In this document: positions 1-64,000 of the stretch, one piece after another | Layout: each line of letters opens with the position of its first letter | How positions within the stretch are numbered: the stretch's first letter is position 1 | Source of the DNA: Botryllus schlosseri | Lineage: Eukaryota | Length of the DNA: 64,000 nucleotides | NCBI GenBank assembly: GCA_051294905.1 | Contig: CM119371.1 | Location: 11,720,001 to 11,784,000, forward strand | Direction: 5' to 3' | The notes under the pieces: model-generated | The model's input: the letters and a program-made list of their open reading frames with translations, nothing else | Database searches by the model: none | What the model was told of the DNA's origin: nothing | Made by a program: the position numbers and the translations under genes

Positions 1-539
1 ATCTACAGTTTCTAGTGCAATTGCTCGTTTCAGTCATGTATCTTGATATCATGAGTAGCAGGTGTCAGTGTGGATGTTGCCAGCTTATGTCATCTATAAG
101 CGAAAGTTTGTGCTGTAAGGAGGTTCGGAGAGTTACTGGACGTTGACGTATTGGAGATATATTAACATCAAGTTCGATGCAGGAGCGTGACGGGGCTCTG
201 TTTTAGTTGCCAAGTACTTTTCTCGCACTATTACACTTATTTTCATTTTCCAGGAAGCTGAGACATACGGTACTGCCTACAGAAATTTTGTTTGCTGGGT
301 GTGGGGATTCTGTGGCAAAATCCTGCCTTCATGCGTTGCTACTGCTGTCCGAACAACATTTACATTTACAAGGATCCCAGTTCAGTAACGCCACATCGTG
401 AATGAACAGTTTTATTGTAACTAATAAACGCATATAACTAATCGACCAAAATAATGACTGTGTCAGGCAGAGAAGCATATCGGGTTTTATGTCGGGCAAT
501 AGCTTCCTCTCTGTTAATTTTTATTATGCTGCTAGTCAG

Positions 540-1080
540 AGGAGGGGAACGGTCTCAGCGGCATCGCTTAACTCAACAGTTTCTGGTCCAGTTCTGACGA
601 GTGCTTGCACTTCTTCGACAAGCTCATTGCAGTAATCTAGAACAGGCATAAAAATGTGACGAAATTTTATGACGCGGTCAGATCAACGGCAGTTACCAAA
701 TGTTGAATTTTCAAGTATCTTGTGGACAGTAAATTCGCCGTTCTTGTACTTTGGATATTTGACACAGTACCGCGGCGCTCCTTCCCTTGACATTTTCTGA
801 GCTTTCGCGCAATTTTCATTGAAGTGTAGGATTGCCAACTGCATCCTACAAAAATGCATATTGATGAGGCTAGTAATTATGCCAAAATCTGATATAGGTT
901 GTTTTGAATAACCAAGACAATGAAAGGTACCTGGCTTTTTGACTGTTATGGTGGCAGTGATATAACTTTGGGCAGAAATGATTAACGAGGGCGTTGAATG
1001 ATTCACTTCCAGCAGTGTTTCCATTCGGAGATAGATGGCGTATCGTAACTGGGTCATTAACACAACTTTCACAGTGATCT
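540..1080 (-). pseudogene. Degraded, intron-containing C-terminal fragment of a Mutator-like (MULE-type) transposase
   Basis: Minus-strand frames read ...HLSPNGNTAGSESFNALVNHFCPKLYH (~960-1040), then RMQLAILHFNENCAKAQK...RYCVKYPKYKNGEFTVHKI (ORF 683-1072). The ESFxxxxNHFxPK...LAILHFNEN pattern is recalled from invertebrate MULE-like transposases. Stops occur downstream. Confidence 0.55.
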
Positions 1081-2456
1081 TTTACCCACAGACATGTTAT
1101 GGAAGTTCAGTGCTCCTGAGCAGATGAATATTTTGAAGATAATGGTTGAATTTGGTCAAGAATATTGTGAGTTTCACTGATCCGTGGGCACTCAATAGGG
1201 TGGATCAAACAAACTTATCGCACGGGGCTTCATCCCCTAGACCAGTGGTTCTCAACCTGCGGTATGCGAGTCGATTCTTTTTTTCGACCGAAGGGAGCTA
1301 TTAGTTCAGATGTGGTTGCTTTTGAGTTTTTTGAAGACGTCGATCGTCATCGTGGGTAGGGACAATCCCATCAATGACGGCCTACATTGGGATTCCGTTT
1401 TAATATATTTGACCACTACAGAAATCATACAGCCTACTGCGCCTTAAAATGGGCAATTTATTTTCTGTTTCGATGCCGTCGGCGGCTCAACATAGTGGAA
1501 AATTTTCTTGACCACCTTCGGAGCGCGCAACTTATGTAGGTGATACACGACACGAGCACTGCATAAAACCTCGAAATAGTACGTGGACCTTCCATGTCAT
1601 GACTACTCGAAAGCCCCAAGTCATTGTCATGTAAGCACACCGTTTATCTCTTATGTAGTGGCGCTAACCATTAATTTTTCCAACTCACAACTGAATTTTG
1701 TCAGTAATTGGTAATTGCGTAATAGTCCCGCAACCGCAGACAGCACACTCATAGATACACAATTCTGTACATCATGCGTATTATATAGACTATTCATTTT
1801 TTCATCGAGAGGCAGGTAGGCCTACTCAACAATAAAAAATACCGAAACTGAATATCGTGCAAAGTGTTACAATAAATATATCTGCTGAAAAATACTCCAC
1901 CTTTTATTGATTTACATAACATTTCACAGGCTGTGAAGCATTTGCTACAGGGCCAATGACACATCAGAAGCTGATTGATTCGATTAACATCAATACTTTT
2001 CAAAAGCCAAATGGATTATATCACAAAAGAGGCAATTTTGGATAACGTTCTTTGAATGATCATAGTTCTTTGCACATAATGATCGACTGTTTGGCAAGCT
2101 ACTCTCCTTATGATGAATTTACCATTTGAAATCTTCATTATGACGTGATAAACATATTAAATATTTCCAACGGTAAATTTAGACCAGGGGTGGACAAACT
2201 ACGGCCCGCAGGCCCAAGAAACGTATTAACAATATTGATATTGAATGCGTACTAAAAATCTAATCACTGCCGTACGCGATTAACCTATTTTTCTTATCAT
2301 ATTTCACCACGATAAAATATGTTATATTCTTACTATAATATATTGTTATTTCATTGCTGACGCGATAGCCCGACCTCAATGCCCACGCATTTCAAAGGGT
2401 TTCAACTGCAAAACATCGCAGAACGTCAAAAGGTGAATGACTTTCGGATCACGAGT

Positions 2457-4111
2457 GGCTAATTCCATTATAATTCAGCAAATTTTTTGAGATTTGTAAT
2501 GCATGCTCTCAGAATTGTCCAATATTTACATATGTTGTTCTTTTTTGAATTCCAAGTTTATTAAAAAAAAAGAAATTGAAAAATGTTCAGCGGTTCAAAA
2601 GATATTGTGATGTAAAATCCTCTCGTCACTAGGTGGCGCTACTTTCAAAAATCTTTGAAATCGATATTTTTCGCTTTAATTATGGTAGAGAACCAATTAA
2701 AATGTCCATTTAACCAATTCTGGGGCCAAGGAATTCAATAAAACCAACTGTTTCGCCCTAAACTCAATGAAAAAAATGTTACGGATGAAAATAAAAATGG
2801 GGGGACGGGCTTGAAAATGTCTGTAGGATACGACCTACACAAAAAAAATTCTTGTGAAATGTTCTTTTAAGGAGTATGGTTGATAAAAAGCTTGATTTTA
2901 AATATCACATTTATTCCACAGTGAAATATGCATCACATAAAGATTTCATGGTCCCAACCCATATCCCTGCTCACCGTAAATACTATTATCACCAGTCATA
3001 TATATGAAAATTTATTAGAAATGGTTTCGAAATTTTTCAAGTAGAATCCGTGCAGAACCACCGCTTCAATAATAATAGCAAAAAATATTTACAATTGGTC
3101 TTGACATGTGGCAAGTCGACGATCCAAAATGCATGCCAAACACGAAACAAGAAATACGTTCGGATTTTTGACTTTTGACAATGCTAAGAGACAAAATGCA
3201 TTTTCTCGTTTGTTCCATGTCACATTCCAGGTGTCATGAAATGAGAAAATACTTTTTTTTTATCTTTGCCTTATCTTCTGGATAAATTGTGTATTTGAGG
3301 GCGGATCGTCGTGCAGTGTTTGTAGAGTCCTTTAGTTGAGGTTGCTGGATCTCACAAAGAATGTGCTGAAAGTGGACCCAGCAATTGTCCTCTCTTGGTG
3401 GCCATACAAATAATTCTTCTGTGGTATCAGACATGTGAAGGAAATTTACAAGAGTATCTTTTGACTCCGTATTAATTTCCATAATCAATTGTTACTATGT
3501 CTTTTGTTACTTGCTTCTATTATTGTTGAAGCGTTGGTTCCGCACGGATTCTACTTGAAAAATTGCGAAAACTAAATCGAATAAATTTATTGATATATAT
3601 GACTGGTGATAATAGTATTTACGGCGAGCAGGGATATGGGTTGGGACCATGAAATTTTTATGTAAGGCATATTTCACGGTGGAATAACAGTGAAATTTAA
3701 AATCAAGCTTTTTATAAACCATACTCCTTAAAAGCACATTTCACAAGAATTGTTTTTGTGTAGGCCGTATCCTACAGACATTTTCAAGCCCGTCCCCCCC
3801 CCATTTTTTTCATTGAGTTTAGGGCGAAACAGTTGGTTTTATTGAATTCCTTGGCCCCAGAATTGGTTAATTGGACATTTTAATTGGTTCTCTACCATCA
3901 TTTGAGCGAAAAATATCGATTTCAAAGATTTTTGAAAGTAGCGCCACCTAGTGACGAGAGGATTTTAAATCGCAATATCTTTTGAACCGCTGAACATTTT
4001 TCAATTTTTTTTTAAATAAACTTGAAATTCAAAAAAGAACAACATTTGTAAATATTGGACAATTCTGAGGGTATGCATTACAGCCCCTGTTGAATTATAA
4101 TGGAATTAGCC
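2457..4111. mobile_element. Long-TIR (~600 bp) foldback-type DNA transposon derivative with a 4-bp TSD (Sola-like, tentative)
   Basis: Termini GGCTAATTCCATTATAATTCA...TGAATTATAATGGAATTAGCC, with GAGT on both sides (2453-2456, 4112-4115). Arms ~2457-3080 and ~3515-4111 are imperfect inverted copies. The core holds a minus-strand coding remnant (VNFLH...FVWPPREDNCWVHFQHILCEIQQP, 3234-3488). Confidence 0.7.
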
Positions 4112-6139
4112 GAGTGTAATTCTACATTGGCCACTCCAGCAAGTTCATTACTTTTATTGCTGCAGTTGGAATAACCGATTCGCGCATGTGCTAGGTCGAT
4201 TCGTTCACCGTATGTGCAGAAGTATTTCTATTCATAAAATATACACATTATAATGGGAGGGTATTTGAAGCTAACATGGTTATGGCACTGTCATCATCGT
4301 ATGTCCTGGAGTTGAACCAAAAGTAGAATCAGTCAATCTATAAACAGATCACGGTTCACAGACTCAAATCTCCACCCTGTTTCAAGAATCAGGACAACCG
4401 GATATTTTTCGCTTTAATTATGGTAGAGAACCAATTAAAATGTCCATTTAACCAATTCTGGGGCCAAGGAATTCAATAAAACCAACTGTTTCGCCCTAAA
4501 CTCAATGAAAAAAATGTTACGGATGAAAATAAAAATGGGGGGACGGGCTTGAAAATGTCTGTAGGATACGACCTACACAAAAAAAATTCTTGTGAAATGT
4601 TCTTTTAAGGAGTATGGTTGATAAAAAGCTTGATTTTAAATATCACATTTATTCCACAGTGAAATATGCATCACATAAAGATTTCATGGTCCCAACCCAT
4701 ATCCCTGCTCACCGTAAATACTATTATCACCAGTCATATATATGAAAATTTATTAGAAATGGTTTCGAAATTTTTCAAGTAGAATCCGTGCAGAACCACC
4801 GCTTCAATAATAATAGCAAAAATATTTACAATTGGTCTTGACATGTGGCAAGTCGACGATCCAAAATGCATGCCAAACACGAAACAAGAAATACGTTCGG
4901 ATTTTTGACTTTTGACAATGCTAAGAGACAAAATGCATTTTCTCGTTTGTTCCATGTCACATTCCAGGTGTCATGAAATGAGAAAATACTTTTTTTTTAT
5001 CTTTGCCTTATCTTCTGGATAAATTGTGTATTTGAGGGCGGATCGTCGTGCAGTGTTTGTAGAGTCCTTTAGTTGAGGTTGCTGGATCTCACAAAGAATG
5101 TGCTGAAAGTGGACCCAGCAATTGTCCTCTCTTGGTGGCCATACAAATAATTCTTCTGTGGTATCAGACATGTGAAGGAAATTTACAAGAGTATCTTTTG
5201 ACTCCGTATTAATTTCCATAATCAATTGTTACTATGTCTTTTGTTACTTGCTTCTATTATTGTTGAAGCGTTGGTTCCGCACGGATTCTACTTGAAAAAT
5301 TGCGGAAACTAAATAGAATAAATTTATTGATATATATGACTGGTGATAATAGTATTTACGGCGAGCAGGGATATGGGTTGGGACCATGAAATTTTTATGT
5401 AAGGCATATTTCACGGTGGAATAACAGTGAAATTTAAAATCAAGCTTTTTATAAACCATACTCCTTAAAAGCACATTTCACAAGAATTGTTTTTGTGTAG
5501 GCCGTATCCTACAGACATTTTCAAGCCCGTCCCCCCCCCCATTTTTTTTCATTGAGTTTAGGGCGAAACAGTTGGTTTTATTGAATTCCTTGGCCCCAGA
5601 ATTGGTTAATTGGACATTTTAATTGGTTCTCTACCATCATTTGAGCGAAAAATATCGATTTCAAAGATTTTTGAAAGTAGCGCCACCTAGTGACGAGAGG
5701 ATTTTAAATCGCAATATCTTTTGAACCGCTGAACATTTTTCAATTTTTTTTTAAATAAACTTGAAATTCAAAAAAGAACAACATTTGTAAATATTGGACA
5801 ATTCTGAGGGTATGCATTACAGCCCCTGTTGAATTATAATGGAATTAGCCGAGTGTAATTCTACATTGGCCACTCCAGCAAGTTCATTACTTTTATTGCT
5901 GCAGTTGGAATAACCGATTCGCGCATGTGCTAGGTCGATTCGTTCACCGTATGTGCAGAAGTATTTCTATTCATAAAATATACACATTATAATGGGAGGG
6001 TATTTGAAGCTAACATGGTTATGGCACTGTCATCATCGTATGTCCTGGAGTTGAACCAAAAGTAGAATCAGTCAATCTATAAACAGATCACGGTTCACAG
6101 ACTCAAATCTCCACCCTGTTTCAAGAATCAGGACAACCG
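2663..6139 (+). repeat. Near-identical tandem duplication, unit ~1,738 bp (2663-4400 and 4401-6139)
   Basis: Both units start GATATTTTTCGCTTTAATTATGG and end CAGGACAACCG. ORFs 3234-3488 and 4971-5225 translate identically. Differences are a few SNPs and homopolymer lengths. Confidence 0.95.
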
Positions 6140-6366
6140 ACTTTCATCCCTAGTTTTGAAAATTCGTTATTGAGGTAGACCAGCTTAGGAAATCTCGCCA
6201 ACGTTTCTGACGAGCGTAAGATGTCTTCAAATCAATGGTTGGTTGGTTTTGAATGAACATATATATAATTTTCATATCCTCACTATATAATCAAATACCA
6301 ATATTGCGTTTTGGTTTATAATCCCAAATTCATGTAGTGCGGCCCGCGAATGGATTAAGATGTTAA

Positions 6367-6854
6367 AGGGGCACTGCGCTCTAAAAATGATGTGGTCTCA
6401 AATTGAAGGTAAAAACGAACAAAATTTTTTGGCCCCAGCCATTTCCTTCAGAACGCCACCGTAATGGAGCTGCATGCAATTTATTGAAATTTTTACAAGA
6501 CCAGCTGCCGCGGCTGCTTAACCCGTTACATGGCACGATGTCTTCATCGTCGCACTTGCTCGACGCAGTCACGCTGAGAACGAAACTTAGACACATTTCC
6601 TTCATAACATCGGCTGACAACTATCTAAAATTCGTTCTCTGCGTGACTGTCTATAATCGCGTCGAGCAAATGTGACGGTGAAGACATCGTGCCATGTAAC
6701 GGGTTAAGCAGCCGCGGCAGCTGGTCTTGTAGAAATTTCAATAAATTGCAGCTCCATTACGGTGGCGTTCTGAAGGAAATGGCCGCGGCCAAAACTTTTT
6801 GTTCGTTTTTACCTTCAATTTGATACCACATCATTTTTACAGCGCAGTGCCCCT
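6367..6854. mobile_element. Palindromic MITE with TTAA TSD (Kolobok-like)
   Basis: TTAA|AGGGGCACTGCGCT...AGCGCAGTGCCCCT|TTAA. Inverted arms ~180 bp. Purine-purine termini plus TTAA fit Kolobok. Confidence 0.8.
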
Positions 6855-7067
6855 TTAAGCTATACATTGATACTGTGGAGGTAGTCTTAAACTGACAACT
6901 CACTTAAACACACAGAGTTGGCTAGAAAATGGGCAGCCATAAGCAATACAATTGATAGGACTGTGTTGGTATATTGAAATTGACGAGAATAATAGCAAAC
7001 AGTGTAACTGTGAGTACTCCATGGCAATCTGTAGTTATTGGTAAGTATCTTCCATTGACAAGCCAAG

Positions 7068-7142
7068 ATCCGATGCCGATGTGATAGTCGATATGTAGGT
7101 GGCACGTCTCAGCGCTTGCAGCAAAGAATTCGCCAGCATATC
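7068..7142 (+). pseudogene. Penelope-like element, 5' part of the GIY-YIG endonuclease (5'-truncated), interrupted by the giant palindrome
   Basis: Reads IRCRCDSRYVGGTSQRLQQRIRQHI up to the CATATC TSD and continues in frame at 22577. Confidence 0.85.
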
Positions 7143-9549
7143 AGTAGTGAGGGTACCTGAAATCGGTACGCACCAATCAGAGAAGGCCACGTCGCCTTAA
7201 TTGCCACGCCTACATTGTCACATCATCCGCCCCTTGCCGCACCTATAGCACACCTATTGCCACATCATCCATCCATTGCTATATCATCGCTGCATTGATT
7301 GCCGCATCTTGATACTTTTCTCAGATATTGTATTATGTGTATTTAGGACTAATATCATCCGTCCATATTTTTTTAACTTGATTTTATGTGTACAAGTTAC
7401 GGTTTCTGCAGTTTCCACATTTTACGACTTATGATTGCTGCGTCAAAACTTACCTTGGCTAGAATCGACAGATTTTCTATTATGTGTATTTAGGACTATG
7501 TATTTAAATTCCTATTCAGATTATACATAAATGCGAAAACTATGATGTCTATGTAAGGTTATATTCTCCGGATAATATTATTAATATCAAAATTCTACAC
7601 ATCATCACTAATTACTTAATATAAAATGCGATTTTGAGCGCTGCGACTTGATAATATGAACCCCTACGCTTCTGATGCATGATTTTTTGTGATAAGGACC
7701 TAGGTAACATTCAGAGTCTGCAACGATTGTTTGGATATACATTATAGCAATACCCCACTAAACTATAGGCGGTTATATTACTCTATTGGTCAGAGATAAC
7801 TCATCCGTCCATATTTTTAAACTTGATTTTATGTATACAAGTTACTGTCTCTGCAGCCTCCACATTTTACGACTTATTTTCATTAGACGCAGGCAAGCGA
7901 TTCTCCAGTTCGGAGCTACGGAAACAAATCACTCGCATGTGCGCGTTCCGAATAGTCTTGTAGAATTTTCTAAAGTCGGAACAGCTTAGTAGCATATACG
8001 CGAATCCCAAGGTGAAAATAATCGAACGAACTATAGCCGTAGGCGTGCGATTCGCAAGGCTTTATTTATACAAACTCTATCGATGCCTGTACGCGAACCC
8101 CAGCGTTAAAACGATTAGGTCTAATTAACACGTTCTGAAGCCGAAAATTTAGTCAACATCATTGAGATAGCCATGATTTGAAGATGGTGATCGAGTGTGA
8201 CAATAGCACTCGCCAAGGTTAGACAAACATAACCTTAAACTACTCTCTACTTCACAAAATATAAAGTTATAAAAGTAAGCAGATTTCTATGAAAACCCGT
8301 GAAATAGAAGTAAAAGTAGCCTAGAAACATAACTACTTAATGAAAAATCGTGATTCTTGAAGTGACCACATTTCATACGATTCAGTCCTTTTCATGTCAC
8401 TAGAATAAGGTGATTAAACTGACAGTGAAACGCCGCCGGCGTCTTATAACGTAATAATGTAAGCTGCGCCGGGTGCTGCTATAATGTTAGGAGCGAATAT
8501 AGTAGAAAGTTCACGTCTGGACATCTGTAAGTAGGTGCGCATACTACCGTAGTAAAACGCATAACAGAATTCACGCAAAAGTCGATATTGCTTTGTGATG
8601 CTTTTGATGTTGTTCCATACCGATTGGGAAGATAGGACTCCTAATTTCCTAACTAACTACATAATCCCTAGTAACGTAGTCAGACGCATAACGGAATTTA
8701 CGCAAAATCGGTATTGCTCTGCGATAATTTGACCACTATGTTTTGATAATAACTTGCTTCCGAGAAATAAATAACATTCATTATACGTTAGATGATACTT
8801 TTCCTTGATATTCTATTATGTGTATTTAGGGCTAATGCGACATCACTATATTGGCGACAGGCCTGATTTGAACACACTAATTTTGCGAATTAAACTTATC
8901 CCCCAACACGGACACTCAATGAAGAGCACCCCGGAGACCCGCATAAATGCTCCACAATTCTCGACATATAATATACTGAGCATATAATAAGCTAACAAAA
9001 CCTATACTTGAGTACTCCGAAATGTACAAGTACTTTAACTTTACACGACGTTTTTGTAAAATGAATACTAATTTTAATGGAAAATAAAAATTATGTACTC
9101 AAGTAGGTTTTTGTCTACACGCACCAACTACTCAAGTGTTTATGACACAGGAATGATTCATTAAGTATACCACAAGCAGGCCAAACATAATTTAATGGAT
9201 TTATCTGAGATCATTGAGAAGAAGCGTTTCAGAGTCGAACCAAGCACCTTATCGAGCTACCTTGCTCATGGTCGACTGCTACCGGACGCATAGGCTACTC
9301 GGAAAACTACGAATACAATGCGTACCGCACTTTGCAAATTGTTTCGATTTATTCTAGCCGTTTTAATTTAAGGAAGCCCATTTCACTCAATGTATCGATG
9401 CCTACAGTATAGAGTAGGCCTATACTCTACAAAATTTTCTGATTAATTCTTCCTACGTTAATTTACCATAAGAAAGACAATTTGACTCCTAAAGTCCGAA
9501 ATTTTGGGGAGGGGGCCGACGGTCAGTAAATCATTTCGAAGTGCAAGTA

Positions 9550-10098
9550 CAGGAATATCATTATGTCCTACAACTGTGTACTAACGTTCAAGGTGAGAAT
9601 TTAATGTTTAGCATGCTAATTCTGTTATTGAAATTGACTATGTATGGGTATATGCTATGTTCACGAAAATCAGATATGCCTAAAAGTCAGTATTCGACTG
9701 CGATAGTTTCAAAGGTGTTCCATCATTAGATGTGTGATGAAATTTAGCATGGTGCATTGTCATAAGGCTCTACAACTACGTATCAAGTTTAGAGTTGGTA
9801 TTCAATGTTAAGCATGGTAATTCCGTTATTAAAGTCGGCTATGTATGGGTACGTGCTATACGCTCCCACAAACAGATGTACGCAAAAAGCCGATGTAGAG
9901 TCGCGTTAGTTTTAAAGTTGTTCCATCATGAAATGTGTGATGGGATTTGGTATGGTGCATTTTTATAATGTCCTATAACCGCGTACCAACTTTCAAGGTG
10001 GGAATTCAATGTTTAACACGCTAATTCTGCTATTGAAATTGACTATGTATAGGTATATGCTATGTTCACGCAAAACAGATATGCGTAAAAGTCGGTAA
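9550..10098 (+). repeat. Array of ~200-bp diverged tandem units (~2.7 copies); mirror copy at ~19615-20163
   Basis: CTATGTAT recurs at ~9638, 9839 and 10043, and TGTGTGATG at ~9731 and 9933. Confidence 0.85.
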
Positions 10099-10207
10099 CC
10101 CTGTGTTCTCGATTTCTAACTAAAATAGTTACTGAGTAGAATTTGCAATCACTTTCATCTCGCTAAATAACTCTCGCATAGCCCTATCGCTCGAAATATA
10201 TCACCAA

Positions 10208-11042
10208 TCACCTGTTCAGAGCAATAAACACATTTCCACAATGATTTTTTATATTCGTAATATGCGATAATACATCATTAATTATACGAATCATTACCAT
10301 TTGCGTAGAGTAAACATCAAATTCATCTGCTCTCGGCGCTAATTTGGGGAACGAAATTGGTACAATTTGCATATTACCCTTAACGTCGAATTCATTCAGT
10401 TTCACGTTTAATTTCCGGATAAATTCGTTCACAATCAATCATAGTTTCATTCACTTTTATGAGGACATTTCGCTTGCTGTTATATGGTGAAATTAAGTGG
10501 AATTTCACATGACACCCAATAGTTCTACAGTTCCCACGAATCTGGAAAATTGGTAATCGCTCAACGAAACCATTATATTCAACGTCTTCGAAGAAGAACG
10601 AGCAGCAACTCTTATACATCAGTAGCTTCCTACATAAAATACCCTCCCATCTCAAACAATTTTTCGAATGAAATGAGTTCAGCATTACGCTCCACTCTTC
10701 TCTGGTGAGCTCAGATCGGTAGTAGACAGAAACTATATCAGTTTCATCTACAAGACTTGTTGATATTCCATGAAACACCGCCATTCCCATGAGAATTTGA
10801 ATCTCATAACGCACAAGGAATCGCTTGAGAAATTTGATATCATCTTCTCTACGCTTCTTCGAGAGTGAATTTGAATACGGACGATAGTCAGATAATATAT
10901 TTCGCCAGGTATTCGGATCAGCTAGATTCTCATCTTCATGTCTTAATAGAAGCTCCACCATATTCTGTACAGTTAATTGTCTTTTCACCCGCTGAGCCAT
11001 TTTTCTGATACGATACGATACATAACGAAAAACATTCACCAT
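10208..11042 (-). pseudogene. Frameshifted ~276-aa ORF, left-arm copy; unknown function, possibly NOF-like N-terminal domain
   Basis: ORFs 10392-11042 and 10208-10438 join if a 4-nt GATT duplication is removed. It mirrors 18671-19505. Confidence 0.6.
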
Positions 11043-12154
11043 AATATATATTCTGAATATATTTTTTTCTAACCATCCTCGAGGAAATCCACAACTATTT
11101 CCAGAACCCTCCCAATAAATGTATGTCTAATTCTTTGCGAGGACTAAGATTTCACCTAAATAGAGATCAATCATTCTTACGATGTCGAAAAAACTAAACA
11201 GATAAACAAAAAACTCTACCAACATTAAATCAGAATACTCTTACCACCTATCAAGGATAATATAGCTCCGCGAAGACAACTGAACCTTTCGTTAACCTTA
11301 TGTAGCTAATTACAACCTCATTGAGAATAGCTAATTCGCGATAACACTAACCATAGCGACGTTCCAAAGCGTCATGTTTATATTGGATTCTCGCTAATAC
11401 CCCAACAGCTGATAAAGTTAGATAGAGGCTACTAGCTTTAGTTTTTCCTAAACGAAAACTCATAGATACTCAAGTAGAAGACGCACCCATAAATTTATAC
11501 TCGAGTGCAAGTGGAAGTCGTGATTCTCAAGTAAGCAAAATGTAAGTATTCATGAGTTGGTTTAAATGAAGATTGTCAAGTATAAGTAGCATAAACATCA
11601 TATTTGTAGTAGCATGTCCTCAAGATATTTTCAGTTAGGTCTAATTTCACGCTGCTTACCATCCGTACATGCACTTTGGATTCACATTCTTTTCAAGGGA
11701 TAAGCCACACATACGAGAAAAGGCACGCAGTTGAAAAATTCATGATTTCGTCCGAGTTTGTATTTTAGTAATATATACTAATTTACGATACCGCGTTTGT
11801 AACTTAATTTTAGGTCAAATTTGATTCGATTACGGGCATTATAGCGACAGAGATTTACGATACTGTAAAATGACCTACCTTATGACATCAAATTTCGTCT
11901 TCTCTCCAAGTGAAAATATCATGTTCTATAATATTGTCCATACCGAACAAATATAAATTTGCCTGTGCTGTTGCTTTGCAAGAATACTTCGCTCACATAG
12001 TAACCAATTTCTGGTGGATTCCGAATCGATATAGACAGAAATGTGGAAAGTTACATTGGCATGTCTTAACTTCTACCAATATGTAGGCCTACCTACCTAT
12101 AATCTTATCAGGCCGTAGCGCTCACGCAAAGCATTATCAACTAAAGGAAAACAG

Positions 12155-12820
12155 ACTTTTGCGTAAATCTGTTTTTCGATAGCGTAGCACGTACCTATAC
12201 ATAGTAAGCTTCAATAACGGAAGTACCATGCTTATAATCAAATCCCCACCCTGAAACTTGGTACGCATGTAGTTGTAGGACATAATGAATATACACCAAA
12301 CCAAATTTCATCAGACATTTCATGATGCAACACCTTTAAAACCAACGCAGTTCTATACCGAATTTTGACTAAATCTATTTGTCCGTAGCGTAGCACGTAG
12401 CTATACAGTATACATAGTCAACTTTAATAACGAAATTACCATGTTGATAATCGACTCCCCACCTTGAAACTCGGTACGCAGTTGTAACACAATGCACCAT
12501 GTCAAATTCGGTTACGCATTTCATGATTGAACAACTTTAAAACTAGCGCAGTTCGACACCGACTTTTGCGGGAGAGTAGCATGTACCTATGCATAATCAA
12601 CTTTAATAACGAAATGACCATGCTATACATTGAATGCGCAACTAGAAAATTGGTTCACAGGTGTAGGACATTATGACAATGGAACATATCAAATTTCATC
12701 ACACATTTCATGATGGAACACCTTTAAAACTAACGCAGTTCTATACCGATTTCACGTGAATCTGTTAGCGGGAGCGTAGCACGTACCTATGCGTAGTTAA
12801 CTTTTATGACGGAATTACAG
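12155..12820 (-). repeat. Second array of the same ~200-bp unit (~3.3 copies), inverted relative to 9550-10098; mirror copy at ~16893-17558
   Basis: TAGCA(C/T)GTA recurs at ~12185, 12391, 12577 and 12777, and TTTCATGAT at ~12318, 12519 and 12706. These are reverse complements of the 9550-10098 unit. Confidence 0.85.
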
Positions 12821-14833
12821 ATGTAATTAAGTTTCAACACTTTTACAATGATTCGTCTTGCTTCCTATAACATCCCACTCGAAGCCCTCGTTATTAGGCT
12901 ATGATCTCAGCCTGAGCTATGTCTTGAAGCCTACGGGAATCTGCAAATTGTTTCGATTTATTCTGTCAGTTTCAATTTAAGATAAGGGAACCCATTTCAC
13001 TCAATGTATCGATGCCTACGGTACTCTACAAAATTTTCTGATTAATTCTCCCTATGTTAATTTATCATAAGAAAGGTGATTTGAATCCTAAAGTACGAAA
13101 TACTTGTTCGCTTGAGCTGAGCCGCAGCGCTTGGAGTGGAATTTTACGAGGTATGTGGACTCATTTCGAAGGGCTCTATGCCATAGGAGCATACTTTACG
13201 CTCCAATTCGACTCCCATACATTCCATATAGTTACTAACAGAACCATTGAGTACCAGCCTGGAAATTTCGCGTAGCACTAGATGGTATGTATACAATTTC
13301 ATGACATCCGACAGTACGACGGAGACTATCAAAATATCGACAGAAGCCCTCTATTCTTTTCTGAAATAATCAAGGTTTTATCAGGACTTCCCTTCATATA
13401 AATTCCAGCAGAATCACTAATAACCTCTCAAGTTTACTCAATTTACTCTAATTTGACACTCGAGTTCTTAATCCCTATTTTCCGCAAGTATGATACAGGC
13501 TATCGCTCGATACTCAACGATTCGTAATTTTGCTGGAATACAAGTACAATTAGGGATTAAAAAGTAGCTAATATAGGTGGTTATGTTTGTAGATTATTTA
13601 CACTTCTATACTTGGCGGTTTTTCAGGAGAAACTACCTACTTTTAGGACTTTATATTTTAAAGTAGCTTTAGGTTACGTTTGTATCACTTTGACAAGTGC
13701 TATCATCAAAACTGCTTTTGCTAAACTCTTACACTTTCAGTAAACTTCTACACTGAATCTTGTAAAGTAGATAGAAGAGGAAAACTACTATCATAAGGTA
13801 CGTGAGAAGCACGCAAATTTTGATCGCATACAAATGCCACAAACCGCGCTGACTTTCAGAGTTGTTAAGTATAGAAGTACTCGTACTTCTTGAGAATACC
13901 CAAGTAGCTTTTTTGCCTAAATGCACCAAATACTCTCAAGTCCTTATTGGAGTACATCAACTTCATGATAGCTACAGTATAAAACAGAAATAGACCTAGA
14001 GTACTAACGTTTTACTTACTCGGAAATGACTGCTTCTACCTTATTTTAAAGGATTCCTCGCTCGGAGCGAAATTTTATGGGGTTTTGGATAATATCCAAG
14101 ATGTAGGGTCACTTTGAAGGGTACTTCGTAAAACTTAAATATTGCGCAGTGAGAGTTCGCAAATTTTCGAAGTATTTTTGTTATTTTTATTGCGATAAGT
14201 CATTCTGCGCCGCGAAAATGCGTCGTCGGATATAGAGGAAACTAGCAGCACTCATCAGGACCACTGAAAACAGTACATTTCAACATTTAGTAGCAGTAAA
14301 TTTCTAGTAAAGTACAAGAAGTGATGATTTCCGAGCGAGTTAAAAAGTAAGTATTGAAGGTATTGTTCGCTCGAAAACCGTAAAACTCTGAAATAGAAGT
14401 AGATGCAGTGTAGATAGTTAATCACTTCATTCAGTATAGCGCAATCAGGTCAAACCTATACTTGAGTACTCCAAAGTGTACAAGTACTTCGCTATGTACT
14501 CCCTCCACGTAAAAAGTGACTAGAGTTTAGAGTACTTTATCGATACTTGACAGTTTCAGTTTTAGATAAAATTCAGTAAGACTTTAAATTTTAAAGTAGT
14601 TTGAGCTTACGTTTGTATCACCTTGACAAGTAACATTATCAGACATGAAAATGATATTATAACCTAATACAGAAGTTAACACACGTCAATGTGCTTCGGA
14701 ATTCACGAGAAATTGCTTACTAAGAGGAGTATATTCTTGTATACACAATAGTGGAGAGAATCTTTAAAATGTAGTAAGCAGGCCGATGGGTATTCGTTGA
14801 GTTGTATAAGCATAAAAAAACATTCCCGCGCGC

Positions 14834-14879
14834 TCCTAAACCTAACACTTCCTAAGCCACCACCACCTAATACTAAGAC
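14834..14879. other. 46-nt non-palindromic centre (spacer) of the giant palindrome
   Basis: TCCTAAACCTAACACTTCCTAAGCCACCACCACCTAATACTAAGAC, bounded by CATTCCCGCGCGC and GCGCGCGGGAATG. Confidence 0.95.
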
Positions 14880-17800
14880 GCGCGCGGGAATGTTTTTTTA
14901 TGCTTATACAACTCAACGAATACCCATCGGCCTGCTTACTACATTTTAAAGATTCTCTCCACTATTGTGTATACAAGAATATACTCCTCTTAGTAAGCAA
15001 TTTCTCGTGAATTCCGAAGCACATTGACGTGTGTTAACTTCTGTATTAGGTTATAATATCATTTTCATGTCTGATAATGTTACTTGTCAAGGTTATACAA
15101 ACGTAAGCTCAAACTACTTTAAAATTTAAAGTCTTACTGAATTTTATCTAAAACTGAAACTGTCAAGTATCGATAAAGTACTCTAAACTCTAGTCACTTT
15201 TTACGTGGAGGGAGTACATAGCGAAGTACTTGTACACTTTGGAGTACTCAAGTATAGGTTTGACCTGATTGCGCTATACTGAATGAAGTGATTAACTATC
15301 TACACTGCATCTACTTCTATTTCAGAGTTTTACGGTTTTCGAGCGAACAATACCTTCAATACTTACTTTTTAACTCGCTCGGAAATCATCACTTCTTGTA
15401 CTTTACTAGAAATTTACTGCTACTAAATGTTGAAATGTACTGTTTTCAGTGGTCCTGATGAGTGCTGCTAGTTTCCTCTATATCCGACGACGCATTTTCG
15501 CGGCGCAGAATGACTTATCGCAATAAAAATAACAAAAATACTTCGAAAATTTGCGAACTCTCACTGCGCAATATTTAAGTTTTACGAAGTACCCTTCAAA
15601 GTGACCCTACATCTTGGATATTATCCAAAACCCCATAAAATTTCGCTCCGAGCGAGGAATCCTTTAAAATAAGGTAGAAGCAGTCATTTCCGAGTAAGTA
15701 AAACGTTAGTACTCTAGGTCTATTTCTGTTTTATACTGTAGCTATCATGAAGTTGATGTACTCCAATAAGGACTTGAGAGTATTTGGTGCATTTAGGCAA
15801 AAAAGCTACTTGGGTATTCTCAAGAAGTACGAGTACTTCTATACTTAACAACTCTGAAAGTCAGCGCGGTTTGTGGCATTTGTATGCGATCAAAATTTGC
15901 GTGCTTCTCACGTACCTTATGATAGTAGTTTTCCTCTTCTATCTACTTTACAAGATTCAGTGTAGAAGTTTACTGAAAGTGTAAGAGTTTAGCAAAAGCA
16001 GTTTTGATGATAGCACTTGTCAAAGTGATACAAACGTAACCTAAAGCTACTTTAAAATATAAAGTCCTAAAAGTAGGTAGTTTCTCCTGAAAAACCGCCA
16101 AGTATAGAAGTGTAAATAATCTACAAACATAACCACCTATATTAGCTACTTTTTAATCCCTAATTGTACTTGTATTCCAGCAAAATTACGAATCGTTGAG
16201 TATCGAGCGATAGCCTGTATCATACTTGCGGAAAATAGGGATTAAGAACTCGAGTGTCAAATTAGAGTAAATTGAGTAAACTTGAGAGGTTATTAGTGAT
16301 TCTGCTGGAATTTATATGAAGGGAAGTCCTGATAAAACCTTGATTATTTCAGAAAAGAATAGAGGGCTTCTGTCGATATTTTGATAGTCTCCGTCGTACT
16401 GTCGGATGTCATGAAATTGTATACATACCATCTAGTGCTACGCGAAATTTCCAGGCTGGTACTCAATGGTTCTGTTAGTAACTATATGGAATGTATGGGA
16501 GTCGAATTGGAGCGTAAAGTATGCTCCTATGGCATAGAGCCCTTCGAAATGAGTCCACATACCTCGTAAAATTCCACTCCAAGCGCTGCGGCTCAGCTCA
16601 AGCGAACAAGTATTTCGTACTTTAGGATTCAAATCACCTTTCTTATGATAAATTAACATAGGGAGAATTAATCAGAAAATTTTGTAGAGTACCGTAGGCA
16701 TCGATACATTGAGTGAAATGGGTTCCCTTATCTTAAATTGAAACTGACAGAATAAATCGAAACAATTTGCAGATTCCCGTAGGCTTCAAGACATAGCTCA
16801 GGCTGAGATCATAGCCTAATAACGAGGGCTTCGAGTGGGATGTTATAGGAAGCAAGACGAATCATTGTAAAAGTGTTGAAACTTAATTACATCTGTAATT
16901 CCGTCATTAAAGTTGACTACGCATAGGTACGTGCTACGCTCCCGCTAACAGATTCACGTGAAATCGGTATAGAACTGCGTTAGTTTTAAAGGTGTTCCAT
17001 CATGAAATGTGTGATGAAATTTGATATGTTCCATTGTCATAATGTCCTACACCTGTGAACCAATTTTCTAGTTGCGCATTCAATGTATAGCATGGTCATT
17101 TCGTTATTAAAGTTGATTATGCATAGGTACACGCTACTCTCCCGCAAAAGTCGGTGTCGAACTGCGCTAGTTTTAAAGTTGTTCAATCATGAAATGCGTA
17201 ACCGAATTTGACATGGTGCATTGTGTTACAACTGCGTACCGAGTTTCAAGGTGGGGAGTCGATTATCAACATGGTAATTTCGTTATTAAAGTTGACTATG
17301 TATACTGTATAGCTACGTGCTACGCTACGGACAAATAGATTTAGTCAAAAGTCGGTATAGAACTGCGTTGGTTTTAAAGGTGTTGCATCATGAAATGTCT
17401 GATGAAATTTGGTATGGTGTATATTCATTATGTCCTACAACTACATGCGTACCAAGTTTCAGGGTGGGGATTTGATTATAAGCATGGTACTTCCGTTATT
17501 GAAGCTTACTATGTATAGGTACGTGCTACGCTATCGAAAAACAGATTTACGCAAAAGTCTGTTTTCCTTTAGTTGATAATGCTTTGCGTGAGCGCTACGG
17601 CCTGATAAGATTATAGGTAGGTAGGCCTACATATTGGTAGAAGTTAAGACATGCCAATGTAACTTTCCACATTTCTGTCTATATCGATTCGGAATCCACC
17701 AGAAATTGGTTACTATGTGAGCGAAGTATTCTTGCAAAGCAACAGCACAGGCAAATTTATATTTGTTCGGTATGGACAATATTATAGAACATGATATTTT

Positions 17801-18670
17801 CACTTGGAGAGAAGACGAAATTTGATGTCATAAGGTAGGTCATTTTACAGTATCGTAAATCTCTGTCGCTATAATGCCCGTAATCGAATCAAATTTGACC
17901 TAAAATTAAGTTACAAACGCGGTATCGTAAATTAGTATATATTACTAAAATACAAACTCGGACGAAATCATGAATTTTTCAACTGCGTGCCTTTTCTCGT
18001 ATGTGTGGCTTATCCCTTGAAAAGAATGTGAATCCAAAGTGCATGTACGGATGGTAAGCAGCGTGAAATTAGACCTAACTGAAAATATCTTGAGGACATG
18101 CTACTACAAATATGATGTTTATGCTACTTATACTTGACAATCTTCATTTAAACCAACTCATGAATACTTACATTTTGCTTACTTGAGAATCACGACTTCC
18201 ACTTGCACTCGAGTATAAATTTATGGGTGCGTCTTCTACTTGAGTATCTATGAGTTTTCGTTTAGGAAAAACTAAAGCTAGTAGCCTCTATCTAACTTTA
18301 TCAGCTGTTGGGGTATTAGCGAGAATCCAATATAAACATGACGCTTTGGAACGTCGCTATGGTTAGTGTTATCGCGAATTAGCTATTCTCAATGAGGTTG
18401 TAATTAGCTACATAAGGTTAACGAAAGGTTCAGTTGTCTTCGCGGAGCTATATTATCCTTGATAGGTGGTAAGAGTATTCTGATTTAATGTTGGTAGAGT
18501 TTTTTGTTTATCTGTTTAGTTTTTTCGACATCGTAAGAATGATTGATCTCTATTTAGGTGAAATCTTAGTCCTCGCAAAGAATTAGACATACATTTATTG
18601 GGAGGGTTCTGGAAATAGTTGTGGATTGCCTCGAGGATGGTTAGAAAAAAATATATTCAGAATATATATT

Positions 18671-19505
18671 ATGGTGAATGTTTTTCGTTATGTATCGTAT
18701 CGTATCAGAAAAATGGCTCAGCGGGTGAAAAGACAATTAACTGTACAGAATATGGTGGAGCTTCTATTAAGACATGAAGATGAGAATCTAGCTGATCCGA
18801 ATACCTGGCGAAATATATTATCTGACTATCGTCCGTATTCAAATTCACTCTCGAAGAAGCGTAGAGAAGATGATATCAAATTTCTCAAGCGATTCCTTGT
18901 GCGTTATGAGATTCAAATTCTCATGGGAATGGCGGTGTTTCATGGAATATCAACAAGTCTTGTAGATGAAACTGATATAGTTTCTGTCTACTACCGATCT
19001 GAGCTCACCAGAGAAGAGTGGAGCGTAATGCTGAACTCATTTCATTCGAAAAATTGTTTGAGATGGGAGGGTATTTTATGTAGGAAGCTACTGATGTATA
19101 AGAGTTGCTGCTCGTTCTTCTTCGAAGACGTTGAATATAATGGTTTCGTTGAGCGATTACCAATTTTCCAGATTCGTGGGAACTGTAGAACTATTGGGTG
19201 TCATGTGAAATTCCACTTAATTTCACCATATAACAGCAAGCGAAATGTCCTCATAAAAGTGAATGAAACTATGATTGATTGTGAACGAATTTATCCGGAA
19301 ATTAAACGTGAAACTGAATGAATTCGACGTTAAGGGTAATATGCAAATTGTACCAATTTCGTTCCCCAAATTAGCGCCGAGAGCAGATGAATTTGATGTT
19401 TACTCTACGCAAATGGTAATGATTCGTATAATTAATGATGTATTATCGCATATTACGAATATAAAAAATCATTGTGGAAATGTGTTTATTGCTCTGAACA
19501 GGTGA
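18671..19505 (+). pseudogene. Frameshifted ~276-aa ORF, right-arm copy
   Basis: ATG at 18671. In ATGATTGATTGTGAAC at ~19271, deleting one GATT gives ...VNETMIVNEFIRKLNVK... through to the stop at 19505. Confidence 0.6.
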
Positions 19506-22500
19506 TTGGTGATATATTTCGAGCGATAGGGCTATGCGAGAGTTATTTAGCGAGATGAAAGTGATTGCAAATTCTACTCAGTAACTATTTTAGTTAGAAA
19601 TCGAGAACACAGGGTTACCGACTTTTACGCATATCTGTTTTGCGTGAACATAGCATATACCTATACATAGTCAATTTCAATAGCAGAATTAGCGTGTTAA
19701 ACATTGAATTCCCACCTTGAAAGTTGGTACGCGGTTATAGGACATTATAAAAATGCACCATACCAAATCCCATCACACATTTCATGATGGAACAACTTTA
19801 AAACTAACGCGACTCTACATCGGCTTTTTGCGTACATCTGTTTGTGGGAGCGTATAGCACGTACCCATACATAGCCGACTTTAATAACGGAATTACCATG
19901 CTTAACATTGAATACCAACTCTAAACTTGATACGTAGTTGTAGAGCCTTATGACAATGCACCATGCTAAATTTCATCACACATCTAATGATGGAACACCT
20001 TTGAAACTATCGCAGTCGAATACTGACTTTTAGGCATATCTGATTTTCGTGAACATAGCATATACCCATACATAGTCAATTTCAATAACAGAATTAGCAT
20101 GCTAAACATTAAATTCTCATCTTGAACGTTAGTACACAGTTGTAGGACATAATGATATTCCTGTACTTGCACTTCGAAATGATTTACTGACCGTCGGCCC
20201 CCTCCCCAAAATTTCGGGCTTTAGGAGTCAAATTGTCTTTCTTATGGTAAATTAACGTAGGGAGAATTAATCAGAATATTTTGTAGAGTATAGGCCTACT
20301 CTATACTGTAGGCATCGATACATTGAGTGAAATGGGCTTCCTTAAATTAAAACGGCTAGAATAAATCGAAACAATTTGCAAAGTGCGGTACGCATTGTAT
20401 TCGTAGTTTTCCGAGTAGCCTATGCGTCCGGTAGCAGTCGACCATGAGCAAGGTAGCTCGATAAGGTGCTTGGTTCGACTCTGAAACGCTTCTTCTCAAT
20501 GATCTCAGATAAATCCATTAAATTATGTTTGGCCTGCTTGTGGTATACTTAATGAATCATTCCTGTGTCATAAACACTTGAGTAGTTGGTGCGTGTAGAC
20601 AAAAACCTACTTGAGTACATAATTTTTATTTTCCATTAAAATTAGTATTCATTTTACAAAAACGTCGTGTAAAGTTAAAGTACTTGTACATTTCGGAGTA
20701 CTCAAGTATAGGTTTTGTTAGCTTATTATATGCTCAGTATATTATATGTCGAGAGTTGTGGAGCATTTATGCGGGTCTCCGGGGTGGTCTTCATTGAGTG
20801 TCCGTGTTGGGGGATAAGTTTAATTCGCAAAATTAGTGTGTTCAAATCAGGCCTGTCGCCAATATAGTGATGTCGCATTAGCCCTAAATACACATAATAG
20901 AATATCAAGGAAAAGTATCATCTAACGTATAATGAATGTTATTTATTTCTCGGAAGCAAGTTATTATCAAAACATAGTGGTCAAATTATCGCAGAGCAAT
21001 ACCGATTTTGCGTAAATTCCGTTATGCGTCTGACTACGTTACTAGGGATTATGTAGTTAGTTAGGAAATTAGGAGTCCTATCTTCCCAATCGGTATGGAA
21101 CAACATCAAAAGCATCACAAAGCAATATCGACTTTTGCGTGAATTCTGTTATGCGTTTTACTACGGTAGTATGCGCACCTACTTACAGATGTCCAGACGT
21201 GAACTTTCTACTATATTCGCTCCTAACATTATAGCAGCACCCGACGCAGCTTACATTATTACGTTATAAGACGCCGGCGGCGTTTCACTGTCAGTTTAAT
21301 CACCTTATTCTAGTGACATGAAAAGGACTGAATCGTATGAAATGTGGTCACTTCAAGAATCACGATTTTTCATTAAGTAGTTATGTTTCTAGGCTACTTT
21401 TACTTCTATTTCACGGGTTTTCATAGAAATCTGCTTACTTTTATAACTTTATATTTTGTGAAGTAGAGAGTAGTTTAAGGTTATGTTTGTCTAACCTTGG
21501 CGAGTGCTATTGTCACACTCGATCACCATCTTCAAATCATGGCTATCTCAATGATGTTGACTAAATTTTCGGCTTCAGAACGTGTTAATTAGACCTAATC
21601 GTTTTAACGCTGGGGTTCGCGTACAGGCATCGATAGAGTTTGTATAAATAAAGCCTTGCGAATCGCACGCCTACGGCTATAGTTCGTTCGATTATTTTCA
21701 CCTTGGGATTCGCGTATATGCTACTAAGCTGTTCCGACTTTAGAAAATTCTACAAGACTATTCGGAACGCGCACATGCGAGTGATTTGTTTCCGTAGCTC
21801 CGAACTGGAGAATCGCTTGCCTGCGTCTAATGAAAATAAGTCGTAAAATGTGGAGGCTGCAGAGACAGTAACTTGTATACATAAAATCAAGTTTAAAAAT
21901 ATGGACGGATGAGTTATCTCTGACCAATAGAGTAATATAACCGCCTATAGTTTAGTGGGGTATTGCTATAATGTATATCCAAACAATCGTTGCAGACTCT
22001 GAATGTTACCTAGGTCCTTATCACAAAAAATCATGCATCAGAAGCGTAGGGGTTCATATTATCAAGTCGCAGCGCTCAAAATCGCATTTTATATTAAGTA
22101 ATTAGTGATGATGTGTAGAATTTTGATATTAATAATATTATCCGGAGAATATAACCTTACATAGACATCATAGTTTTCGCATTTATGTATAATCTGAATA
22201 GGAATTTAAATACATAGTCCTAAATACACATAATAGAAAATCTGTCGATTCTAGCCAAGGTAAGTTTTGACGCAGCAATCATAAGTCGTAAAATGTGGAA
22301 ACTGCAGAAACCGTAACTTGTACACATAAAATCAAGTTAAAAAAATATGGACGGATGATATTAGTCCTAAATACACATAATACAATATCTGAGAAAAGTA
22401 TCAAGATGCGGCAATCAATGCAGCGATGATATAGCAATGGATGGATGATGTGGCAATAGGTGTGCTATAGGTGCGGCAAGGGGCGGATGATGTGACAATG

Positions 22501-22570
22501 TAGGCGTGGCAATTAAGGCGACGTGGCCTTCTCTGATTGGTGCGTACCGATTTCAGGTACCCTCACTACT

Positions 22571-23230
22571 CATATCCCACGGCAGATTAGAATAACTAAT
22601 GTTTCTCCAACGCCTTCATTGCAGTCTGTTGACACACTGCGTGATTATGATCAAGTTACTGCTTGTAATTTGGCTATTGGACAGCATCTCTTATCCCATC
22701 CAGAATGTGCTGATCATTACAATGACAGTCAACTTTCTAGTGGCCGTTCTCTTTTTCATTTAAAGGTCCTGGAATCTACGATCATAAAACTACGAAAGCC
22801 AATTCTCTGTCGCCAGAAGGAACGCCTCTACACTCTCGGAATATTTATATATGGAATATTTATGCGTTGTGTTTTCGGTTATTTATAACCGAATATGTAG
22901 GCTACTCGTTAACGTTTGTTTTGTACCGTTACTATACCGTATCTTGCCCGTCTACTAGTTGTTTGTTGTTGGTTTTTATTACGTCATAGACACAAAATGG
23001 TTCTTAAATTTCGAATTTGATCCACCCTATCACTGACGTTCGCTACTAATGAGGGTCAGTCGAAAATCTTTTAGCAAATAAATTAACAATATGAAGTTAT
23101 TGTTTCGCGTTCTTCTTTTTACGTTACTTTCTCTTTTACGCCTGATGAAGGAGCAGCGCTCCGAAAGCTCGTGTAACTAATAAAGTTATATTCATTCGCA
23201 AGTGGACGTTAAATAGAGTGTGAAAGCTAC
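22571..23230 (+). mobile_element. Penelope-like element, 3' part (rest of GIY-YIG domain plus 3' UTR/pseudo-LTR)
   Basis: HIPRQIR...AIGQHLLSHPECADHY...RSLFHLKVLESTIIKLRKPILCRQKE matches the typical PLE endonuclease C-terminus. It is followed by a hammerhead motif and AATAAA (23179). Confidence 0.8.
23136..23176 (+). ncRNA. Minimal type I hammerhead ribozyme (Penelope-associated)
   Basis: TTACGC-CTGATGA-A-GGAGC(AGC)GCTCC-GAAA-GC-TC-GTGTAA: intact CUGAUGA and GAAA core boxes, 5-bp stem II, stem I TTACGC/GTGTAA, and palindromic AGCT in place of stem III. Confidence 0.85.
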
Positions 23231-24366
23231 CAAGGTCTTACATTTACGTAGTAGAAATGCAAAAAGAGATATCATGATCATAAACGTCATTTTATTTTGA
23301 ACTATGAGCTCGTAGCTCACTAAGTTTGGATTTGAATAAAATAGTATTTATGGTGGACGATTCTTTAATTAATAATTATATTTTTGCTAACCGTAAATAC
23401 CACTACAACCGAACACTTTCAGGGGGTGTGAACAGAAAATTTCGACATTTTTTCTATAATAATTTTTGTATCAATAATTGAAACTTCGTCCTCATGTAAC
23501 AATGCGGCTACAGATTGGAATTGAACCAAATTTGGTGTGCAGGCTTAAATTGGGTAAACTGACAATTTTATCAAGTAGCCAGTACAATTTGAGAAAAAAA
23601 AAACTAATTTTTGATCGCCCCTAGTGTAGAGGTTATCGGCAGAGGACAAGGTCAAACAGGCAAACATTTCGGATTGGGAGTTGACAGTCTTGGCAAATTA
23701 GTAAACAGTCGTTTGAAATAGAAAATCCTAAATATTTTTACCGAATCTGTCCCAATGAAGGAATTGAAACCTTGGCACGAAATCCATTTTCTCCTGTGAT
23801 ATAACCACTAAATAAATTCAGTATGAGATGCTAGATAGAAATGAAGACGCCCGGGCTCTCTCTCACATCTGTATATCACATGATTTATGTCTTTCTTCTC
23901 GTACCACGTTACTGACTATTTATCAGCCCACGCATTTCAATTACAAACCAGACTCATCTGCGATATCCTACTGTATATTCCATGTATGTATATCCGACCA
24001 ATATATCTATCTGAGGCAATCCTGTCGCTGTATTCACGTTGAAGTTGCGAGATCAAGGACTTAACGCAGGAACGTGCGTCTTACTACTCACGAGCTAAGT
24101 ATAACTACCCAGCCACACATTACGTGGGACTCAGGTTACAACTCGAGAAGGTTATCAGACGACAGACCTTCCCATTTAATATATGTATAGGCTGGATGTG
24201 AAATGTTTATTAAACTCACACCAAAAGGTCCCGCTACGCGCGCTTAGGCTACACATATCGGCCCAATTCTAATTGTATTCTAATTTGGACAAGGCGCAGT
24301 TTTACAGTTGCTCAAGTCCGAATGGTAAGGGTCTATTGATAAATTGCCATCAAGGACCAAAAATCT

Positions 24367-25253
24367 TCAGTGAATCTTCTTCAGCTTCGCACCAAAAAGT
24401 TCTTCAAGAAATTTCACTTTCGATCTATCGGAAGGATACTCCTTAAATGATATACTGAAATCCTGCAAAGATAAAAATCACAATCGACCCAACTCCATTT
24501 TGAGGCAAAACAAACCTCGATGTTGAAGCGACCTTGATTCCATTCCTGGTATTGCCCTCCTTTACGAATCGAGATATTGATGGCGTCATCGTCCTTGTTT
24601 TTCAAATCGCCGGCATCCAGCTCGACTTTCTGAACATTGTGTCAGCTTAAAACCATCGTGACGCCATATCACACAGGCATTGATTATTATTGATCGCGTG
24701 TTCGGCTCTATATTCGGTTAAATGCGTTGAATGTGACTGACCTTCCAATGCAGGTTTCCAGACCACGATTCAATCCGAGGATGTCCGAGAAACGAACGGA
24801 GCGTGCGACCTGAGATGTTGTTGTTGTTGCGGCGCAAATTCACTTCCTCCACCTGAAACCGCTTTGTTGATCCACTGTGGAGGTATAACGCAACAAAACT
24901 ACTCACGTGGACTGGCTCCTTGAGACATCTCGCGATGACGGCCAACATCTCGTCGTCGATCTGGCAGTAGCGTAAATCCAACTCCCTAAGTCCCTGACTC
25001 CTCGCTACGAGCGTTCCAACGACATGAGCTTGATCGCGGCTCAATGGGGTACGAAATACATCGATGTCGTCAACGTGTTTCATGAGATCGACGTCGTCTG
25101 ATTCGTAGATCGTCATGTAAAGTTCCAGGCGAATAAGCCGCGTGAGTGTGTGCTCTTCGGGTGTCATGTATATGTATCGCTCTGTATGCATCTTCTTCAG
25201 CTGCGAGTGGATCGATCGAGCGAGGACTTTCCGCTTCATTGTTTGAGACGACA
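24367..25253 (-). CDS. NLR-type gene, 3' exons (helical/LRR-like region): 25253-24907, 24852-24742, 24629-24516, 24462-24367
   Basis: LRELDLRYCQIDDEML and VEEVNLRRN are RI-like LRR motifs. GT-AG introns of 54, 112 and 53 nt keep the frame to TGA at 24367-24369. The phase-1 acceptor at 25254-25255 matches the phase-1 donor of the NACHT exon. Confidence 0.75.
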
Positions 25254-25437
25254 CTGTGACGAGACGCACGGTGATAGACGGTCTCTACGCTGCACGCGTC
25301 ACAATGAGAGACATTCACACACTTGGGCGTCAGAACCTCGTCCTGGCGATCCATTGTTTACAGTGGATACAAGCAAACATCGTCTTCGTTTGTTGACATG
25401 TGGCATAAAGGTAGTTATGTAAGACATTCATTTATAC

Positions 25438-27083
25438 CAGTGGTTCCCAACCTTTTTCGGTGGCAGGACCAAATTTAGAATTTCAGAGTACGGTCGGGGC
25501 CGCACGAATACCAGGGCGATGAAAGGAACCCAAAATAGTCACCAAAATATGAAAATTCGCATTGTTCCGATCATTCGCTTGACGCCATTGGCCATTGTGT
25601 TGCCGCGCTCCCGTTGTTCAGAACAATCAACCTTTACTGGCTATTTCGGGATAGTTTTATTGCCCTGGCGAGATTTCAATTCGTATTTTTGGAATCAGTG
25701 CGACACCCCCTTTCGATAAACACCGGCATATCAAATTATTCGAACGCTTGGGTCGCGAGCTATAGGACTACCGATTATGCTGTTTTTGCCGGCTAAGCAG
25801 TACGCATATCGGCGTATTTAATCGTGAGTCACTTGTTGCACATCCATCCGTAAATTAGTTATCAATACCCAGGGCCGTAACAGCACTTCGTCACCCTCCC
25901 CCCAAACGTTGCTCTCGGCCCCCTCAGGCTAGATGGCTGTTGACCGCTATTTATCATCTAAATCGGGTGTCCGTTTTATGCAGCTGCTATCGACTAATCG
26001 CGCGAGGCGCGAAAAATTTCTATAATTCATGATTGAATCGGTCAATATAATCGGGAATTGAAAATATATTGGTATCAATTTTTATCCTCTCTCTCCTCAC
26101 GTAATCAGATTGACCGGTTGAGCCGAGTGAGTTGTGTTTGAAAAGGTAGGACCATACTCAATAATATTTAAACATCTTCGGGCGTATACCCGTTGGCAGG
26201 AACGAAACAACACTTCGCCCGGCCCCTCAAAACACTTAGGTCTTTCGTGACCTTCAGTCTGCTATATCAAAAAATATAGAATCGCCCAAACGTACTAAAC
26301 TAAAAGATGCACGCGATTTCAAATTGGTAGTTCTTCACTCGCATATAATTCTTCTCTTCGGGATGGTAGCCTATTTGTCTCGTAAGGTTCAGATGGTCAA
26401 GACAGGAATATTTGACACCAGTCATTTAGGCGCCTGTGGTCAATTTTACTTATATGTATTTTGTATATACATAACCGAGTTTCCGGTCAGCGTAAGGGCA
26501 CACTTCTTGGAGTCGCATGTTATACGGCCTAAAACTTTATATGTCTTCGTGCGTCGTGACGCGGTAATGGACAACGCCGATATGCCCACTTCTATAAATC
26601 TTGCGTATTTTATCTTGGTGGATGAGTATCCAATAATGAAGGTACTTGGAAACTTAAATCGCGCCCAGCGCGAAAGAATTTTGATAAAGTTGCATAAAAT
26701 TTCATAAAATACTCTATAATTCGTGCTAATTCACTAAATAATTTTGGGGCCCCTTCGAGCTCGTTCCCCCCAATTGGGGCACTTGGAGTGCCACAGTTAC
26801 GGTCCTGTCAATACCTATATCTATACCTATATATCTATAGATACTGCTCGTTCAACTGGAAGGTTGGAGCACATTGCATTGAAACAGCAGTGACGTAATC
26901 TTAGCAGTCTACTCACAACTTTCCTGCAATCCTAATTGAAAACTCCAGACTCCAAGCCAAGCAAGAGTATTTTATAAATATAATTTTTTTTCATAAATCG
27001 ATTTCTCAATATTTTTGTGGGGGCCGCAGAAAGGCTAGCTGGGGGCCGCATGCGGCCCTCGGGGCCGCGGTTGGGAATCACTG
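25438..27083 (+). mobile_element. hAT (Charlie-like) MITE with 8-bp TSD
   Basis: CAGTGGTTCCCAACC...GGTTGGGAATCACTG, with ATTTATAC on both sides. Confidence 0.9.
25870..26807 (+). mobile_element. Nested hAT-type non-autonomous element
   Basis: CAGGGCCGTAAC...GTTACGGTCCTG, with 8-bp TSD TCAATACC. Confidence 0.85.
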
Positions 27084-27232
27084 ATTTATACATGCGGTTG
27101 TATATAGAACTAGTTTTAATCAGATATGGCGCCGCGAAAATGGTACAATCTCAGTTGCTTTAATTATATAGTGCTATACACAACTATATTTGAAAAGATG
27201 AGCGCAGATTGAGACCGAATTAAGCTCTAGCA

Positions 27233-29453
27233 CAAGGGTCGGAACCTACGGCCCGCGGGCCGGATCCAGCCCGCCAAGCGAAATTGTCCGGCCCCGCGAC
27301 ATAATAATTACTTATCAAAAGAATACGACCCGCCGTTTCATAATGAGTTTCAATCTGCAGTGCAGCACTGCATGAAAAGAATGCGGCATTGCTACGATAA
27401 AATAGTACCCTATACATCGTATTAGTCTATTGCTACGCCATAAAACGAATGTGGTTGAAGTAGGAGATGGAGTTAGACTAGACTGGATCAGTGCTTATCG
27501 GTCGGGTGTATCTCGCAACCGAAGGTGTTATATACTTTTTTAAAGGGTTTACCATTCTAACGGGGTGTGACAATAACGGCGTTCTTCCTTTGCTTCAGAA
27601 ACGCTTGTAGCATCTCAGACGCAATGACAGATTCTCAAACTGTTCAATTATAGATAACTAGCCCCCGTGTTCGTTAGCGTATCTATAGTTTAATTCTCCA
27701 GAAGCCATTTTGTGCCAAGACAACAAACCTGAATAGTAGGGCTGTTCAAAAATAACCCTTTTTCCAGAATCTCGCAGGCTACTTGATTAAATCGTTAGGT
27801 TGCCTTAAAAAACGACGCACACCAAATTTGAATTCATTCCAACCAATATTCCAATATTCGCGGATTTCGTAGAGATTGAAAATTTTGAATTTGCCTAAAA
27901 ATGCAAAAAAAGATTTTTTCAAATTTTCATTCCAACCTTATGAAATTGTTGCGCTGTCTTCAAAAACGATGGAAAACAAATTTGACTCACTTCCAAGCTG
28001 CAGAAGCGGAGTTATTCAAGTTTTTTGGTGATAATTCTGGGATGATCCACCAATCAAGAATAATCACAAAAATATCAAAGAAAAACTGAAATAACTCCAC
28101 TTCTACGGCTTCAAAGTGAGTCAAATTTGTTTTGCATCGTTTTCGAAGACAGCGCAACAATTTCATGAGGTTGGCAGAAAAAATTTGAAAAATTTTTTTT
28201 TTTGGCATATTCAGGCAAATTCAAAATTTCCAAACTCTACGAAATCCGCGAATATTGGTTGAAATGAATTCAAATTTGGTGTGCGTCGTTTTTTAAGGCA
28301 ACCTAACGATTTAATCAAGTAACCTGCAAGATTCAGGAAAAGGGGTTATTTTTGAACAGCCCTACTGAATAGTGTTTTGGCCACAATGGTGGAAACTGTT
28401 AATATGATTTTTGTCTCATTAACTGAATCAGTTACGCCAGATATTACTAGAAGCAGTGAATGGAAATGGCGATGTCCTGTAGGCCTATATCTGTCATCTT
28501 CGCGCATTAAGTCGAACAGCTATGCTTACAAGAGTGTATGAATTGAGAAATGAAATAGCAACTTTCCTTGAAAACACAAATATCGCCGATTCATAATCTT
28601 GTAATCGAAAATGGGTATTTCATCCTGCTTTCCTGGTACATTTAGCGTCACATCTGAACAAATTGAATTTGCACTTTCAGGGGGAAAATAATTAAATACG
28701 TGAGGTGTTGAGGCGCATTCAAAACAAATCTGTGACTCTGGAAATGTCAACAGTACAAAGAAAATTATGCTCACTTTACTATACTGGAGGGGAGAAAACC
28801 TAGCACCAACACTACATTTGTAACTGTGATACGAAATTTAACTACTGAAATTCACCCGCTTTTCCGACATTCGTTCTCTACAAAATGAATTCTGACTATT
28901 CAGTACTCCGATTAATATGGACGCCAATACCATTGCCTGAAAATTTCAAATGGGCCTTTCGAAAATGCGATGCAGTTGAATTGAATGACAAATTTCATAT
29001 AAAGAGCATATCGCTGCATGACTGTGACAAAGAGTACGTTATTGAAATTGGTCTTTATCCCAGCTTTACCAACAATGCAAAAGGAATTGCATCGATTTTT
29101 GGAAGCACGTGCGAATGTGAACAATAGTTTTAGACAATGAAATTCACGAAGAGCAAGCTAAGATCACGTATTTCGGACGTCCATTTTGAATAGGGTCTGA
29201 TTCTTGTTTCATCTGACTTGTTACCAGAAGTTTAAAACCATTTACAAAGCAAGCTGCGTCAATCGTCACATTTATTCTTTGTTGTTGAATTGTGAATACA
29301 TGGGTCTTATGATTGGTATGATTGAGATTGCAGCAATGTAGGATAATATATACAGAAGTGGGCGTAAAATATAGTAGGCTACTAAGAAAAATTCCGGCCC
29401 GTTGTACACCCGAAATTTGGCCCGCGACTATAGCAAAAGGTTGCCGACCCCTG
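27233..29453 (+). mobile_element. Decayed hAT element of the Charlie/SPIN/GTF2IRD2-like group
   Basis: TIRs CAAGGGTCGGAACC and GGTTGCCGACCCCTG; TSD CTCTAGCA/CTCTAGGA (7 of 8 match). A dimerisation-domain remnant with stops reads ASIFGSTCECEQ*F*TMKFTKSKLRSRISD at ~29085-29180. Confidence 0.85.
27737..28364. mobile_element. Almost fully palindromic hAT MITE nested in the previous element
   Basis: TAGGGCTGTTCAAAAATAACCC...GGGTTATTTTTGAACAGCCCTA; 8-bp TSD CTGAATAG; ~290-bp arms. Confidence 0.9.
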
Positions 29454-32229
29454 CTCTAGGACAACGGTTCTTAATCTGGGTGTAATTTACTAATTTTCGG
29501 GGGCAATTCCAATTGATATTTCTTATAAACTTATAACGCTGCATTGAAATATTTTCAAGCGTAAATATAAATGTGGCTAACATATATTTTTGCAAGCTTG
29601 TGGGCTTTATATATTTTCTTTCACTTAACACATCATGGTTGCTGTATTATTATAGTAACCAGAACCAATAGTGATTATGAATAACATGGTCGAATGTAGT
29701 TTAGCATAGTGCTAGGTAAGTCCAATTTATTTTGCAGTAGTGCAGATTATATATTTTTATGCATGCTGGCAAATTAAAGACAACAAGGAGCGTCTAAATT
29801 TAGCTTTACACCTATAATGCAGTGACAATATCATAGAAATACAGTTGTTAGTATTGAAAAGTGTAGTGGTCTAGTACACTCAGAAAAACTAGGTCTGACA
29901 TTATCAAAATGCCTTCGAAAAACCAAGGAGAACGTATTGGAACATTTTGGGTTCGCTTTCAAAATGATTAACCAATCTTCGTCATAATGGCAGTGACAGC
30001 GAAGCAGTGAAGCACAGAATAAACTCCGACGCGGAATCAAACCCGGGTTTTCGGTGTGAACCACGATTCTTAGGTATACTGTGAATCCCCCATACAATAA
30101 TTTACACTTGCATTAGAAAATCACGACATAATTGGCCCGGTGTTTGTTTGTTTGTTTTATTAACACATTTGGCGCATATTAACTCCTAGGTCATGTGTGC
30201 CCGGACAGTAATTTCATGAATTAATGTCTTTTGGGATCTTTGCCGCATTCTTGCGTAGTTTTTCTGGTCTCTGGCGCCATCTTTCTTGAGTTCGGGTCTC
30301 TCTTCCCTTCTGGACTTTTGAAGGCGCTATATTTACAGCAGGATCGGCGATGAGGAGCCCAGAAAAACCTCCAACACATCGAAACATGGCAGAGACGAGA
30401 CTCGAAATCAAGGGCATAGCCACAAGAACTTTTTTTTGGGGGGAAGGGGCGAAAAATCTGATGAATGTTTTTGAATAAAATAAAGAATTTGATGAATAAT
30501 ATTGGTGCGTGTATATGAGCAAGTGGATTCCAGTAATTAGGCCTATTTCGTTGAAGCACGCGGTTATTTAGCAACCTCTGGTGAAAGTTGACGCTATGGC
30601 CTACTTTAAAGATTGGAATTGAAGATACATACCAAACCAAATTAAAAAAAACTCCTTTGATCAGACTCGTGTGATTCCAAATTAGCACTTTTTAAAGGAG
30701 GTGTGCCAGTCGCATTTATGCCGGAGGGGTCGGATTGCAGGGACATGATCATCAGGCGCCATAGCCATTCAAGCACACGGAAATCTATATCGAAGCCTCA
30801 GAATACAGCATGCGTCGGTTTTATAGTTGTCAATCATTTTGACAGCGCACTGCAGAGTCTCATGTAGCCTACTTTAAATTTCTACGTGTGTCCCGGTACG
30901 GAAATTGCCGTAACCAACAGTCCCCAACCCCCATACTGAAGTGACACCCCTAGACTCAAATCAACCCAACGACCTTGGGATACTCTCGTGTATCTACTGG
31001 TACTGTTGTTTTCTCATGAAAATGCAGCTAAATTCAATCATGAGTATTTTGAAAGAATTTGTTTCGGGATACCAATAAGAAAACCAAGACGTGTATGTTG
31101 GACACTAAATCGCGCAAAGCGCGGACATATTTTTCAGGTTGTATTCATCAGCCCTAAAATACTGTTATATTTATTGATGTTACGAAAACATTCCAGAAAT
31201 TTACAGGGAGCGATCGCCCGTTTCTAGCTACGCCAGTTGTCCAACCAGCAATCAGCGATCACTGCGCCACTCGCCTCCTTCACAGCAGCGACGTATTAGG
31301 GGAGTTGGAGCCTAGATGAACTCTCGACGTCTCGGCACTCCAGAACGTCATTCTGTCGAGGAATGAACTGCCAACTTCCACCAATAAGCCAGCCAACGAG
31401 CCAACCAACCCCTTTGGCAGCGACAACGTTTAAAATAAACGGGGTTATAAAACACTTCGTCTAATACATGTTTTGAACAGTGTTCTAAATATGCGTTTTT
31501 AAAAAAATGTGTTTTTCAAGTGAAATTATGCCATAATTGTGTAAGTACTTGTCAAAAAGCATGTTGTATGAGCTTACAGACAATTACCACCAGATATAGC
31601 CGACGTATATCGATATGGGACGGTTGGACACCTCAGAAAAGTCGGGACAACAGCAATAGTACATATATTTCGTCAAATGAGCTTTATTTAATCTATATTT
31701 TCAATTGCCAATGTGAATCCACTATGACATCACAATTGAATATTCGCGACGTCATGGCTTACAAAAAACAAAAACAATAAACAATAAAATACACATTTCC
31801 ACCAAACGCCTTGTTTTAAACATGTTTGTTTTAAATGCAACCCCATCTCCGTCCATGTTATTTCTATTGAACGTCTAAATTAGATGTATCTAAGACTGGT
31901 AAAATGGCGAAAAATATTAATGCGTAAAGTGTTGAAACGAATTGTTAAAGTAACCAAATCATCAACCGTGAGTATCATAAACGCAAAAAATAATTGAAGG
32001 TCAAGTAATAAAAAACATGCATGCATTCTCCCGCGCCCAGACCAGTAACACTGAGCGAAAAAAAACGGACGTATGTCTAGCTCTAGCATTATGAAATGAC
32101 AAGGGAAACCAAGAATATAGAAATTCATATTACTGGTATATTCGACTCCCCATCATCGGGAATTGATGCTGGATAACAACAACTTGTCAATGAAATTCAT
32201 GTTTTCTTCCGATGACAATACTTTCGTAG

Positions 32230-33335
32230 GTGTTATTCTATATGTATTCGGTAGAATTTGAGTCCCCGCGGTTTCCATGTTTTCTAGATCATATTTCCCA
32301 CGAGGGCAGATTCTACGTGTATGTATAATGGTCAGTGACCGAATGTTTGACCCTCAGTTCATAAGTTCAGTTTTAACTTTTTTACGACAGTCCTCTGGTG
32401 TTTGTGGGGCCTAATTCACCTTACACTCGAAATTTAGGGTGTTCTGCAGTTTCCGCGTTTTCCAGATATTTTCCACCAGGCCATGTTCAGCGTTTACAAG
32501 ACTAAGTTACCAGACGTTTAACCATCAGACAGCTCATAAGCTCAATTTTTAACTATTACGACAGTTCTCGGCCATTTTTGACGCCAAATTCGTCTTATAC
32601 TCGACATTTAGGGTGTTCCGCAGTTTCCGCGTTTTCTAGATACTTTCCACCAGGCTATGTTCAGCGCTTACAATAGGTCTGGAACTGGTCTCGAACTCGA
32701 AATTTAGGGTGTCCCGCGTTTTTCGCGTTTTGTTTGCAACGAGGCCATGCTGGGGCGGTGGCGAGATAGCGCAGTGGTATAATCCGCGGCTGTAACACCA
32801 ATGGGTGCGGGTTCGAGTCCGACCGAGGTCGACTTCCGAATTCCGATACCTAAGTGTTGGAGGTTTACCTAGGCTCCTCCTCACCACCTCATCCGCGTCT
32901 GCGGTGTCTTACAAAAGCATAGAGGTGGGCCGTGCTATAAGTCGGCAGTTACGGAAAATATGAAGAATATCGGCCTGGTGTAAATGACCATAGCAGTCGA
33001 CAAACACCATGAATACCCCAAAACAAACAAACAAGGCCATGCTGGGCCCGTATAATCGTTAGTGACCGAATGTTTAGCCGTCAGATATTTCATAATTTCG
33101 ATTTTTACCTATCACGACAGTTCGCGGCCGTTTGTGAGGTTAAATCTGCGTAGTATTCGGAAATTAGGGTGTCTTGCAGTTTCCGCGTTTTCTAGATATA
33201 TTCCACCAGGCTATGTTCAGCGTCTGTTAGGGTCAGTGACCGAATGCTTAACCCTCAGATACTTCATAAGCTGGATTTTGTATCTATCACAACAGTTCGC
33301 GGTCGTTTGTGAGGTTGAATCTGCCTTACTACCGT
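32230..33335 (+). repeat. Diverged ~170-180-bp tandem repeat array, interrupted by a SINE
   Basis: TTAGGGTGT...GTTTCCGCGTTTTCTAGATA...CCACCAGGCTATGTTCAGCG recurs at ~32270, 32450, 32620 and 33180. Confidence 0.75.
32755..33033 (+). mobile_element. tRNA-derived SINE
   Basis: A box (TAGCGCAGTGG), B box (GGTTCGAGTCC), (AAAC)n tail and a 13-bp TSD AGGCCATGCTGGG (32742-32754, 33034-33046). Confidence 0.9.
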
Positions 33336-33499
33336 AAGCATCGAATTTTGCGAGTTGATGACCTATATCGCTTCGAAGTATAGAAACTTGTTCACAAATA
33401 TTTTTCCAATAGTCTGCCGCCGGTGTTTGATGACTTTTTCATGCCTGTCAAAAATGGCCCTTCCCATTATACAAGATCCTCGTCAAAGGGAAATATCTA

Positions 33500-34105
33500 T
33501 TGAACGCTATGATCTGGGGATTGTATTTAACTTGTAAATCATTTTGTTCTGAACGTAATGAAGTGCGTAAGTCTTTTCATGACAAACGTATTGCTGCTGT
33601 GGAGTTTATTACAGAATCGACGAACACGTTACGAGGACGCGTTTCGGCTCGTCGCGGTGCGCAAGGTTCTACTTCTACTCGTGGCAACAATTCTGATCGG
33701 GACATTGCATTACATTCGATCGATACGGGCGAAAACATATCTGAGATACAATCTGACGCGAGCACGAGACGTCACACAGTCGACATCGCTGCCGACCGGC
33801 CGCTTATACAACACGGGGAAATCTCATCCGAGCCGCAGCCTATAATAGACGAACCGACCGACGAAGCTCAGTTCTCACCAGATACCAAACGGCGCGATCA
33901 CATCCATGATAAAACGTACGCGGCCACATTGGATAGTCCTGCCACAATGGTACGTGATCGAGAGCCTGATACTTGTGCAATTCTGACCCGTCACGATTCA
34001 ATAGCGGCATCTCCGAAATTGCCGCGCCCAAAGAAGAAATCCAAACGCCTGACAAGACCTGACGCTCAGATGAGATCAGGCAGTCACCCTGCCACACATG
34101 AGTAG
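33500..34105 (+). other. 201-codon open frame, low-complexity with a basic tail; possibly a non-LTR retroelement ORF1 remnant
   Basis: A long stop-free frame, more GC-rich than its flanks, followed by a T/G-rich tract. No diagnostic motif recognised. Confidence 0.25.
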
Positions 34106-35165
34106 AAGCTGAAGTGCACAGCCCGAGCGTGTGATTGAGATATACGTTGAATATATCCAATCTAAATTGTACTGATCGAAGTACAATTACTGTGATATGT
34201 AACGGCCACATTGTATATATCGGTGGCCACGGACTGTTGTTGGAAGTTGGATAGCCTCTCTGACTTGACTGGTGTATTGCACTTGATAACGATGCCTACT
34301 GAGATGTATTTTATTGTGTATTCTAGTTCTTTTTCTAGGCTAGGCTTAGTTAGATTTTTAGGCTACATATTTCTTGTATGTTAATCTGGATTGTAGTGTT
34401 GTATTGGATAACAATTTTCTAGTTAGATTAATCTGGAATTCTGTTGTGTGTTTTGTTAGGCTAACTTGTATATTATAAAAGCTGCTAGAAAACCTTGTTC
34501 ATGCTCTCTAATGTTGTTGTATTATTGACTGAAGAGTTTGATTCCATTACTAGGATTGTCTTAGCTATGTAATTGCTGTTGTCTTCCCATATACTTGTGA
34601 TTGTTCACTTCCCCTGTCATTTACATGGCAGTTTCCTCCTTTTTTTTTTTGGGGGGGGGGGGTCGATGTATAGCTGTGGTATCGGAAATCAGTGTATTGT
34701 CTCACCCTATTAGCATACGAATATGACTTCCTATTGCAATTATCTCGAGTATTTATAAGCTCGTGTAAGAGCTGAGTCGGGATGAGACTTATTTGCTAAA
34801 CCTACTAGTACCAACGTCTGAAATATATCCGTATGTCTTGCGTCTATCTGCGTCTAAGAAGATCTCACCAGGTTACAGGATTCCAGTTAAGTAGTCAGCC
34901 AGCTAAACCTATAATATTTTGCTGTCAGATTTCTCGCCCAATTCCGGTCTTTCGACATATTTATGGTCATTGATCTTTTAGGCCTGGATGCTATTCATTA
35001 TTAGATTCATTGACTCCTGAAATGCCGACTTGGAGCAAGGCCCACAAAAATTTTGCCCACTTTCAATAAAGAAGGCCTACGTTAACTGAATAGCCTAGCT
35101 CTAAAAATTGGCGTTGAGTTATAGAGTCAACATCATCAAATTTAGTTGGATGTGTAATATCTAAC

Positions 35166-36560
35166 CTCTGTAAACATCATTTTGAGATTTCGAGAAGACG
35201 ACGCCAGCCACGAATCTTCGTACGACGGACCATCGCTCTTCATGGAGATGTTCTTCGTCGAAGCGAGCGAATTCGTTGAACTCCATTTCTGCTACGAAGA
35301 TCGCTGCCAGATATTCTTGAATGCTTTGATGGCAAAAGAAGAATGTGAAGTCTCCTTGCATCAAATACCGACTCAGAAGATTGTTCCCAGGAACTTTCGT
35401 CATCAAATCTTGTACTTCCTTCGCGGAAACTCCAAATAAATTCAAGTCCATCTCTTTGAATACGACCCGTCCTTCTTTCATACCACGAAATGCCAATTCC
35501 TTTAGTTTGTTGACGATCGATAAAATTTCTTCCCGGTTTCGAATATTTTCGAGACTTTGTAGAGCTGAGATGATTCTGTTGTATAATTCTGTTACCGTTG
35601 CTGGGACAGGTTTACTTGAATCCCTCCCCATCACAACTGCCGTTAAAATCAGAAAAACGGGAACCGAAACTAAATTGAGCAATCTTGGTGACACAGTTTC
35701 AATTTTCTCCCAGAGCACTTCTCCTTCCTCTTTGAGTAAAAAGGCGAACAGCCTATGCGCATCTTCCAGAGTAAAACCATGGAGCATAACGATGGTTTCG
35801 GGTCTAGCCGGTGCCGGTAACTCTGAAATCTTGAACTCGCGTGATGCGATATATATTTTGACACGAGGGAGAATATTGCGGGAGAGAATGTTATACATGA
35901 TTGTCCATAAGCTGGCTTTGTCATACTTTCTTATTTTGCAGGTATTTCTCTCCTCCAAGTTCCACGTTGCTTGATCAAGCCCGTCAAATATCAATATTGC
36001 CTCCGATTGGTGTTCATATAGCCAGTCGTAAGCCAAATCTTCTTCTTCTTCGCTTCGGTACAGCCCTCGAAATATAAATCTTGATGGTTTGGTTTCGTTC
36101 ATTTCTGGATTATCCTTCAAATCAATATGATGCACCAACTTTTTACCGTAAGATGAGATATCTTCGGCATCATCTGTTGCAGATATACCGAGAGCTTGTC
36201 TAGCTATTCTGCGTATGAGGGTGGATTTTCCCGATCCAGCAGATGCGACAATAGCGGTTACACCAACATTTTTTGACGAGCTCGCCGTTTCCCTCTGCCA
36301 CATGGATGCCTCTAAGTCACCGATCTTGATATCTTTCGCTTCAATTCTTTTCTGCGTCAGAAATCCAATTTCCTGTGTCAGCTGATCATGGCCATATCGA
36401 CCTTTGTAATAATCGTGCACGTCAACTTGTCGCATTTGCGGGTAAACTTCAAAGTCAGGTTTCTGAAGCTCTTCATGTCGAAAGTCATCGAGGATGTCAA
36501 TATTGGTCGCTGCCTTTGTATGGTCGTTGCAAATTTGTATGAGCTTTTCGATACTGATCT
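35166..36560 (-). CDS. NLR-type gene, large NACHT NTPase exon
   Basis: Walker A ASAGSGKST, Walker B AILIFDGLDQ, sensor-1 IYIASR, VPVFL motif and winged-helix FCHQSIQEYLAA. Acceptor TTTTCAG at 36561-36567 and donor GTTAG at 35161-35165. Confidence 0.93.
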
Positions 36561-37414
36561 CTGAAAAATAAGATATCAGCAATTTTGAATTTTAGGATTT
36601 AGTTGTTTTCATAGAGAATATCAAGACTTTGAGTCAATCCTAATTAGCTGAGTTCTTTTGCCTGAAAAACATGCTGTCTGAGGTTCAAAACTAAGTGGAG
36701 TATTTCATGCATTTTCCGTACGTAAAATGAAATATAAATATAATTTTTATGAATTATCTTATTTTCGGGTTACGTATAATAATCGTGCAATGCGTTAGTG
36801 AAGTATCCGTTTCACCTTATCGTTAGTACAAATCGCCTTTTCTCTGAGGCAAAAATCGACTTAGCTACGGGCCCTAGAATAGTAGGTAGTGTTCCATCCA
36901 TGACATTTGTTGGCAGGAGATGCTTTGACGCACCCAAGGGAGAGGGGCGCCCCCGAACCACTGGATTTGAATTATCTTGGTGAACTATAATAAGAAAACG
37001 TTTAAGTGAATTGAGGACTTTACACAGAGAAATATGTATCAATTGGAGGTAAATTGCGCCCGGTGCTAATGTTTTTGCAGCTGACCACAGATTCTCGCTC
37101 CATTCAGCTGTTTTCACGCCCCCGAGTTTGAGAACCAATAAGCCCATTTACATGGTCGTTTGGGTCAGCTTCGAAGCTAACTCCGTCAAGCCGACTCTCT
37201 CGTTTTTGAAAAAGAGAGAAAAGGCAGACGGCTTCAATCCGTCTTGAGCTCAATCCGTTCCTCAGAGTCGCTTGGAGACGGCTTGAACAGTACCGGTACA
37301 TGAGAACGAATCCATACTGCAGCAACATACCAACATTTCATGTTCATATTTCACGAAACCGGCACGTATTTCAACTGGGTGAATGTGAAAGCTCTATCAG
37401 TACATGATAGTGCT

Positions 37415-40400
37415 TGTCACGGTGGATATTATTTTCTTTATGGCTCACTCGCCACTTATACTGCTTCGGAGCGCACGTGTGTTCATTTACGTGAGCGACG
37501 TGGTGAGAGTAGCCAGCTTTGTTTTGCTGTTGTTGATCTGTTCATTTATTGTTTTATTTACTGGAGTATTTGGTCTTACCAGGATATTACCAGCAATTTT
37601 TCAACGGTATTTTAATAAGATATTCGTCCATTTGGAGTTCTTGTTTCGTACCAGTTGGGGAGGAGATCCAGAGTCAGCCTGCTCCAATCACATTCTTCAT
37701 AAGTCTCTACTTGGAGACGACAAAGGTTGAAAAATTGAGTGTATTCCATTAACTTCGTTATGGATCCTCCATCTACAGTAAAAGACTTCGATGCGCGAGT
37801 CAATCTTATTACTTTTGGTCCAAGAAGAGACCCTAATGCCTATAAGGCGATTACTGTCAAAGGCTTCGATATGCAAGTCACTGACAATATTTTGGCCGGT
37901 CTAGCAAGGGACTTCCACGCTGCCGATGCCTATTTTACTAAATGTTTGAGTGGAGCTACTCCCCGAACTGTTCTGGCTGCAAAAGACAGTCTTGACGAGA
38001 CATTCCATCGAGTCAATACCCAGTTGAACAATCTTACTACCGGTATCAAAGACAAGATAACCGAGGGCAGTGTCGATGCCGAATCAATATTGGAAAGAAT
38101 TTTGTCATTTCATGACCTGTGTCTATATGCAAAGAATATTGCTGATGGCACATTCCGTAAACTTATTACTGCTGAAAGTGTAAGTATGTCACTTCACAAC
38201 TTTACAGACATTGTGGACGCATGAAGAAGACAATTTGAAAAGGTTGGAATGGGAACTTTTCAGTGCTCAGTCAAAATTTGAACGGTATAAAGCAATTGTT
38301 TCGTCACAATTTGGATCATTAGCTTCTGTAACCAGTCATAAAGGTTGCTGCGGCTTGGATAGTAATGACACCCACAACAAAGGACTGCCAGTTGGCAACG
38401 CTATTAATGATAAACCACTCACAGAAGACTTTCTCGATGCTGAGGCCATTACCACTCAATGTCAAACTTTCGCGACTTGCCCTACTCCACCTGTTGTAGG
38501 ATGTTCGTTGTCAGAGAAGATATCCAATTACAGATTCTCAGCCCCACGTAATGGGTCGGCTGTGAAACCAGTTATTTCATCCGACTACCTATTCTCTGTC
38601 CCCTGTAATGGGCCGGCTGTGCAACCAGATTTGATATTCAGTTGCCGTTACTCAGAAGCCTATAATGGGCCGGCTGCGCAACCTAAAATATCCTCTAATT
38701 GTCAATACTCAGCCACCCGTAGTGCGGCGGCTGATGCGACCAACTTTATTCAAGGCTTTCACACTTGTGAAATGTTCATTGATAGTTCTACGCACCCCGC
38801 AACAGATAACACTCACAATTGTGAGCTGCTGCAGTCTGCTCAACATCCTGTTATTCCATCTTCATCTCCTGTAAGTCAACAGGATGAAGCCAATGTTGAT
38901 CCAAATTCCGACGATTTCGTTGAATTTGTCGAAAAGGAAATAGCATTGACTCGGTCACCATTTGGTCCGGTCAACAATGAATTTGATTGTTCACTTGAAC
39001 CCGAAGACATCGATCCAAACATACCTCACAAGATGTAGCCTACTCGAAGAATCCGCGCAAAACTGCAATAGAGGTGAATTCTACATCTATGGATTCCGGC
39101 TCGATGCGTCGATGTACCTCTGAAAAGGAGCTACGTTCATCATGTATCCTGTGTCAAGATCTTCATCTTCTCTTCAACTTTGAAGAAATCCAAAAGATGC
39201 AAGTTCGGCAACGTCATGGACTCGTAGAAGAGAGTCTGGTGCGCCGTAATCGTTCATTCTGTGATCATGATCACAATTATTACCCATCCACATGTCATTG
39301 CAAAATACATGGATGTGGCTGTGCTCAAAGCACTTTATTACATGACGCATATAATTGTTCATTACATCCTAAATTGATTGTTGTTGCCAGTAACAACACA
39401 GTTATGGCTCTATCTCCTGCAATTGCCGAGATAAGTTTTCAGGTACATCTGTCTACACCTTTGGTGATACTCACCTGTCTGGTAGCTTCTACCAGTTTGA
39501 TCGCACGTGCATTCCTTATTTCTGGGGCTACCAACTGCCTGTGTACTTTCTTATTCCTAAACCAATTGGTTATCAGTGGTGAACCGCTGACTTATTTAAT
39601 AAATACCGCTGCCATCCTTCTCCGCCAGCCTAAATTTGTGCCCATATCAGTTGAAGGAATCGGGTAAAGCACAGGCATCAACTTGCATGATGTATTAGCT
39701 ACTGGTCACTTTCCTGTTATTGAAAATCTACCCCCAAGCGCAGTCATTGTTGCACAATGCGCATGCACAATGATACCTGAAGGGCGTGTCCATCTGTACA
39801 ATGTCCACCCAATTATTGATGTAAATGATTTTTACTGTATTATTGGTAACAAGTTCTTATGCGTTACTTGGATTACGAAGTCAGCAGTTACTTCATGACA
39901 ACTTGGCCATTCTTTTATGGGTTGTGACAAAACCCTTCGAACTAATTAGGTGTATTCCACTGAGGTTAATTTCCTTGATTGCAATAACAAGACTTCTGTT
40001 ATTGTTGAGAATGTCATGAGACACTATTTTTTCTGCATTTAATGCCAATTTTACTAATCCTAATTTTCAATTCACTTCTAATTCATCGCTCATTGGGGTA
40101 TTATGTCGATTTTGAATACTTGAATGTCCATGGGCAGCAGATCTGACTTCAGATGACTTCTCACACCTGACACTTGTGCTCCTGATATAGCACAATTTTG
40201 TGTTCGCAAAATAATTGCCTGCGACGTACTTACGTCGATAAGGCAACCCTTTATTGTATCCTAATCATGCTTCCTGACTGTAATGGCTTGGTCAGGAGAG
40301 TGAGGTTTTGTACTGTAAGTAGAACCTACGAACATCATATTCGTAAGTTCATATTCGTACAACCACCCTGTGTATTTTTACATTTTGTTAACATTCATTA

Positions 40401-40779
40401 CCACCGCTCATCAGTTATTGTGACTCTATGTATTTGCTTTGGCAGTTCACAGTTCGTCACAGGGCCGGCTATGTCACGGTGGATATTATTTTCTTTATGG
40501 CTCACTCGCCACTTATACTGCTTCGGAGCGCACGTGTGTTCATTTACGTGAGCGACGTGGTGAGAGTAGCCAGCTTTGTTTTGCTGTTGTTGATCTGTTC
40601 ATTTATTGTTTTATTTACTGGAGTATTTGGTCTTACCAGGATATTACCAGCAATTTTTCAACGGTATTTTAATAAGATATTCGTCCATTTGGAATTCTTG
40701 TTTCGTACCAGTTGGGGAGGAGATCCAGAGTCAGCCTGCTCCAATCACATTCTTCATAAGTCTCTACTTGGAGACGACA
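37415..40779 (+). mobile_element. Internally deleted BEL/Pao LTR retrotransposon (LTRs 37415-37722 and 40472-40779)
   Basis: 308-bp TG...CA direct repeats with one mismatch noticed, and a 5-bp TSD GTGCT. Internal remnants: Gag zinc knuckles (CILCQDLH...CKIHGCGCAQSTLLH), a protease-like segment (ARAFLISGATN) and a post-integrase motif (PDCNGLVRRVRFCTVSRTYEHHIRKF). No RT or RNase H recognised. Confidence 0.9.
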
Positions 40780-40859
40780 GTGCTTTTATAATATGCTCGC
40801 GGTCTTATTTGTTCAGCGTCACAACTTATGAAGCGGGTACAGCCAACAATATAACTTAC

Positions 40860-42072
40860 CCAGCTCACTATCAGAAAGAATATATACATACACGGTGTAT
40901 TTGGTCATTCTAGAATTATGTTGAAGTATGTCTGGATATCTCAGGTGCCGTAGCATATTCCCGAGCTGAATCCCAAAGTGCTGTGCATCTCTCGAGATGC
41001 GATAAACATGACCATTGACCATGTAAACTCGATCATTTTGGCAAGCCGTCTCATGACGTCACTCCAAGACGACTTGACTCCAAGACGACTTGACCATGTA
41101 AATGGTCTTAATGTGGTAGAGCGGGGCTTCATTCTTGAACCTGATTAATGCTTGGTTCACGATTGTCACGGTATAGGCAAATGTGTGTGTGTGTGTGTGT
41201 GTGGGGGGGGGGGGGGTTCTGGTTGGTTCAACAGAAGTTACCTATTCAGAAAAGATAATACTGCTCTGTTCCATCCTAAAAATTGGCATCAAGCTCAAGT
41301 CATTTTTACCATTTCAAAAGAGTCATTGAAGAAGTGGCTATTGAAATTACCGAATCATTTCTATCTCCTTACAGTGAGACGGTGTCGTGCGTAGTAGCTG
41401 GGTAAATTGTAAAGCAAGTTCATGGTATTCCGACTTACTCGATCGTGGGGGCCTGCTTACTCCCTCAGTACCACTTGCCGAGTTTTTTTCATCCAGTTTT
41501 TAATCCTAAATTGTTCTGATAAAATCGTCTGTCCTCATCCTAAGTCACAGTGAATAGGTTTTGCATCACGGTTTTTTATTTGGGGGGGGGGGAGCGGCTT
41601 TGCATTTTGCATGTTATGATCATCGAGATCAAACTTTGAAATTGGCGACAAAATCATTGTGAATGTATATTACAATAACAAGCAGAAGCTAGTTAATACC
41701 TCTGTGAGAAAAATGCTTTAATAACGGACAATAAAACAACAAAAGTTGAGAAAGACGTAACTTGCATTCTTCGGTGATGCATTTCATTTTCATTACCGGT
41801 ACTTATGGCCGTAGCTTGTATGCTGCAAGTTTGTTTTTGATACAAGTTGGTTATTGCAAGTAGTTTTCAATATGACATGTGTACCGATTCTTCTTCACGT
41901 GCTTGAATTGATTTTACCATGCAATAAAATGGTTTACATGAGCATGTCAGTGTTTTCTCACCACTTAGCCTACTACTGAATCGGTGGATAACTGCATCTA
42001 CGAGGCTGTCTCTTGCCACTTTCTCATGGTACGGTACTGATTTGACCTGTTGTACGAATACATGCAGCTTAT
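40860..42072 (-). CDS. Candidate internal exons of the NLR gene (42072-41962, 41275-41242, 41140-40860)
   Basis: GT-AG boundaries with compatible phases (1-1, 1-2, 2-1) give NKLHVFVQQVK...RLSG-WNRAVLSFLNR-FKNEAPLYHIKTIYMV... The last exon carries an in-frame stop inside a 75-nt insertion. Confidence 0.45.
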
Positions 42073-42574
42073 CTGAAGCGATGCGTCCGGTAGCGAGAAG
42101 TGAAATCGCGCATAATCGCGAATTTCTGTTTTGTGAGCATAGGCCTGTTAGCTCTTGCAAGCATAGTACCAGATAAGGCCGTGAATATCGTAGGCTCCGG
42201 GTAGGGATTTGCTCACATTAAAAAACAGTGTTCCACAAATTGCCTAATTAAATATGACCTAATTTTGATTGGCGACAGAATCGACAATTTAGGACGTAGA
42301 GGTTGTGAAAATCATTTCTCTACAACTGATCCATCACATCTCAAGCATAATATAACATTTGACGAGGAATCTAGTTTACGAAATTGCGATAACATCATGT
42401 TGTCATTGTGCCGTTAGAAAATAAGATGGTGTCAGAGTCCATTGTTGTTTGTGCTCGGTGTGATATTCGTTCGGACAATTTCAAAAATGGGATATTGTGT
42501 TGTTTCCTCTACTCGTATTATGGGTGTCATTCAATACTGGTTATGCGTACTATGAAAAAACAGCATGGACTTAC

Positions 42575-42871
42575 TTTGGTCCGCAGGATTTGCTGGGCTT
42601 TCAGCATTCATATAGTACTTGTTGATAACCTTGTTACCATGAATCTCATCTCCTGCCACAACCTTAACCTCGCTATTGATGAAATTTTGATATATGTTTT
42701 CACCATCTGCCAGCGTCGCAAATCCTGAGATACACAAGGATAACACCAGTATCAGGTTAAACAACAGTAAATATTATTATACCTGGATATGATCGATAAA
42801 AGGGTTAGCAACTATGATTTACTGACCGCTTGCCCCGGGCGATGATGATGATGATGATCGTGGCGGCATGT
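42575..42871 (-). CDS. NLR upstream module 2: 45-nt Ser/Pro exon (42871-42827) plus 150-nt RHIM-like exon (42724-42575)
   Basis: Both exons are phase 1-1 with GT-AG sites. They encode DMPPRSSSSSSPGAS and GFATLADGENIYQNFINSEVKVVAGDEIHGNKVINKYYMNAESPANPADQ. Confidence 0.7.
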
Positions 42872-43732
42872 CTGCGACATTATAATTTTGGTCTTCACTC
42901 CTTTCCGCCCTGAGAACTATCCAGGGATATTAATAAGCTACTGTGTGATAAAAATATTGACATGCAAGGACAATAATTACGATACTTTATGAATTTCGTC
43001 ATCACAACACGTCGAGACTAAAAATTGTTTTATTATGAGAGCCAGGGTAGGGAGAAATCATAAAGATGCGAATCACAAGTCAATTTGAATTTTATAGTTA
43101 GACCTACTACTCCAGTCAATTCGCTTCATTTTCAATTCACCGACGAACCAGCAAGCCCGAGTCCAATAAGGGAGCAACGGTTCCATTGCCAGTCGTAGTG
43201 TCCATACTCGATCGATCAATCTATGTGTGGTGTAACGTTAGAGTATCACATAAACTTACAATCAGTGAATAACTATAAAGTTGCTCTCACAAGTGACACC
43301 GGCGAATCGCGAACAATTTTAGCATACAATGATAGGGTGATTTCATCGACACCGTTTACTTAATGACTTGAAATTAATACGTGAATTTGGCTCCGAGTCA
43401 CGAGTCAATCCACATTTCTGATGCGCCGAGTCAAGTCAACTCAAGTAATACGAGAAAGTTGACTCAAGTCATCTCCACACTGTTACGGACCTCATGAAAC
43501 CTTGGCGAAAACACGCTAACGTGATCTCATAACGAATAGGATTAGGGTTGGATTGACGTAACTGTTGAATTATGTTTTTTTTTATCACAATGTTCCATGC
43601 CGTAACGCCCCGCTGACGTGCCCCTATTAAACTGTCACTCCTCATAATGCGGGATGCTCAAGTATCGTGTGATCAAGCAGACCATTTTCTCCAATTGAGA
43701 CACCATATTCAATGAGAGAACATTGCACTCAC

Positions 43733-44138
43733 CTTGGTCAGTGGGAGTTGCTTCTCCTTCAGCACCGGTAATGTTAAATACGATCTTGTTTGCATTTATT
43801 TGATCTCCGGTCACGACGTTAACAGTGCTATTTGCGAACTCTAGATTGACATTTTCCCCTTCAGCCAAAATTGCGGATCCTAATAGACAAGCGATTATTG
43901 TAATGTGATTGAGGATCCATACATATTCATATCATAATATAATATGGATTCCATTATTTTCTTTGAATCCGTTCGGCATCTTATTCACACAACGAGTGGA
44001 ATGCGCTGCCTTTGAGACACTCTACGTACGTTTAGTATGGGTTATATCAATAACAATTTCAAGTTATCTGAGATCAAATATAATACAGGCATTACATACC
44101 GCTTGTCCAGGGTGATAATGATGTAGAGATGGCATTAG
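43733..44138 (-). CDS. NLR upstream module 1: 39-nt exon (44138-44100) plus 147-nt RHIM-like exon (43879-43733)
   Basis: Both exons are phase 1-1. They encode xNAISTSLSPWTS and GSAILAEGENVNLEFANSTVNVVTGDQINANKIVFNITGAEGEATPTDQ, clearly paralogous to module 2. Confidence 0.7.
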
Positions 44139-44563
44139 CTACACCAGAATTTTGATCTTGACACCCTTCTGTCATTGTATTGATAACGTGGTACTAATTC
44201 GCTAGCGCATATACCAATACTGAAAATACATACGTCCATTTCATTCTATGACAAATATTTTCTGTACAACAGGTCTAGACTGTCAATCTGGAGCTCTGAG
44301 ATATATAAGGTAAATCTGATCATATTCGAGTTATATTTGGGAAATATGACCCGTCAACAGTCAAATATATCCACAACTTAGTAATACTCTATAATCAGTA
44401 TGCCTTTTAACCTTTTTGAGCACCATTCGCACCAGCCAGCCGGAAACAATTTCACTAAAAGAAAGTAAAAAACTTATTACTTTTGTATTCGGAGAGCTTC
44501 GTGGGGGTAGAGAGCTTCCTTTTTTTACATTCAGCGTATTGTATTATTGATTAACAAGCTTAA

Positions 44564-45384
44564 CCCTTACGAGGTGGCGCCATATTTTGCAGGATTGACC
44601 TTCACTTTTCAAATTATCACCGTGAAAGGGGGCGGAGTATAGCCCTCTACCGATTCCACCACTTATCGACACCCCTAGGGTTTTTCAATAAGTTTAAATA
44701 AACAGACTTTTTTTCCAAGAAAATCTTTCTCTTTCTCAATTTTCAAGGCTGACCCTCAGGATGGCGTCAAAAAGAGAAATATGATGCTCCAGTGCGTAGC
44801 CACTGTTGCCTAGTTTAAAAGAAGCCATCAACCATGGTTGTGAACCGCGTAGTTCGTCAGATATCGAAAATGGAAAATTCATATCAAATTTACAAATGGG
44901 CGTGGTCAGTGAGTGACCATCAACGTCAAGTTCATGATAAAGACTCAATCGGCCCCTGCCGTCTAGTTTATGAAATAAAATAACGCGATATGCTTTCTTT
45001 TGTCATGTACAACCATTTACAGGCAGAGTAAACCAGTTTATGCGTGGCAGGGCCAAAATTAACAAATCCCCCTCAGAAAACTCCCCAGAACACGTTTTCA
45101 TGTTTGAAACGATGAATATTTGCACAGGATAATGTACATGTCGACTTCTGATGTTCTGGCAGATTTTCCGACAATGGAAATTTTAGGTGATAACCATTTT
45201 TCCTTTGCTAAATTATTTTTTATACTATTTTTGCAAACCAAAATATTTGAGTAAGGTACCAAATGCATCTAAAAAGTATCAGCTTTTCAAAAAACGTTGT
45301 TCCCGATGTCTAGGGCGTGTCAACATCGAGAAACCGGTGTCGAAGACATGCCATATCATATATGATACACCCACCTCGTAAGGG
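44564..45384. mobile_element. piggyBac-like non-autonomous element
   Basis: TTAA|CCCTTACGAGGTGG...CCACCTCGTAAGGG|TTGA: 14-bp TIR starting CCC, with one mismatch in the right TTAA. Confidence 0.7.
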
Positions 45385-46801
45385 TTGAGGGCGAACCCAA
45401 GAACAATATTCACTCGCAATAATATCACTTTTCCACTAAATAAAATGTTACGTCATCGCAATGTGAATGTGCTCGCATTTAGAACGCACAAAAGAGTGAA
45501 ACTGTTTTGAATCGTAATATCAATGTTGCAACTTTAGCACCTTTGGTTCATTTTCCGACAACGTTCGAAAAGATGCCGATTGAATGGTACCGGTACGTTG
45601 GGCGTTTAAAGCAAGAATGCATTGCTATATAAGCCCTCACAATCCGACTAATTGATGACGGTCATTTTTGTACAGGCTTGGGCTTCAACACTTTTTATCT
45701 ATACAAAACACAAATCAACATATTTTTCAAGAACAACGTGCGATATCCTTGTGATTGTCAACGCCAACGAGTACACCTTCTTTGCACACTTATTACTCAA
45801 GATTCACGATTAATACACAGTTATATCGGTAAAGGGTTGTCAACTGCGGGATGGCTCTTGGCAATCGTACAATTTTGGCAAACTACTGAAATAATGCCAA
45901 ATAATCTTTAATATCACAAATACCCTTATACTTGAAGTTAAATAAGTTTCAAGAGTCTAATTAAGCATTAATTAGACTGCAGAAGGAATATAGTAAGGCA
46001 TACGCCTTAGTGGATTTGATTTTGCTCTGCACAGGGTACTCGATTTAAATCGGTAGAGTTCACAGTATTACAAAGTTTGTAGTACGAACAAACGCGGTAC
46101 AAATACTAACTATGCCATTTTTTCGTATGGATCAGCAAGCAAGTTTAATGACATCACCAATTATTCATATGTACGCCCATGCCTTTAGGATCTTGACTAT
46201 AGGCCTGATGTGATCAGTGTAAGAACAGGAGAGCGTGTCTAAGCCTAAATGGCGTAGTTCGCATTGCAAACAGGCTATTACAATGGTCAGTAGATAAAGT
46301 GCCGAGTGACTTAATAATTCGATTTAATGCATGATAAAGATTCATCGGACGTAAGACACAAATGCGCTTACTCTAATTTCCTTTTTAACAGCATCTAATA
46401 TTTGGTTAGGTCCGCGAGTAAACAACACTTGCTACAGATATTATGTGCTAATCGTTATGGTCGAAGAAAGTCGAAAGTGCGAACGTGATAAATGCAAAAA
46501 TGTCGTACCAACCAATATGAATATGTACTAAAATTCCTATATGCCAAATGTCAACCATTGGCGTAGCAGCCACTTGACGACTCTGGCTGTGCGCCAGGGG
46601 CCGCTGGCTGCCAGGGGCGGCAAAATGAGGGTGCACCATGCATGATAATTGGCAATCAGCTCAATCGATTCCTTCTGCAGAAAGAGAAACGTAAAGAATG
46701 GCATTAGTACACCGCAAATATTTATTGACTTCACAAGTACAAACTTCGCCATACTTATACTGTTGGTTTAATAAATGATCGGATATATCTAATATCTAGA
46801 C

Positions 46802-46971
46802 CAGTGGTTCCCAACGTGGGCGATATCGCCCCCCAGGGGGCGATTTGGCGATCTAGGGGGGCGAAAATGACGAAGGGGGCGATAGGGGGGCGAAAATGGA
46901 CAAAGGGGGCGACGGGGGGCGAAAATAGCGAAGGGGGCGATAGGGGGGCGATGACGCGTCAAAACGGCTGA

Positions 46972-47006
<35 letters not shown>

Positions 47007-47184
47007 TCATCCACCTAGCAATTCCGAGAGAAAAAACGTTATTTGCAGCTCTTTTTTTTTTTAGTCAACCCGCCGGTGATTACAGTCTGTATGCCCAATT
47101 ATCGGTGCACAAAATTTTGGGGGGCGATGATTGGTGTTGACCTTGAAAAGGGGGCGATGGGTCGAAAAAGGTTGGGAACCACTG
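46802..47184. mobile_element. hAT MITE with GGGGCGA subrepeats and a poly-T tract
   Basis: CAGTGGTTCCCAAC...GTTGGGAACCACTG, with 8-bp TSD ATCTAGAC. Confidence 0.9.
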
Positions 47185-48256
47185 ATCTAGACGTATTGTA
47201 CCACGAGTTTCAAGTCCCCGCTAGTTATTTTTGAGTTTGCGCAAATCCAGCATATAGAAGAAACTTATTTTGCATCCAAGAAAGCTTGCCAAATTCAAAC
47301 TACAGCAGTCGCACTCAACTTCATTTGAGCAAATTTTTTATATTCTTTGAAGATTCAGAGCAATTCCCACGTGTAAGTCATTTATTACGTCATAGATTTG
47401 GCAGTATCGTGAAGCTCAGTGCGCTTGGTAGCTGTTGGTAATAGCTGGCGAACTGCACTGCTTAAGACAGACTTAGATGCGATATAGGTTGCTATGCCCC
47501 GGAATGCGGCCTTAGGCTACCTAAATAATTGAAATGTGATGTGACCGTGATTAGCAAAAAGATTGCCTATCTCTGTATTAGATGGTGTGTTCTTTTTGAC
47601 GTGACGATAAGTGCAGGGGGCGCAAACTTTTAGGCTATCGCCGAGGGTTTGCGCATGTCCAAAAAGGTTGAGAACCGCTGCATTAGATAAAGTAGGTCAT
47701 GAATCTCTGCTATATCATTAAAAGGCGGAGCCGTCATCACACAATGTACCAGTACCGGTACTTCAAAAATTGTTATATTTTTGTCAGCCTATTTGTATTA
47801 GTAGTTATTGTAATGTCATGTCTAGGTTGCAAACTTTGCTTAATATAGCGACTTGCGCATGAGTTCTTTTTAGTGGAACTGCAAGATACTAGTCACACAG
47901 AAGGAATAAGACGAGAAAAAGGAACAATTGGAAGTTTATTCGGCGGTGGAATTAATTCACCTTTTCGTGGGACCACTTGTGCTATATTTGCATTCCTTCT
48001 AAAGAAGAATTAGAGTTCCAGCAGCAATACTTTTTCATAGTGAATCATGAATAAATATACAGTTGTCCCAATGTCGTTCTAAGAGCGGTATTTCGGCATT
48101 GCGTTGCTGTGGGATAGGTATGGATGTACGTGAATTTAGAAGCTGGCATGTAATCTAATTTACAAAGGACAGCGTGTAGGGTTGTAGGTACTAGGTATAG
48201 GCGGTAAAATTACAGTCTCGCTCGTAAATGTACAGGAGAGAATGTAGACTGAATAT

Positions 48257-49205
48257 TAGGGATGGTGTGAACCTCTGAAAGGTTCAGGCTCGTGTGAACG
48301 TGAACCTTTTTGAAAGGTTCTGTGTGAACACGAACGTGAACCTCATGACGTCACGTCACGTCATATTGCTAATTTCAACCCCATATTTCAATTAGGTGAT
48401 TGCCTATATTAATCTACTGTACACGATACCGAGCGACGACTCGGGGCCACATAATAGCTCAGTACTTAAGTACATATTGACGTTTGAAACGTCGCCAAAT
48501 GTATCAACTGGGGCAATCAAATGATATAATAATCCCATAAAATCAGTATCTTGCGTCGCTTTGCCAACAATATCGACCTGATCGGACAATGTATTCGGCG
48601 GCTGAGTATTGCCACAGGGATATCGAGCAGAGTGTAAAATCGGTTTTATATACTTATTACCGATTAACAAGTTATACAGCAGTATAGCCAACACCCCAGT
48701 CGCACGGATTTGGTTTTTATGATACAGTATACATATGTAGTCCAGATTGACCCCGTGCGCCTGCTAAATTTTTACATCAGTAGACGATATCAATCTCATG
48801 GATTGGTTGGATAAGGATCAGTCGGTGACAAAATACAGTGTATCTCGCTCTTGATGTCATGTGATTGCGGGTCAAGCTCACAGCACAGTGACACTAAATA
48901 TGCACAAGCGGAAAGGTGGATATTTTGAGCAAACTTTTGTAACAATACAAGTAAATTTTTGAGATTGTCAAGGGCATGCTCGTTTAGTGTTGAATGTTTA
49001 TGCTGCCAGGTCCATGCATAGAGTGGCCCGCAGTTGAAAGTCAATAAATTTGAATCAAAGATGTTATAATAAAATGAAAATTGCAATATATGAAAAAGGT
49101 TCACAGTGCAGAACCTACCAAGGTTCTGTTGTGAACGCGAACCTCAAATTTTCCGAGGTTCACACACAGAACGCGAACGTGAACCTCACGTTCACACCAT
49201 CCCTA
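48257..49205. mobile_element. hAT non-autonomous element with GTGAAC subterminal repeats
   Basis: TAGGGATGGTGTGAAC...GTTCACACCATCCCTA, with 8-bp TSD CTGAATAT. Confidence 0.9.
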
Positions 49206-49309
49206 CTGAATATACCAGAGGTGTCTGTAATAATACAGTCTGGCTTGAAAAGCTAGATTACCGGACGGGTTTAAGTTGAATTTACATTGAGTGACTGTAA
49301 TGTTATATT

Positions 49310-49635
49310 ACTGCCAAGTGGCTTGTAAGCTAGAGGCTTCAGAAGGTTTGAGACTTGCCAATAAGTTGAAGAAGTCTCATGTTGAATGGCAGCAACAAAA
49401 GATGAAAGTAAATTTGGCTGCTCAAACAATCAGCAGCAGTGTTGCAGATGCAATAGAATACTGTGACAAGAACCTAAGAATGAGATGCTTTCGGGGTAGT
49501 GCTGCTACTGTCAAGTTTTTGCGGAGTTTTGATCGCCTTTTTGATATCCTTAATTCGAGAAACCCGTTCGCAAAAGGATATAAATCGCCTTTAAAGGAGT
49601 CAAACCAGCATTTGTGGCGTCCATTTATGACATAG
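49310..49635 (+). pseudogene. P-element/THAP9-family transposase fragment
   Basis: EGLRLANKLKKSHVEWQQQKMKVNLAAQTISSSVADAIEYC...FDRLFDILNSRNPFAKGYKSPL is a characteristic THAP9/P transposase segment. Confidence 0.9.
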
Positions 49636-51161
49636 ACTACTCCAAGTCGTTTCGACATCTTCCTGTCTTTTCATTGTATCGCATTTTGTGGTGTATTGAA
49701 CTGATAAAAATTGCTAATAAACCTATGATGATGATGATGATCCTAAAACGCACTGAGTGGGAATGCTTCATCTAGATTGGAAGGAAAGGATCATAGGCAA
49801 CCACTGCGTGATCCCTGTATGATCTGGTATGTTGACCTTGCTCTCACCCCATCTCTTTACTTTACATGCCTCCTCTTTACTTAGCCTAGGCCTGGGTGGG
49901 TGTAGATTACCTCAAGTCGTTGAGTTACCTTGCTATCTGATCAAATCAGTAAAGTTAATTAACTCTTAGAGCGCAGATTGCTGTAACCGACATAGCGTCA
50001 ATTTCTGTGACCGCTAGGCAATTGTACCCAGATAGAAATAAGGACTCGTGCATTCATCTTGTATCTCTCATTCAATGATATAAATATATTATTTCTCTCA
50101 TTTGATCACCTCTGCAGAAATCACTAACCCATATTGCTACACATAACTCACATATCCTCACTTTCACTTTCTAGGATTTATTTCGACTACTTTGACACAA
50201 TGAATAAGTAAGAATAAAAATTAGATGGTATAACTTTGATTGTAGCTGTGCCTTTGCCATGTCACATGATGCTGAATTTTTCTCAGTCAGTGGTATTTAA
50301 TATAGTCACCACATAGCTGGCAGCATTAGCATTGACATCAGCGCCATTGTTGTGAGAAGATTTCGAATCGAGGCCAGGGTAATTCTGAGGCAGTCTCCGT
50401 TAATAACTTGAAGCTGGTGGTCATAGGCGTAGGTGCTTTTACTACCTATAGATACAGTACCTGGAACATAACAAAACTGGCATTATCCATTGCAATCATT
50501 TGATAGCTTGGTTATTTGTCTACACTTGAAATGTGCCTGTTTGTTGGTTTTCAAGATTTGTAAGAATAGTTAATGACAGTGTGCGGTTGTATCAACAATT
50601 CGAGAACGCAGTACATGAAACTGAAGCTATAATGAGTAAAAAGACAACATCAGCAAGCTCCCTCAGGACGAATGGCGTCATATCCAAATCAAATTGCCAT
50701 ATACAGTAGGCCTACCTGAAACTGAAGGGGTAAAGAAGACAACATCACCAAGCTCCCTTAGGATTACCGGTATCATATCCAAATCGAATTATCAATGCCA
50801 TGACAATTGCCTTAACCTAGTAATTGTGAAAACAGCACTCAAAGCCAGGAATTTTTTAGCAGAAGCATACGTTTATTGACCTGGATACAACGAGGTAAGC
50901 AATCTATATCAGGAAGATATTTTCAAATGAATACATACTGTGACACATATATAACCTTATATTATCCGAACCATCGAAATCGATACCTCCAGGCCACAGA
51001 GTAATCAAAACAGTCACATCGCCCAACCACTTCTGCCTTGACCACCAGCTTACAGTGCAACTATCAACTTAACCCAAAGATGGCGGCCAATTGATCACGC
51101 AAATATCGAGAGTAGCGCACTCCAGTGTTTATATAGCTCAGTGGTGGCGAAGGATCTAAAC

Positions 51162-53138
51162 CAGTGGTTCCCAAACTTTTTCGGTGTGAGGGCCAAATTT
51201 AGAATTTCAGTGTACGGTCGGGGCCGCACGAATACTACGGCTATAAAACGGACCCAAACAGTCATCATGGGTATTTCGAAGTAGTTTTATTTCCCTAGCG
51301 AGATTTCGAAACTGTACACTGCTTACCGCTACTTATCTGCTGCATTGGGTGTCCGTTGAGTGAATCAGCTTTTCTCGTCTAAACGCGCGAAGCGCGAGAT
51401 ATTTCTTTAGTTTCATGACTGAATCGGTCAATATGATCGGGAATTGCATGTTTTGCTATCAATTTTCATCTTGTCTCTGTTCACGTAATCTGATTTAACG
51501 GTAGAGCTGAGTGAAGTGTGTTTGTAAAGGTATAGGCCCCCTCAATAGGAATTAAACATATCCGGGGGTATACCCGTTGGCAGGAACGTAACAGCACTTC
51601 GTCAGGACCCCGGGCTCCCATTAGGTGATAAACTGACCCCGCATGACGTTGTTCGCTTTTGCCACGAAATTAAAATCGTACTGTTTATTGAGACAGCGCG
51701 ACGCCCGAATATTTAGATAATTCATGATAAAATCGGTGAATAAGATCGGGAATCGAGTGGTTCTCATCTTTGCCCACGTAATCCAATTTGCTGGTAGAGC
51801 TGAGTGAGAGGTGTCTTGAAACTGCAGACCCCGTAAAATTAAACATCTTTGGGCGGGCAGACCACTAGGTATGACTTCTTCACATGATGTTATTTCGTGA
51901 CATCCTGATGTCTGCTATATCAAAAATGTAGAATTGTCCAAACCTACTAAACTGGAAGATCACACGATTTCAGGTTGGTATTTCTTCTGGCATATAATTT
52001 TCTTTCCTGCAGGATGGTATTTGTCCCGTGGGATTCAGATTGCCAAGACAAGAACATTCGGCGCCAGTCATTTAGGCGCCTATATGGACAAATAAACCTA
52101 TATCTATTTTGTATATATAACGAAGCTTTGGTATTTCGAAGTTTTTGGTCATCATAAAAGCAGTCCTTTACGGCTAACGCTTTCTCGCTGCCGATCGTTC
52201 ACACTTCTTGGAGTCACATGTTACATGACCTAAAACTTTATATGTCTTGGTGCGTTGTGGTGCGGTCATGGCCAACGCTGATGGGCCCATTTCTATAAAT
52301 CTTGCGTGTTTTTTCTTGGGGGAGAGTACCCAATAATCAAGATATGCGGCGAATTGAAATCGCGCCCAGCGCGAAAATTTTTTGTAGAAGTTGCATAAAT
52401 TTTCAAAAAATAGTTTATAATTTATGCCAATTCACGAAATAATTTTGGTCCCCCTTCGAGCTCGGCCCCCTAAATTGGGGGGTTTGGGGGACGGTAGTTA
52501 CGGCCCTGAATATAGGACTACCAATTATGCTGCTTTTAGCCGACTAAGCAGTATGCATCTCGGCGTATTCAAACGTGAGTCACGTGATGCACATCTATAG
52601 TTATAGGGTTACCATACATTTGTCCTATTTTTTGATTGTTTTTAAAGTGTCCTCGGAGGACGCCCAAATGTCATCTTTTTTGAGATTTTGTGTTCTTTTT
52701 TGAGTGCTTTGGTTATATATAGGGCCAAATTCGACTGATATACATCAAGTCAGCACTGTAGGAACGCTACGGCGGCTATTTCATAGCTGGACCGGGAAGA
52801 TTTTTTTTCAATGTTAAAAAAAACTGTATTTTCCGGGAGTTGAGCCTCTTTTTTTTTAGTCAAGCGACCACGAGAGAGAGAGATTTTCCTCCGGTTTTGT
52901 AAGTAATCAATACCTATTTATATCTATAGCTACTGCTCGTTCAACTGGAAAGTTAGGGCACATTGCATTGAAACAGCAGTGACATAACGTTAGCAGTCCA
53001 TACGGACAACTTTCCTGCAATTCTATAATTAAAACCATGGAGGTCAAGTCAAGCAAGAGTATTTTATAAATATATGTTTTATTTTTGTCAATAACCGATT
53101 TCCTAATATATTTTGGGGGCCGCACTTGCGAATCACTG
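51162..53138 (+). mobile_element. Second copy of the 25438-27083 hAT MITE family, with nested insertions
   Basis: CAGTGGTTCCCAAAC...GCGAATCACTG with TSD ATCTAAAC. Both ends align to 25438-27083, and ~51335-52508 aligns to the 25870-26807 family. Confidence 0.85.
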
Positions 53139-54329
53139 ATCTAAACTGGGGACGCGATGCCATTATAGTGATCGTTTGATATGCATTTGGTGTTTTCTGC
53201 ATTTATTGCAATAAAAATATTTATTCGCGCCTCGCGTGACATCATGTGAGAAATTTATAAGTCCAAGTAGACTGTGTTGGGTACTACAGCCAATAAGTGA
53301 CATGCAAAGAAAATTGCGTACTCATGCACATGACACTTTTCCTACGTATAGCCGTAAACACCACCTATCAGAGTCCTCAAACTCAAATGTGCTCGCAGGC
53401 CAGTTTCCTTGTTTTTGATGAAGCCGCAGCATCAAATAGGGGTATTTATTATATGTATTTACATAAAGGTCATGGTCCTATCCGGCTGGAATTCCACACA
53501 CATCGTGAAAATCGGATTTACAATTGCAATAATAACGACTGCCACAAAAAAGTCATATTTTTAAATGTTTAAAATTGTTGCACGTGTCATAATTTGTCGA
53601 AATAATGAGTTATCGAGACCATGCGAGAGGACAAATGCATCATGGCATCGTAAAAGCTGTCGCGTTATAATTATGCAGCAGACATTAGATGTGCCACAAC
53701 CATATAGGTAGAATAATTTTGAATATAACAAAAAATGATCCGATATCAGAACACTCGAGCAAGCCTATTCCGGGTTTCGTACATACTTCTTGTAAGTAGA
53801 ATATTGCCGAAGTGAAATTGAATCGGAGGTCGAATGTTGGAACAAAACAACTCAAATACAAAAATCGTGGCATAATAGAAAGGTCCAATCGCTGAAGACT
53901 CCATTGGTGTTACAGCTGTAACCCTAGGCATCTTTAATTGGCGATAAATCATAAATAAATATACCCAAAATGACCCATGATGTAACTAACTATACATTGA
54001 GGGGATACAGATATCCCAATCATCACCATACCGACCTTCTTTGATAGCTAAACGCTGAGCCACACAAACTACGACCTTTTGATAAATTACTATTCTCCAT
54101 GACATTCTCCTCGTATTTAGTGTCCTTAATTGTACCAAGTCACGGCATTACGTGTGAAAAGGACTATACCGTCATCTTCTGGTTAAGTACGGAACCTGAT
54201 CCTGAGTAGTTTGTGCGAACTTGTGTGGTAGGACGAACTTAGCAGTCATGCAGCCACCTAGTGCACCCAATACACATATCTTGCATTTAAAACGTCATTC
54301 TATATCTCTGGATTGATAGCATGCGCTTT

Positions 54330-55415
54330 GTAAGTCTTCCCGTTACCCCTCACTGGTCATTGCACAAGCAAAACAAGTCGCTCAACAATTATCGATATTT
54401 TCAATCGTCGTGGCAGTGGCTTAGCCGATTCAGAGCACGTCGAGAATTGTAGAAAGTTTTACTTCATGGTGAAGGAGGTCAAGTTGTCAAGGAAGACGCA
54501 AAGCTATTGGCTGCACTGAATGATTGACATGTCATAATTGCACGATATGATCCTGAAAATGTGTATAACATGGATGACATGGGGTTGTTTTTCCGTCTGC
54601 TACCTAGATATACCTTGCTTATGCCATTCCAAGATCTAAGCAGCATCCGAGGGAAGGAGAAAGCTAAAGACCGTGTTTCGTGGTCTGTTATTTTTGTTGT
54701 TGTGCAAATGCCACTGGAGCACACAAAATTTCCATGCACAATGTACATTTATTGGGAAACTTAAATCTCCGGCCTGTATATAGGATTGGAGAGGGCCTGT
54801 CAAATATCTTACCGTAAAGCATGGATGGACGTTGACACATGTTGGAAAGGGTTCCAAGAAGAGTTTTATCCTGGAGTAAAAAAGAGAACAGGATGCCTGG
54901 TTCTCTTGTTCTTGGATAGCGCTCTAGACCATTTCCGGTCTTTGAACGGAATAACGTTAAAGTGGATTTCTTTCCACCCGATTTTACTAAGTTGGAAACA
55001 GCCATGGGACATGAAAATCATCGCGGCACTGAGGAAGAGGTACAAATATTTATATCTCAGGGAGGTTTTGGACTTTTACGAGCTTAACAAGACTTTGAAT
55101 GCCCACAAAAAAGAGCAAGCTAAAAGATTACCCAGGGGGACGGCAGGTGTTGCTTGGGAACCATGCGCATTTGCTGGATGCTGCTCACTATGTAAAGCAA
55201 GCACGGTATTACCTATCGGAAGCGTTGGTGGCGTTGATGAGGAAGCTAACTTCATGTCTGAGATTTTGCGCTGTTTTAGGTCTAGTACTATTTCGATTGA
55301 CAAATACGAGCTAAAAGGATTTATGTTTGTTGGTGATGATAATATTGAAGAGATTGTTAAGTTGACGTTCAACTTTTCCCGGCATGCAGTTAATGGTGCT
55401 TGCTGCTTAAAATAA
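54330..55415 (+). pseudogene. pogo/Tigger (DDE_1) transposase pseudogene
   Basis: YDPENVYNMDDMGLFFRLLP, RGKEKAKDRVS, KAWMD, LVLLFLDSA and QPWDMKII occur across several frameshifts. Confidence 0.85.
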
Positions 55416-57428
55416 ATGACTTGTTAGAAAAAGTTGAACCCAGAATTTGTGAAGAATTTTTGCGTACTTATCTGGGACGCGAACTTAAACACGTGCGTAC
55501 CTAACCGGAAGTTAACTGTAATCTCTTTACAACAGGCCTTACAGATATTTGTGCCGTTAGCATTTAGCATTCGATTGTTCCACTTGAAACATTCAGTGAT
55601 GCGCAAATTTCAGATTTTACTTCAGCATTGTGGCATAACGTGGCCCGAGTCGTCGCTGATGTATCGTGTATAATATATAATAATTTACGGAATTATAGGG
55701 CTATAATTAGCGATATGATGTCACGTTAGCTTTCACATAAAACCTTTCAGAAAGGTTCGTATTTAAACGAACCACAAATTTTCAGGGGTTCAATAACAGT
55801 CAATAATAACAAATATTCGAACAATGACACTGCGACTTTTGGACCGCGAAAGCAGCTCAGTCAACAAAATCGATTTCATGCAAGTCACCCAAGGATACCG
55901 GTTGTTTGTTCTCGTAGATAACAGGCAAGCGCATGGGCACACAATGCTACATAGGACATATATATTTACGGAGGATGTACTAACGTCACAAATCGTGTGG
56001 CTGTTCTCATCCTGGCTCGAATATATTAGATATATGTACCATTTAATCCACAAATTTTGAAGTCCCCGCCAATTGTTTTTACGTGCGGACGCATTCATCA
56101 TACAAGGAAAGCTTTCGGGGAATTGTATCAATACAATAACTCGAGTCACTATTTTCAAGCAAGTCTTTAGACTACGACCAGATTCTGTATGGAAGCTGAT
56201 TTTTATTTAAAATGGCGCCATTGTTAGGAATGAGAAAAAGAATTACCGATTCGAAATAGATGTGAATAATTTATGATGTCGTACGATTCGAATCGAACAA
56301 GGCTCGTCGAATAACAATAAAAATCAGATGATTGCAACAAAAACCACGTTGCTTGAACGTTGGTTTTTGGAAAACACGGTTTTGATTGACATCCTATAAT
56401 AGCGATAGCGAAACCTGATAGACTATAATACTAGAACCGGACTCTTCCTTTACTGGAAACAATATGATGACTCTCAAATTCCTTAAATTCCTTAGTACTC
56501 AATACAGCAATCGCGGTTGCCTCACTAAAATGCACGTTTATTCGTATGATTTCGCTACAGATTAGGAATTACCAACCGTGATTGTCGTCTTTTCAAGAAG
56601 ATCTGCACCAACGTTCAAATTGTACTAGCTAAAAATTGACCGAGACTTCCTGCTGCAGCGTAGCGAAATATGAATGCTAGTTTTACCCAACACTCAATTC
56701 AAATAAATATTTTTCCAATGCTTCTATCAACGGATTCCATCACGGCGGTATAGAACTTGACACCTAACTATATATATGATATAAAAATATATATTCACTT
56801 CCTTTTTAGATAGCTTCATTTATAATAGAATTCGCTTCTTATCCAGCTGCCGATACGCTAGAAGCCTAATAAATATCATTACTGCAACTCATTGATTCAT
56901 ATATGGACAACAGTCGACAAAATATACATTTGCGCAAGTCATCGAGCGATAAGGATTGATAAATAGTTTGTTTGTTTCCGTTGATTTCTGAACATTCCGT
57001 AGAAGTGGGCGGGTTGAAAGTGTTACACATTATCTGTATGGCTAGTTGAAACTATACAGAAATGAATGCTCAGTGATTCGGAATACGTCATATGCAGCAA
57101 CGAAGTTTTTCATTCTTGGCAAGCTACTTAGTAATGTAGGAAAGTATCTTTCGTTGTAATACAACAATTTCTAATAATTGCTGGTACCATAATGCGAAAT
57201 GTAACTACTGTTGTAGATCTTCATAGGACACGATTTCGTTTACAGAGATGGAAGTCGGGCCGGGCTTTTCGGGTTCGGGCCGGGTTCGGGCCCAAAGTTA
57301 TAAAAATTATCGGGCTTGAATCGGGCCGAATAGTCACTACGAAAAGCATTGACTTCATATACAAATTTGATTTGCAATTTTGTTCGAAAGTGGCACAACT
57401 ACATATAAGATACACCAATACCGTATCA

Positions 57429-58488
57429 CAGGGGTGGGCAAACTACGGCCCGCGGGCCGCATGCGGCCCGCAACACCGTTCTGTGCGGCCCGCGAGAGTC
57501 TAAAGAAACTTTTTAAAAATATTGATAAAATATATAGCCTCTACTAAATATCGAATTAATGTAGGGACTTGATTAAACTTTTTCTTAGTATATTTCACAA
57601 TTATAATTTTGAGACAATGGCTCCCAAACTGGGGTACACGCCCTCCTTGGGGGTGTAAAGGCATCTAAAGGGGGCGCAAAGCAGAGCTCAACTGAAAAAA
57701 ATTTTCGCGCTCCGCGCGATAGTGATCCGATTCATAATCATTGCTCTGTATTTAGCATGAATTTCATAGTTAGAAGTCTCTCCTCCAGAGTCATAACCTT
57801 CCATGCCATCAAATTATCCGTTATGTTTGCTTGCATCCTGTTTGCGTTTCACCATCATAAAGGGTAGGGGGGCTAACAAGTTTGCGAACCACTGTTCTAA
57901 GGTACATAGCCTACTTCCTATTATAATTTTTATGTTTAATTTCTGGCGCGACAGCTCGATCTCAAGGCCTATGCAGTTTGAAAGGTTTCAACTGGTAAAC
58001 ATCACAGAAATCCTAACCGAAATCGACAATATTCGTTCTCGGTATGCGTAGAGTTGGGGCATTTATATATATTATCTACACATAGTAGAAGTGTGTTTGA
58101 AGCTAACATGGTTATGATGCTGTCAGCATTGTGTGTCCTGGAACCGCACCAAAATTGGAATTAGTAAATCAATGAACAGATCGCTGCTCACAGACTTAAA
58201 TTTCAATCCGCTTCTAACCGACTTTAATCTCTATAGTTTCGACAAATTGGTTATTGAGGTCGACCAGCCGCTGAAATCTCGCCACTATATTTCTGACGCG
58301 AGTACGATATCATCAATGCAATGTTTTGTTTGTTTTGAATAACCACATATATTACCTCCATGTCCTCACTATATTATCAAATACCAATATTGCGTTTTTG
58401 TTTATAATCTCAATTTTATATAGTGCGGCCCGCCATTGGATATAGATGTTCAATGCGGCCCGCAAGCTCAAAAGTTTGCCCACCCCTG
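57429..58488 (+). mobile_element. Charlie-like MITE nested in the hAT element, with a probable further MITE at ~57615-57894
   Basis: CAGGGGTGGGCAAACT...AGTTTGCCCACCCCTG, with 8-bp TSD CCGTATCA. Confidence 0.9.
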
Positions 58489-58993
58489 CCGTATCACGTA
58501 AGTATGGCAATATCTGTGAATAAACTTTTTACGAAGTACGAACCCAGATAAACTTCATTATAAGACGGCCCGAAGACTATGATTGTAATGAAACAATGTC
58601 AGCTAAATAGTAAACAAGCGTCCCAAATACGCCAGACATTGATCATTGTTCAGGCCACATTGTGACGAAAACATGAATTACGGATGGATGGATAACCATG
58701 CTGGAGCCTGGATTACTACCAATTTAGTTTTATTTTCGATGAGGCATGCTGAACTGAACAGCTAGAAGCAGGTGATGAGACGACGGCTTCCGTTGTGGCA
58801 CAGCAGGATTGATCGATAGATGTGTTAAGGCGGTGTTAATATTTATTAAAGAAAGCTTTTAGATGCGCCGCCCATAGTGATTTTGTCGTCCATGGTGAAT
58901 TGCTTTAGGTCTATACGGAAACTAACTTATATTGTATTAGGCTATGTGACAGCGGTAGTATTGTTATATAGTAGGCTACACTAACAGTAAATA

Positions 58994-60650
58994 ATGCAGA
59001 CGATACATGAATTATCAAAAGAATTGCAAAGACATCCAGAACGGTTTACGTTTTCTCCTGCTCCAGGTCGATCAGAGTTTTGGAGGACAATGAAAGTCGT
59101 AGCACGGCGTTGTCAGCCTACTAATGCTGTAATTGGTGTCACGCCGGAAATTTTGACCGGAATAGTTTCATGCGGTGTTTGCAAACTAGTATTAAAATAC
59201 GATTGCCAAAAAACAGGGTCGTCCCATATCAAGCGCCATTCCGAACATTGCAAGCCTGGGCCTCATGGAAAAAAGAAGCAGCAGCTAATGTTACAGTTTG
59301 CAAATAAAACGCTTAGACTAAGCGAATCTGAAAAGCTGGACATAAAAACTGCCGAATTGGAGTTTTGCGTTCGTGGCTATCATGCCTTTCATTCAGTTGA
59401 AAATGACGGCCTGATAAAGCTATTACAGCAATTTGTGAACATGTCCGCGACGCATGGACGTTTTAATGTATCAGACGTGATATATGGACGTAAAACTATA
59501 TCGTTATATTGCAAGGAAAAAGCTGCAGTAATAAGGGAAAGGATAACAGAGGTTTTAGTTGAACCACAGTTAGCCGAAGCCGTCGCAGTAACGTTGGACT
59601 TGTGGACGGACGAATACAAGCATATACGTCATACCTAGACGTACACGTCTTCTGGATTGATAAGTCCTTTGAAATGAAACATCAAGTTTTGGCGGTACGT
59701 CATTTTGGGACTGAACGTCACACTGCTGAAAATATTTCACGGGCTATACAGACTATATTGGCTGAATATGCTATTGATGCTTCAAACATTACGGCAACTA
59801 CCGACCACGGTGCAAATGTGGTCGCTGCCTTTCGAGTAGGAATGTTGGAAACGTCCGCACGCCTTGACTGTATGGCACATAGGCTACACACTTGCTTCTC
59901 AACCATGTGGTCACGGGTATGCACTTCACAGTCAGAATTGCTCGATTACGATAACAATGCATCTTCTCTGGTAAAGTATTGTAATCAAGCCTCCGGTGTG
60001 CAGGAACAACTGCCCGTGTCGTTGAAAAAAGGCTCGTCAACTCGGAGATGGCAAGGCTATATTGATAGAGCATATTCCATCAACGAAAGTTATGAAGCTT
60101 TGGTGCGCATTCTTTCAGAACCACACAGAGACCGCATGCAGCTCATAGCATCTGTTAATCGAAGAATGAACGCGGAAATTTTACAATTCATGAAACCATT
60201 CGGCGATATATTTGATGTTATGCAATTTAATTCCAAACCAACGATAGGCTACGCCGTGCTAGCGTATTATAAGGCGTTTGAACTTGCAAAACCTTGCCAG
60301 AATGACCATCCCCAACTTGATGATCCATTCTCCCAATTTCGCGACGGTCTTGACAGACATTCTGCTCCAAGCCTCGCTTCGTCTGACAGTATCAAGCGAA
60401 ACTTACTCCAGGAACTTCAACGGTACAAGGAATACCAAAATGCATCATCGCACCCCAATCCGCTGGACTTCTGGAGAAAATATGAACGGGACTTTCCAAC
60501 GCTCTCCAGGGTGGCTAGAAAGATGTTTGCAGCCCAGTGCTCAAGTGCGCAATCCGAAAGAGATTTTTCATCGTGCGGTCTGACCTTGTCCCAGATCGAA
60601 CCCGACTGTCTCCAGTAACTGTTGAGGCTATTGAAATAATCAATTCTTCG
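58994..60650 (+). pseudogene. hAT transposase with BED zinc finger; frameshifted and apparently internally deleted
   Basis: CGVC...HIKRHSEHC (BED), DLWTD, TTDHGANV, CMAHRLH, TRRW and PLDFW...SSAQSERDFS. There is a +2 frameshift at ~59622 (CATATACG) and another near 60590. Confidence 0.9.
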
Positions 60651-62685
60651 TATAACGTGTGAATGCAACGCCCTTTGTATGGATGAAAGTTGAATTGTAT
60701 TTTGAACACACTATTTTTTCTCATCTTGGCCAATTTCATTCCTTTATTTCTTTAATTTAGTTTGGTATTGAACCATTTAACCCCTTTGAAGTCTGCGTCT
60801 ATAAATAGACATGGATCTCAAGCCCAAGCGTCGGTAGCAAATTTCTCCGTGTGTATACGTGCTAGTTGGCCAAGGTTAGTTTTTATTGAAAGTCAGCAGT
60901 CTTCTGATTTAATTATCATAATATTTCCAATGCGTAGAGGCCGGCCAATTTATGTTGTTTCCAGTATAAACAATGGCCGCAAGTAGCTTATAGATAGAGA
61001 GTGCCATTAGAGTGGATGTTGTTTTGTCTGACAATGGTCTCACAATGTCTAACGATGCTTTCTGTTCTATCACCAAAAAGTCTAATTTGATTCTTGACTT
61101 GAACACGAATCCTGTTGTTATGAACATTTCATATTGTGAGCGTCATGTATGTACATAGTTTTTAGGCAATTCATTCAAATTTTGTTCATATCTGTTATAT
61201 GATTTGTGTCCAATGACTGTATCGTTGCAGGCAAGGTAGCTACAAGCCGTCGACATTGCGTAGGCATCGCGTAATCACTATTTCAAGAAGTGTTCACTCA
61301 GCCGTGATTACTCGGCATCGCATCGAGATATCAGGCCTACCGAAATTCTGTAAACCGAGGTCATAATTCCACACACTATTTCGAGACGAATAACGGTAAA
61401 GAAATCATTGATGTTTTGTTGAGAAGAGAAGATCATTATCTTTTCAAATAGCAACATGTTTGATGCCGCAGAACAGTTTATCAGGGTTCATCAGCAGTTA
61501 TAAAAACAGAATTGTTGAGGAAAACTTAATATTTTCGCTTTCAACAGCCTATAGCCCTATGATACACCTTGCGGATAGCTTTTTCGATGGCATAATACTG
61601 TAGAGGGCGATCTCCTTGTTTCTATGATACCAAAGACGCCACGATCGAGCATGCAGATGCGACTAAATCTCAATTATAGTGAACCGACTAAAATTCAGGG
61701 TAAAGTTGCAGACTAAGTTAACAGTGGGGCTGTTTTCAGCGTATTCTCATTCAGATATATTAAGCTCTCTTGCCATATGCAAGATTGCTATCGAAAGAAA
61801 ACAAAGTTAGAGCATTGAAAGCGTTGAAATGCTCGAAATTTGAATCGTATATCAGCTTATTTGCTCGCAACAGTTGAAAATTGCTATTTGAACTTGGTTT
61901 CGGGCCGAAACGGGCTCAAAACTCAACCGTCGGGTTCGGGCCGGGTTCGGGCTGAACTTGTCGGGTTCGGGCCGGGTTCGGGTCCGGCTCACCCGGCCCG
62001 CTTCCATCTCTGTTTCGTTATAATAAAGCTTTTTCATGTAAAACTTTGTCATTTTTCAAGTCAATAGAGTTATATCAGGCCAAGCTACTTCGTAACGACA
62101 GACAGTTCCAACCAAAAATGAAGAAACGTGAAACAGATATAACATTATGTGCCAAAATGCCTAATTTACATACACGACGGCAGTATTTTGTCCAAATGAA
62201 GTTTTTGTAGCGTCAAAAATGTTGTAATTTAATTTTTTTCAGTGCAAAATGTTCCGTTTTTAGGTCCAAAATAAAATCACTCTAATTAACACCAGCATAG
62301 TTGCCAAATTCAAGAAACACGATTGACGTTAAAGATGTCGCAAACGGGTGCTATGCATATAGTGGAGGTATAGTGGAGTATCTTAGAAAGGCGTAGGCCT
62401 ACTCCACAATTGGAGCTTATTTCCATGTACAATTCCTTACTGTCAATACAATAGACTTATTTCGAGATAGTTGCAATAATCAGCGGTTGCATACGCGCAA
62501 TGAATATACCATCATACATTCTAGGTCCTTTTCACTATACTGGTGAATGTAATTATTTAGTTGGGTCCTGGGGTTAGAAAAGATAATGGCTCCATATCGT
62601 TTGTATTGGTACCTTATCTCATTAGGCCTTCTCAGCGCAATCCATATATTGCCTTCCAATATAACTTCTAAGATGCAAAATATAT

Positions 62686-62822
62686 GTAATCGTGATCACT
62701 TTTCTAATGTAATCGTAATCGACTACTTCCTGATTTTGCTGTAATCGTAATCGTAATCGCGTCATTCAGAAGTTATCGTAATCGCAATCGATTACATTCA
62801 TGAAGTAATCACCCCATGTCTG
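62686..62822. repeat. (GTAATC)n-rich subterminal region, probably one end of a MITE
   Basis: GTAATCG repeats run up to ...CCCCATGTCTG; no matching opposite end was found. Confidence 0.5.
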
Positions 62823-64000
62823 GTACACTGCAGCCTTTTTCCATCTCAGTGGACGCCTCTAATCACAACGAGGTGAAGGTATTTCGCCGAGTCATCAGAT
62901 TCTTCGACCCCAAACCCTCGTTTAAATACGAAGTATGTGCATAATGATAATCTAATTTGCGACTGTTCTTATTTTTGGGTTCATGTCAATGGCAACCCCA
63001 TAGGTCTCCGTGCATGCCTTGCGTCCGAGGAATGTACCCGCCAATAGAAAGTAAATATGGAGAGCAATACGTATCAGTTTATTAATAAATACATCGTCTA
63101 AAATACCATACTGCGATACTGCGATACAATGAAAAGATAGAGAGGTCTTGAAGCGACTTGGAGTATAGCCCTTAAAATCACACACCAAGAGCATGCTTAG
63201 GCCAGTGCTTCCCAACCCTTTTCAGCGCGCGACTCAATTTTAACCGTTTGGCGCCGACGTGGGTATTTTTACCCATTGCCGGTACGAGGGTAGCGTACTG
63301 TAATAGAACCACTATATATCCCGTTCTAATCGTGCTAGGTCGCTGCTGTTCATTTCTGCGGATAGATATTGTTTGTGCAAGTTCATTGATACAATATTAA
63401 TTTATATATATTATATCTAAGACGTCGAAATCAGATATCAAATACTGTAGATAAATATGTTGCAAAATACACTGTCTCGGCAACGCGCGCGTCATTGACC
63501 ACTCTCAATTAACGTACTGTATGTTTTGTTCTAGCCGTCTTAGAGCATAGTTGTTTCTTTCTGTGAAAAGTTAGTGTCCATACAAGTTCACACATATCTT
63601 CATATCTGATATTAGTTACATATAAGGTGTTCAAAATCTATGTGATAGGCCGCGTGACAAAGATATCCGCAGACCGCATCATTTCGCGGAAACGCGCATT
63701 CCCGATACCCATCATATACCCTGCCGTCTATTTGGTTTTATTCATCATAGCCAGTTGTTGTGGTTTGTTTCTATGAATAGTGCTTGTCAGCTTCTGATTT
63801 GCTTGCTAAAACAACTATACTAGTTATGTCTGCATCGCTCAAGGTGGCATTTGAAAACCGGGAAGAGAATTCTCGCAGTCTACCGTACCAGCTTCAAGCA
63901 AATGGATGAATACTGGTCACATAACGGGATATGTGTCGAGTTCTAATAGTGATATACCTTCATAGATTGTGTCTGTGAATAGTTGTTGCCTATACGATTC

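Follow-up and report, generated by a model that had tools for sequence, protein, structure and literature searches.

How does a transposable element with the ends of a Polinton/Maverick come to consist of hardly anything but one giant inverted repeat, and by what machinery would such an element be moved and copied? The question is raised by a locus of Botryllus schlosseri, which we analysed in a window of 64 kb (the whole stretch of DNA, to which all coordinates refer) and for which an initial annotation had described a fold-back element with Polinton ends, yet no Polinton genes. We find here that the element is real and recently inserted and that it belongs to a large family of giant palindromes without genes, which are satellites of the genome's own Polinton/Maverick elements. 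To our minds the best explanation, and a probable one, is that these satellites are integrated in trans and copied through a fold-back; its individual steps differ in strength and are graded below where they are discussed.

Architecture and insertion of the element

The features of the locus are as follows, with mirror positions in the opposite arm where they apply.

7074-7142, plus strand: left part of the interrupted repeat (GIY-YIG-like ORF, putative Penelope-like element; from frame, paralogues and Pfam)
7137-7142, no strand: left copy of the target-site duplication, CATATC (from sequence; hexamer single in the empty-site paralogue L048)
7143-22570, no strand: whole palindromic non-autonomous element, 15,428 bp (from inverted-repeat detection, termini and exact arm comparison)
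7143-14833, plus strand: left arm, 7,691 nt (from arm comparison)
7143-7149, plus strand: AGTAGTG terminus with the (AGT)2 Maverick end motif (from sequence; motif named in PMC8097293); mirror 22564-22570
7150-7172, plus strand: hypervariable subterminal box, element bases 8-30 (from copy comparison); mirror 22541-22563
7173-7287, plus strand: homologue of the ~140-bp terminal inverted repeat of an autonomous Polinton, arm bases 31-145, 89%; mirror 22426-22540
10392-11126, minus strand: sole sizeable ORF of the arm, 244 aa, P0001 (from the ORF list; low-copy part of the arm); mirror 18587-19321, plus strand
14814-14833, plus strand: A-run and G+C clamp (…CATTCCCGCGCGC) closing the hairpin stem (from sequence and sister copies); mirror 14880-14899
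14834-14879, plus strand: spacer or hairpin loop, 46 nt, non-palindromic (from sequence and sister copies)
14880-22570, minus strand: right arm, the reverse complement of the left arm except for 14 substitutions (from arm comparison)
22571-22576, no strand: right copy of the target-site duplication, CATATC (from sequence)
22577-22888, plus strand: continuation of the interrupted ORF and repeat (from paralogues)

Exact comparison of the two arms in the 64-kb window matches the annotated architecture, a single inverted repeat with 7,691-nt arms and a 46-nt spacer, and shows that this repeat makes up 99.7% of the element proper. To call the fold-back perfect, as had been done, is a slight overstatement for arms that are near-perfect: they differ by 14 substitutions over 7,691 positions and by no indel (99.82% identity), the 100% of our first inverted-repeat detection (7138-14833 and 14880-22575, with 46 nt between them) being a matter of rounding. 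The mismatches are clustered, seven of them in 8469-9593, five in 12299-12805 and none in the first 1.3 kb. AGTAGT is indeed present at both termini, with the element running AGTAGTG...CACTACT, and a count of the 32-nt terminus over the window gives exactly two (0 in 100 shuffles). Further inside, the Polinton-homologous segment opens with a conserved CCAATC...GGCCACGTCGCC box. The 46-nt spacer is built from degenerate CCTAA/TTAGG units, which resemble the host telomere repeat, and no structure of its own is predicted for it.

Integration of the element as a unit, also proposed before, is a point on which duplication, termini and an empty-site paralogue agree. The 6-bp duplication CATATC is found on both flanks, and in L048, a paralogue of the interrupted repeat, the sequence runs on uninterrupted (...CGCCAG CATGTC CCACGG...) and contains the target hexamer once. 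With one CATATC removed, the plus-strand frame continues from ...RCRCDSRYVGGTSQRLQQRIRQHI into PRQIR... over the insertion point. Hence, where a Penelope ORF was said to be interrupted and to rejoin in frame, the rejoining stands, and the Penelope identity is at most suggested by a GIY-YIG match of the paralogue ORF (E 6e-4, 20.5 bits) that falls below the Pfam cut-off of 22.6 bits; no GIY-YIG match was obtained with Pfam in the right-flank ORF of the window itself. In Penelope-like elements, the GIY-YIG endonuclease domain follows a reverse transcriptase. The right-flank repeat has at least 40 paralogues at 91-92% identity, some of them arranged in tandem with a spacing of 2,778 bp. Since homology of the left flank to the paralogues begins only at 7074, this copy of the repeat appears to be 5'-truncated.

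Coding content

In a source defining the class, autonomous Polinton/Maverick elements carry, by definition, polymerase and integrase (PMC5499653, in the part that concerns us here). Neither of the two was found in the arms, be it as an ORF or as a remnant, by ORF, Pfam and tblastn searches, so that it does not qualify as an autonomous Polinton. When 11 copies were searched by tblastn with 70 ORFs taken from loci of Polintons, repeat overlap and small fragments were all that came up; together with Pfam on the 244-aa ORF, this upholds the view that the arms are devoid of Polinton genes. The ORF itself belongs to no Pfam family, has no relatives in a protein search (0 of 41 candidates passed) and finds no match of 0.9 or above in Atlas (best 0.83). 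It is matched at 98% at a second locus (C2:29911007), and we treat it as an orphan or a chance frame.

A family of palindromic copies

Palindromic relatives with 6-bp duplications of their own had been envisaged, and searching the genome with the first 500 bp of the element uncovered a family of them, in the form of 40 strong matches (17 plus/minus pairs and 6 singles). All 12 sister copies taken are built as inverted repeats, contrary to what had been named as the mark of a one-off rearrangement; nine of them form near-complete palindromes, and deleted or truncated forms among the 12 are C14a, C5 and C15. Target-site duplications of 6 bp are perfect in 10 of the 11 palindromic elements with both ends, each different from the others, and in C12 five of the six positions agree. 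AGTAGT was seen at 25 of 25 ends in one comparison and at 4 ends in another, the A-run and G+C clamp are conserved in every sister copy that has a centre, and the hairpin centre motif is present at 223 genomic sites (control 0). In viral contigs, neither the terminus nor the centre motif was matched (0 each). As to the suggestion that packaging might constrain length, palindromic copies mostly measure 14.7-16.6 kb as against 17.0-19.0 kb for the autonomous ones, a comparison made between related copies that do not represent independent data.

Shared ends with resident Polintons

Autonomous Polintons with the same terminus, the likely helpers in any non-autonomous scheme, are present in the genome and span ~17-19 kb between their end boxes; their absence would have counted against the initial interpretation. 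Occurrences of the 24-nt subterminal box number 148 in forward and 148 in reverse orientation (control 0); ten listed box pairs, all 17.0-19.0 kb long but for one of 34 kb, enclose an ORF of ~1,290 aa, and a homologue of the retroviral-type rve integrase lies inside nine of these ten ORF-bearing pairs and inside one additional pair. Assignment of the ~1,290-aa ORF as a polymerase of the protein-primed type rests on the Pfam labels of its relatives, with DNA_pol_B_2 on five of nine full-length ones. Because these long-ORF relatives carry that family, we read as insensitivity that the DNA_pol_B_2 profile yielded nothing over the genome (9 candidates, none scored). Pieces of the ORF compared with Pfam, PHROGs and PDB gave weak matches only (Pox_F12L, E 0.0024; endonuclease-like, E 0.002-0.03). 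A related Polinton (L044/L045) shows rve plus chromo (E 1.5e-12) and a Pox_A32 ATPase (E 1e-9), with the ATPase seen in the related C11 element only, and neither capsid nor protease of the Polinton partner was matched by Pfam or PHROGs.

In one autonomous copy the inverted repeats measure ~140 bp and are 97.9% identical, and the duplication is CAAAGA. When the terminus of this copy is set against the studied arm, only bases 31-145 align (89%), in a DNA comparison that covers the two 3-kb ends of this single cognate copy; at the protein level, homology of the arm interior is excluded against a 62-65%-identical relative. This bears on the proposal that each arm is a single Polinton end copied back on itself, which we abandon: with only ~145 bp per arm being Polinton-like and no gene remnants elsewhere, the arm is not recognisable as a copied-back Polinton end. 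The arm as Polinton interior was likewise dropped, there being no further match in the 6 kb of DNA compared and no gene remnant at the protein level. Classification as a non-autonomous element with Polinton/Maverick ends holds, with polymerase and integrase absent and the ends common to resident Polintons. The shared ends show compatibility with the Polinton integrase, which would probably integrate the element in trans by means of these ends.

Arm symmetry and a proposed fold-back mode of copying

Over the terminal 1.1 kb, identity between the two arms within a copy amounts to 99.73-100% in 11 elements, and between copies it has a median of 98.4% (range 97.15-99.82, 220 comparisons). Near the centre, copies diverge by ~10% and, in addition, by large structural changes, which appear mirrored across both arms (1.39-kb duplications, a Bcl-2 gene). 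In 12 of 12 elements, the two ends carry the same hypervariable terminal box, which varies greatly from copy to copy; the autonomous copy, too, has matched ends including this box, 17 kb apart. The centre is conserved, much of the interior is not. Taken together, arm symmetry seems to be renewed, which points, albeit indirectly, to a single-stranded fold-back stage.

How might such a stage operate? Polinton polymerase would start copying at the terminal origins of the element, and the displaced single strand would fold at the conserved G+C-clamped centre into a hairpin of ~7.7 kb with a 46-nt loop, which in turn would restore a duplex origin. Copy-back synthesis, or repair of the stem during passage through the hairpin, could keep the arms alike across generations, and the 14 arm differences would represent changes after insertion, with assembly error possible for those in high-copy stretches. 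That the polymerase copies the element from terminal origins through a folded single strand is a proposal for which we see the chances as evenly balanced. We are more doubtful about a tentative extension of it, according to which the chromosomal palindromes may be the integrated duplex of a Polinton satellite with a hairpin genome, that is, a half-genome of 7-8 kb with one protein-primed origin, one closed end and a telomere-repeat relic as its loop, from which a perfect palindrome would be rebuilt in every replication cycle.

A rival account dispenses with the fold-back step: Polinton-dependent palindromes would move as ordinary duplex and their arms would be homogenised by gene conversion in the chromosome. 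There is precedent in the large palindromes of sex chromosomes, whose arms are kept near-identical by gene conversion, and inverted repeats that lie close together, with little spacer between them, are textbook substrates of intrachromosomal conversion. Patchy conversion could also be reflected in the clustering of the 14 arm differences, and asymmetric copies persist (C15, C14a, C8, C7b, C4), a point we count on the side of conversion and from which it follows that symmetry is not enforced after insertion. What makes this account unlikely in our view is that kilobase duplications, the captured Bcl-2 gene and interiors differing between copies are all mirrored in both arms, and that the matching ends of the autonomous copy are too far apart for local conversion to be a likely cause. 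Moreover, conservation is higher at the centre than over much of the interior, as would be expected for a cis-acting turn-around signal.

Could the Polinton-like ends be a matter of chance and the element belong to another fold-back superfamily, be it similar to Drosophila FB/Galileo or another family with 6-bp duplications? Very long inverted repeats are a hallmark of such elements and just ~145 bp are held in common with Polintons. We nevertheless regard this as very improbable: the arms of Drosophila FB consist of tandem subrepeats and its duplications are longer than 6 bp, whereas no tandem repeats were found in 6000-15000, the duplication here is 6 bp, no transposase ORF was found in any of the 12 copies, and AGTAGT and the 24-nt box are exactly as in elements with polymerase ORF and integrase.

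It would be even harder to maintain that the palindrome is an assembly artefact, arising from a chimeric long read that folds back on itself or from wrong joining at a genuine insertion of Polinton type. Assembly of long perfect inverted repeats is difficult, to be sure, and the read data from four runs are short contigs, so that junctions, arms and centre are not spanned by any of them; one contig of 515 nt (X1) agrees with the low-copy interior at 10273-10787 without any difference, X1/X4 may be the assembled sample, and stretches uncovered in X2/X3 carry no information. Yet the two flanks are not reverse complements of each other, they combine into an uninterrupted paralogous sequence in which the hexamer stands once, and the 14 arm differences imply that the arms were resolved as two sequences. 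In addition, the architecture is repeated at many loci with their own duplications, the centre recurs at 223 sites, and a TTAGGG array within ~4 kb of the end of contig C1 speaks for a high-quality assembly. A one-off local inverted duplication of a single insertion without propagation is refuted by the many independent palindromic insertions with duplications of their own and a shared centre, and no point was left for it after testing.

Significance

Coming back to the proposed Polinton-dependent satellites copied through a fold-back, elements that keep only ~145 bp of each helper end would show which cis-sequences integration needs at minimum, and probably replication as well, with the conserved G+C-clamped centre and its telomere-like loop as a candidate turn-around signal. 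The mode of Polinton/Maverick replication has, to our knowledge, been deduced from genes and we know of no experimental demonstration. If the hairpin-genome reading were true, the palindromes would provide the first natural read-out of strand-displacement replication of an animal Polinton via single-stranded intermediates, and the 23-nt hypervariable box beside AGTAGT would mark origin recognition or priming that diversifies among competing helpers and satellites. For this genome, more than 200 closely spaced inverted repeats of 5-10 kb are potential fragile sites and sources of hairpin RNA. In the openly accessible full-text literature, Polinton derivatives of palindromic or fold-back form did not turn up; standard transposon annotation, which looks for short inverted repeats around genes, would miss or misclassify such repeats.

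Comparison with known systems

For intact vertebrate Mavericks, the data consulted from PMC8097293 give the (AGT)2 end motif and 6-bp duplications as their signature, a length of 12.7-24.6 kb and inverted repeats of 46-1,447 bp. The studied element is like autonomous Mavericks in its (AGT)2 ends, 6-bp duplication, terminal inverted repeats and a length inside the published range, and unlike them in a repeat of 7,691 nt, the lack of any core gene and a homology to the autonomous element of ~145 bp. Like FB/Galileo, it has terminal inverted repeats of great length, scarcely any or no unique sequence between them, and an interior that is often rearranged; in contrast to FB, its arms are without tandem repeats, its duplication is 6 bp and its ends are those of Polintons.

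Hairpin-capped palindromes offer a different parallel. The rDNA palindrome of Tetrahymena forms through a hairpin cap at a short inverted repeat. Origin-dependent inverted-repeat amplification, as outlined in a portion of 10.1101/2023.07.03.547456, belongs here as well. In both, the short non-palindromic centre of a giant palindrome sits in a strong short inverted repeat and one arm suffices to regenerate the whole, as would be the case here; they are, however, amplified chromosomal segments and not transposons with target-site duplications. Rolling-hairpin replication of parvovirus/AAV (treated in sections of PMC11575299) resembles our proposal in its terminal hairpin turn-around and in duplex dimers of inverted symmetry as intermediates. 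It differs in that a nicking Rep and short terminal hairpins are used there, whereas here a protein-primed origin is proposed and the hairpin would be the whole genome.

Adenovirus genomes that are defective and have large inverted repeats were reportedly described by Daniell and Mullenbach in 1978. These, and the snap-back or copy-back defective viral genomes reviewed in PMC13506859, are similar to the palindromes in near-complete self-complementarity, a short non-complementary turn, the absence of coding capacity, dependence on replication by a helper and two identical origins. Unlike in snap-back genomes, the arms beyond their ends are not recognisable helper sequence, as far as 6 kb of one cognate copy and the proteins of a related Polinton were compared. 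Also unlike them, the palindromes, known here from integrated copies, form a chromosomal, multi-copy and heritable family with a conserved turn-around.

The palindromic element and its insertion site

Base-by-base comparison of the arms sets the limits of the element at 7143-22570 (15,428 bp), an initial inverted-repeat scan having given 7138-22575 with arms separated by 46 nt. The arms are 99.82% identical over 7,691 nt (14 substituted positions, no indels), so the foldback that the initial annotation had called perfect is near-perfect instead. Its AGTAGT ends and CATATC duplication are present at both ends, which read AGTAGTG (left) and CACTACT (right), and the 32-nt terminus has just two occurrences in the window and none in 100 shuffles.

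Features of the window
7137-7142 and 22571-22576, target-site duplication CATATC, both flanks of the element
7143-14833, + strand, left arm, 7,691 nt
14880-22570, - strand, right arm, 7,691 nt
7150-7172, mirrored at 22541-22563, hypervariable 23-nt box between the invariant AGTAGT and the CCAATC box
24718-25284, - strand, NACHT-domain ORF (E 7e-14), plus weak NOD2 winged-helix match
35161-36591, - strand, weak leucine-rich-repeat ORF
54765-55415, + strand, DDE_1 fragment, transposon remnant (E 2e-4)
58991-60618, + strand, hAT transposase with C-terminal dimerisation domain, transposon remnant (E 9e-12)

The NACHT and leucine-rich-repeat ORFs make up an NLR-type gene neighbourhood. A separate 112-nt inverted repeat pair (6363-6474 and 6747-6858, 95%, 272 nt apart) is found a short way to the left of the insertion.

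The repeat flanking the element has 40 or more paralogues, which match at 91-92% and in some cases lie 2,778 bp apart. One of these, on the fetched stretch L048, runs uninterrupted across the site with one hexamer only (...CGCCAG CATGTC CCACGG...) and hence provides an empty-site control for precise insertion with 6-bp duplication. As to the claim that a Penelope ORF is interrupted and rejoins in frame, the + strand frame cut by the element does join again in phase; its Penelope identity is less firm, the repeat fitting a Penelope-like element on a weak, sub-cut-off GIY-YIG match (E 6e-4) in the L048 frame.

A family of palindromic copies

The first 500 bp of the element have at least 40 strong matches in their own 495.5-Mb genome, a lower bound from scoring the best 40 of 1,057 first-look candidates, and among the matches listed are 17 +/- pairs, 8.6-20.9 kb apart, and six singles. 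We compared nine pairs whole, the small pair on contig C14 (C14a), the single on C5 and most of the pair on C15. All 12 sister copies are inverted in architecture, and nine are near-complete palindromes (arm segments 98.6-100% identical); C14a has a 2.2-kb non-palindromic middle between 3.25-kb arms, C5 is a palindrome with one end truncated, and C15 runs from a long arm through the centre into a second arm of 1.3 kb. Of the palindromic elements, 11 were read at both ends, and 10 of these are flanked by perfect 6-bp duplications, each different; the C12 duplication agrees at 5/6 positions. This is a family rather than a one-off rearrangement. The copies have their terminal 1.1-2 kb in common at 97-99% and the centre at ~90%, while much of the interior aligns at high identity only in patches.

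Among best-scored candidates, which give lower bounds, the innermost 2.5 kb of arm sequence also recurs at other loci; frequently these matches form inverted pairs whose members are separated by anything from ~0.3 kb to several kb. Contig C7 opens with inner-arm sequence in palindromic form (C7:1-7053), and palindromes such as this may break contigs.

Gene-bearing Polintons with the same terminus

The conserved 24-nt CCAATC box (element bases 31-54) occurs 148 times per strand in the genome (control 0). A Polinton at C11:4.50-4.52 Mb, located via a Pox_A32 match, encodes an ATPase of packaging type (E 1e-9) and an rve+chromo integrase (E 1.5e-12). Searched with 383 aa of its long ORF, the genome yields at least 107 matches, those listed falling into identity groups of 90-100%, ~57-64% and 33-37%. 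Since Pfam DNA_pol_B_2 is found in five of nine longer relatives (four of the five with C2H2 fingers), the ~1,290-aa ORF is read as a putative protein-primed-type polymerase.

Among matches listed, 10 box pairs enclose a 62-64% match to this ORF, nine spanning 17.0-19.0 kb from box to box and one 34 kb, and an integrase match (64-74%) lies in nine of these and in one additional pair; integrase open frames inside box pairs are ~339-352 aa. An autonomous Polinton with the same terminus, as initially anticipated, is thus at hand. One such cognate element, compared over its two 3-kb ends, has AGTAGTG ends, terminal repeats of ~140 bp in inverted orientation (97.9%) and the duplication CAAAGA. Excerpts of PMC8097293 give an (AGT)2 end motif and perfect 6-bp duplications as the Maverick signature; for intact vertebrate Mavericks, inverted repeats there measure 46-1,447 bp and whole elements 12.7-24.6 kb. 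Across those two 3-kb ends the window arm aligns at bases 31-145 only (89%), which speaks against the proposal that the arm is a single Polinton end copied back.

No capsid genes were identified in the Polinton loci with Pfam and PHROGs. With at least 144 integrase matches in the genome, most free of stop codons over the matched segment, and at least three polymerase identity groups relative to the C11 copy, the genome carries several abundant Polinton lineages, young in appearance.

The longest arm frame (244 aa) returned neither a family nor a relative in searches for both. When 70 Polinton-locus ORFs (of at least 70 aa) were run by tblastn against 11 copies, just inverted-repeat-overlapping frames and a few short fragments were found, and within these searches the absence of Polinton genes stands. 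Apoptosis-related cargo occurs in both palindromic and gene-bearing elements and differs from element to element: the C8 palindrome has a Bcl-2-family ORF in each of its arms (E 2e-21; L034:6190-6783, +, and 9339-9932, -), the autonomous copy a BIR/IAP-domain ORF near its left end (E 2e-18; L046:1015-1647, -) and the C11 Polinton a caspase-domain ORF (E 4e-13; L045:8795-9565, +).

Centre, arm symmetry and terminal box

The centre, the hairpin turn between arms, reads A-run, CATTCCCGCGCGC, loop of ~40-46 nt, GCGCGCGGGAATG, T-run, and is kept in sister copies. As a pattern it has 223 sites genome-wide (control 0), which fall midway between paired ends where both lists overlap.

Paired ends with a centre midway
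C1:17092160/17107359
C3:15376480/15391891
C2:34292018/34305091

Pairs enclosing Polinton genes were recorded without centres, the exception noted being the 34-kb pair, which holds one beside its polymerase-ORF match. Under DNA parameters the centre is predicted to fold as a single unbroken stem with an unstructured loop. The loop (14834-14879) is composed of degenerate TTAGG(G)/CCTAA units, its four TTAGG per 46 nt being equalled in 2 of 200,000 shuffles, and the host telomere repeat is TTAGGG (array ~4 kb or less from the C1 end); together these suggest an origin of the ancestral turn-around at a DNA end that was telomere-healed or telomere-like. A 20.9-kb copy (C3:4207939-4228871; L025-L027) contains the centre motif twice within a nested structure: an arm leads to the first centre, 1.65 kb of return arm follows, then 3.9 kb of forward arm, the second centre and a return arm, as if by two strand switches or as if from a head-to-tail dimer with an internal deletion.

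Arms inherited as plain duplex would be expected to diverge at least as much as copies do from each other. Over the terminal 1.1 kb, arms of the same element are 99.73-100% identical (11 elements), those of different elements 98.4% at the median (97.15-99.82; 220 comparisons). Near the centre copies differ by ~10% while each copy's own arms agree, and kilobase-scale differences between copies are mirrored in both arms. Because the centre is common to all copies, the palindrome is older than their divergence, and with arms closer than copies the arms must somehow have been re-symmetrised. These comparisons indicate that arm symmetry is renewed and not simply inherited.

The terminal box is hypervariable: in the window and at loci L003-L020, L036, L037, L043, L046 and L047, 15 elements have 14 different terminal 30-mers, and two elements are on average 44.6% identical over bases 8-30 versus 90.6% over bases 31-130. 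Sister copies C25 and C11 agree at 99.24% over 9,467 nt from exactly base 31, the box differing throughout; the same box stands at both ends in 12/12 elements, the autonomous one included. Candidate causes are error-prone priming, template switching among elements that replicate together, or diversifying selection acting on how origins are recognised.

Mechanism and alternatives

The palindromic elements have ends in common with gene-bearing Polintons and a 6-bp duplication, and encode neither the polymerase nor the integrase. We consider it likely that Polinton integrase inserts them in trans. For what follows we see even chances: replication would start at terminal origins, the displaced strand, folding where the G+C clamp lies, would form a hairpin that offers a duplex origin once more, and copy-back synthesis or stem repair would make the arms alike. 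Size similarity to helpers is a weak argument, with 14.7-16.6 kb in 10/17 pairs, copies that are kin, against 17.0-19.0 kb.

Arm-to-arm conversion in situ in the chromosome accounts for arm identity, but fits the mirrored kilobase differences less well and gives no account of the matched ends on 17-kb helpers; to our minds it is unlikely. Assignment to another fold-back superfamily, against which stand the lack of tandem repeats in the arm, the duplication length and the ends in common with Polintons, is most improbable, and an assembly artefact, given the flanks, the 14 arm differences and the many loci, a shade more so.

Comparison with known systems

A search confined to the open full-text literature gave no report of such palindromic Polinton derivatives, and excerpts of PMC5499653, PMC6431247 and PMC11414722 make no mention of them. 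They are best placed among non-autonomous Polintons, as a structurally new variant. In its way of working the element may be likened to a snap-back defective genome as described in excerpts of PMC13506859. Such genomes are made of helper sequence, whereas the palindromic element, over the two 3-kb helper ends compared, matches its helper at arm bases 31-145 only and, unlike them, is heritable, multi-copy and integrated.

What the first reader, a model, noticed from the sequence alone, without database searches (positions are those of the whole stretch)
14821..14892. Palindrome centre is a strand-asymmetric, telomere-like CCTAA spacer clamped by GCGCGC
Seen: the 46-nt spacer has four CCTAA motifs plus ACTAA and CCACCACCACC, and only two Gs. 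The opposite strand reads TTAGG-TGG-TGG-TGG-CTTAGG...TTAGGTTTAGG. Alternating GC runs flank it within AT-rich DNA. Inference: this looks like a structured turnaround rather than a random break. It could be a hairpin loop or resolution site, a two-tetrad G-quadruplex, or a relic of telomere-like healing at the fold-back point.
Basis: partly seen in the sequence, partly recalled or inferred. Interest (0 to 1): 0.7.

Follow-up and report, generated by a model that had tools for sequence, protein, structure and literature searches.

The report
Inherited loop of giant palindromic transposon
The odd 46-base stretch is real, but it is the inherited, unpaired centre of a 15-kb mirror-image mobile element with Maverick/Polinton virus-like ends in a sea-squirt-type genome, not a scar where a telomere was added.

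Summary
In detail: the 46-nt spacer (14834-14879) has four CCTAA, one ACTAA and two G, far beyond chance. It is the centre of a 15,428-bp element with 7,691-bp arms (14 substitutions), AGTAGT//ACTACT ends and a 6-bp target duplication, the end signature of Mavericks/Polintons, with no core genes found. The host looks like an ascidian. Contigs of 4 of 4 public runs laid cover the spacer, deeply and with variants, so it is a family feature, not a one-off break: 'structured turnaround' is supported. Telomere healing is not: the spacer holds no TTAGGG (the repeat reported for a tunicate), and TTAGG is not that repeat. A G-quadruplex is possible on paper but unremarkable (G4Hunter 0.84; 110 window loci reach that). 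The second GCGCGC only mirrors the first. Best reading: an ancestor folded back at a short GC-rich inverted repeat, and the whole palindrome now spreads as a helper-dependent snap-back element with this as its passive loop (about 0.6). A sequence-specific role for the degenerate telomere-like hexamers stays open (about 0.2). The scan already noted this element family on other DNA of this genome, including another copy with a 46-bp spacer (unchecked).

The parts
7137..7142 (+). Left copy of the 6-bp target-site duplication CATATC
   Evidence: Same hexamer at 22571-22576. Contigs of X16 and X18 leave the window at 7139 and continue into the right flank, i.e. an empty-site allele.
7143..14833 (+). 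Left arm, 7,691 bp, beginning with the AGTAGT end motif; mosaic of non-coding repeat modules plus one ORF
   Evidence: end motif as in PMC8097293
9558..10097 (.). Block of roughly 200-bp repeat units inside the arm; 71% inverted match to 12151-12818 (mirrored in the right arm)
10392..11042 (-). 216-aa ORF of unknown family in a low-copy part of the arm
   Evidence: no homolog; only sub-0.9 leads; low depth at 10128-11741
12151..12818 (.). Second block of roughly 200-bp units, inverted relative to 9558-10097
14714..14780 (.). Small separate stem-loop (9-bp stem, 49-nt loop) next to the centre; the only perfect stem of 9 bp or more with a 3-60 nt loop found in the left arm
14781..14833 (+). Inner 53 bp of the left arm: A7 run, then GC-rich clamp ending in GCGCGC (14828-14833)
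   Evidence: mirror of the stretch to which the X17 contig lays on the right side
14834..14879 (+). 46-nt central spacer/loop: degenerate CCTAAN hexamers, C/A-rich, unstructured
   Evidence: covered in 4 of 4 runs laid, with variants
14880..14932 (+). Inner 53 bp of the right arm: GC clamp then T7 run; the GC run and T run vary in length among other copies
   Evidence: table 4 (rows 14879, 14893) and record 24
14880..22570 (-). Right arm, 7,691 bp, ending in ACTACT on the + strand; 14 substitutions against the left arm
18671..19321 (+). Mirror copy of the 216-aa ORF, identical in protein sequence
22571..22576 (+). Right copy of the 6-bp target-site duplication

Best explanation
The 46 nt are the inherited loop of a non-autonomous, almost wholly palindromic Maverick/Polinton-ended element. 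Shown: element boundaries, 6-bp target duplication, end motif, an empty-site allele, no core genes found, high representation of the spacer in other samples, no self-structure in the loop. Inferred, origin: in an ancestor the spacer sat inside a short GC-rich inverted repeat. A nascent or broken strand folded back there and copied itself, giving a palindrome whose two ends come from one Maverick end. Inferred, spread: a helper Maverick's integrase and protein-primed polymerase act on the ends. Each displaced single strand snaps back into a 7.7-kb hairpin whose open end is a ready origin. The polymerase copies one arm, turns through the unpaired loop and copies the other, so the spacer is passed on with the element. 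Inferred, persistence: a loop of this length is long enough to blunt the instability of a perfect palindrome in the chromosome. On this reading the CCTAAN hexamers are a degenerate telomere-like microsatellite carried in from the parent, kept because a C/A-only strand cannot pair with itself, and not a product of telomerase at this site.
For: Ends AGTAGT//ACTACT, 6-bp duplication and 15,428 bp match vertebrate Mavericks: (AGT)2//(ACT)2 motif, 6-bp TSD, 12.7-24.6 kb (PMC8097293). Empty-site contigs in 2 of 4 runs. Spacer depth at 14879: X1 18,845, X16 39.8, X17 80, X18 1,630, against 34 in the ORF part of X1. Ratio to the arm at 14661: 0.46, 0.42, 0.36, 0.72, near the one-loop-to-two-arms expectation (summed contig depth, not a copy number). 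X17 record 24 spans 14717-14932 with 10 other letters and 4 gaps, has a T run one base shorter than its A run, and leaves 30 letters unlaid beyond 14932: a short imperfect stem. Both spacer strands fold at 0 kcal/mol. Short inverted repeats seed large palindromes by fold-back priming, and a 52-bp spacer removed fork stalling in eukaryotic cells where a 12-bp spacer did not (PMC7999016, passages).
Against: No helper element and no second full copy could be read: no genome is held, and searches of viral and metagenome contigs found nothing related. The depth ratio is less tidy against 14727 (0.35, 0.47, 0.15, 0.47), and the tool warns that summed depth is no copy number. The 30 unlaid letters of record 24 could be a clipping effect, because only 28 bases of the laid stretch remained beyond 14932. 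A purely passive loop does not explain why the hexamers are kept; an X18 variant has five CCTAA instead of four. Kapitonov and Jurka 2006, the source of the replication model, was not held, so that model is recalled.
Confidence: 0.6

Rival explanations
1. The loop is a sequence-specific cis-element. The degenerate TTAGGN hexamers recruit a host telomere-repeat-binding protein or an element-encoded factor that protects, nicks or resolves the hairpin.
For: Motif enrichment far beyond chance. Best (CCCTAA)n match in the window. The motifs persist, and are more telomere-like, in an X18 variant seen in 4 contigs. Six-base spacing between two pairs of motifs.
Against: No perfect TTAGGG in this copy. 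Copies vary inside the spacer and in the GC clamp: a 2-nt loss at 14879 in 4,222 of 18,845 in X1. The arm ORF has no nuclease or resolvase signature. Unchecked scan notes describe sister subfamilies with loops of about 1 kb or deleted centres, so this loop may not be required.
Confidence: 0.2
2. The G-rich strand forms a two-tetrad G-quadruplex that pauses the polymerase and defines the fold-back point.
For: Seven GG tracts. ViennaRNA's quadruplex option places a two-layer structure on GG-T-GG-T-GG-T-GG at -18 kcal/mol (its quadruplex energies are, from recall, RNA-derived).
Against: G4Hunter best 25-mer 0.84, whole spacer 0.65. 110 loci of this window reach 0.84 and 54 two-tetrad motifs occur on the two strands. 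The usual cut-off of about 1.2 is recalled. No run of three G in this copy. The perfect GGT repeat is altered in the X18 variant.
Confidence: 0.07
3. Relic of telomerase healing: a broken end received telomeric repeats and then folded back.
For: Hexamer-like periodicity resembling CCCTAA.
Against: No intact TTAGGG unit and no tandem array, although the arms differ by only 0.18%, too little time for a fresh tract to decay in this copy. The reported tunicate repeat is TTAGGG, not TTAGG (Oikopleura; this host's own repeat was not measured by me). A much older healing event in the family's ancestor cannot be excluded.
Confidence: 0.06
4. The element is a foldback transposon of another superfamily (FB- or Mutator-like), whose ends resemble Maverick ends by chance; the spacer is simply its centre.
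For: Long arms with internal repeat units of about 200 bp. The arm ORF has weak (0.86 or less) feature likeness to GCM, FAR1 and Mutator DNA-binding domains (lead only).
Against: Exact (AGT)2//(ACT)2 motif together with a 6-bp duplication and Maverick-like length. FB and Mutator duplications are 9-11 bp (recalled).
Confidence: 0.06
5. Assembly or library artefact (fold-back chimeric read).
For: Arms are 99.8% identical; no read spanning the whole element was available (contigs only).
Against: Target duplication on both sides and an empty-site allele. 14 substitutions with no indel. At three mismatch sites (11085, 12798, 12805) the right arm carries the common family letter and the left a rare one. 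The spacer with both inner stems occurs in an independent study.
Confidence: 0.01

Closest known systems
Maverick/Polinton elements with (AGT)2//(ACT)2 ends (Barreat and Katzourakis 2021, PMC8097293; passages and section 7 read)
   Same: End motif, 6-bp target duplication, length within 12.7-24.6 kb.
   Different: Inverted repeats of 7,691 bp (46-1,447 bp reported) make up 99.7% of the element; no polymerase, integrase, capsid, protease or ATPase gene found.
Non-autonomous Polintons with very long inverted repeats (Kapitonov and Jurka 2006; recalled, paper not held)
   Same: From recall, zebrafish non-autonomous Polintons made mostly of inverted repeats were described there; this would be the same architecture.
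   Different: Could not be checked. Here the loop is only 46 nt and telomere-like.
Snap-back genomes of adeno-associated virus (PMC8235507, passages read)
   Same: Self-complementary, helper-dependent genome made from one end of the parent, with a central loop.
   Different: AAV uses Rep and terminal hairpins and makes heterogeneous fold points. This element has Maverick ends, is integrated with a target duplication, and seems to keep one inherited fold point.
Fold-back-primed palindromes at short inverted repeats (PMC7999016, passages read)
   Same: Large palindrome centred on a short inverted repeat with a non-palindromic spacer.
   Different: Those are one-off chromosome rearrangements; this one is a mobile unit whose centre recurs in other samples.
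Interstitial degenerate telomere tracts (PMC9071541, passage read)
   Same: Degenerate telomere-like hexamers at an internal site.
   Different: Only about seven degenerate units, none perfect in this copy, and carried by a mobile element.

Membership tests
Maverick/Polinton (autonomous) | 6-bp target-site duplication | tested here: met
   CATATC at 7137-7142 and 22571-22576; empty-site contigs in X16 and X18
Maverick/Polinton (autonomous) | (AGT)2//(ACT)2 or (AG)3//(CT)3 end motif within terminal inverted repeats | tested here: met
   definition
Maverick/Polinton (autonomous) | Protein-primed PolB, integrase, capsid, protease and ATPase genes | tested here: not met
   Longest frame in the left arm is 244 aa stop to stop and all others are 78 aa or less. 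That ORF has no Pfam hit and no homolog. The short frames were not scanned for decayed fragments.
Non-autonomous Maverick derivative | Ends shared with an autonomous helper in the same genome | not testable with these tools
   No genome held; only unchecked scan notes say helpers exist
Telomerase-healed end / telomeric tract | Perfect tandem copies of the host telomere repeat | tested here: not met
   No TTAGGG or CCCTAA in 14834-14879 and no dimer of either, or of TTAGG, anywhere in the window; no tandem array called there. Host repeat taken from another tunicate.
Telomerase-healed end / telomeric tract | Added at a unique break, at a molecule end | tested here: not met
   Internal, and present in 4 of 4 runs laid at high depth
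G-quadruplex | Four tracts of three or more G (canonical) | tested here: not met
   Seven GG tracts, none longer
G-quadruplex | Two-tetrad motif that folds in K+ | tested here: inconclusive
   Motif present and predicted by ViennaRNA, but G4Hunter 0.84 and 54 such motifs in the window; folding needs CD or DMS
Parvovirus/poxvirus-type resolution hairpin | Flip and flop forms of the hairpin and a dedicated nicking or resolving enzyme | not testable with these tools
   Identical arms hide orientation; contigs do not link the spacer to distant arm markers; no such enzyme recognised in the ORF
FB/Mutator-like foldback transposon | Long arms with internal tandem units | tested here: met
   Blocks of roughly 200-bp units in each arm
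FB/Mutator-like foldback transposon | 9-11 bp target duplication (recalled) | tested here: not met
   The duplication is 6 bp

The most novel reading that the evidence does not exclude
A subfamily of snap-back satellites of a virus-like Maverick has fixed a telomere-mimicking loop at its single turnaround. The degenerate TTAGGN hexamers recruit host telomere-binding proteins (or a fold of the G strand) to shield the hairpin tip from MRN/Artemis-type opening during extrachromosomal replication. That would be telomere mimicry by a transposon satellite and would explain how 15-kb, 99.8% perfect palindromes survive in many copies in an animal genome.
Probability: 0.15. Interest if true: 0.8.

Novelty: new variant of a known kind. 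Interest (0 to 1): 0.42.

Why it matters
Near-perfect 15-kb palindromes are normally unstable, yet this one moved as a unit with Maverick ends and its centre recurs across samples. How Mavericks replicate has little direct evidence. A family of snap-back dependants with one fixed, 46-nt turning point gives a natural read-out of that cycle, since loop inheritance, arm homogenisation and size constraint can all be measured from an assembly. The spacer itself matters only if its telomere-like hexamers are selected; if they are not, it is an ordinary fold-back loop of an element family the scan has already noted many times.

Tried and rejected
No whole genome was held, so copies could not be aligned in full. 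Exact-pattern scans of viral contigs for the spacer and for the terminus found 0 loci. Metagenome contigs gave 0 loci and then 2; both were GC-rich chance matches with unrelated spacers and no BLAST match to the window. The arm ORF had no Pfam family, no homolog among 44 candidates, 0 hits in 1.84 billion representatives, no viral locus and only sub-0.9 Atlas leads. Its single-sequence model had pLDDT 39.6, so no fold search was run. Rfam gave 0 matches in 13800-15100, ARAGORN 0 genes, and the terminator scan 0 sites (bacterial consensus, not apt for this host). The spacer can be read as proline-rich codons in a 65-aa stop-to-stop frame; I set this aside, as the frame runs through both mirror arms and I did not search it. 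By-sequence look-ups of earlier findings gave nothing for the centre and nothing for the terminal control either, so that blank is uninformative. The 14 arm mismatches look clustered (P about 0.01, threshold chosen after the fact); not relied on. A recalled precedent of palindromic elements with central telomere-like repeats in nematodes was not found in the library. Paper searches for palindromic non-autonomous Polintons listed no paper on them by title or abstract; most of those papers I saw only as listings.
Full report
Observation. The spacer lies at 14834-14879 and is 46 nt long with 18 C, 17 A, 9 T and 2 G. CCTAA starts at 14835, 14841, 14851 and 14866, and ACTAA at 14872. The CCA run and the minus-strand reading are as described. 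The enrichment is not chance. None of 200,000 Markov-simulated 46-mers had even three copies, 2 of 200,000 shuffles of the spacer had four, and no other cluster of more than two exists in the window. The GCGCGC hexamers at 14828 and 14880 are the innermost bases of the two arms and so mirror each other by construction.

What the palindrome is. The arms run 7143-14833 and 14880-22570, 7,691 bp each, with 14 substitutions and no indel. They begin AGTAGT and end ACTACT, and the hexamer CATATC flanks both ends. Vertebrate Mavericks have this end motif, 6-bp duplications and lengths of 12.7-24.6 kb, with inverted repeats of only 46-1,447 bp (PMC8097293, passages and section 7). The element is 15,428 bp and 99.7% inverted repeat. 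Its only sizeable frame is a 216-aa ORF, identical in both arms, with no recognisable relative. The host is probably an ascidian: 13 of the 14 hits of a neighbouring NACHT protein are Styela clava proteins at 32-35% identity.

It is real and mobile. I laid 4 of the 24 runs listed, from four studies, on 6900-14960; all are assembled contigs, and X1 may be the source sample. Contigs of X16 and X18 leave the window at 7139 and continue into the right flank with a single, slightly different copy of the target, so an empty allele exists. At 11085, 12798 and 12805 the common family letter is the right arm's, and the left arm carries the rare one. A chimeric read would give neither a target duplication nor such differences.

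The spacer is a family feature. Summed depth at 14879 is 18,845 in X1, 39.8 in X16, 80 in X17 and 1,630 in X18, against 34 over the ORF in X1. Relative to the arm at 14661 the ratios are 0.46, 0.42, 0.36 and 0.72; relative to 14727 they are 0.35, 0.47, 0.15 and 0.47. The tool warns that these sums are no copy number, so I take from them only that the spacer is highly repeated and roughly tracks the inner arm. It is not invariant. Four X18 contigs carry a version whose fifth motif is CCTAA, whose CCA run begins with CCCTA, and whose right GC run is shorter. A 2-nt loss in the right GC run affects 4,222 of 18,845 in X1. The tables were cut (40 of 762 substitution rows, 12 of 78 indel rows and 24 of 1,853 loose-end rows shown), so I cannot give a divergence rate. 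An unchecked scan note describes another giant palindrome 12.8 Mb away with a 46-bp spacer and about a hundred copies (e1-7803759). It moved me from 'one-off fold point' to 'inherited centre', and partly tests it. I could not see whether that spacer has the same sequence.

A possible parental form. X17 record 24 (242 nt, depth 80, minus strand) lays from 14717 to 14932 with 10 other letters and 4 gaps, and its first 30 letters did not lay. For minus-strand records the first record position is the high window coordinate; I checked this on X16 records 11 and 12, whose unlaid lengths of 226 and 55 give the listed median of 140 at 8351. So the unlaid letters lie beyond 14932. In this contig the T run right of the spacer is one base shorter (80 of 80) while no loss is listed for its A run. 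The same 1-nt loss holds for 2,005 of 3,018 in X18 and 5,962 of 29,038 in X1, and no matching row is shown for the left run. A 2-nt loss is about symmetric in X1 (5,506 and 6,875). So many copies have an imperfect inner stem, where the window copy is perfect for 214 bp. This fits a short hairpin of about 53 bp that predates the giant palindrome. The caveat is that only 28 bases of my stretch remained beyond 14932, so clipping could explain the unlaid letters.

Telomere and quadruplex ideas. The spacer is the window's best match to (CCCTAA)n, score 30-32 against 26 for the best unrelated place, and fits (CCTAA)n slightly less well, so the resemblance is real. But it has no intact TTAGGG unit, and TTAGGG rather than TTAGG is reported for the tunicate Oikopleura (PMC8008620, passage). 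An unchecked note says the same for this genome (e1-7880006). With arms 0.18% apart, a tract added at this copy's origin would still be nearly perfect. For a quadruplex, the G strand has seven GG tracts and ViennaRNA predicts a two-layer fold at -18 kcal/mol, which counts for the idea. Against it, the G4Hunter score is 0.84 at best, 110 window loci reach that value, and 54 two-tetrad motifs occur in the window. Without the quadruplex option both strands are unfolded.

How it most likely works. Short inverted repeats prime fold-back synthesis and yield large palindromes centred on their spacer; a 52-bp spacer abolished fork stalling in eukaryotic cells where 12 bp did not (PMC7999016, passages). 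I infer that a Maverick-derived ancestor folded back at the GC-rich stem. The product carries two copies of one end, which a helper's integrase and protein-primed polymerase can use. Each displaced strand would snap back into a long hairpin, be copied from its open end, and pass the loop on unchanged. AAV snap-back genomes are the nearest documented analogy (PMC8235507, passages). The Maverick replication model is recalled, because Kapitonov and Jurka 2006 was not held. From recall that paper already reported largely palindromic non-autonomous Polintons, which would lower the novelty of the architecture. No helper was seen by me. The loop's lack of G on one strand is what an unpairable turn needs, so a passive role suffices. 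What it does not explain is the retention of six-base CCTAAN units across variants, so I leave about 0.2 for a sequence-specific role.

Novelty and verdict. Searches listed no paper on palindromic Polinton satellites, and 39 and 58 none on telomere-like loops in such elements. I saw those results as listings, apart from passages of PMC6431247, bioRxiv 10.1101/2025.02.07.637071, PMC9071541 and PMC10674748, none of which describes this. The library lacks most subscription journals and I had no access to Repbase, and I read no supplements. The scan has noted the element family many times in this genome (157 of 310 notes fit my look-up). The specific addition here is that the 46-nt centre is inherited, variable, telomere-like only in a degenerate way, and probably older than the palindrome. 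New variant of a known kind; interest 0.42.

Noticed in passing
window 6900-14960, run X16: X16 shows 179 A>G and 150 T>C places against 15-59 for every other change; the other three runs show no such excess. If X16 is an RNA library (type not on record), this looks like ADAR hyper-editing of double-stranded RNA from these palindromes.
   Followed up: no
window 10128-11741 (mirror 17972-19585): The ORF-bearing part of the arm is low-copy in all four runs while the rest of the arm is high-copy. It is framed by two inverted blocks of roughly 200-bp units (9558-10097, 12151-12818, 71%), like a captured or nested older element.
   Followed up: partly
window 10392-11042 and 18671-19321: Orphan 216-aa protein, identical in both arms, with a Cys-containing beta-rich C-terminal part and weak feature likeness to GCM/FAR1-type DNA-binding domains.
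   Followed up: partly
window 14714-14780: A second stem-loop (9-bp stem, 49-nt loop) directly beside the central hairpin; some family contigs skip 14494-14767 or diverge at about 14761.
   Followed up: partly
window 8469-14619: The 14 arm mismatches fall mostly in two patches (8926-9593 and 12299-12805), with long perfect stretches between; possibly patchy conversion between arms or copies.
   Followed up: partly
window 6363-6858 and 27735-28366: Two smaller palindromic MITE-like elements (about 500 and 630 bp); neither has a CCTAA-type centre.
   Followed up: partly
window 2567-6139: A 1.74-kb unit duplicated in tandem at near 100% identity, itself containing inverted repeats.
   Followed up: no
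window 35161-36582 (-) and 24718-25269 (-): NACHT exon of an NLR gene closest to Styela clava NLRs, with a weak LRR-type frame further along the same strand.
   Followed up: partly
window 58994-60618 (+) and 54786-55415 (+): Split hAT transposase remnant and a DDE_1 (pogo-like) fragment.
   Followed up: no
window 57257-57279 and 61932-61982: The only canonical three-tetrad quadruplex motifs in the window, built of GGGTTCGGGCC-type units.
   Followed up: no
window 46854-47004: 29-bp G-rich minisatellite followed by a 31-nt T run, inside a small repeat element.
   Followed up: no

Follow-up and report, generated by a model that had tools for sequence, protein, structure and literature searches.

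Two heads upstream of one NACHT gene in Botryllus schlosseri, and a possible stacking role for the head motif of a large ascidian NLR family

A start-codon exon and the motif exon that follows it are the standard "head" of a large, lineage-specific family of ascidian NLR genes, and one NACHT gene of Botryllus schlosseri is preceded by two such heads. The gene lies on the minus strand of a 64 000-nt stretch of DNA (the window); its parts are listed in Table 1. We assign copy 1 (44219-43733) to the gene whose main exon is 36560-35166, as its working head, and take copy 2 (42956-42575) for a head of another sub-type, now in the first long intron, that most likely arrived by unequal or ectopic recombination among paralogs. 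The copy 2 start exon is dead, with acceptor and ATG lost, and its motif exon, still open in frame, well spliced at both ends and in the right phase, is a relic or an optional cassette; cassette use would yield a protein with two tandem motifs. In the resting monomer the head segment would be unfolded. NACHT oligomerisation would then gather the heads, which may stack in register as a beta-arcade or beta-solenoid-like assembly of amyloid type, and the stack would be the signalling or recruiting surface that replaces a CARD, PYD or Death domain. Gene anatomy and family facts are shown by the results below, whereas the stacking mechanism is inferred; to the account as a whole we give a probability of about 0.5.

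RESULTS

Gene layout

Table 1. Features of the NACHT gene region in the window
Feature	Position	Strand	Evidence or remark
Start-codon exon (exon A) of NLR head	44100..44219	-	homology to paralog loci
Motif exon 1b	43733..43879	-	147 nt, phase 1-1, encodes SAILAEGENVNLEFANSTVNVVTGDQINANKIVFNITGAEGEATPTDQ
Decayed copy of exon A (module 2)	42827..42956 (about)	-	nucleotide alignment to exon A, z 13.2
Motif exon 2b	42575..42724	-	150 nt, phase 1-1, frame open
LTR-like insertion	37415..40771	+	in the long intron between heads and NACHT exon; outside the gene's coding sequence
NACHT exon	35166..36560	-	1395 nt, phase 1-1
Open frame with next recognisable exon after NACHT	24721..25284	-	one weak LRR

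Motif exons 1b and 2b are both flanked by AG and GT and stand 7.2 and 6.0 kb, respectively, 5′ of the NACHT exon on the same strand. Since the borders of 1b, 2b and the NACHT exon are all phase 1, either large exon can join the NACHT exon in frame. An earlier note on this DNA had described two large phase 1-1 exons on the NACHT strand and the peptides that they encode; coordinates, borders and translations agree with it, and the motif does lie on a symmetric exon. The LTR-like insertion carries two 300-nt direct repeats that are 100% identical.

The NACHT exon matches Pfam NACHT with E 6.8e-14 (52.5 bits, cut-off 26.7) and is bordered by acceptor tttttcag/AG and donor AGAG/gt, both phase 1 (a slash marks the exon border). 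NOD2_WH- and HD2-like traces follow NACHT in the same exon, and PDB chains of NLRP1, 7, 2, 5 and 6 match it at E 1.8e-8 to 5e-4. The pre-NACHT sequence before the P-loop is about 105 residues long and has conserved blocks of its own; it separates the head from the P-loop, and the head could pack on that region instead of stacking. Searched against longer proteins, the NACHT exon found one Styela clava and one fish protein, both without the motif.

The gene had been called a NACHT-LRR gene. The NACHT half of that name stands, while the LRR half is only partly borne out, by a single LRR_6 match below the cut-off (E 0.0056) inside 24721-25284; the exon there also matches a Styela clava NLR in the region that follows NACHT (E 1e-6). 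There was no LRR match in the 47 other minus-strand frames of at least 55 aa between 12 and 35 kb, a screen that would miss LRR exons of small size.

Three contig runs and one raw RNA-seq run, mapped on 24500-44499, gave a depth of 0-1.5 over the head exons and of 0-17 over the NACHT exon. Depth elsewhere fell mostly on repeats, and none of the 15 listed joints (of 23) connects exons of the gene. The 12 Logan ORFs of the NACHT exon lack the motif; each of them starts within the exon or in intron read-through. That the head is a short N-terminal motif ahead of the NACHT of an NLR follows from gene anatomy and family statistics, not from transcripts.

Head copy 1

Four internal exons, all symmetric 1-1, had been proposed for the two modules. 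For the small exons this is wrong at the 5′ border: the first is the exon with the start codon of the family, and the second is a decayed duplicate of that exon. We take the first small exon to be 44100-44219 because its ATG and its TTTCAG acceptor are conserved across paralog loci. This exon A has a conserved acceptor AG at 44221-44220, about 44 nt of 5′UTR and an ATG at 44175-44173, and its coding part of 25 codons (MTEGCQDQNSGVANAISTSLSPWTS) plus 1 nt runs to the donor G/gtatgt; a further 5′UTR exon upstream is implied. Of 29 paralog loci, 20 yielded a homolog of exon A, at a distance of 162-225 nt before the motif exon. The ATG is present in 18 of these 20, and the homologs share the TTTCAG acceptor in the 5′UTR, about 45 nt upstream of the ATG. 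Both TTTCAG and ATGGCA are kept in at least 80% of the 19 aligned copies. The pN/pS of the leader in exon A is 1.02, so there is no amino-acid constraint on it. Motif exon 1b fits the family consensus at all 21 highly conserved columns and scores 98.9 bits against the family HMM.

The acceptor proposed earlier for this exon, 44140-44139, was rejected. It lies inside exon A, and the codon there reads GTC GCT in most aligned paralogs; a few read GCC, ACT, TGG or ATG, and none has AG. The two small-exon acceptors of the earlier proposal follow tracts that are 44-50% pyrimidine, against 72% at well-supported acceptors. An acceptor weight matrix trained on the paralogs was also dropped: it gave -17.5 to the conserved start-exon acceptor, and it scores homology of intron ends, not splice strength.

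Head copy 2

In the start exon of module 2 the ancestral acceptor has changed from CAG to CAA and the ATG to AGG (42911-42909), and an (ATC)6 microsatellite at 42841-42858 encodes a Ser run. The donor G/gtcagt is kept, and what had been called exon 2a (42827-42871) is the 3′ part of this decayed exon. The acceptor proposed for exon 2a (AG at 42873-42872) was rejected, being a change private to module 2 with a purine-rich tract before it. The intron within the module is 102 nt long, against the usual length of about 215 nt.

Motif exon 2b is in better repair. Its splice sites are intact (acceptor tctcag/GA, donor A/gtaagt) and its family-HMM score of 80.6 bits falls in the family range of 67-102. 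It departs from the consensus at 7 of 21 conserved columns, with four substitutions unique to it (S1F, N20K, Q26E and N35K), three of which put charged residues in place of near-invariant Asn or Gln. Against its nearest sampled relative dN/dS is 0.63, over 48 codons only, where the family median is 0.32. The three charged substitutions (N20K, Q26E, N35K) and this ratio make 2b lean towards a relic; it is possibly an optional cassette exon or a relic.

By BLASTP 1b and 2b share 23 of 48 residues (about 48-49%; E 7e-13), and their nucleotide alignment is well beyond shuffles (z 13.9). The introns adjoining them are unalignable (z -0.7), and the 300 nt downstream reach z 2.1. It had been noted that the protein pattern is kept while the introns are dissimilar, and the exon and intron scores bear this out. 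A recent local duplication of the module is not supported, as 2b is nearer to the heads of other NLR genes (62-63% identical) than to 1b (49%). Two heads stand upstream of 7 of the 118 distinct NACHT exons; as examples, C2:26859365/26859874 and C2:39494759/39495504 are two-head loci. When second heads were sought with the family HMM, neither the rest of the window nor 49 other loci gave one.

The head family

At E<=0.01 the genome of 495.5 Mb has at least 100 motif-exon matches, and every one of them is open in frame; two genome searches pooled gave 118 distinct NACHT exons. A same-strand NACHT exon lies within 40 kb downstream of 68 of 100 motif exons (median 9.2 kb); for one of the 100 it lies upstream and for one on the opposite strand. 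Two further motif exons pair with NACHT matches of an additional search. The AG acceptor of the motif exon is at the same position in 51 of 51 rows, which represent 40 distinct copies, and a phase-1 GT donor follows in 31 of 31 rows. Unplaced head loci share many repeats, which swamped an all-against-all tblastx.

The median dN/dS of the motif exon is 0.32 (478 of 496 pairs), so the exon is under purifying selection. By part, pN/pS is 0.21 in columns 1-7, 0.40 in the core and 0.82 in the tail.

Similarity of heads and similarity of NACHT exons are discordant (Spearman -0.20, n=47 loci), both taken as identities to a single reference, without trees and over loci that are not independent. In the 19 loci with the closest NACHT exons the heads have a median identity of 57% to 1b, against 66.5% in the other 28, and at one locus the head is 88% identical and the NACHT exon only 48% identical. 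This suggests that heads have been swapped among paralogs, and the head exons appear indeed to be exchanged as the earlier note had supposed.

Character of the motif

The head opens with a Ser/Pro/acidic leader that is free of constraint; about 37 constrained residues come next, and a variable linker follows them. The motif core of about 30 residues falls at about residues 34-63 of the predicted protein. Its composition is N 20.6%, V 18.7%, I 9.2%, P 0.9% and L 3.3%, where the NACHT exon of the same gene has N 4.2%, V 6.5%, P 2.7% and L 9.9%. The core is thus enriched in N, V and I and depleted of P and L; it shows neither enrichment of G and Q nor depletion of K, so that the composition fits published amyloid signalling motifs in part.

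The column profile of the consensus has four beta-prone stretches (NVNLKF, VNVVA, QINV and IVYNI) with three polar or G-D breaks. Among the columns where a single residue prevails in 26 or more of the 32 copies are N9, V10, N11, F14, S17, V19, N20, V21, V22, G24, D25, Q26, I27, V33 and N35. Chou-Fasman beta propensity has maxima at residues 14-22 and 29-34. An AlphaFold2 monomer model has a mean pLDDT of 50.7 and no secondary structure, and on this model the head motif does not look like an autonomous fold. A low-confidence coil model fits an unfolded resting state and proves nothing. The claim of an animal NACHT gene in which a brief stretch, beta-prone and N/V/I-rich, takes the usual position of a death fold is supported.

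Comparison with RHIM

The motif had been called RHIM-like, a label that the tests do not support. Neither module and none of the 32 family copies matches Pfam RHIM (PF12721), even at E<=10, and the core tetrad [IV]Q[IVLC]G occurs in none of the 32 copies; the consensus columns there read V-V-A-G-D. A genome-wide RHIM scan gave three matches, the best at 17.7 bits (cut-off 20), none of them at a head exon. The scan agrees with the cited part of PMC4262963, where tunicates appear to lack RHIMs.

There are likenesses between the head and RHIM (RIPK1, RIPK3, ZBP1, TRIF and amphioxus BF82280). Both belong to animal innate immunity and are short, non-globular beta motifs with unstructured flanks, and RHIM too can stand N-terminal to NACHT or in tandem. 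The head differs in lacking an HMM match and the core tetrad. As an animal NACHT protein with an N-terminal RHIM has already been described, amphioxus BF82280 (in the cited passages of PMC4262963), the premise that animal NLRs use death folds needs softening.

The reading of the earlier note, namely two two-exon modules whose four internal phase 1-1 exons encode RHIM-like amyloid motifs tuned in number by skipping, is improbable. In its favour, symmetry would let either large exon be left out or kept in frame, the earlier 2a acceptor (42873-42872) preserves phase 1, tandem RHIMs with unfolded linkers are known (from part of PMC4262963), and the tandem Met-starting units of a Styela clava model (below) indicate that duplicated start-exon modules can enter annotated coding sequence in this family. 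Yet RHIM membership fails in every test run, the small exons turn out to be the exon with the start codon and a decayed version of it, and both earlier acceptors are unconserved in paralogs and lie behind purine-rich tracts.

Comparison with other NLR N-termini

The closest parallel is with the motifs of fungal NLRs (HET-s/HRAM with NWD2; Basidiomycete motifs). As described in part of 10.1101/2020.01.06.895854, NLR amyloid motifs have about 25 residues, are enriched in N, V, I, G and Q and depleted of P and L; the cited part of PMC4518210 gives four beta stretches and three arches, with one copy on the NLR. Passages of PMC9815663 report for Basidiomycota NLR motifs three hydrophobic positions and a G[DN] bigram, and find dozens of copies on the NLR side in each genome but linked effectors rarely or never. 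The head is alike in that a short motif before NACHT replaces a folded effector domain; in its four beta-prone stretches, three turns, three spaced hydrophobic positions and G[DN] pair; in being rich in N, V and I and poor in P and L; and in that NLR-side copies number dozens to hundreds in a genome while linked effectors are scarce or absent, as in Basidiomycota. Two repeats with a flexible Pro/Gly/Ser linker would arise here too if 2b were included.

Known NLR amyloid motifs are 21-25 residues long; the head core has about 30, and it differs further in having no detected homology to them, in standing on a separate symmetric exon, in belonging to an animal genome, and in having no effector with the motif among the matches listed. 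The search against HET-s, PP motifs and solved amyloid chains gave no homology, and PDB chains gave nothing below E 0.5.

The defining feature of amyloid signalling is that the same motif occurs on a non-NLR partner, usually at the C-terminus of an effector. The earlier note had looked to other proteins for the motif. It is indeed repeated, on at least 100 exons, but all that can be placed are NLR paralogs, and an effector-type partner was not found among the matches listed. These searches were made exon by exon and judged among the matches listed, and a partner may have been missed. A profile search of 1.84 billion representatives gave nine matches, eight to the same exon family and one to an unrelated repeat protein. 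No annotated protein was found to carry the motif: the family profile matched only four short unspliced ORFs among longer proteins. The back-translated core occurs 29 times in the genome among the matches listed, always in head exons. Among the exons listed, inspection by eye showed none for caspase, Death or TIR within 40 kb of the 30 heads without a NACHT exon, some of which lie on contig C8 at 3.86-4.01 Mb and on contig C3 at 21.6-21.8 Mb. A link between motif and NHL repeats was rejected: an NHL-repeat gene does follow two heads on contig C8, but it starts at an in-frame ATG of its own and the acceptor nearest to it, of phase 2, is incompatible.

Of 77 pattern matches in prokaryotes none was confirmed as a relative. 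NCBIfam gave scattered weak matches, the strongest of them (E 0.0058) to a fimbrial adhesin, which 3 of 32 copies matched, the ESM Atlas a best score of 0.84 without a usable family and nothing in the named clusters, and PADLOC no match. The bacterial NLR motifs and adaptors (BASS1-10; EAD10) resemble the head as small N-terminal homotypic modules on a STAND NTPase. EAD10 (PF19954) has weak matches in 3 of 32 copies, the best two listed at 16.4 bits (E 0.0098) and 13.1 bits and in consistent register, but these are below the curated cut-off (24.1 bits). Run over the genome, the EAD10 model recovered other places only and no head exons. EAD10 is of mixed alpha+beta structure (PMC7159879).

With the PYD and CARD of vertebrate NLRs the head shares its place in the protein and, presumably, homotypic nucleated polymerisation after NACHT oligomerisation. 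It differs in having no six-helix bundle, for which it is far too short, and no Pfam death-fold match. Replacement of a PYD has a precedent in NLRP3/ASC signalling with HET-s/NWD2 (cited in PMC4518210). Published surveys list ascidian NLRs with no N-terminal domain, to go by the cited part of PMC11508797.

Among named proteins, those nearest to the NACHT exon (31-43% identity) are Styela clava "NLRC5-like" and uncharacterised NACHT proteins (P0021, P0022 and P0031), whose N-termini are short, repetitive and not of the death fold. In the NLRC5-like model P0031 the N-terminus is built of three tandem units, which are about 48 residues long and all begin with Met. The N-termini differ in that they do not align with the head motif, and hhalign against the beta-rich N-terminus of P0021 gave a probability of 0.1%.

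DISCUSSION

By analogy with the fungal NLR motifs an amyloid-like or beta-stacking signalling role of the head is plausible. The alternative that survives best is a head that acts as a regulatory tail or short linear motif (for example in autoinhibition, docking or modification), or as a strand that packs on the pre-NACHT region, with module 2 dead and never spliced in. We consider this unlikely, though a serious contender. It would account for the lack of a motif-bearing partner among the matches listed and of homology to known amyloid motifs, for the low-confidence coil of the AlphaFold2 model, for the conserved blocks of the pre-NACHT region, and for a module 2 that has neither ATG nor acceptor and has charged residues at conserved Asn and Gln. 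But Asn, Val and the G-D turn are conserved by position in at least 32 diverged copies with pN/pS of 0.2-0.4, which exceeds what a generic disordered tail needs, the composition is of the beta-solenoid and amyloid-signalling type (as given in part of 10.1101/2020.01.06.895854), and in 2b the frame is still open, neither splice site is lost and the HMM score is typical of the family.

The more specific form of the stacking account is doubtful, and we put it forward tentatively: the family would signal through an amyloid-type, in-register head motif of its own with no sequence relation to RHIM, and the symmetric exon that bears it would be shuffled among more than 100 paralogs and occasionally doubled to give HET-s-like two-rung proteins. 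That module 2 is an alternative 5′ end, with an intronic promoter and a start at an in-frame ATG in the decayed exon (...NVADMPPRSSS...) and reading through 2b to NACHT, is very improbable, for although that ATG lies 13 codons and a split codon before the intact 2a donor, the 200 nt upstream of copy 2 are unlike the upstream region of the working head (z 0.3) and the conserved 5′UTR acceptor context is degraded in copy 2.

If the head is only a regulatory tail, the locus is ordinary gene-fragment debris in a tandemly evolving immune family. At least 100 exons in one genome, mostly upstream of NACHT, encode a selectively maintained beta-type motif at the place where an effector domain is expected, in contrast to published accounts in which ascidian NLRs are listed without an N-terminal effector domain (cited part of PMC11508797) and tunicates apparently have no RHIMs (cited part of PMC4262963). 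The discordance of heads and NACHT exons and the doubled head indicate recombination that rebuilds modular receptors. If templated stacking is true, amyloid signalling by NLRs would extend from fungi and bacteria to a chordate by way of an independent motif, the heads would be a second animal family of signalling amyloids, one tied to NLRs, and the signalling mode of the ascidian NLR expansions would become directly testable.

Gene model

The features of the NACHT gene all lie on the minus strand of the window, and are collected in the table. The earlier note had described two duplicated, RHIM-like modules of two exons each upstream of a NACHT-LRR gene, an observation that is real but partly mis-drawn. 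Its two large exons, here motif exons 1b (module 1) and 2b (module 2), were correctly placed and translate to the peptides it gave. Their proteins are identical at 23 of 48 residues (E 7e-13), and the claim that protein is kept while introns are dissimilar is borne out by nucleotide alignment, with z of 13.9 over shuffled controls for the exons vs −0.7 and 2.1 for the neighbouring introns. The NACHT exon (borders tttttcag/AG and AGAG/gt, slash marking the splice junction) aligns with NLRP-type chains in the PDB (E down to 1.8e-8), and its nearest named relatives are Styela clava proteins at 31–43% identity. Since it shares the phase of 1b and 2b, in-frame joining is possible from either. From the start-codon exon to the next recognisable exon 3′ of NACHT, the gene extends over at least 24.7–44.2 kb; the latter exon holds one sub-threshold LRR, so in the label NACHT-LRR the first term is secure and the second weakly shown.

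Features of the window. For the transposase remnants, domains are listed in coordinate order.
Feature	Position	Strand	Remarks
Start-codon exon	44100-44219	-	ATG at 44175; paralog alignment
Motif exon 1b	43733-43879 (147 nt)	-	Phase 1 both ends; pyrimidine-rich tract and AG before, GT(G/A)AGT after
Motif exon 2b	42575-42724 (150 nt)	-	Phase 1 both ends; pyrimidine-rich tract and AG before, GT(G/A)AGT after
NACHT exon	36560-35166 (1395 nt)	-	Pfam NACHT E 6.8e-14; phase 1-1
Next recognisable exon 3′ of NACHT	inside 24721-25284	-	Styela clava NLR post-NACHT alignment E 1e-6
LTR-like element in NLR intron	37415-40771	+	Two 300-nt direct repeats, 100% identical, 3057 nt apart
244-aa open frame	10395-11126	-	Inverted relative to the next; one difference in the first 60 residues shown
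244-aa open frame	18587-19318	+	Near-identical start to the preceding
Transposase remnant upstream of NLR gene	49291-49632	+	TNP-like GTP-binding insertion domain, E 2.4e-33
Transposase remnant upstream of NLR gene	54765-55412	+	DDE_1, E 2e-4
Transposase remnant upstream of NLR gene	58991-60615	+	hAT dimerisation, Hermes-like DNA-binding trace

The small exons were redrawn. When 1.5 kb of sequence 5′ of each of 29 paralogous motif exons was searched for the first of them by blastn, 20 loci held a homolog, 162–225 nt upstream of the motif exon. Aligned copies open with ATGGCAGAAGG, and the start codon is ATG in 18 and GTG in two (heads L007, contig C1:3.27 Mb, and L013, C1:1.79 Mb, which may be pseudogenes or genes that start elsewhere). 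In the paralogs a TTTCAG acceptor is conserved about 45 nt 5′ of the start codon and similarity ends beyond it; on this alignment a further, non-coding exon must lie 5′. The predicted protein N-terminus is MTEGCQDQNSGVANAISTSLSPWTS. The first acceptor originally proposed (44140-44139) falls within the start-codon exon, where paralogs lack AG. The second small exon is a start-exon copy that has decayed: its acceptor CAG has become CAA and its ATG AGG (42911-42909), an (ATC)6 run has lengthened the Ser stretch, and the intron before 2b measures 102 nt vs the usual ~215. The AG formerly taken as its acceptor is private to the module 2 copy, with a purine-rich tract before it. The symmetric 1-1 phase claimed for four exons is confirmed for the large ones but not for these two.

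A Styela clava ‘NLRC5-like’ protein (919 aa) has three tandem N-terminal units in residues 1–135, two of 48 residues and the third partial, each starting Met-Ala-Ala, as though the annotated coding sequence had taken in duplicates of a start-exon module.

Family size and linkage

We searched the window's own assembly (495.5 Mb) with 1b, obtaining at least 100 matches (E ≤ 0.01; 150 of 157 candidates scored), every one of which has an open frame. Two NACHT-exon searches gave at least 118 distinct NACHT exons, and the Pfam NACHT model more; all are lower bounds. A same-strand NACHT exon follows within 40 kb for 68 of the 100 motif exons (median 9.2 kb), while NACHT is upstream for one and on the opposite strand for one. 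Two further motif exons pair with Pfam-model matches, the 10 kb examined at each of 20 initially unpaired heads (start-codon exon plus motif exon) held one NACHT exon, and adding a second NACHT sub-family paired several more heads. The acceptor AG position is identical in 51/51 rows, representing 40 distinct copies, and the phase-1 GT donor is present in 31/31. The heads in the window belong to a very large NLR gene family.

The motif and its relatives

Purifying selection acts on the motif exon (median dN/dS 0.32; 478/496 pairs). Its pN/pS is 0.21 in the first seven columns, 0.40 in the core and 0.82 in the C-terminal linker; the start exon, at 1.02 (105 pairs, 15 copies), has no amino-acid constraint. 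In the family consensus, SATLAEGENVNLxFxKSSVNVVAGDQINxNKxVYNITxAEGE, 21 columns hold a single residue in 26 or more of the 32 copies, among them N9, N11, N20, Q26, N35, the pair G24-D25 and an alternation of V/L/F/I. Asn makes up 20.6% of the core, Val 18.7%, Ile 9.2%, Pro 0.9% and Leu 3.3%, compared with 4.2, 6.5, 7.8, 2.7 and 9.9% in the NACHT exon of the gene. Read along the sequence, four short beta-prone stretches are broken at K-S-S, G-D and N-K, with beta propensity maxima at residues 14–22 and 29–34. AlphaFold2 on the 32-sequence alignment returned coil (mean pLDDT 50.7), a model in which the segment does not appear to fold on its own.

The motif is not a RHIM, and the RHIM-like label finds no support. 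The Pfam RHIM model matches neither module and none of the 32 copies even at E ≤ 10, gives nothing above cut-off in the whole genome, and the RHIM core tetrad occurs in 0/32. Among 1.84 billion representative proteins, a profile search matched nine: eight are ORFs of this same exon, unspliced, and the ninth is a bacterial repeat protein that is unrelated. No relatives were found in PDB sequences, ESM Atlas, NCBIfam or PADLOC, and none of 77 pattern matches in prokaryotic genomes was confirmed. The only recurring Pfam lead was EAD10, a bacterial effector-associated adaptor domain, in 3/32 copies, the two shown in detail sharing a consistent register. Its best score (16.4 bits) is below the cut-off (24.1) and a genome scan did not reproduce the weak matches; it is kept as a lead only.

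Published NLR amyloid motifs are, in the parts of the sources cited here, ~25 residues long, rich in N/V/I/G/Q and poor in P/L (10.1101/2020.01.06.895854), with four beta stretches, three arches, and a single copy on the NLR against two on the effector (PMC4518210). They are also described as having a G[DN] bigram and three hydrophobic positions, with NLR-side copies numbering dozens per genome; in Basidiomycota, where an effector is not linked to them, their proposed role is to stabilise the NLR oligomer itself (PMC9815663, in the sections cited). The head motif fits these descriptions in several respects. A putative amyloid role is kept as a reasonable analogy. An animal NACHT protein with an N-terminal RHIM is already described in amphioxus, and tunicates appear to lack RHIMs (PMC4262963, passages cited). 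Ascidian NLRs are listed without an N-terminal domain in the cited part of a 2024 survey (PMC11508797), and the cited part of a 2025 paper confines its count of signalling amyloids associated with NLRs to fungi, bacteria and archaea (PMC12261475). Full-text literature searches on NLR amyloids and tunicate NLRs gave no description of the motif, at the level of search results beyond these papers.

Proposed function

Its position ahead of NACHT, constraint pattern and composition suggest that the head is a homotypic assembly module, which would act in place of the missing death-fold domain. The weakest point of this reading is the absence of a non-NLR carrier. The back-translated core was found 29 times in the genome, every time in head exons (reversed control, 0 matches), so that the partner effector envisaged in the earlier note did not appear. 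By eye, none of 30 unplaced heads is within 40 kb of a caspase (70), Death (111) or TIR (4) exon among the matches listed.

On contig C8 (3.86–3.93 Mb), an NHL-repeat gene of the six-bladed propeller type with very short introns (L039:4099-5102) lies ~3.5 kb downstream of a head exon, and at the tandem neighbour matching NHL frames (L046:8269-9222) begin ~7.6 kb downstream, past an LTR retrotransposon; neither head has a NACHT exon within 9 kb. As a motif partner this gene was rejected, having its own ATG and an incompatible phase.

Repeats and mobile elements

The LTR-like element is covered by RNA-like contigs with joints that go back about 3050 or skip 3370, and suggests a recent, possibly active insertion; its internal ORFs (37739-39664) have no Pfam match. 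Nor do the 244-aa frames, which may be arms of a large inverted duplication or of a mobile element. Summed RNA-like contig depth is very high (up to ~20,000) at 32504-33170, 25167-26500 and 43176-43842, the last in the intron between the two heads; these are probably abundant dispersed repeats. Rfam gave nothing above gathering score over the window.

Elsewhere in the assembly, at least nine places have a Death-domain exon and a 257-aa caspase-like (Peptidase_C14) frame at a distance of ~16 kb, with scores that are nearly the same (e.g. C1:36371542/36392876, C1:7939904/7955522, C13:24710226/24726282 and C16:14429888/14446023), which looks like a dispersed large repeat with death-fold and caspase-like genes. 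Many other Death exons form inverted pairs ~10 kb apart.

Origin and fate of module 2

Module 2 is not a recent local duplication: 2b is 62–63% identical to heads of other NLR genes vs 49% to 1b, and the introns are unalignable. Comparison of heads with their NACHT exons points to exchange of heads among paralogs. Over 47 loci, head similarity to 1b did not follow NACHT similarity to the window gene's NACHT (Spearman coefficient −0.20), a crude comparison made by identity to a single reference over non-independent loci. Median head identity was 57% at the 19 loci whose NACHT exons are closest (≥68%) and 66.5% at the other 28, and a contig C9 locus combines a head 88% identical with a NACHT exon 48% identical. 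Such exchange would be eased by the long intron that separates head from NACHT.

Two heads lie within 40 kb upstream of 7/118 NACHT exons, and no second head was found within 49 other loci examined. The family HMM scores 2b at 80.6 bits (family range 67–102). It is off-consensus at 7/21 conserved columns, tied for most among the 32 copies (median 2), a sample picked with 1b and thus leaning towards 1b-like copies; four of its substitutions are unique, three of which place a charge at a near-invariant Asn/Gln. We take module 2 to be a captured head with a dead start exon and a motif exon that is either a relic or an optional cassette. A direct 1b>2b junction remakes the family's G/GA glycine codon, and if 2b is spliced after 1b, the protein would carry two motifs ~20 residues apart. 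Most likely the tandem arrangement arose incidentally from head swapping, and one half of it has decayed.
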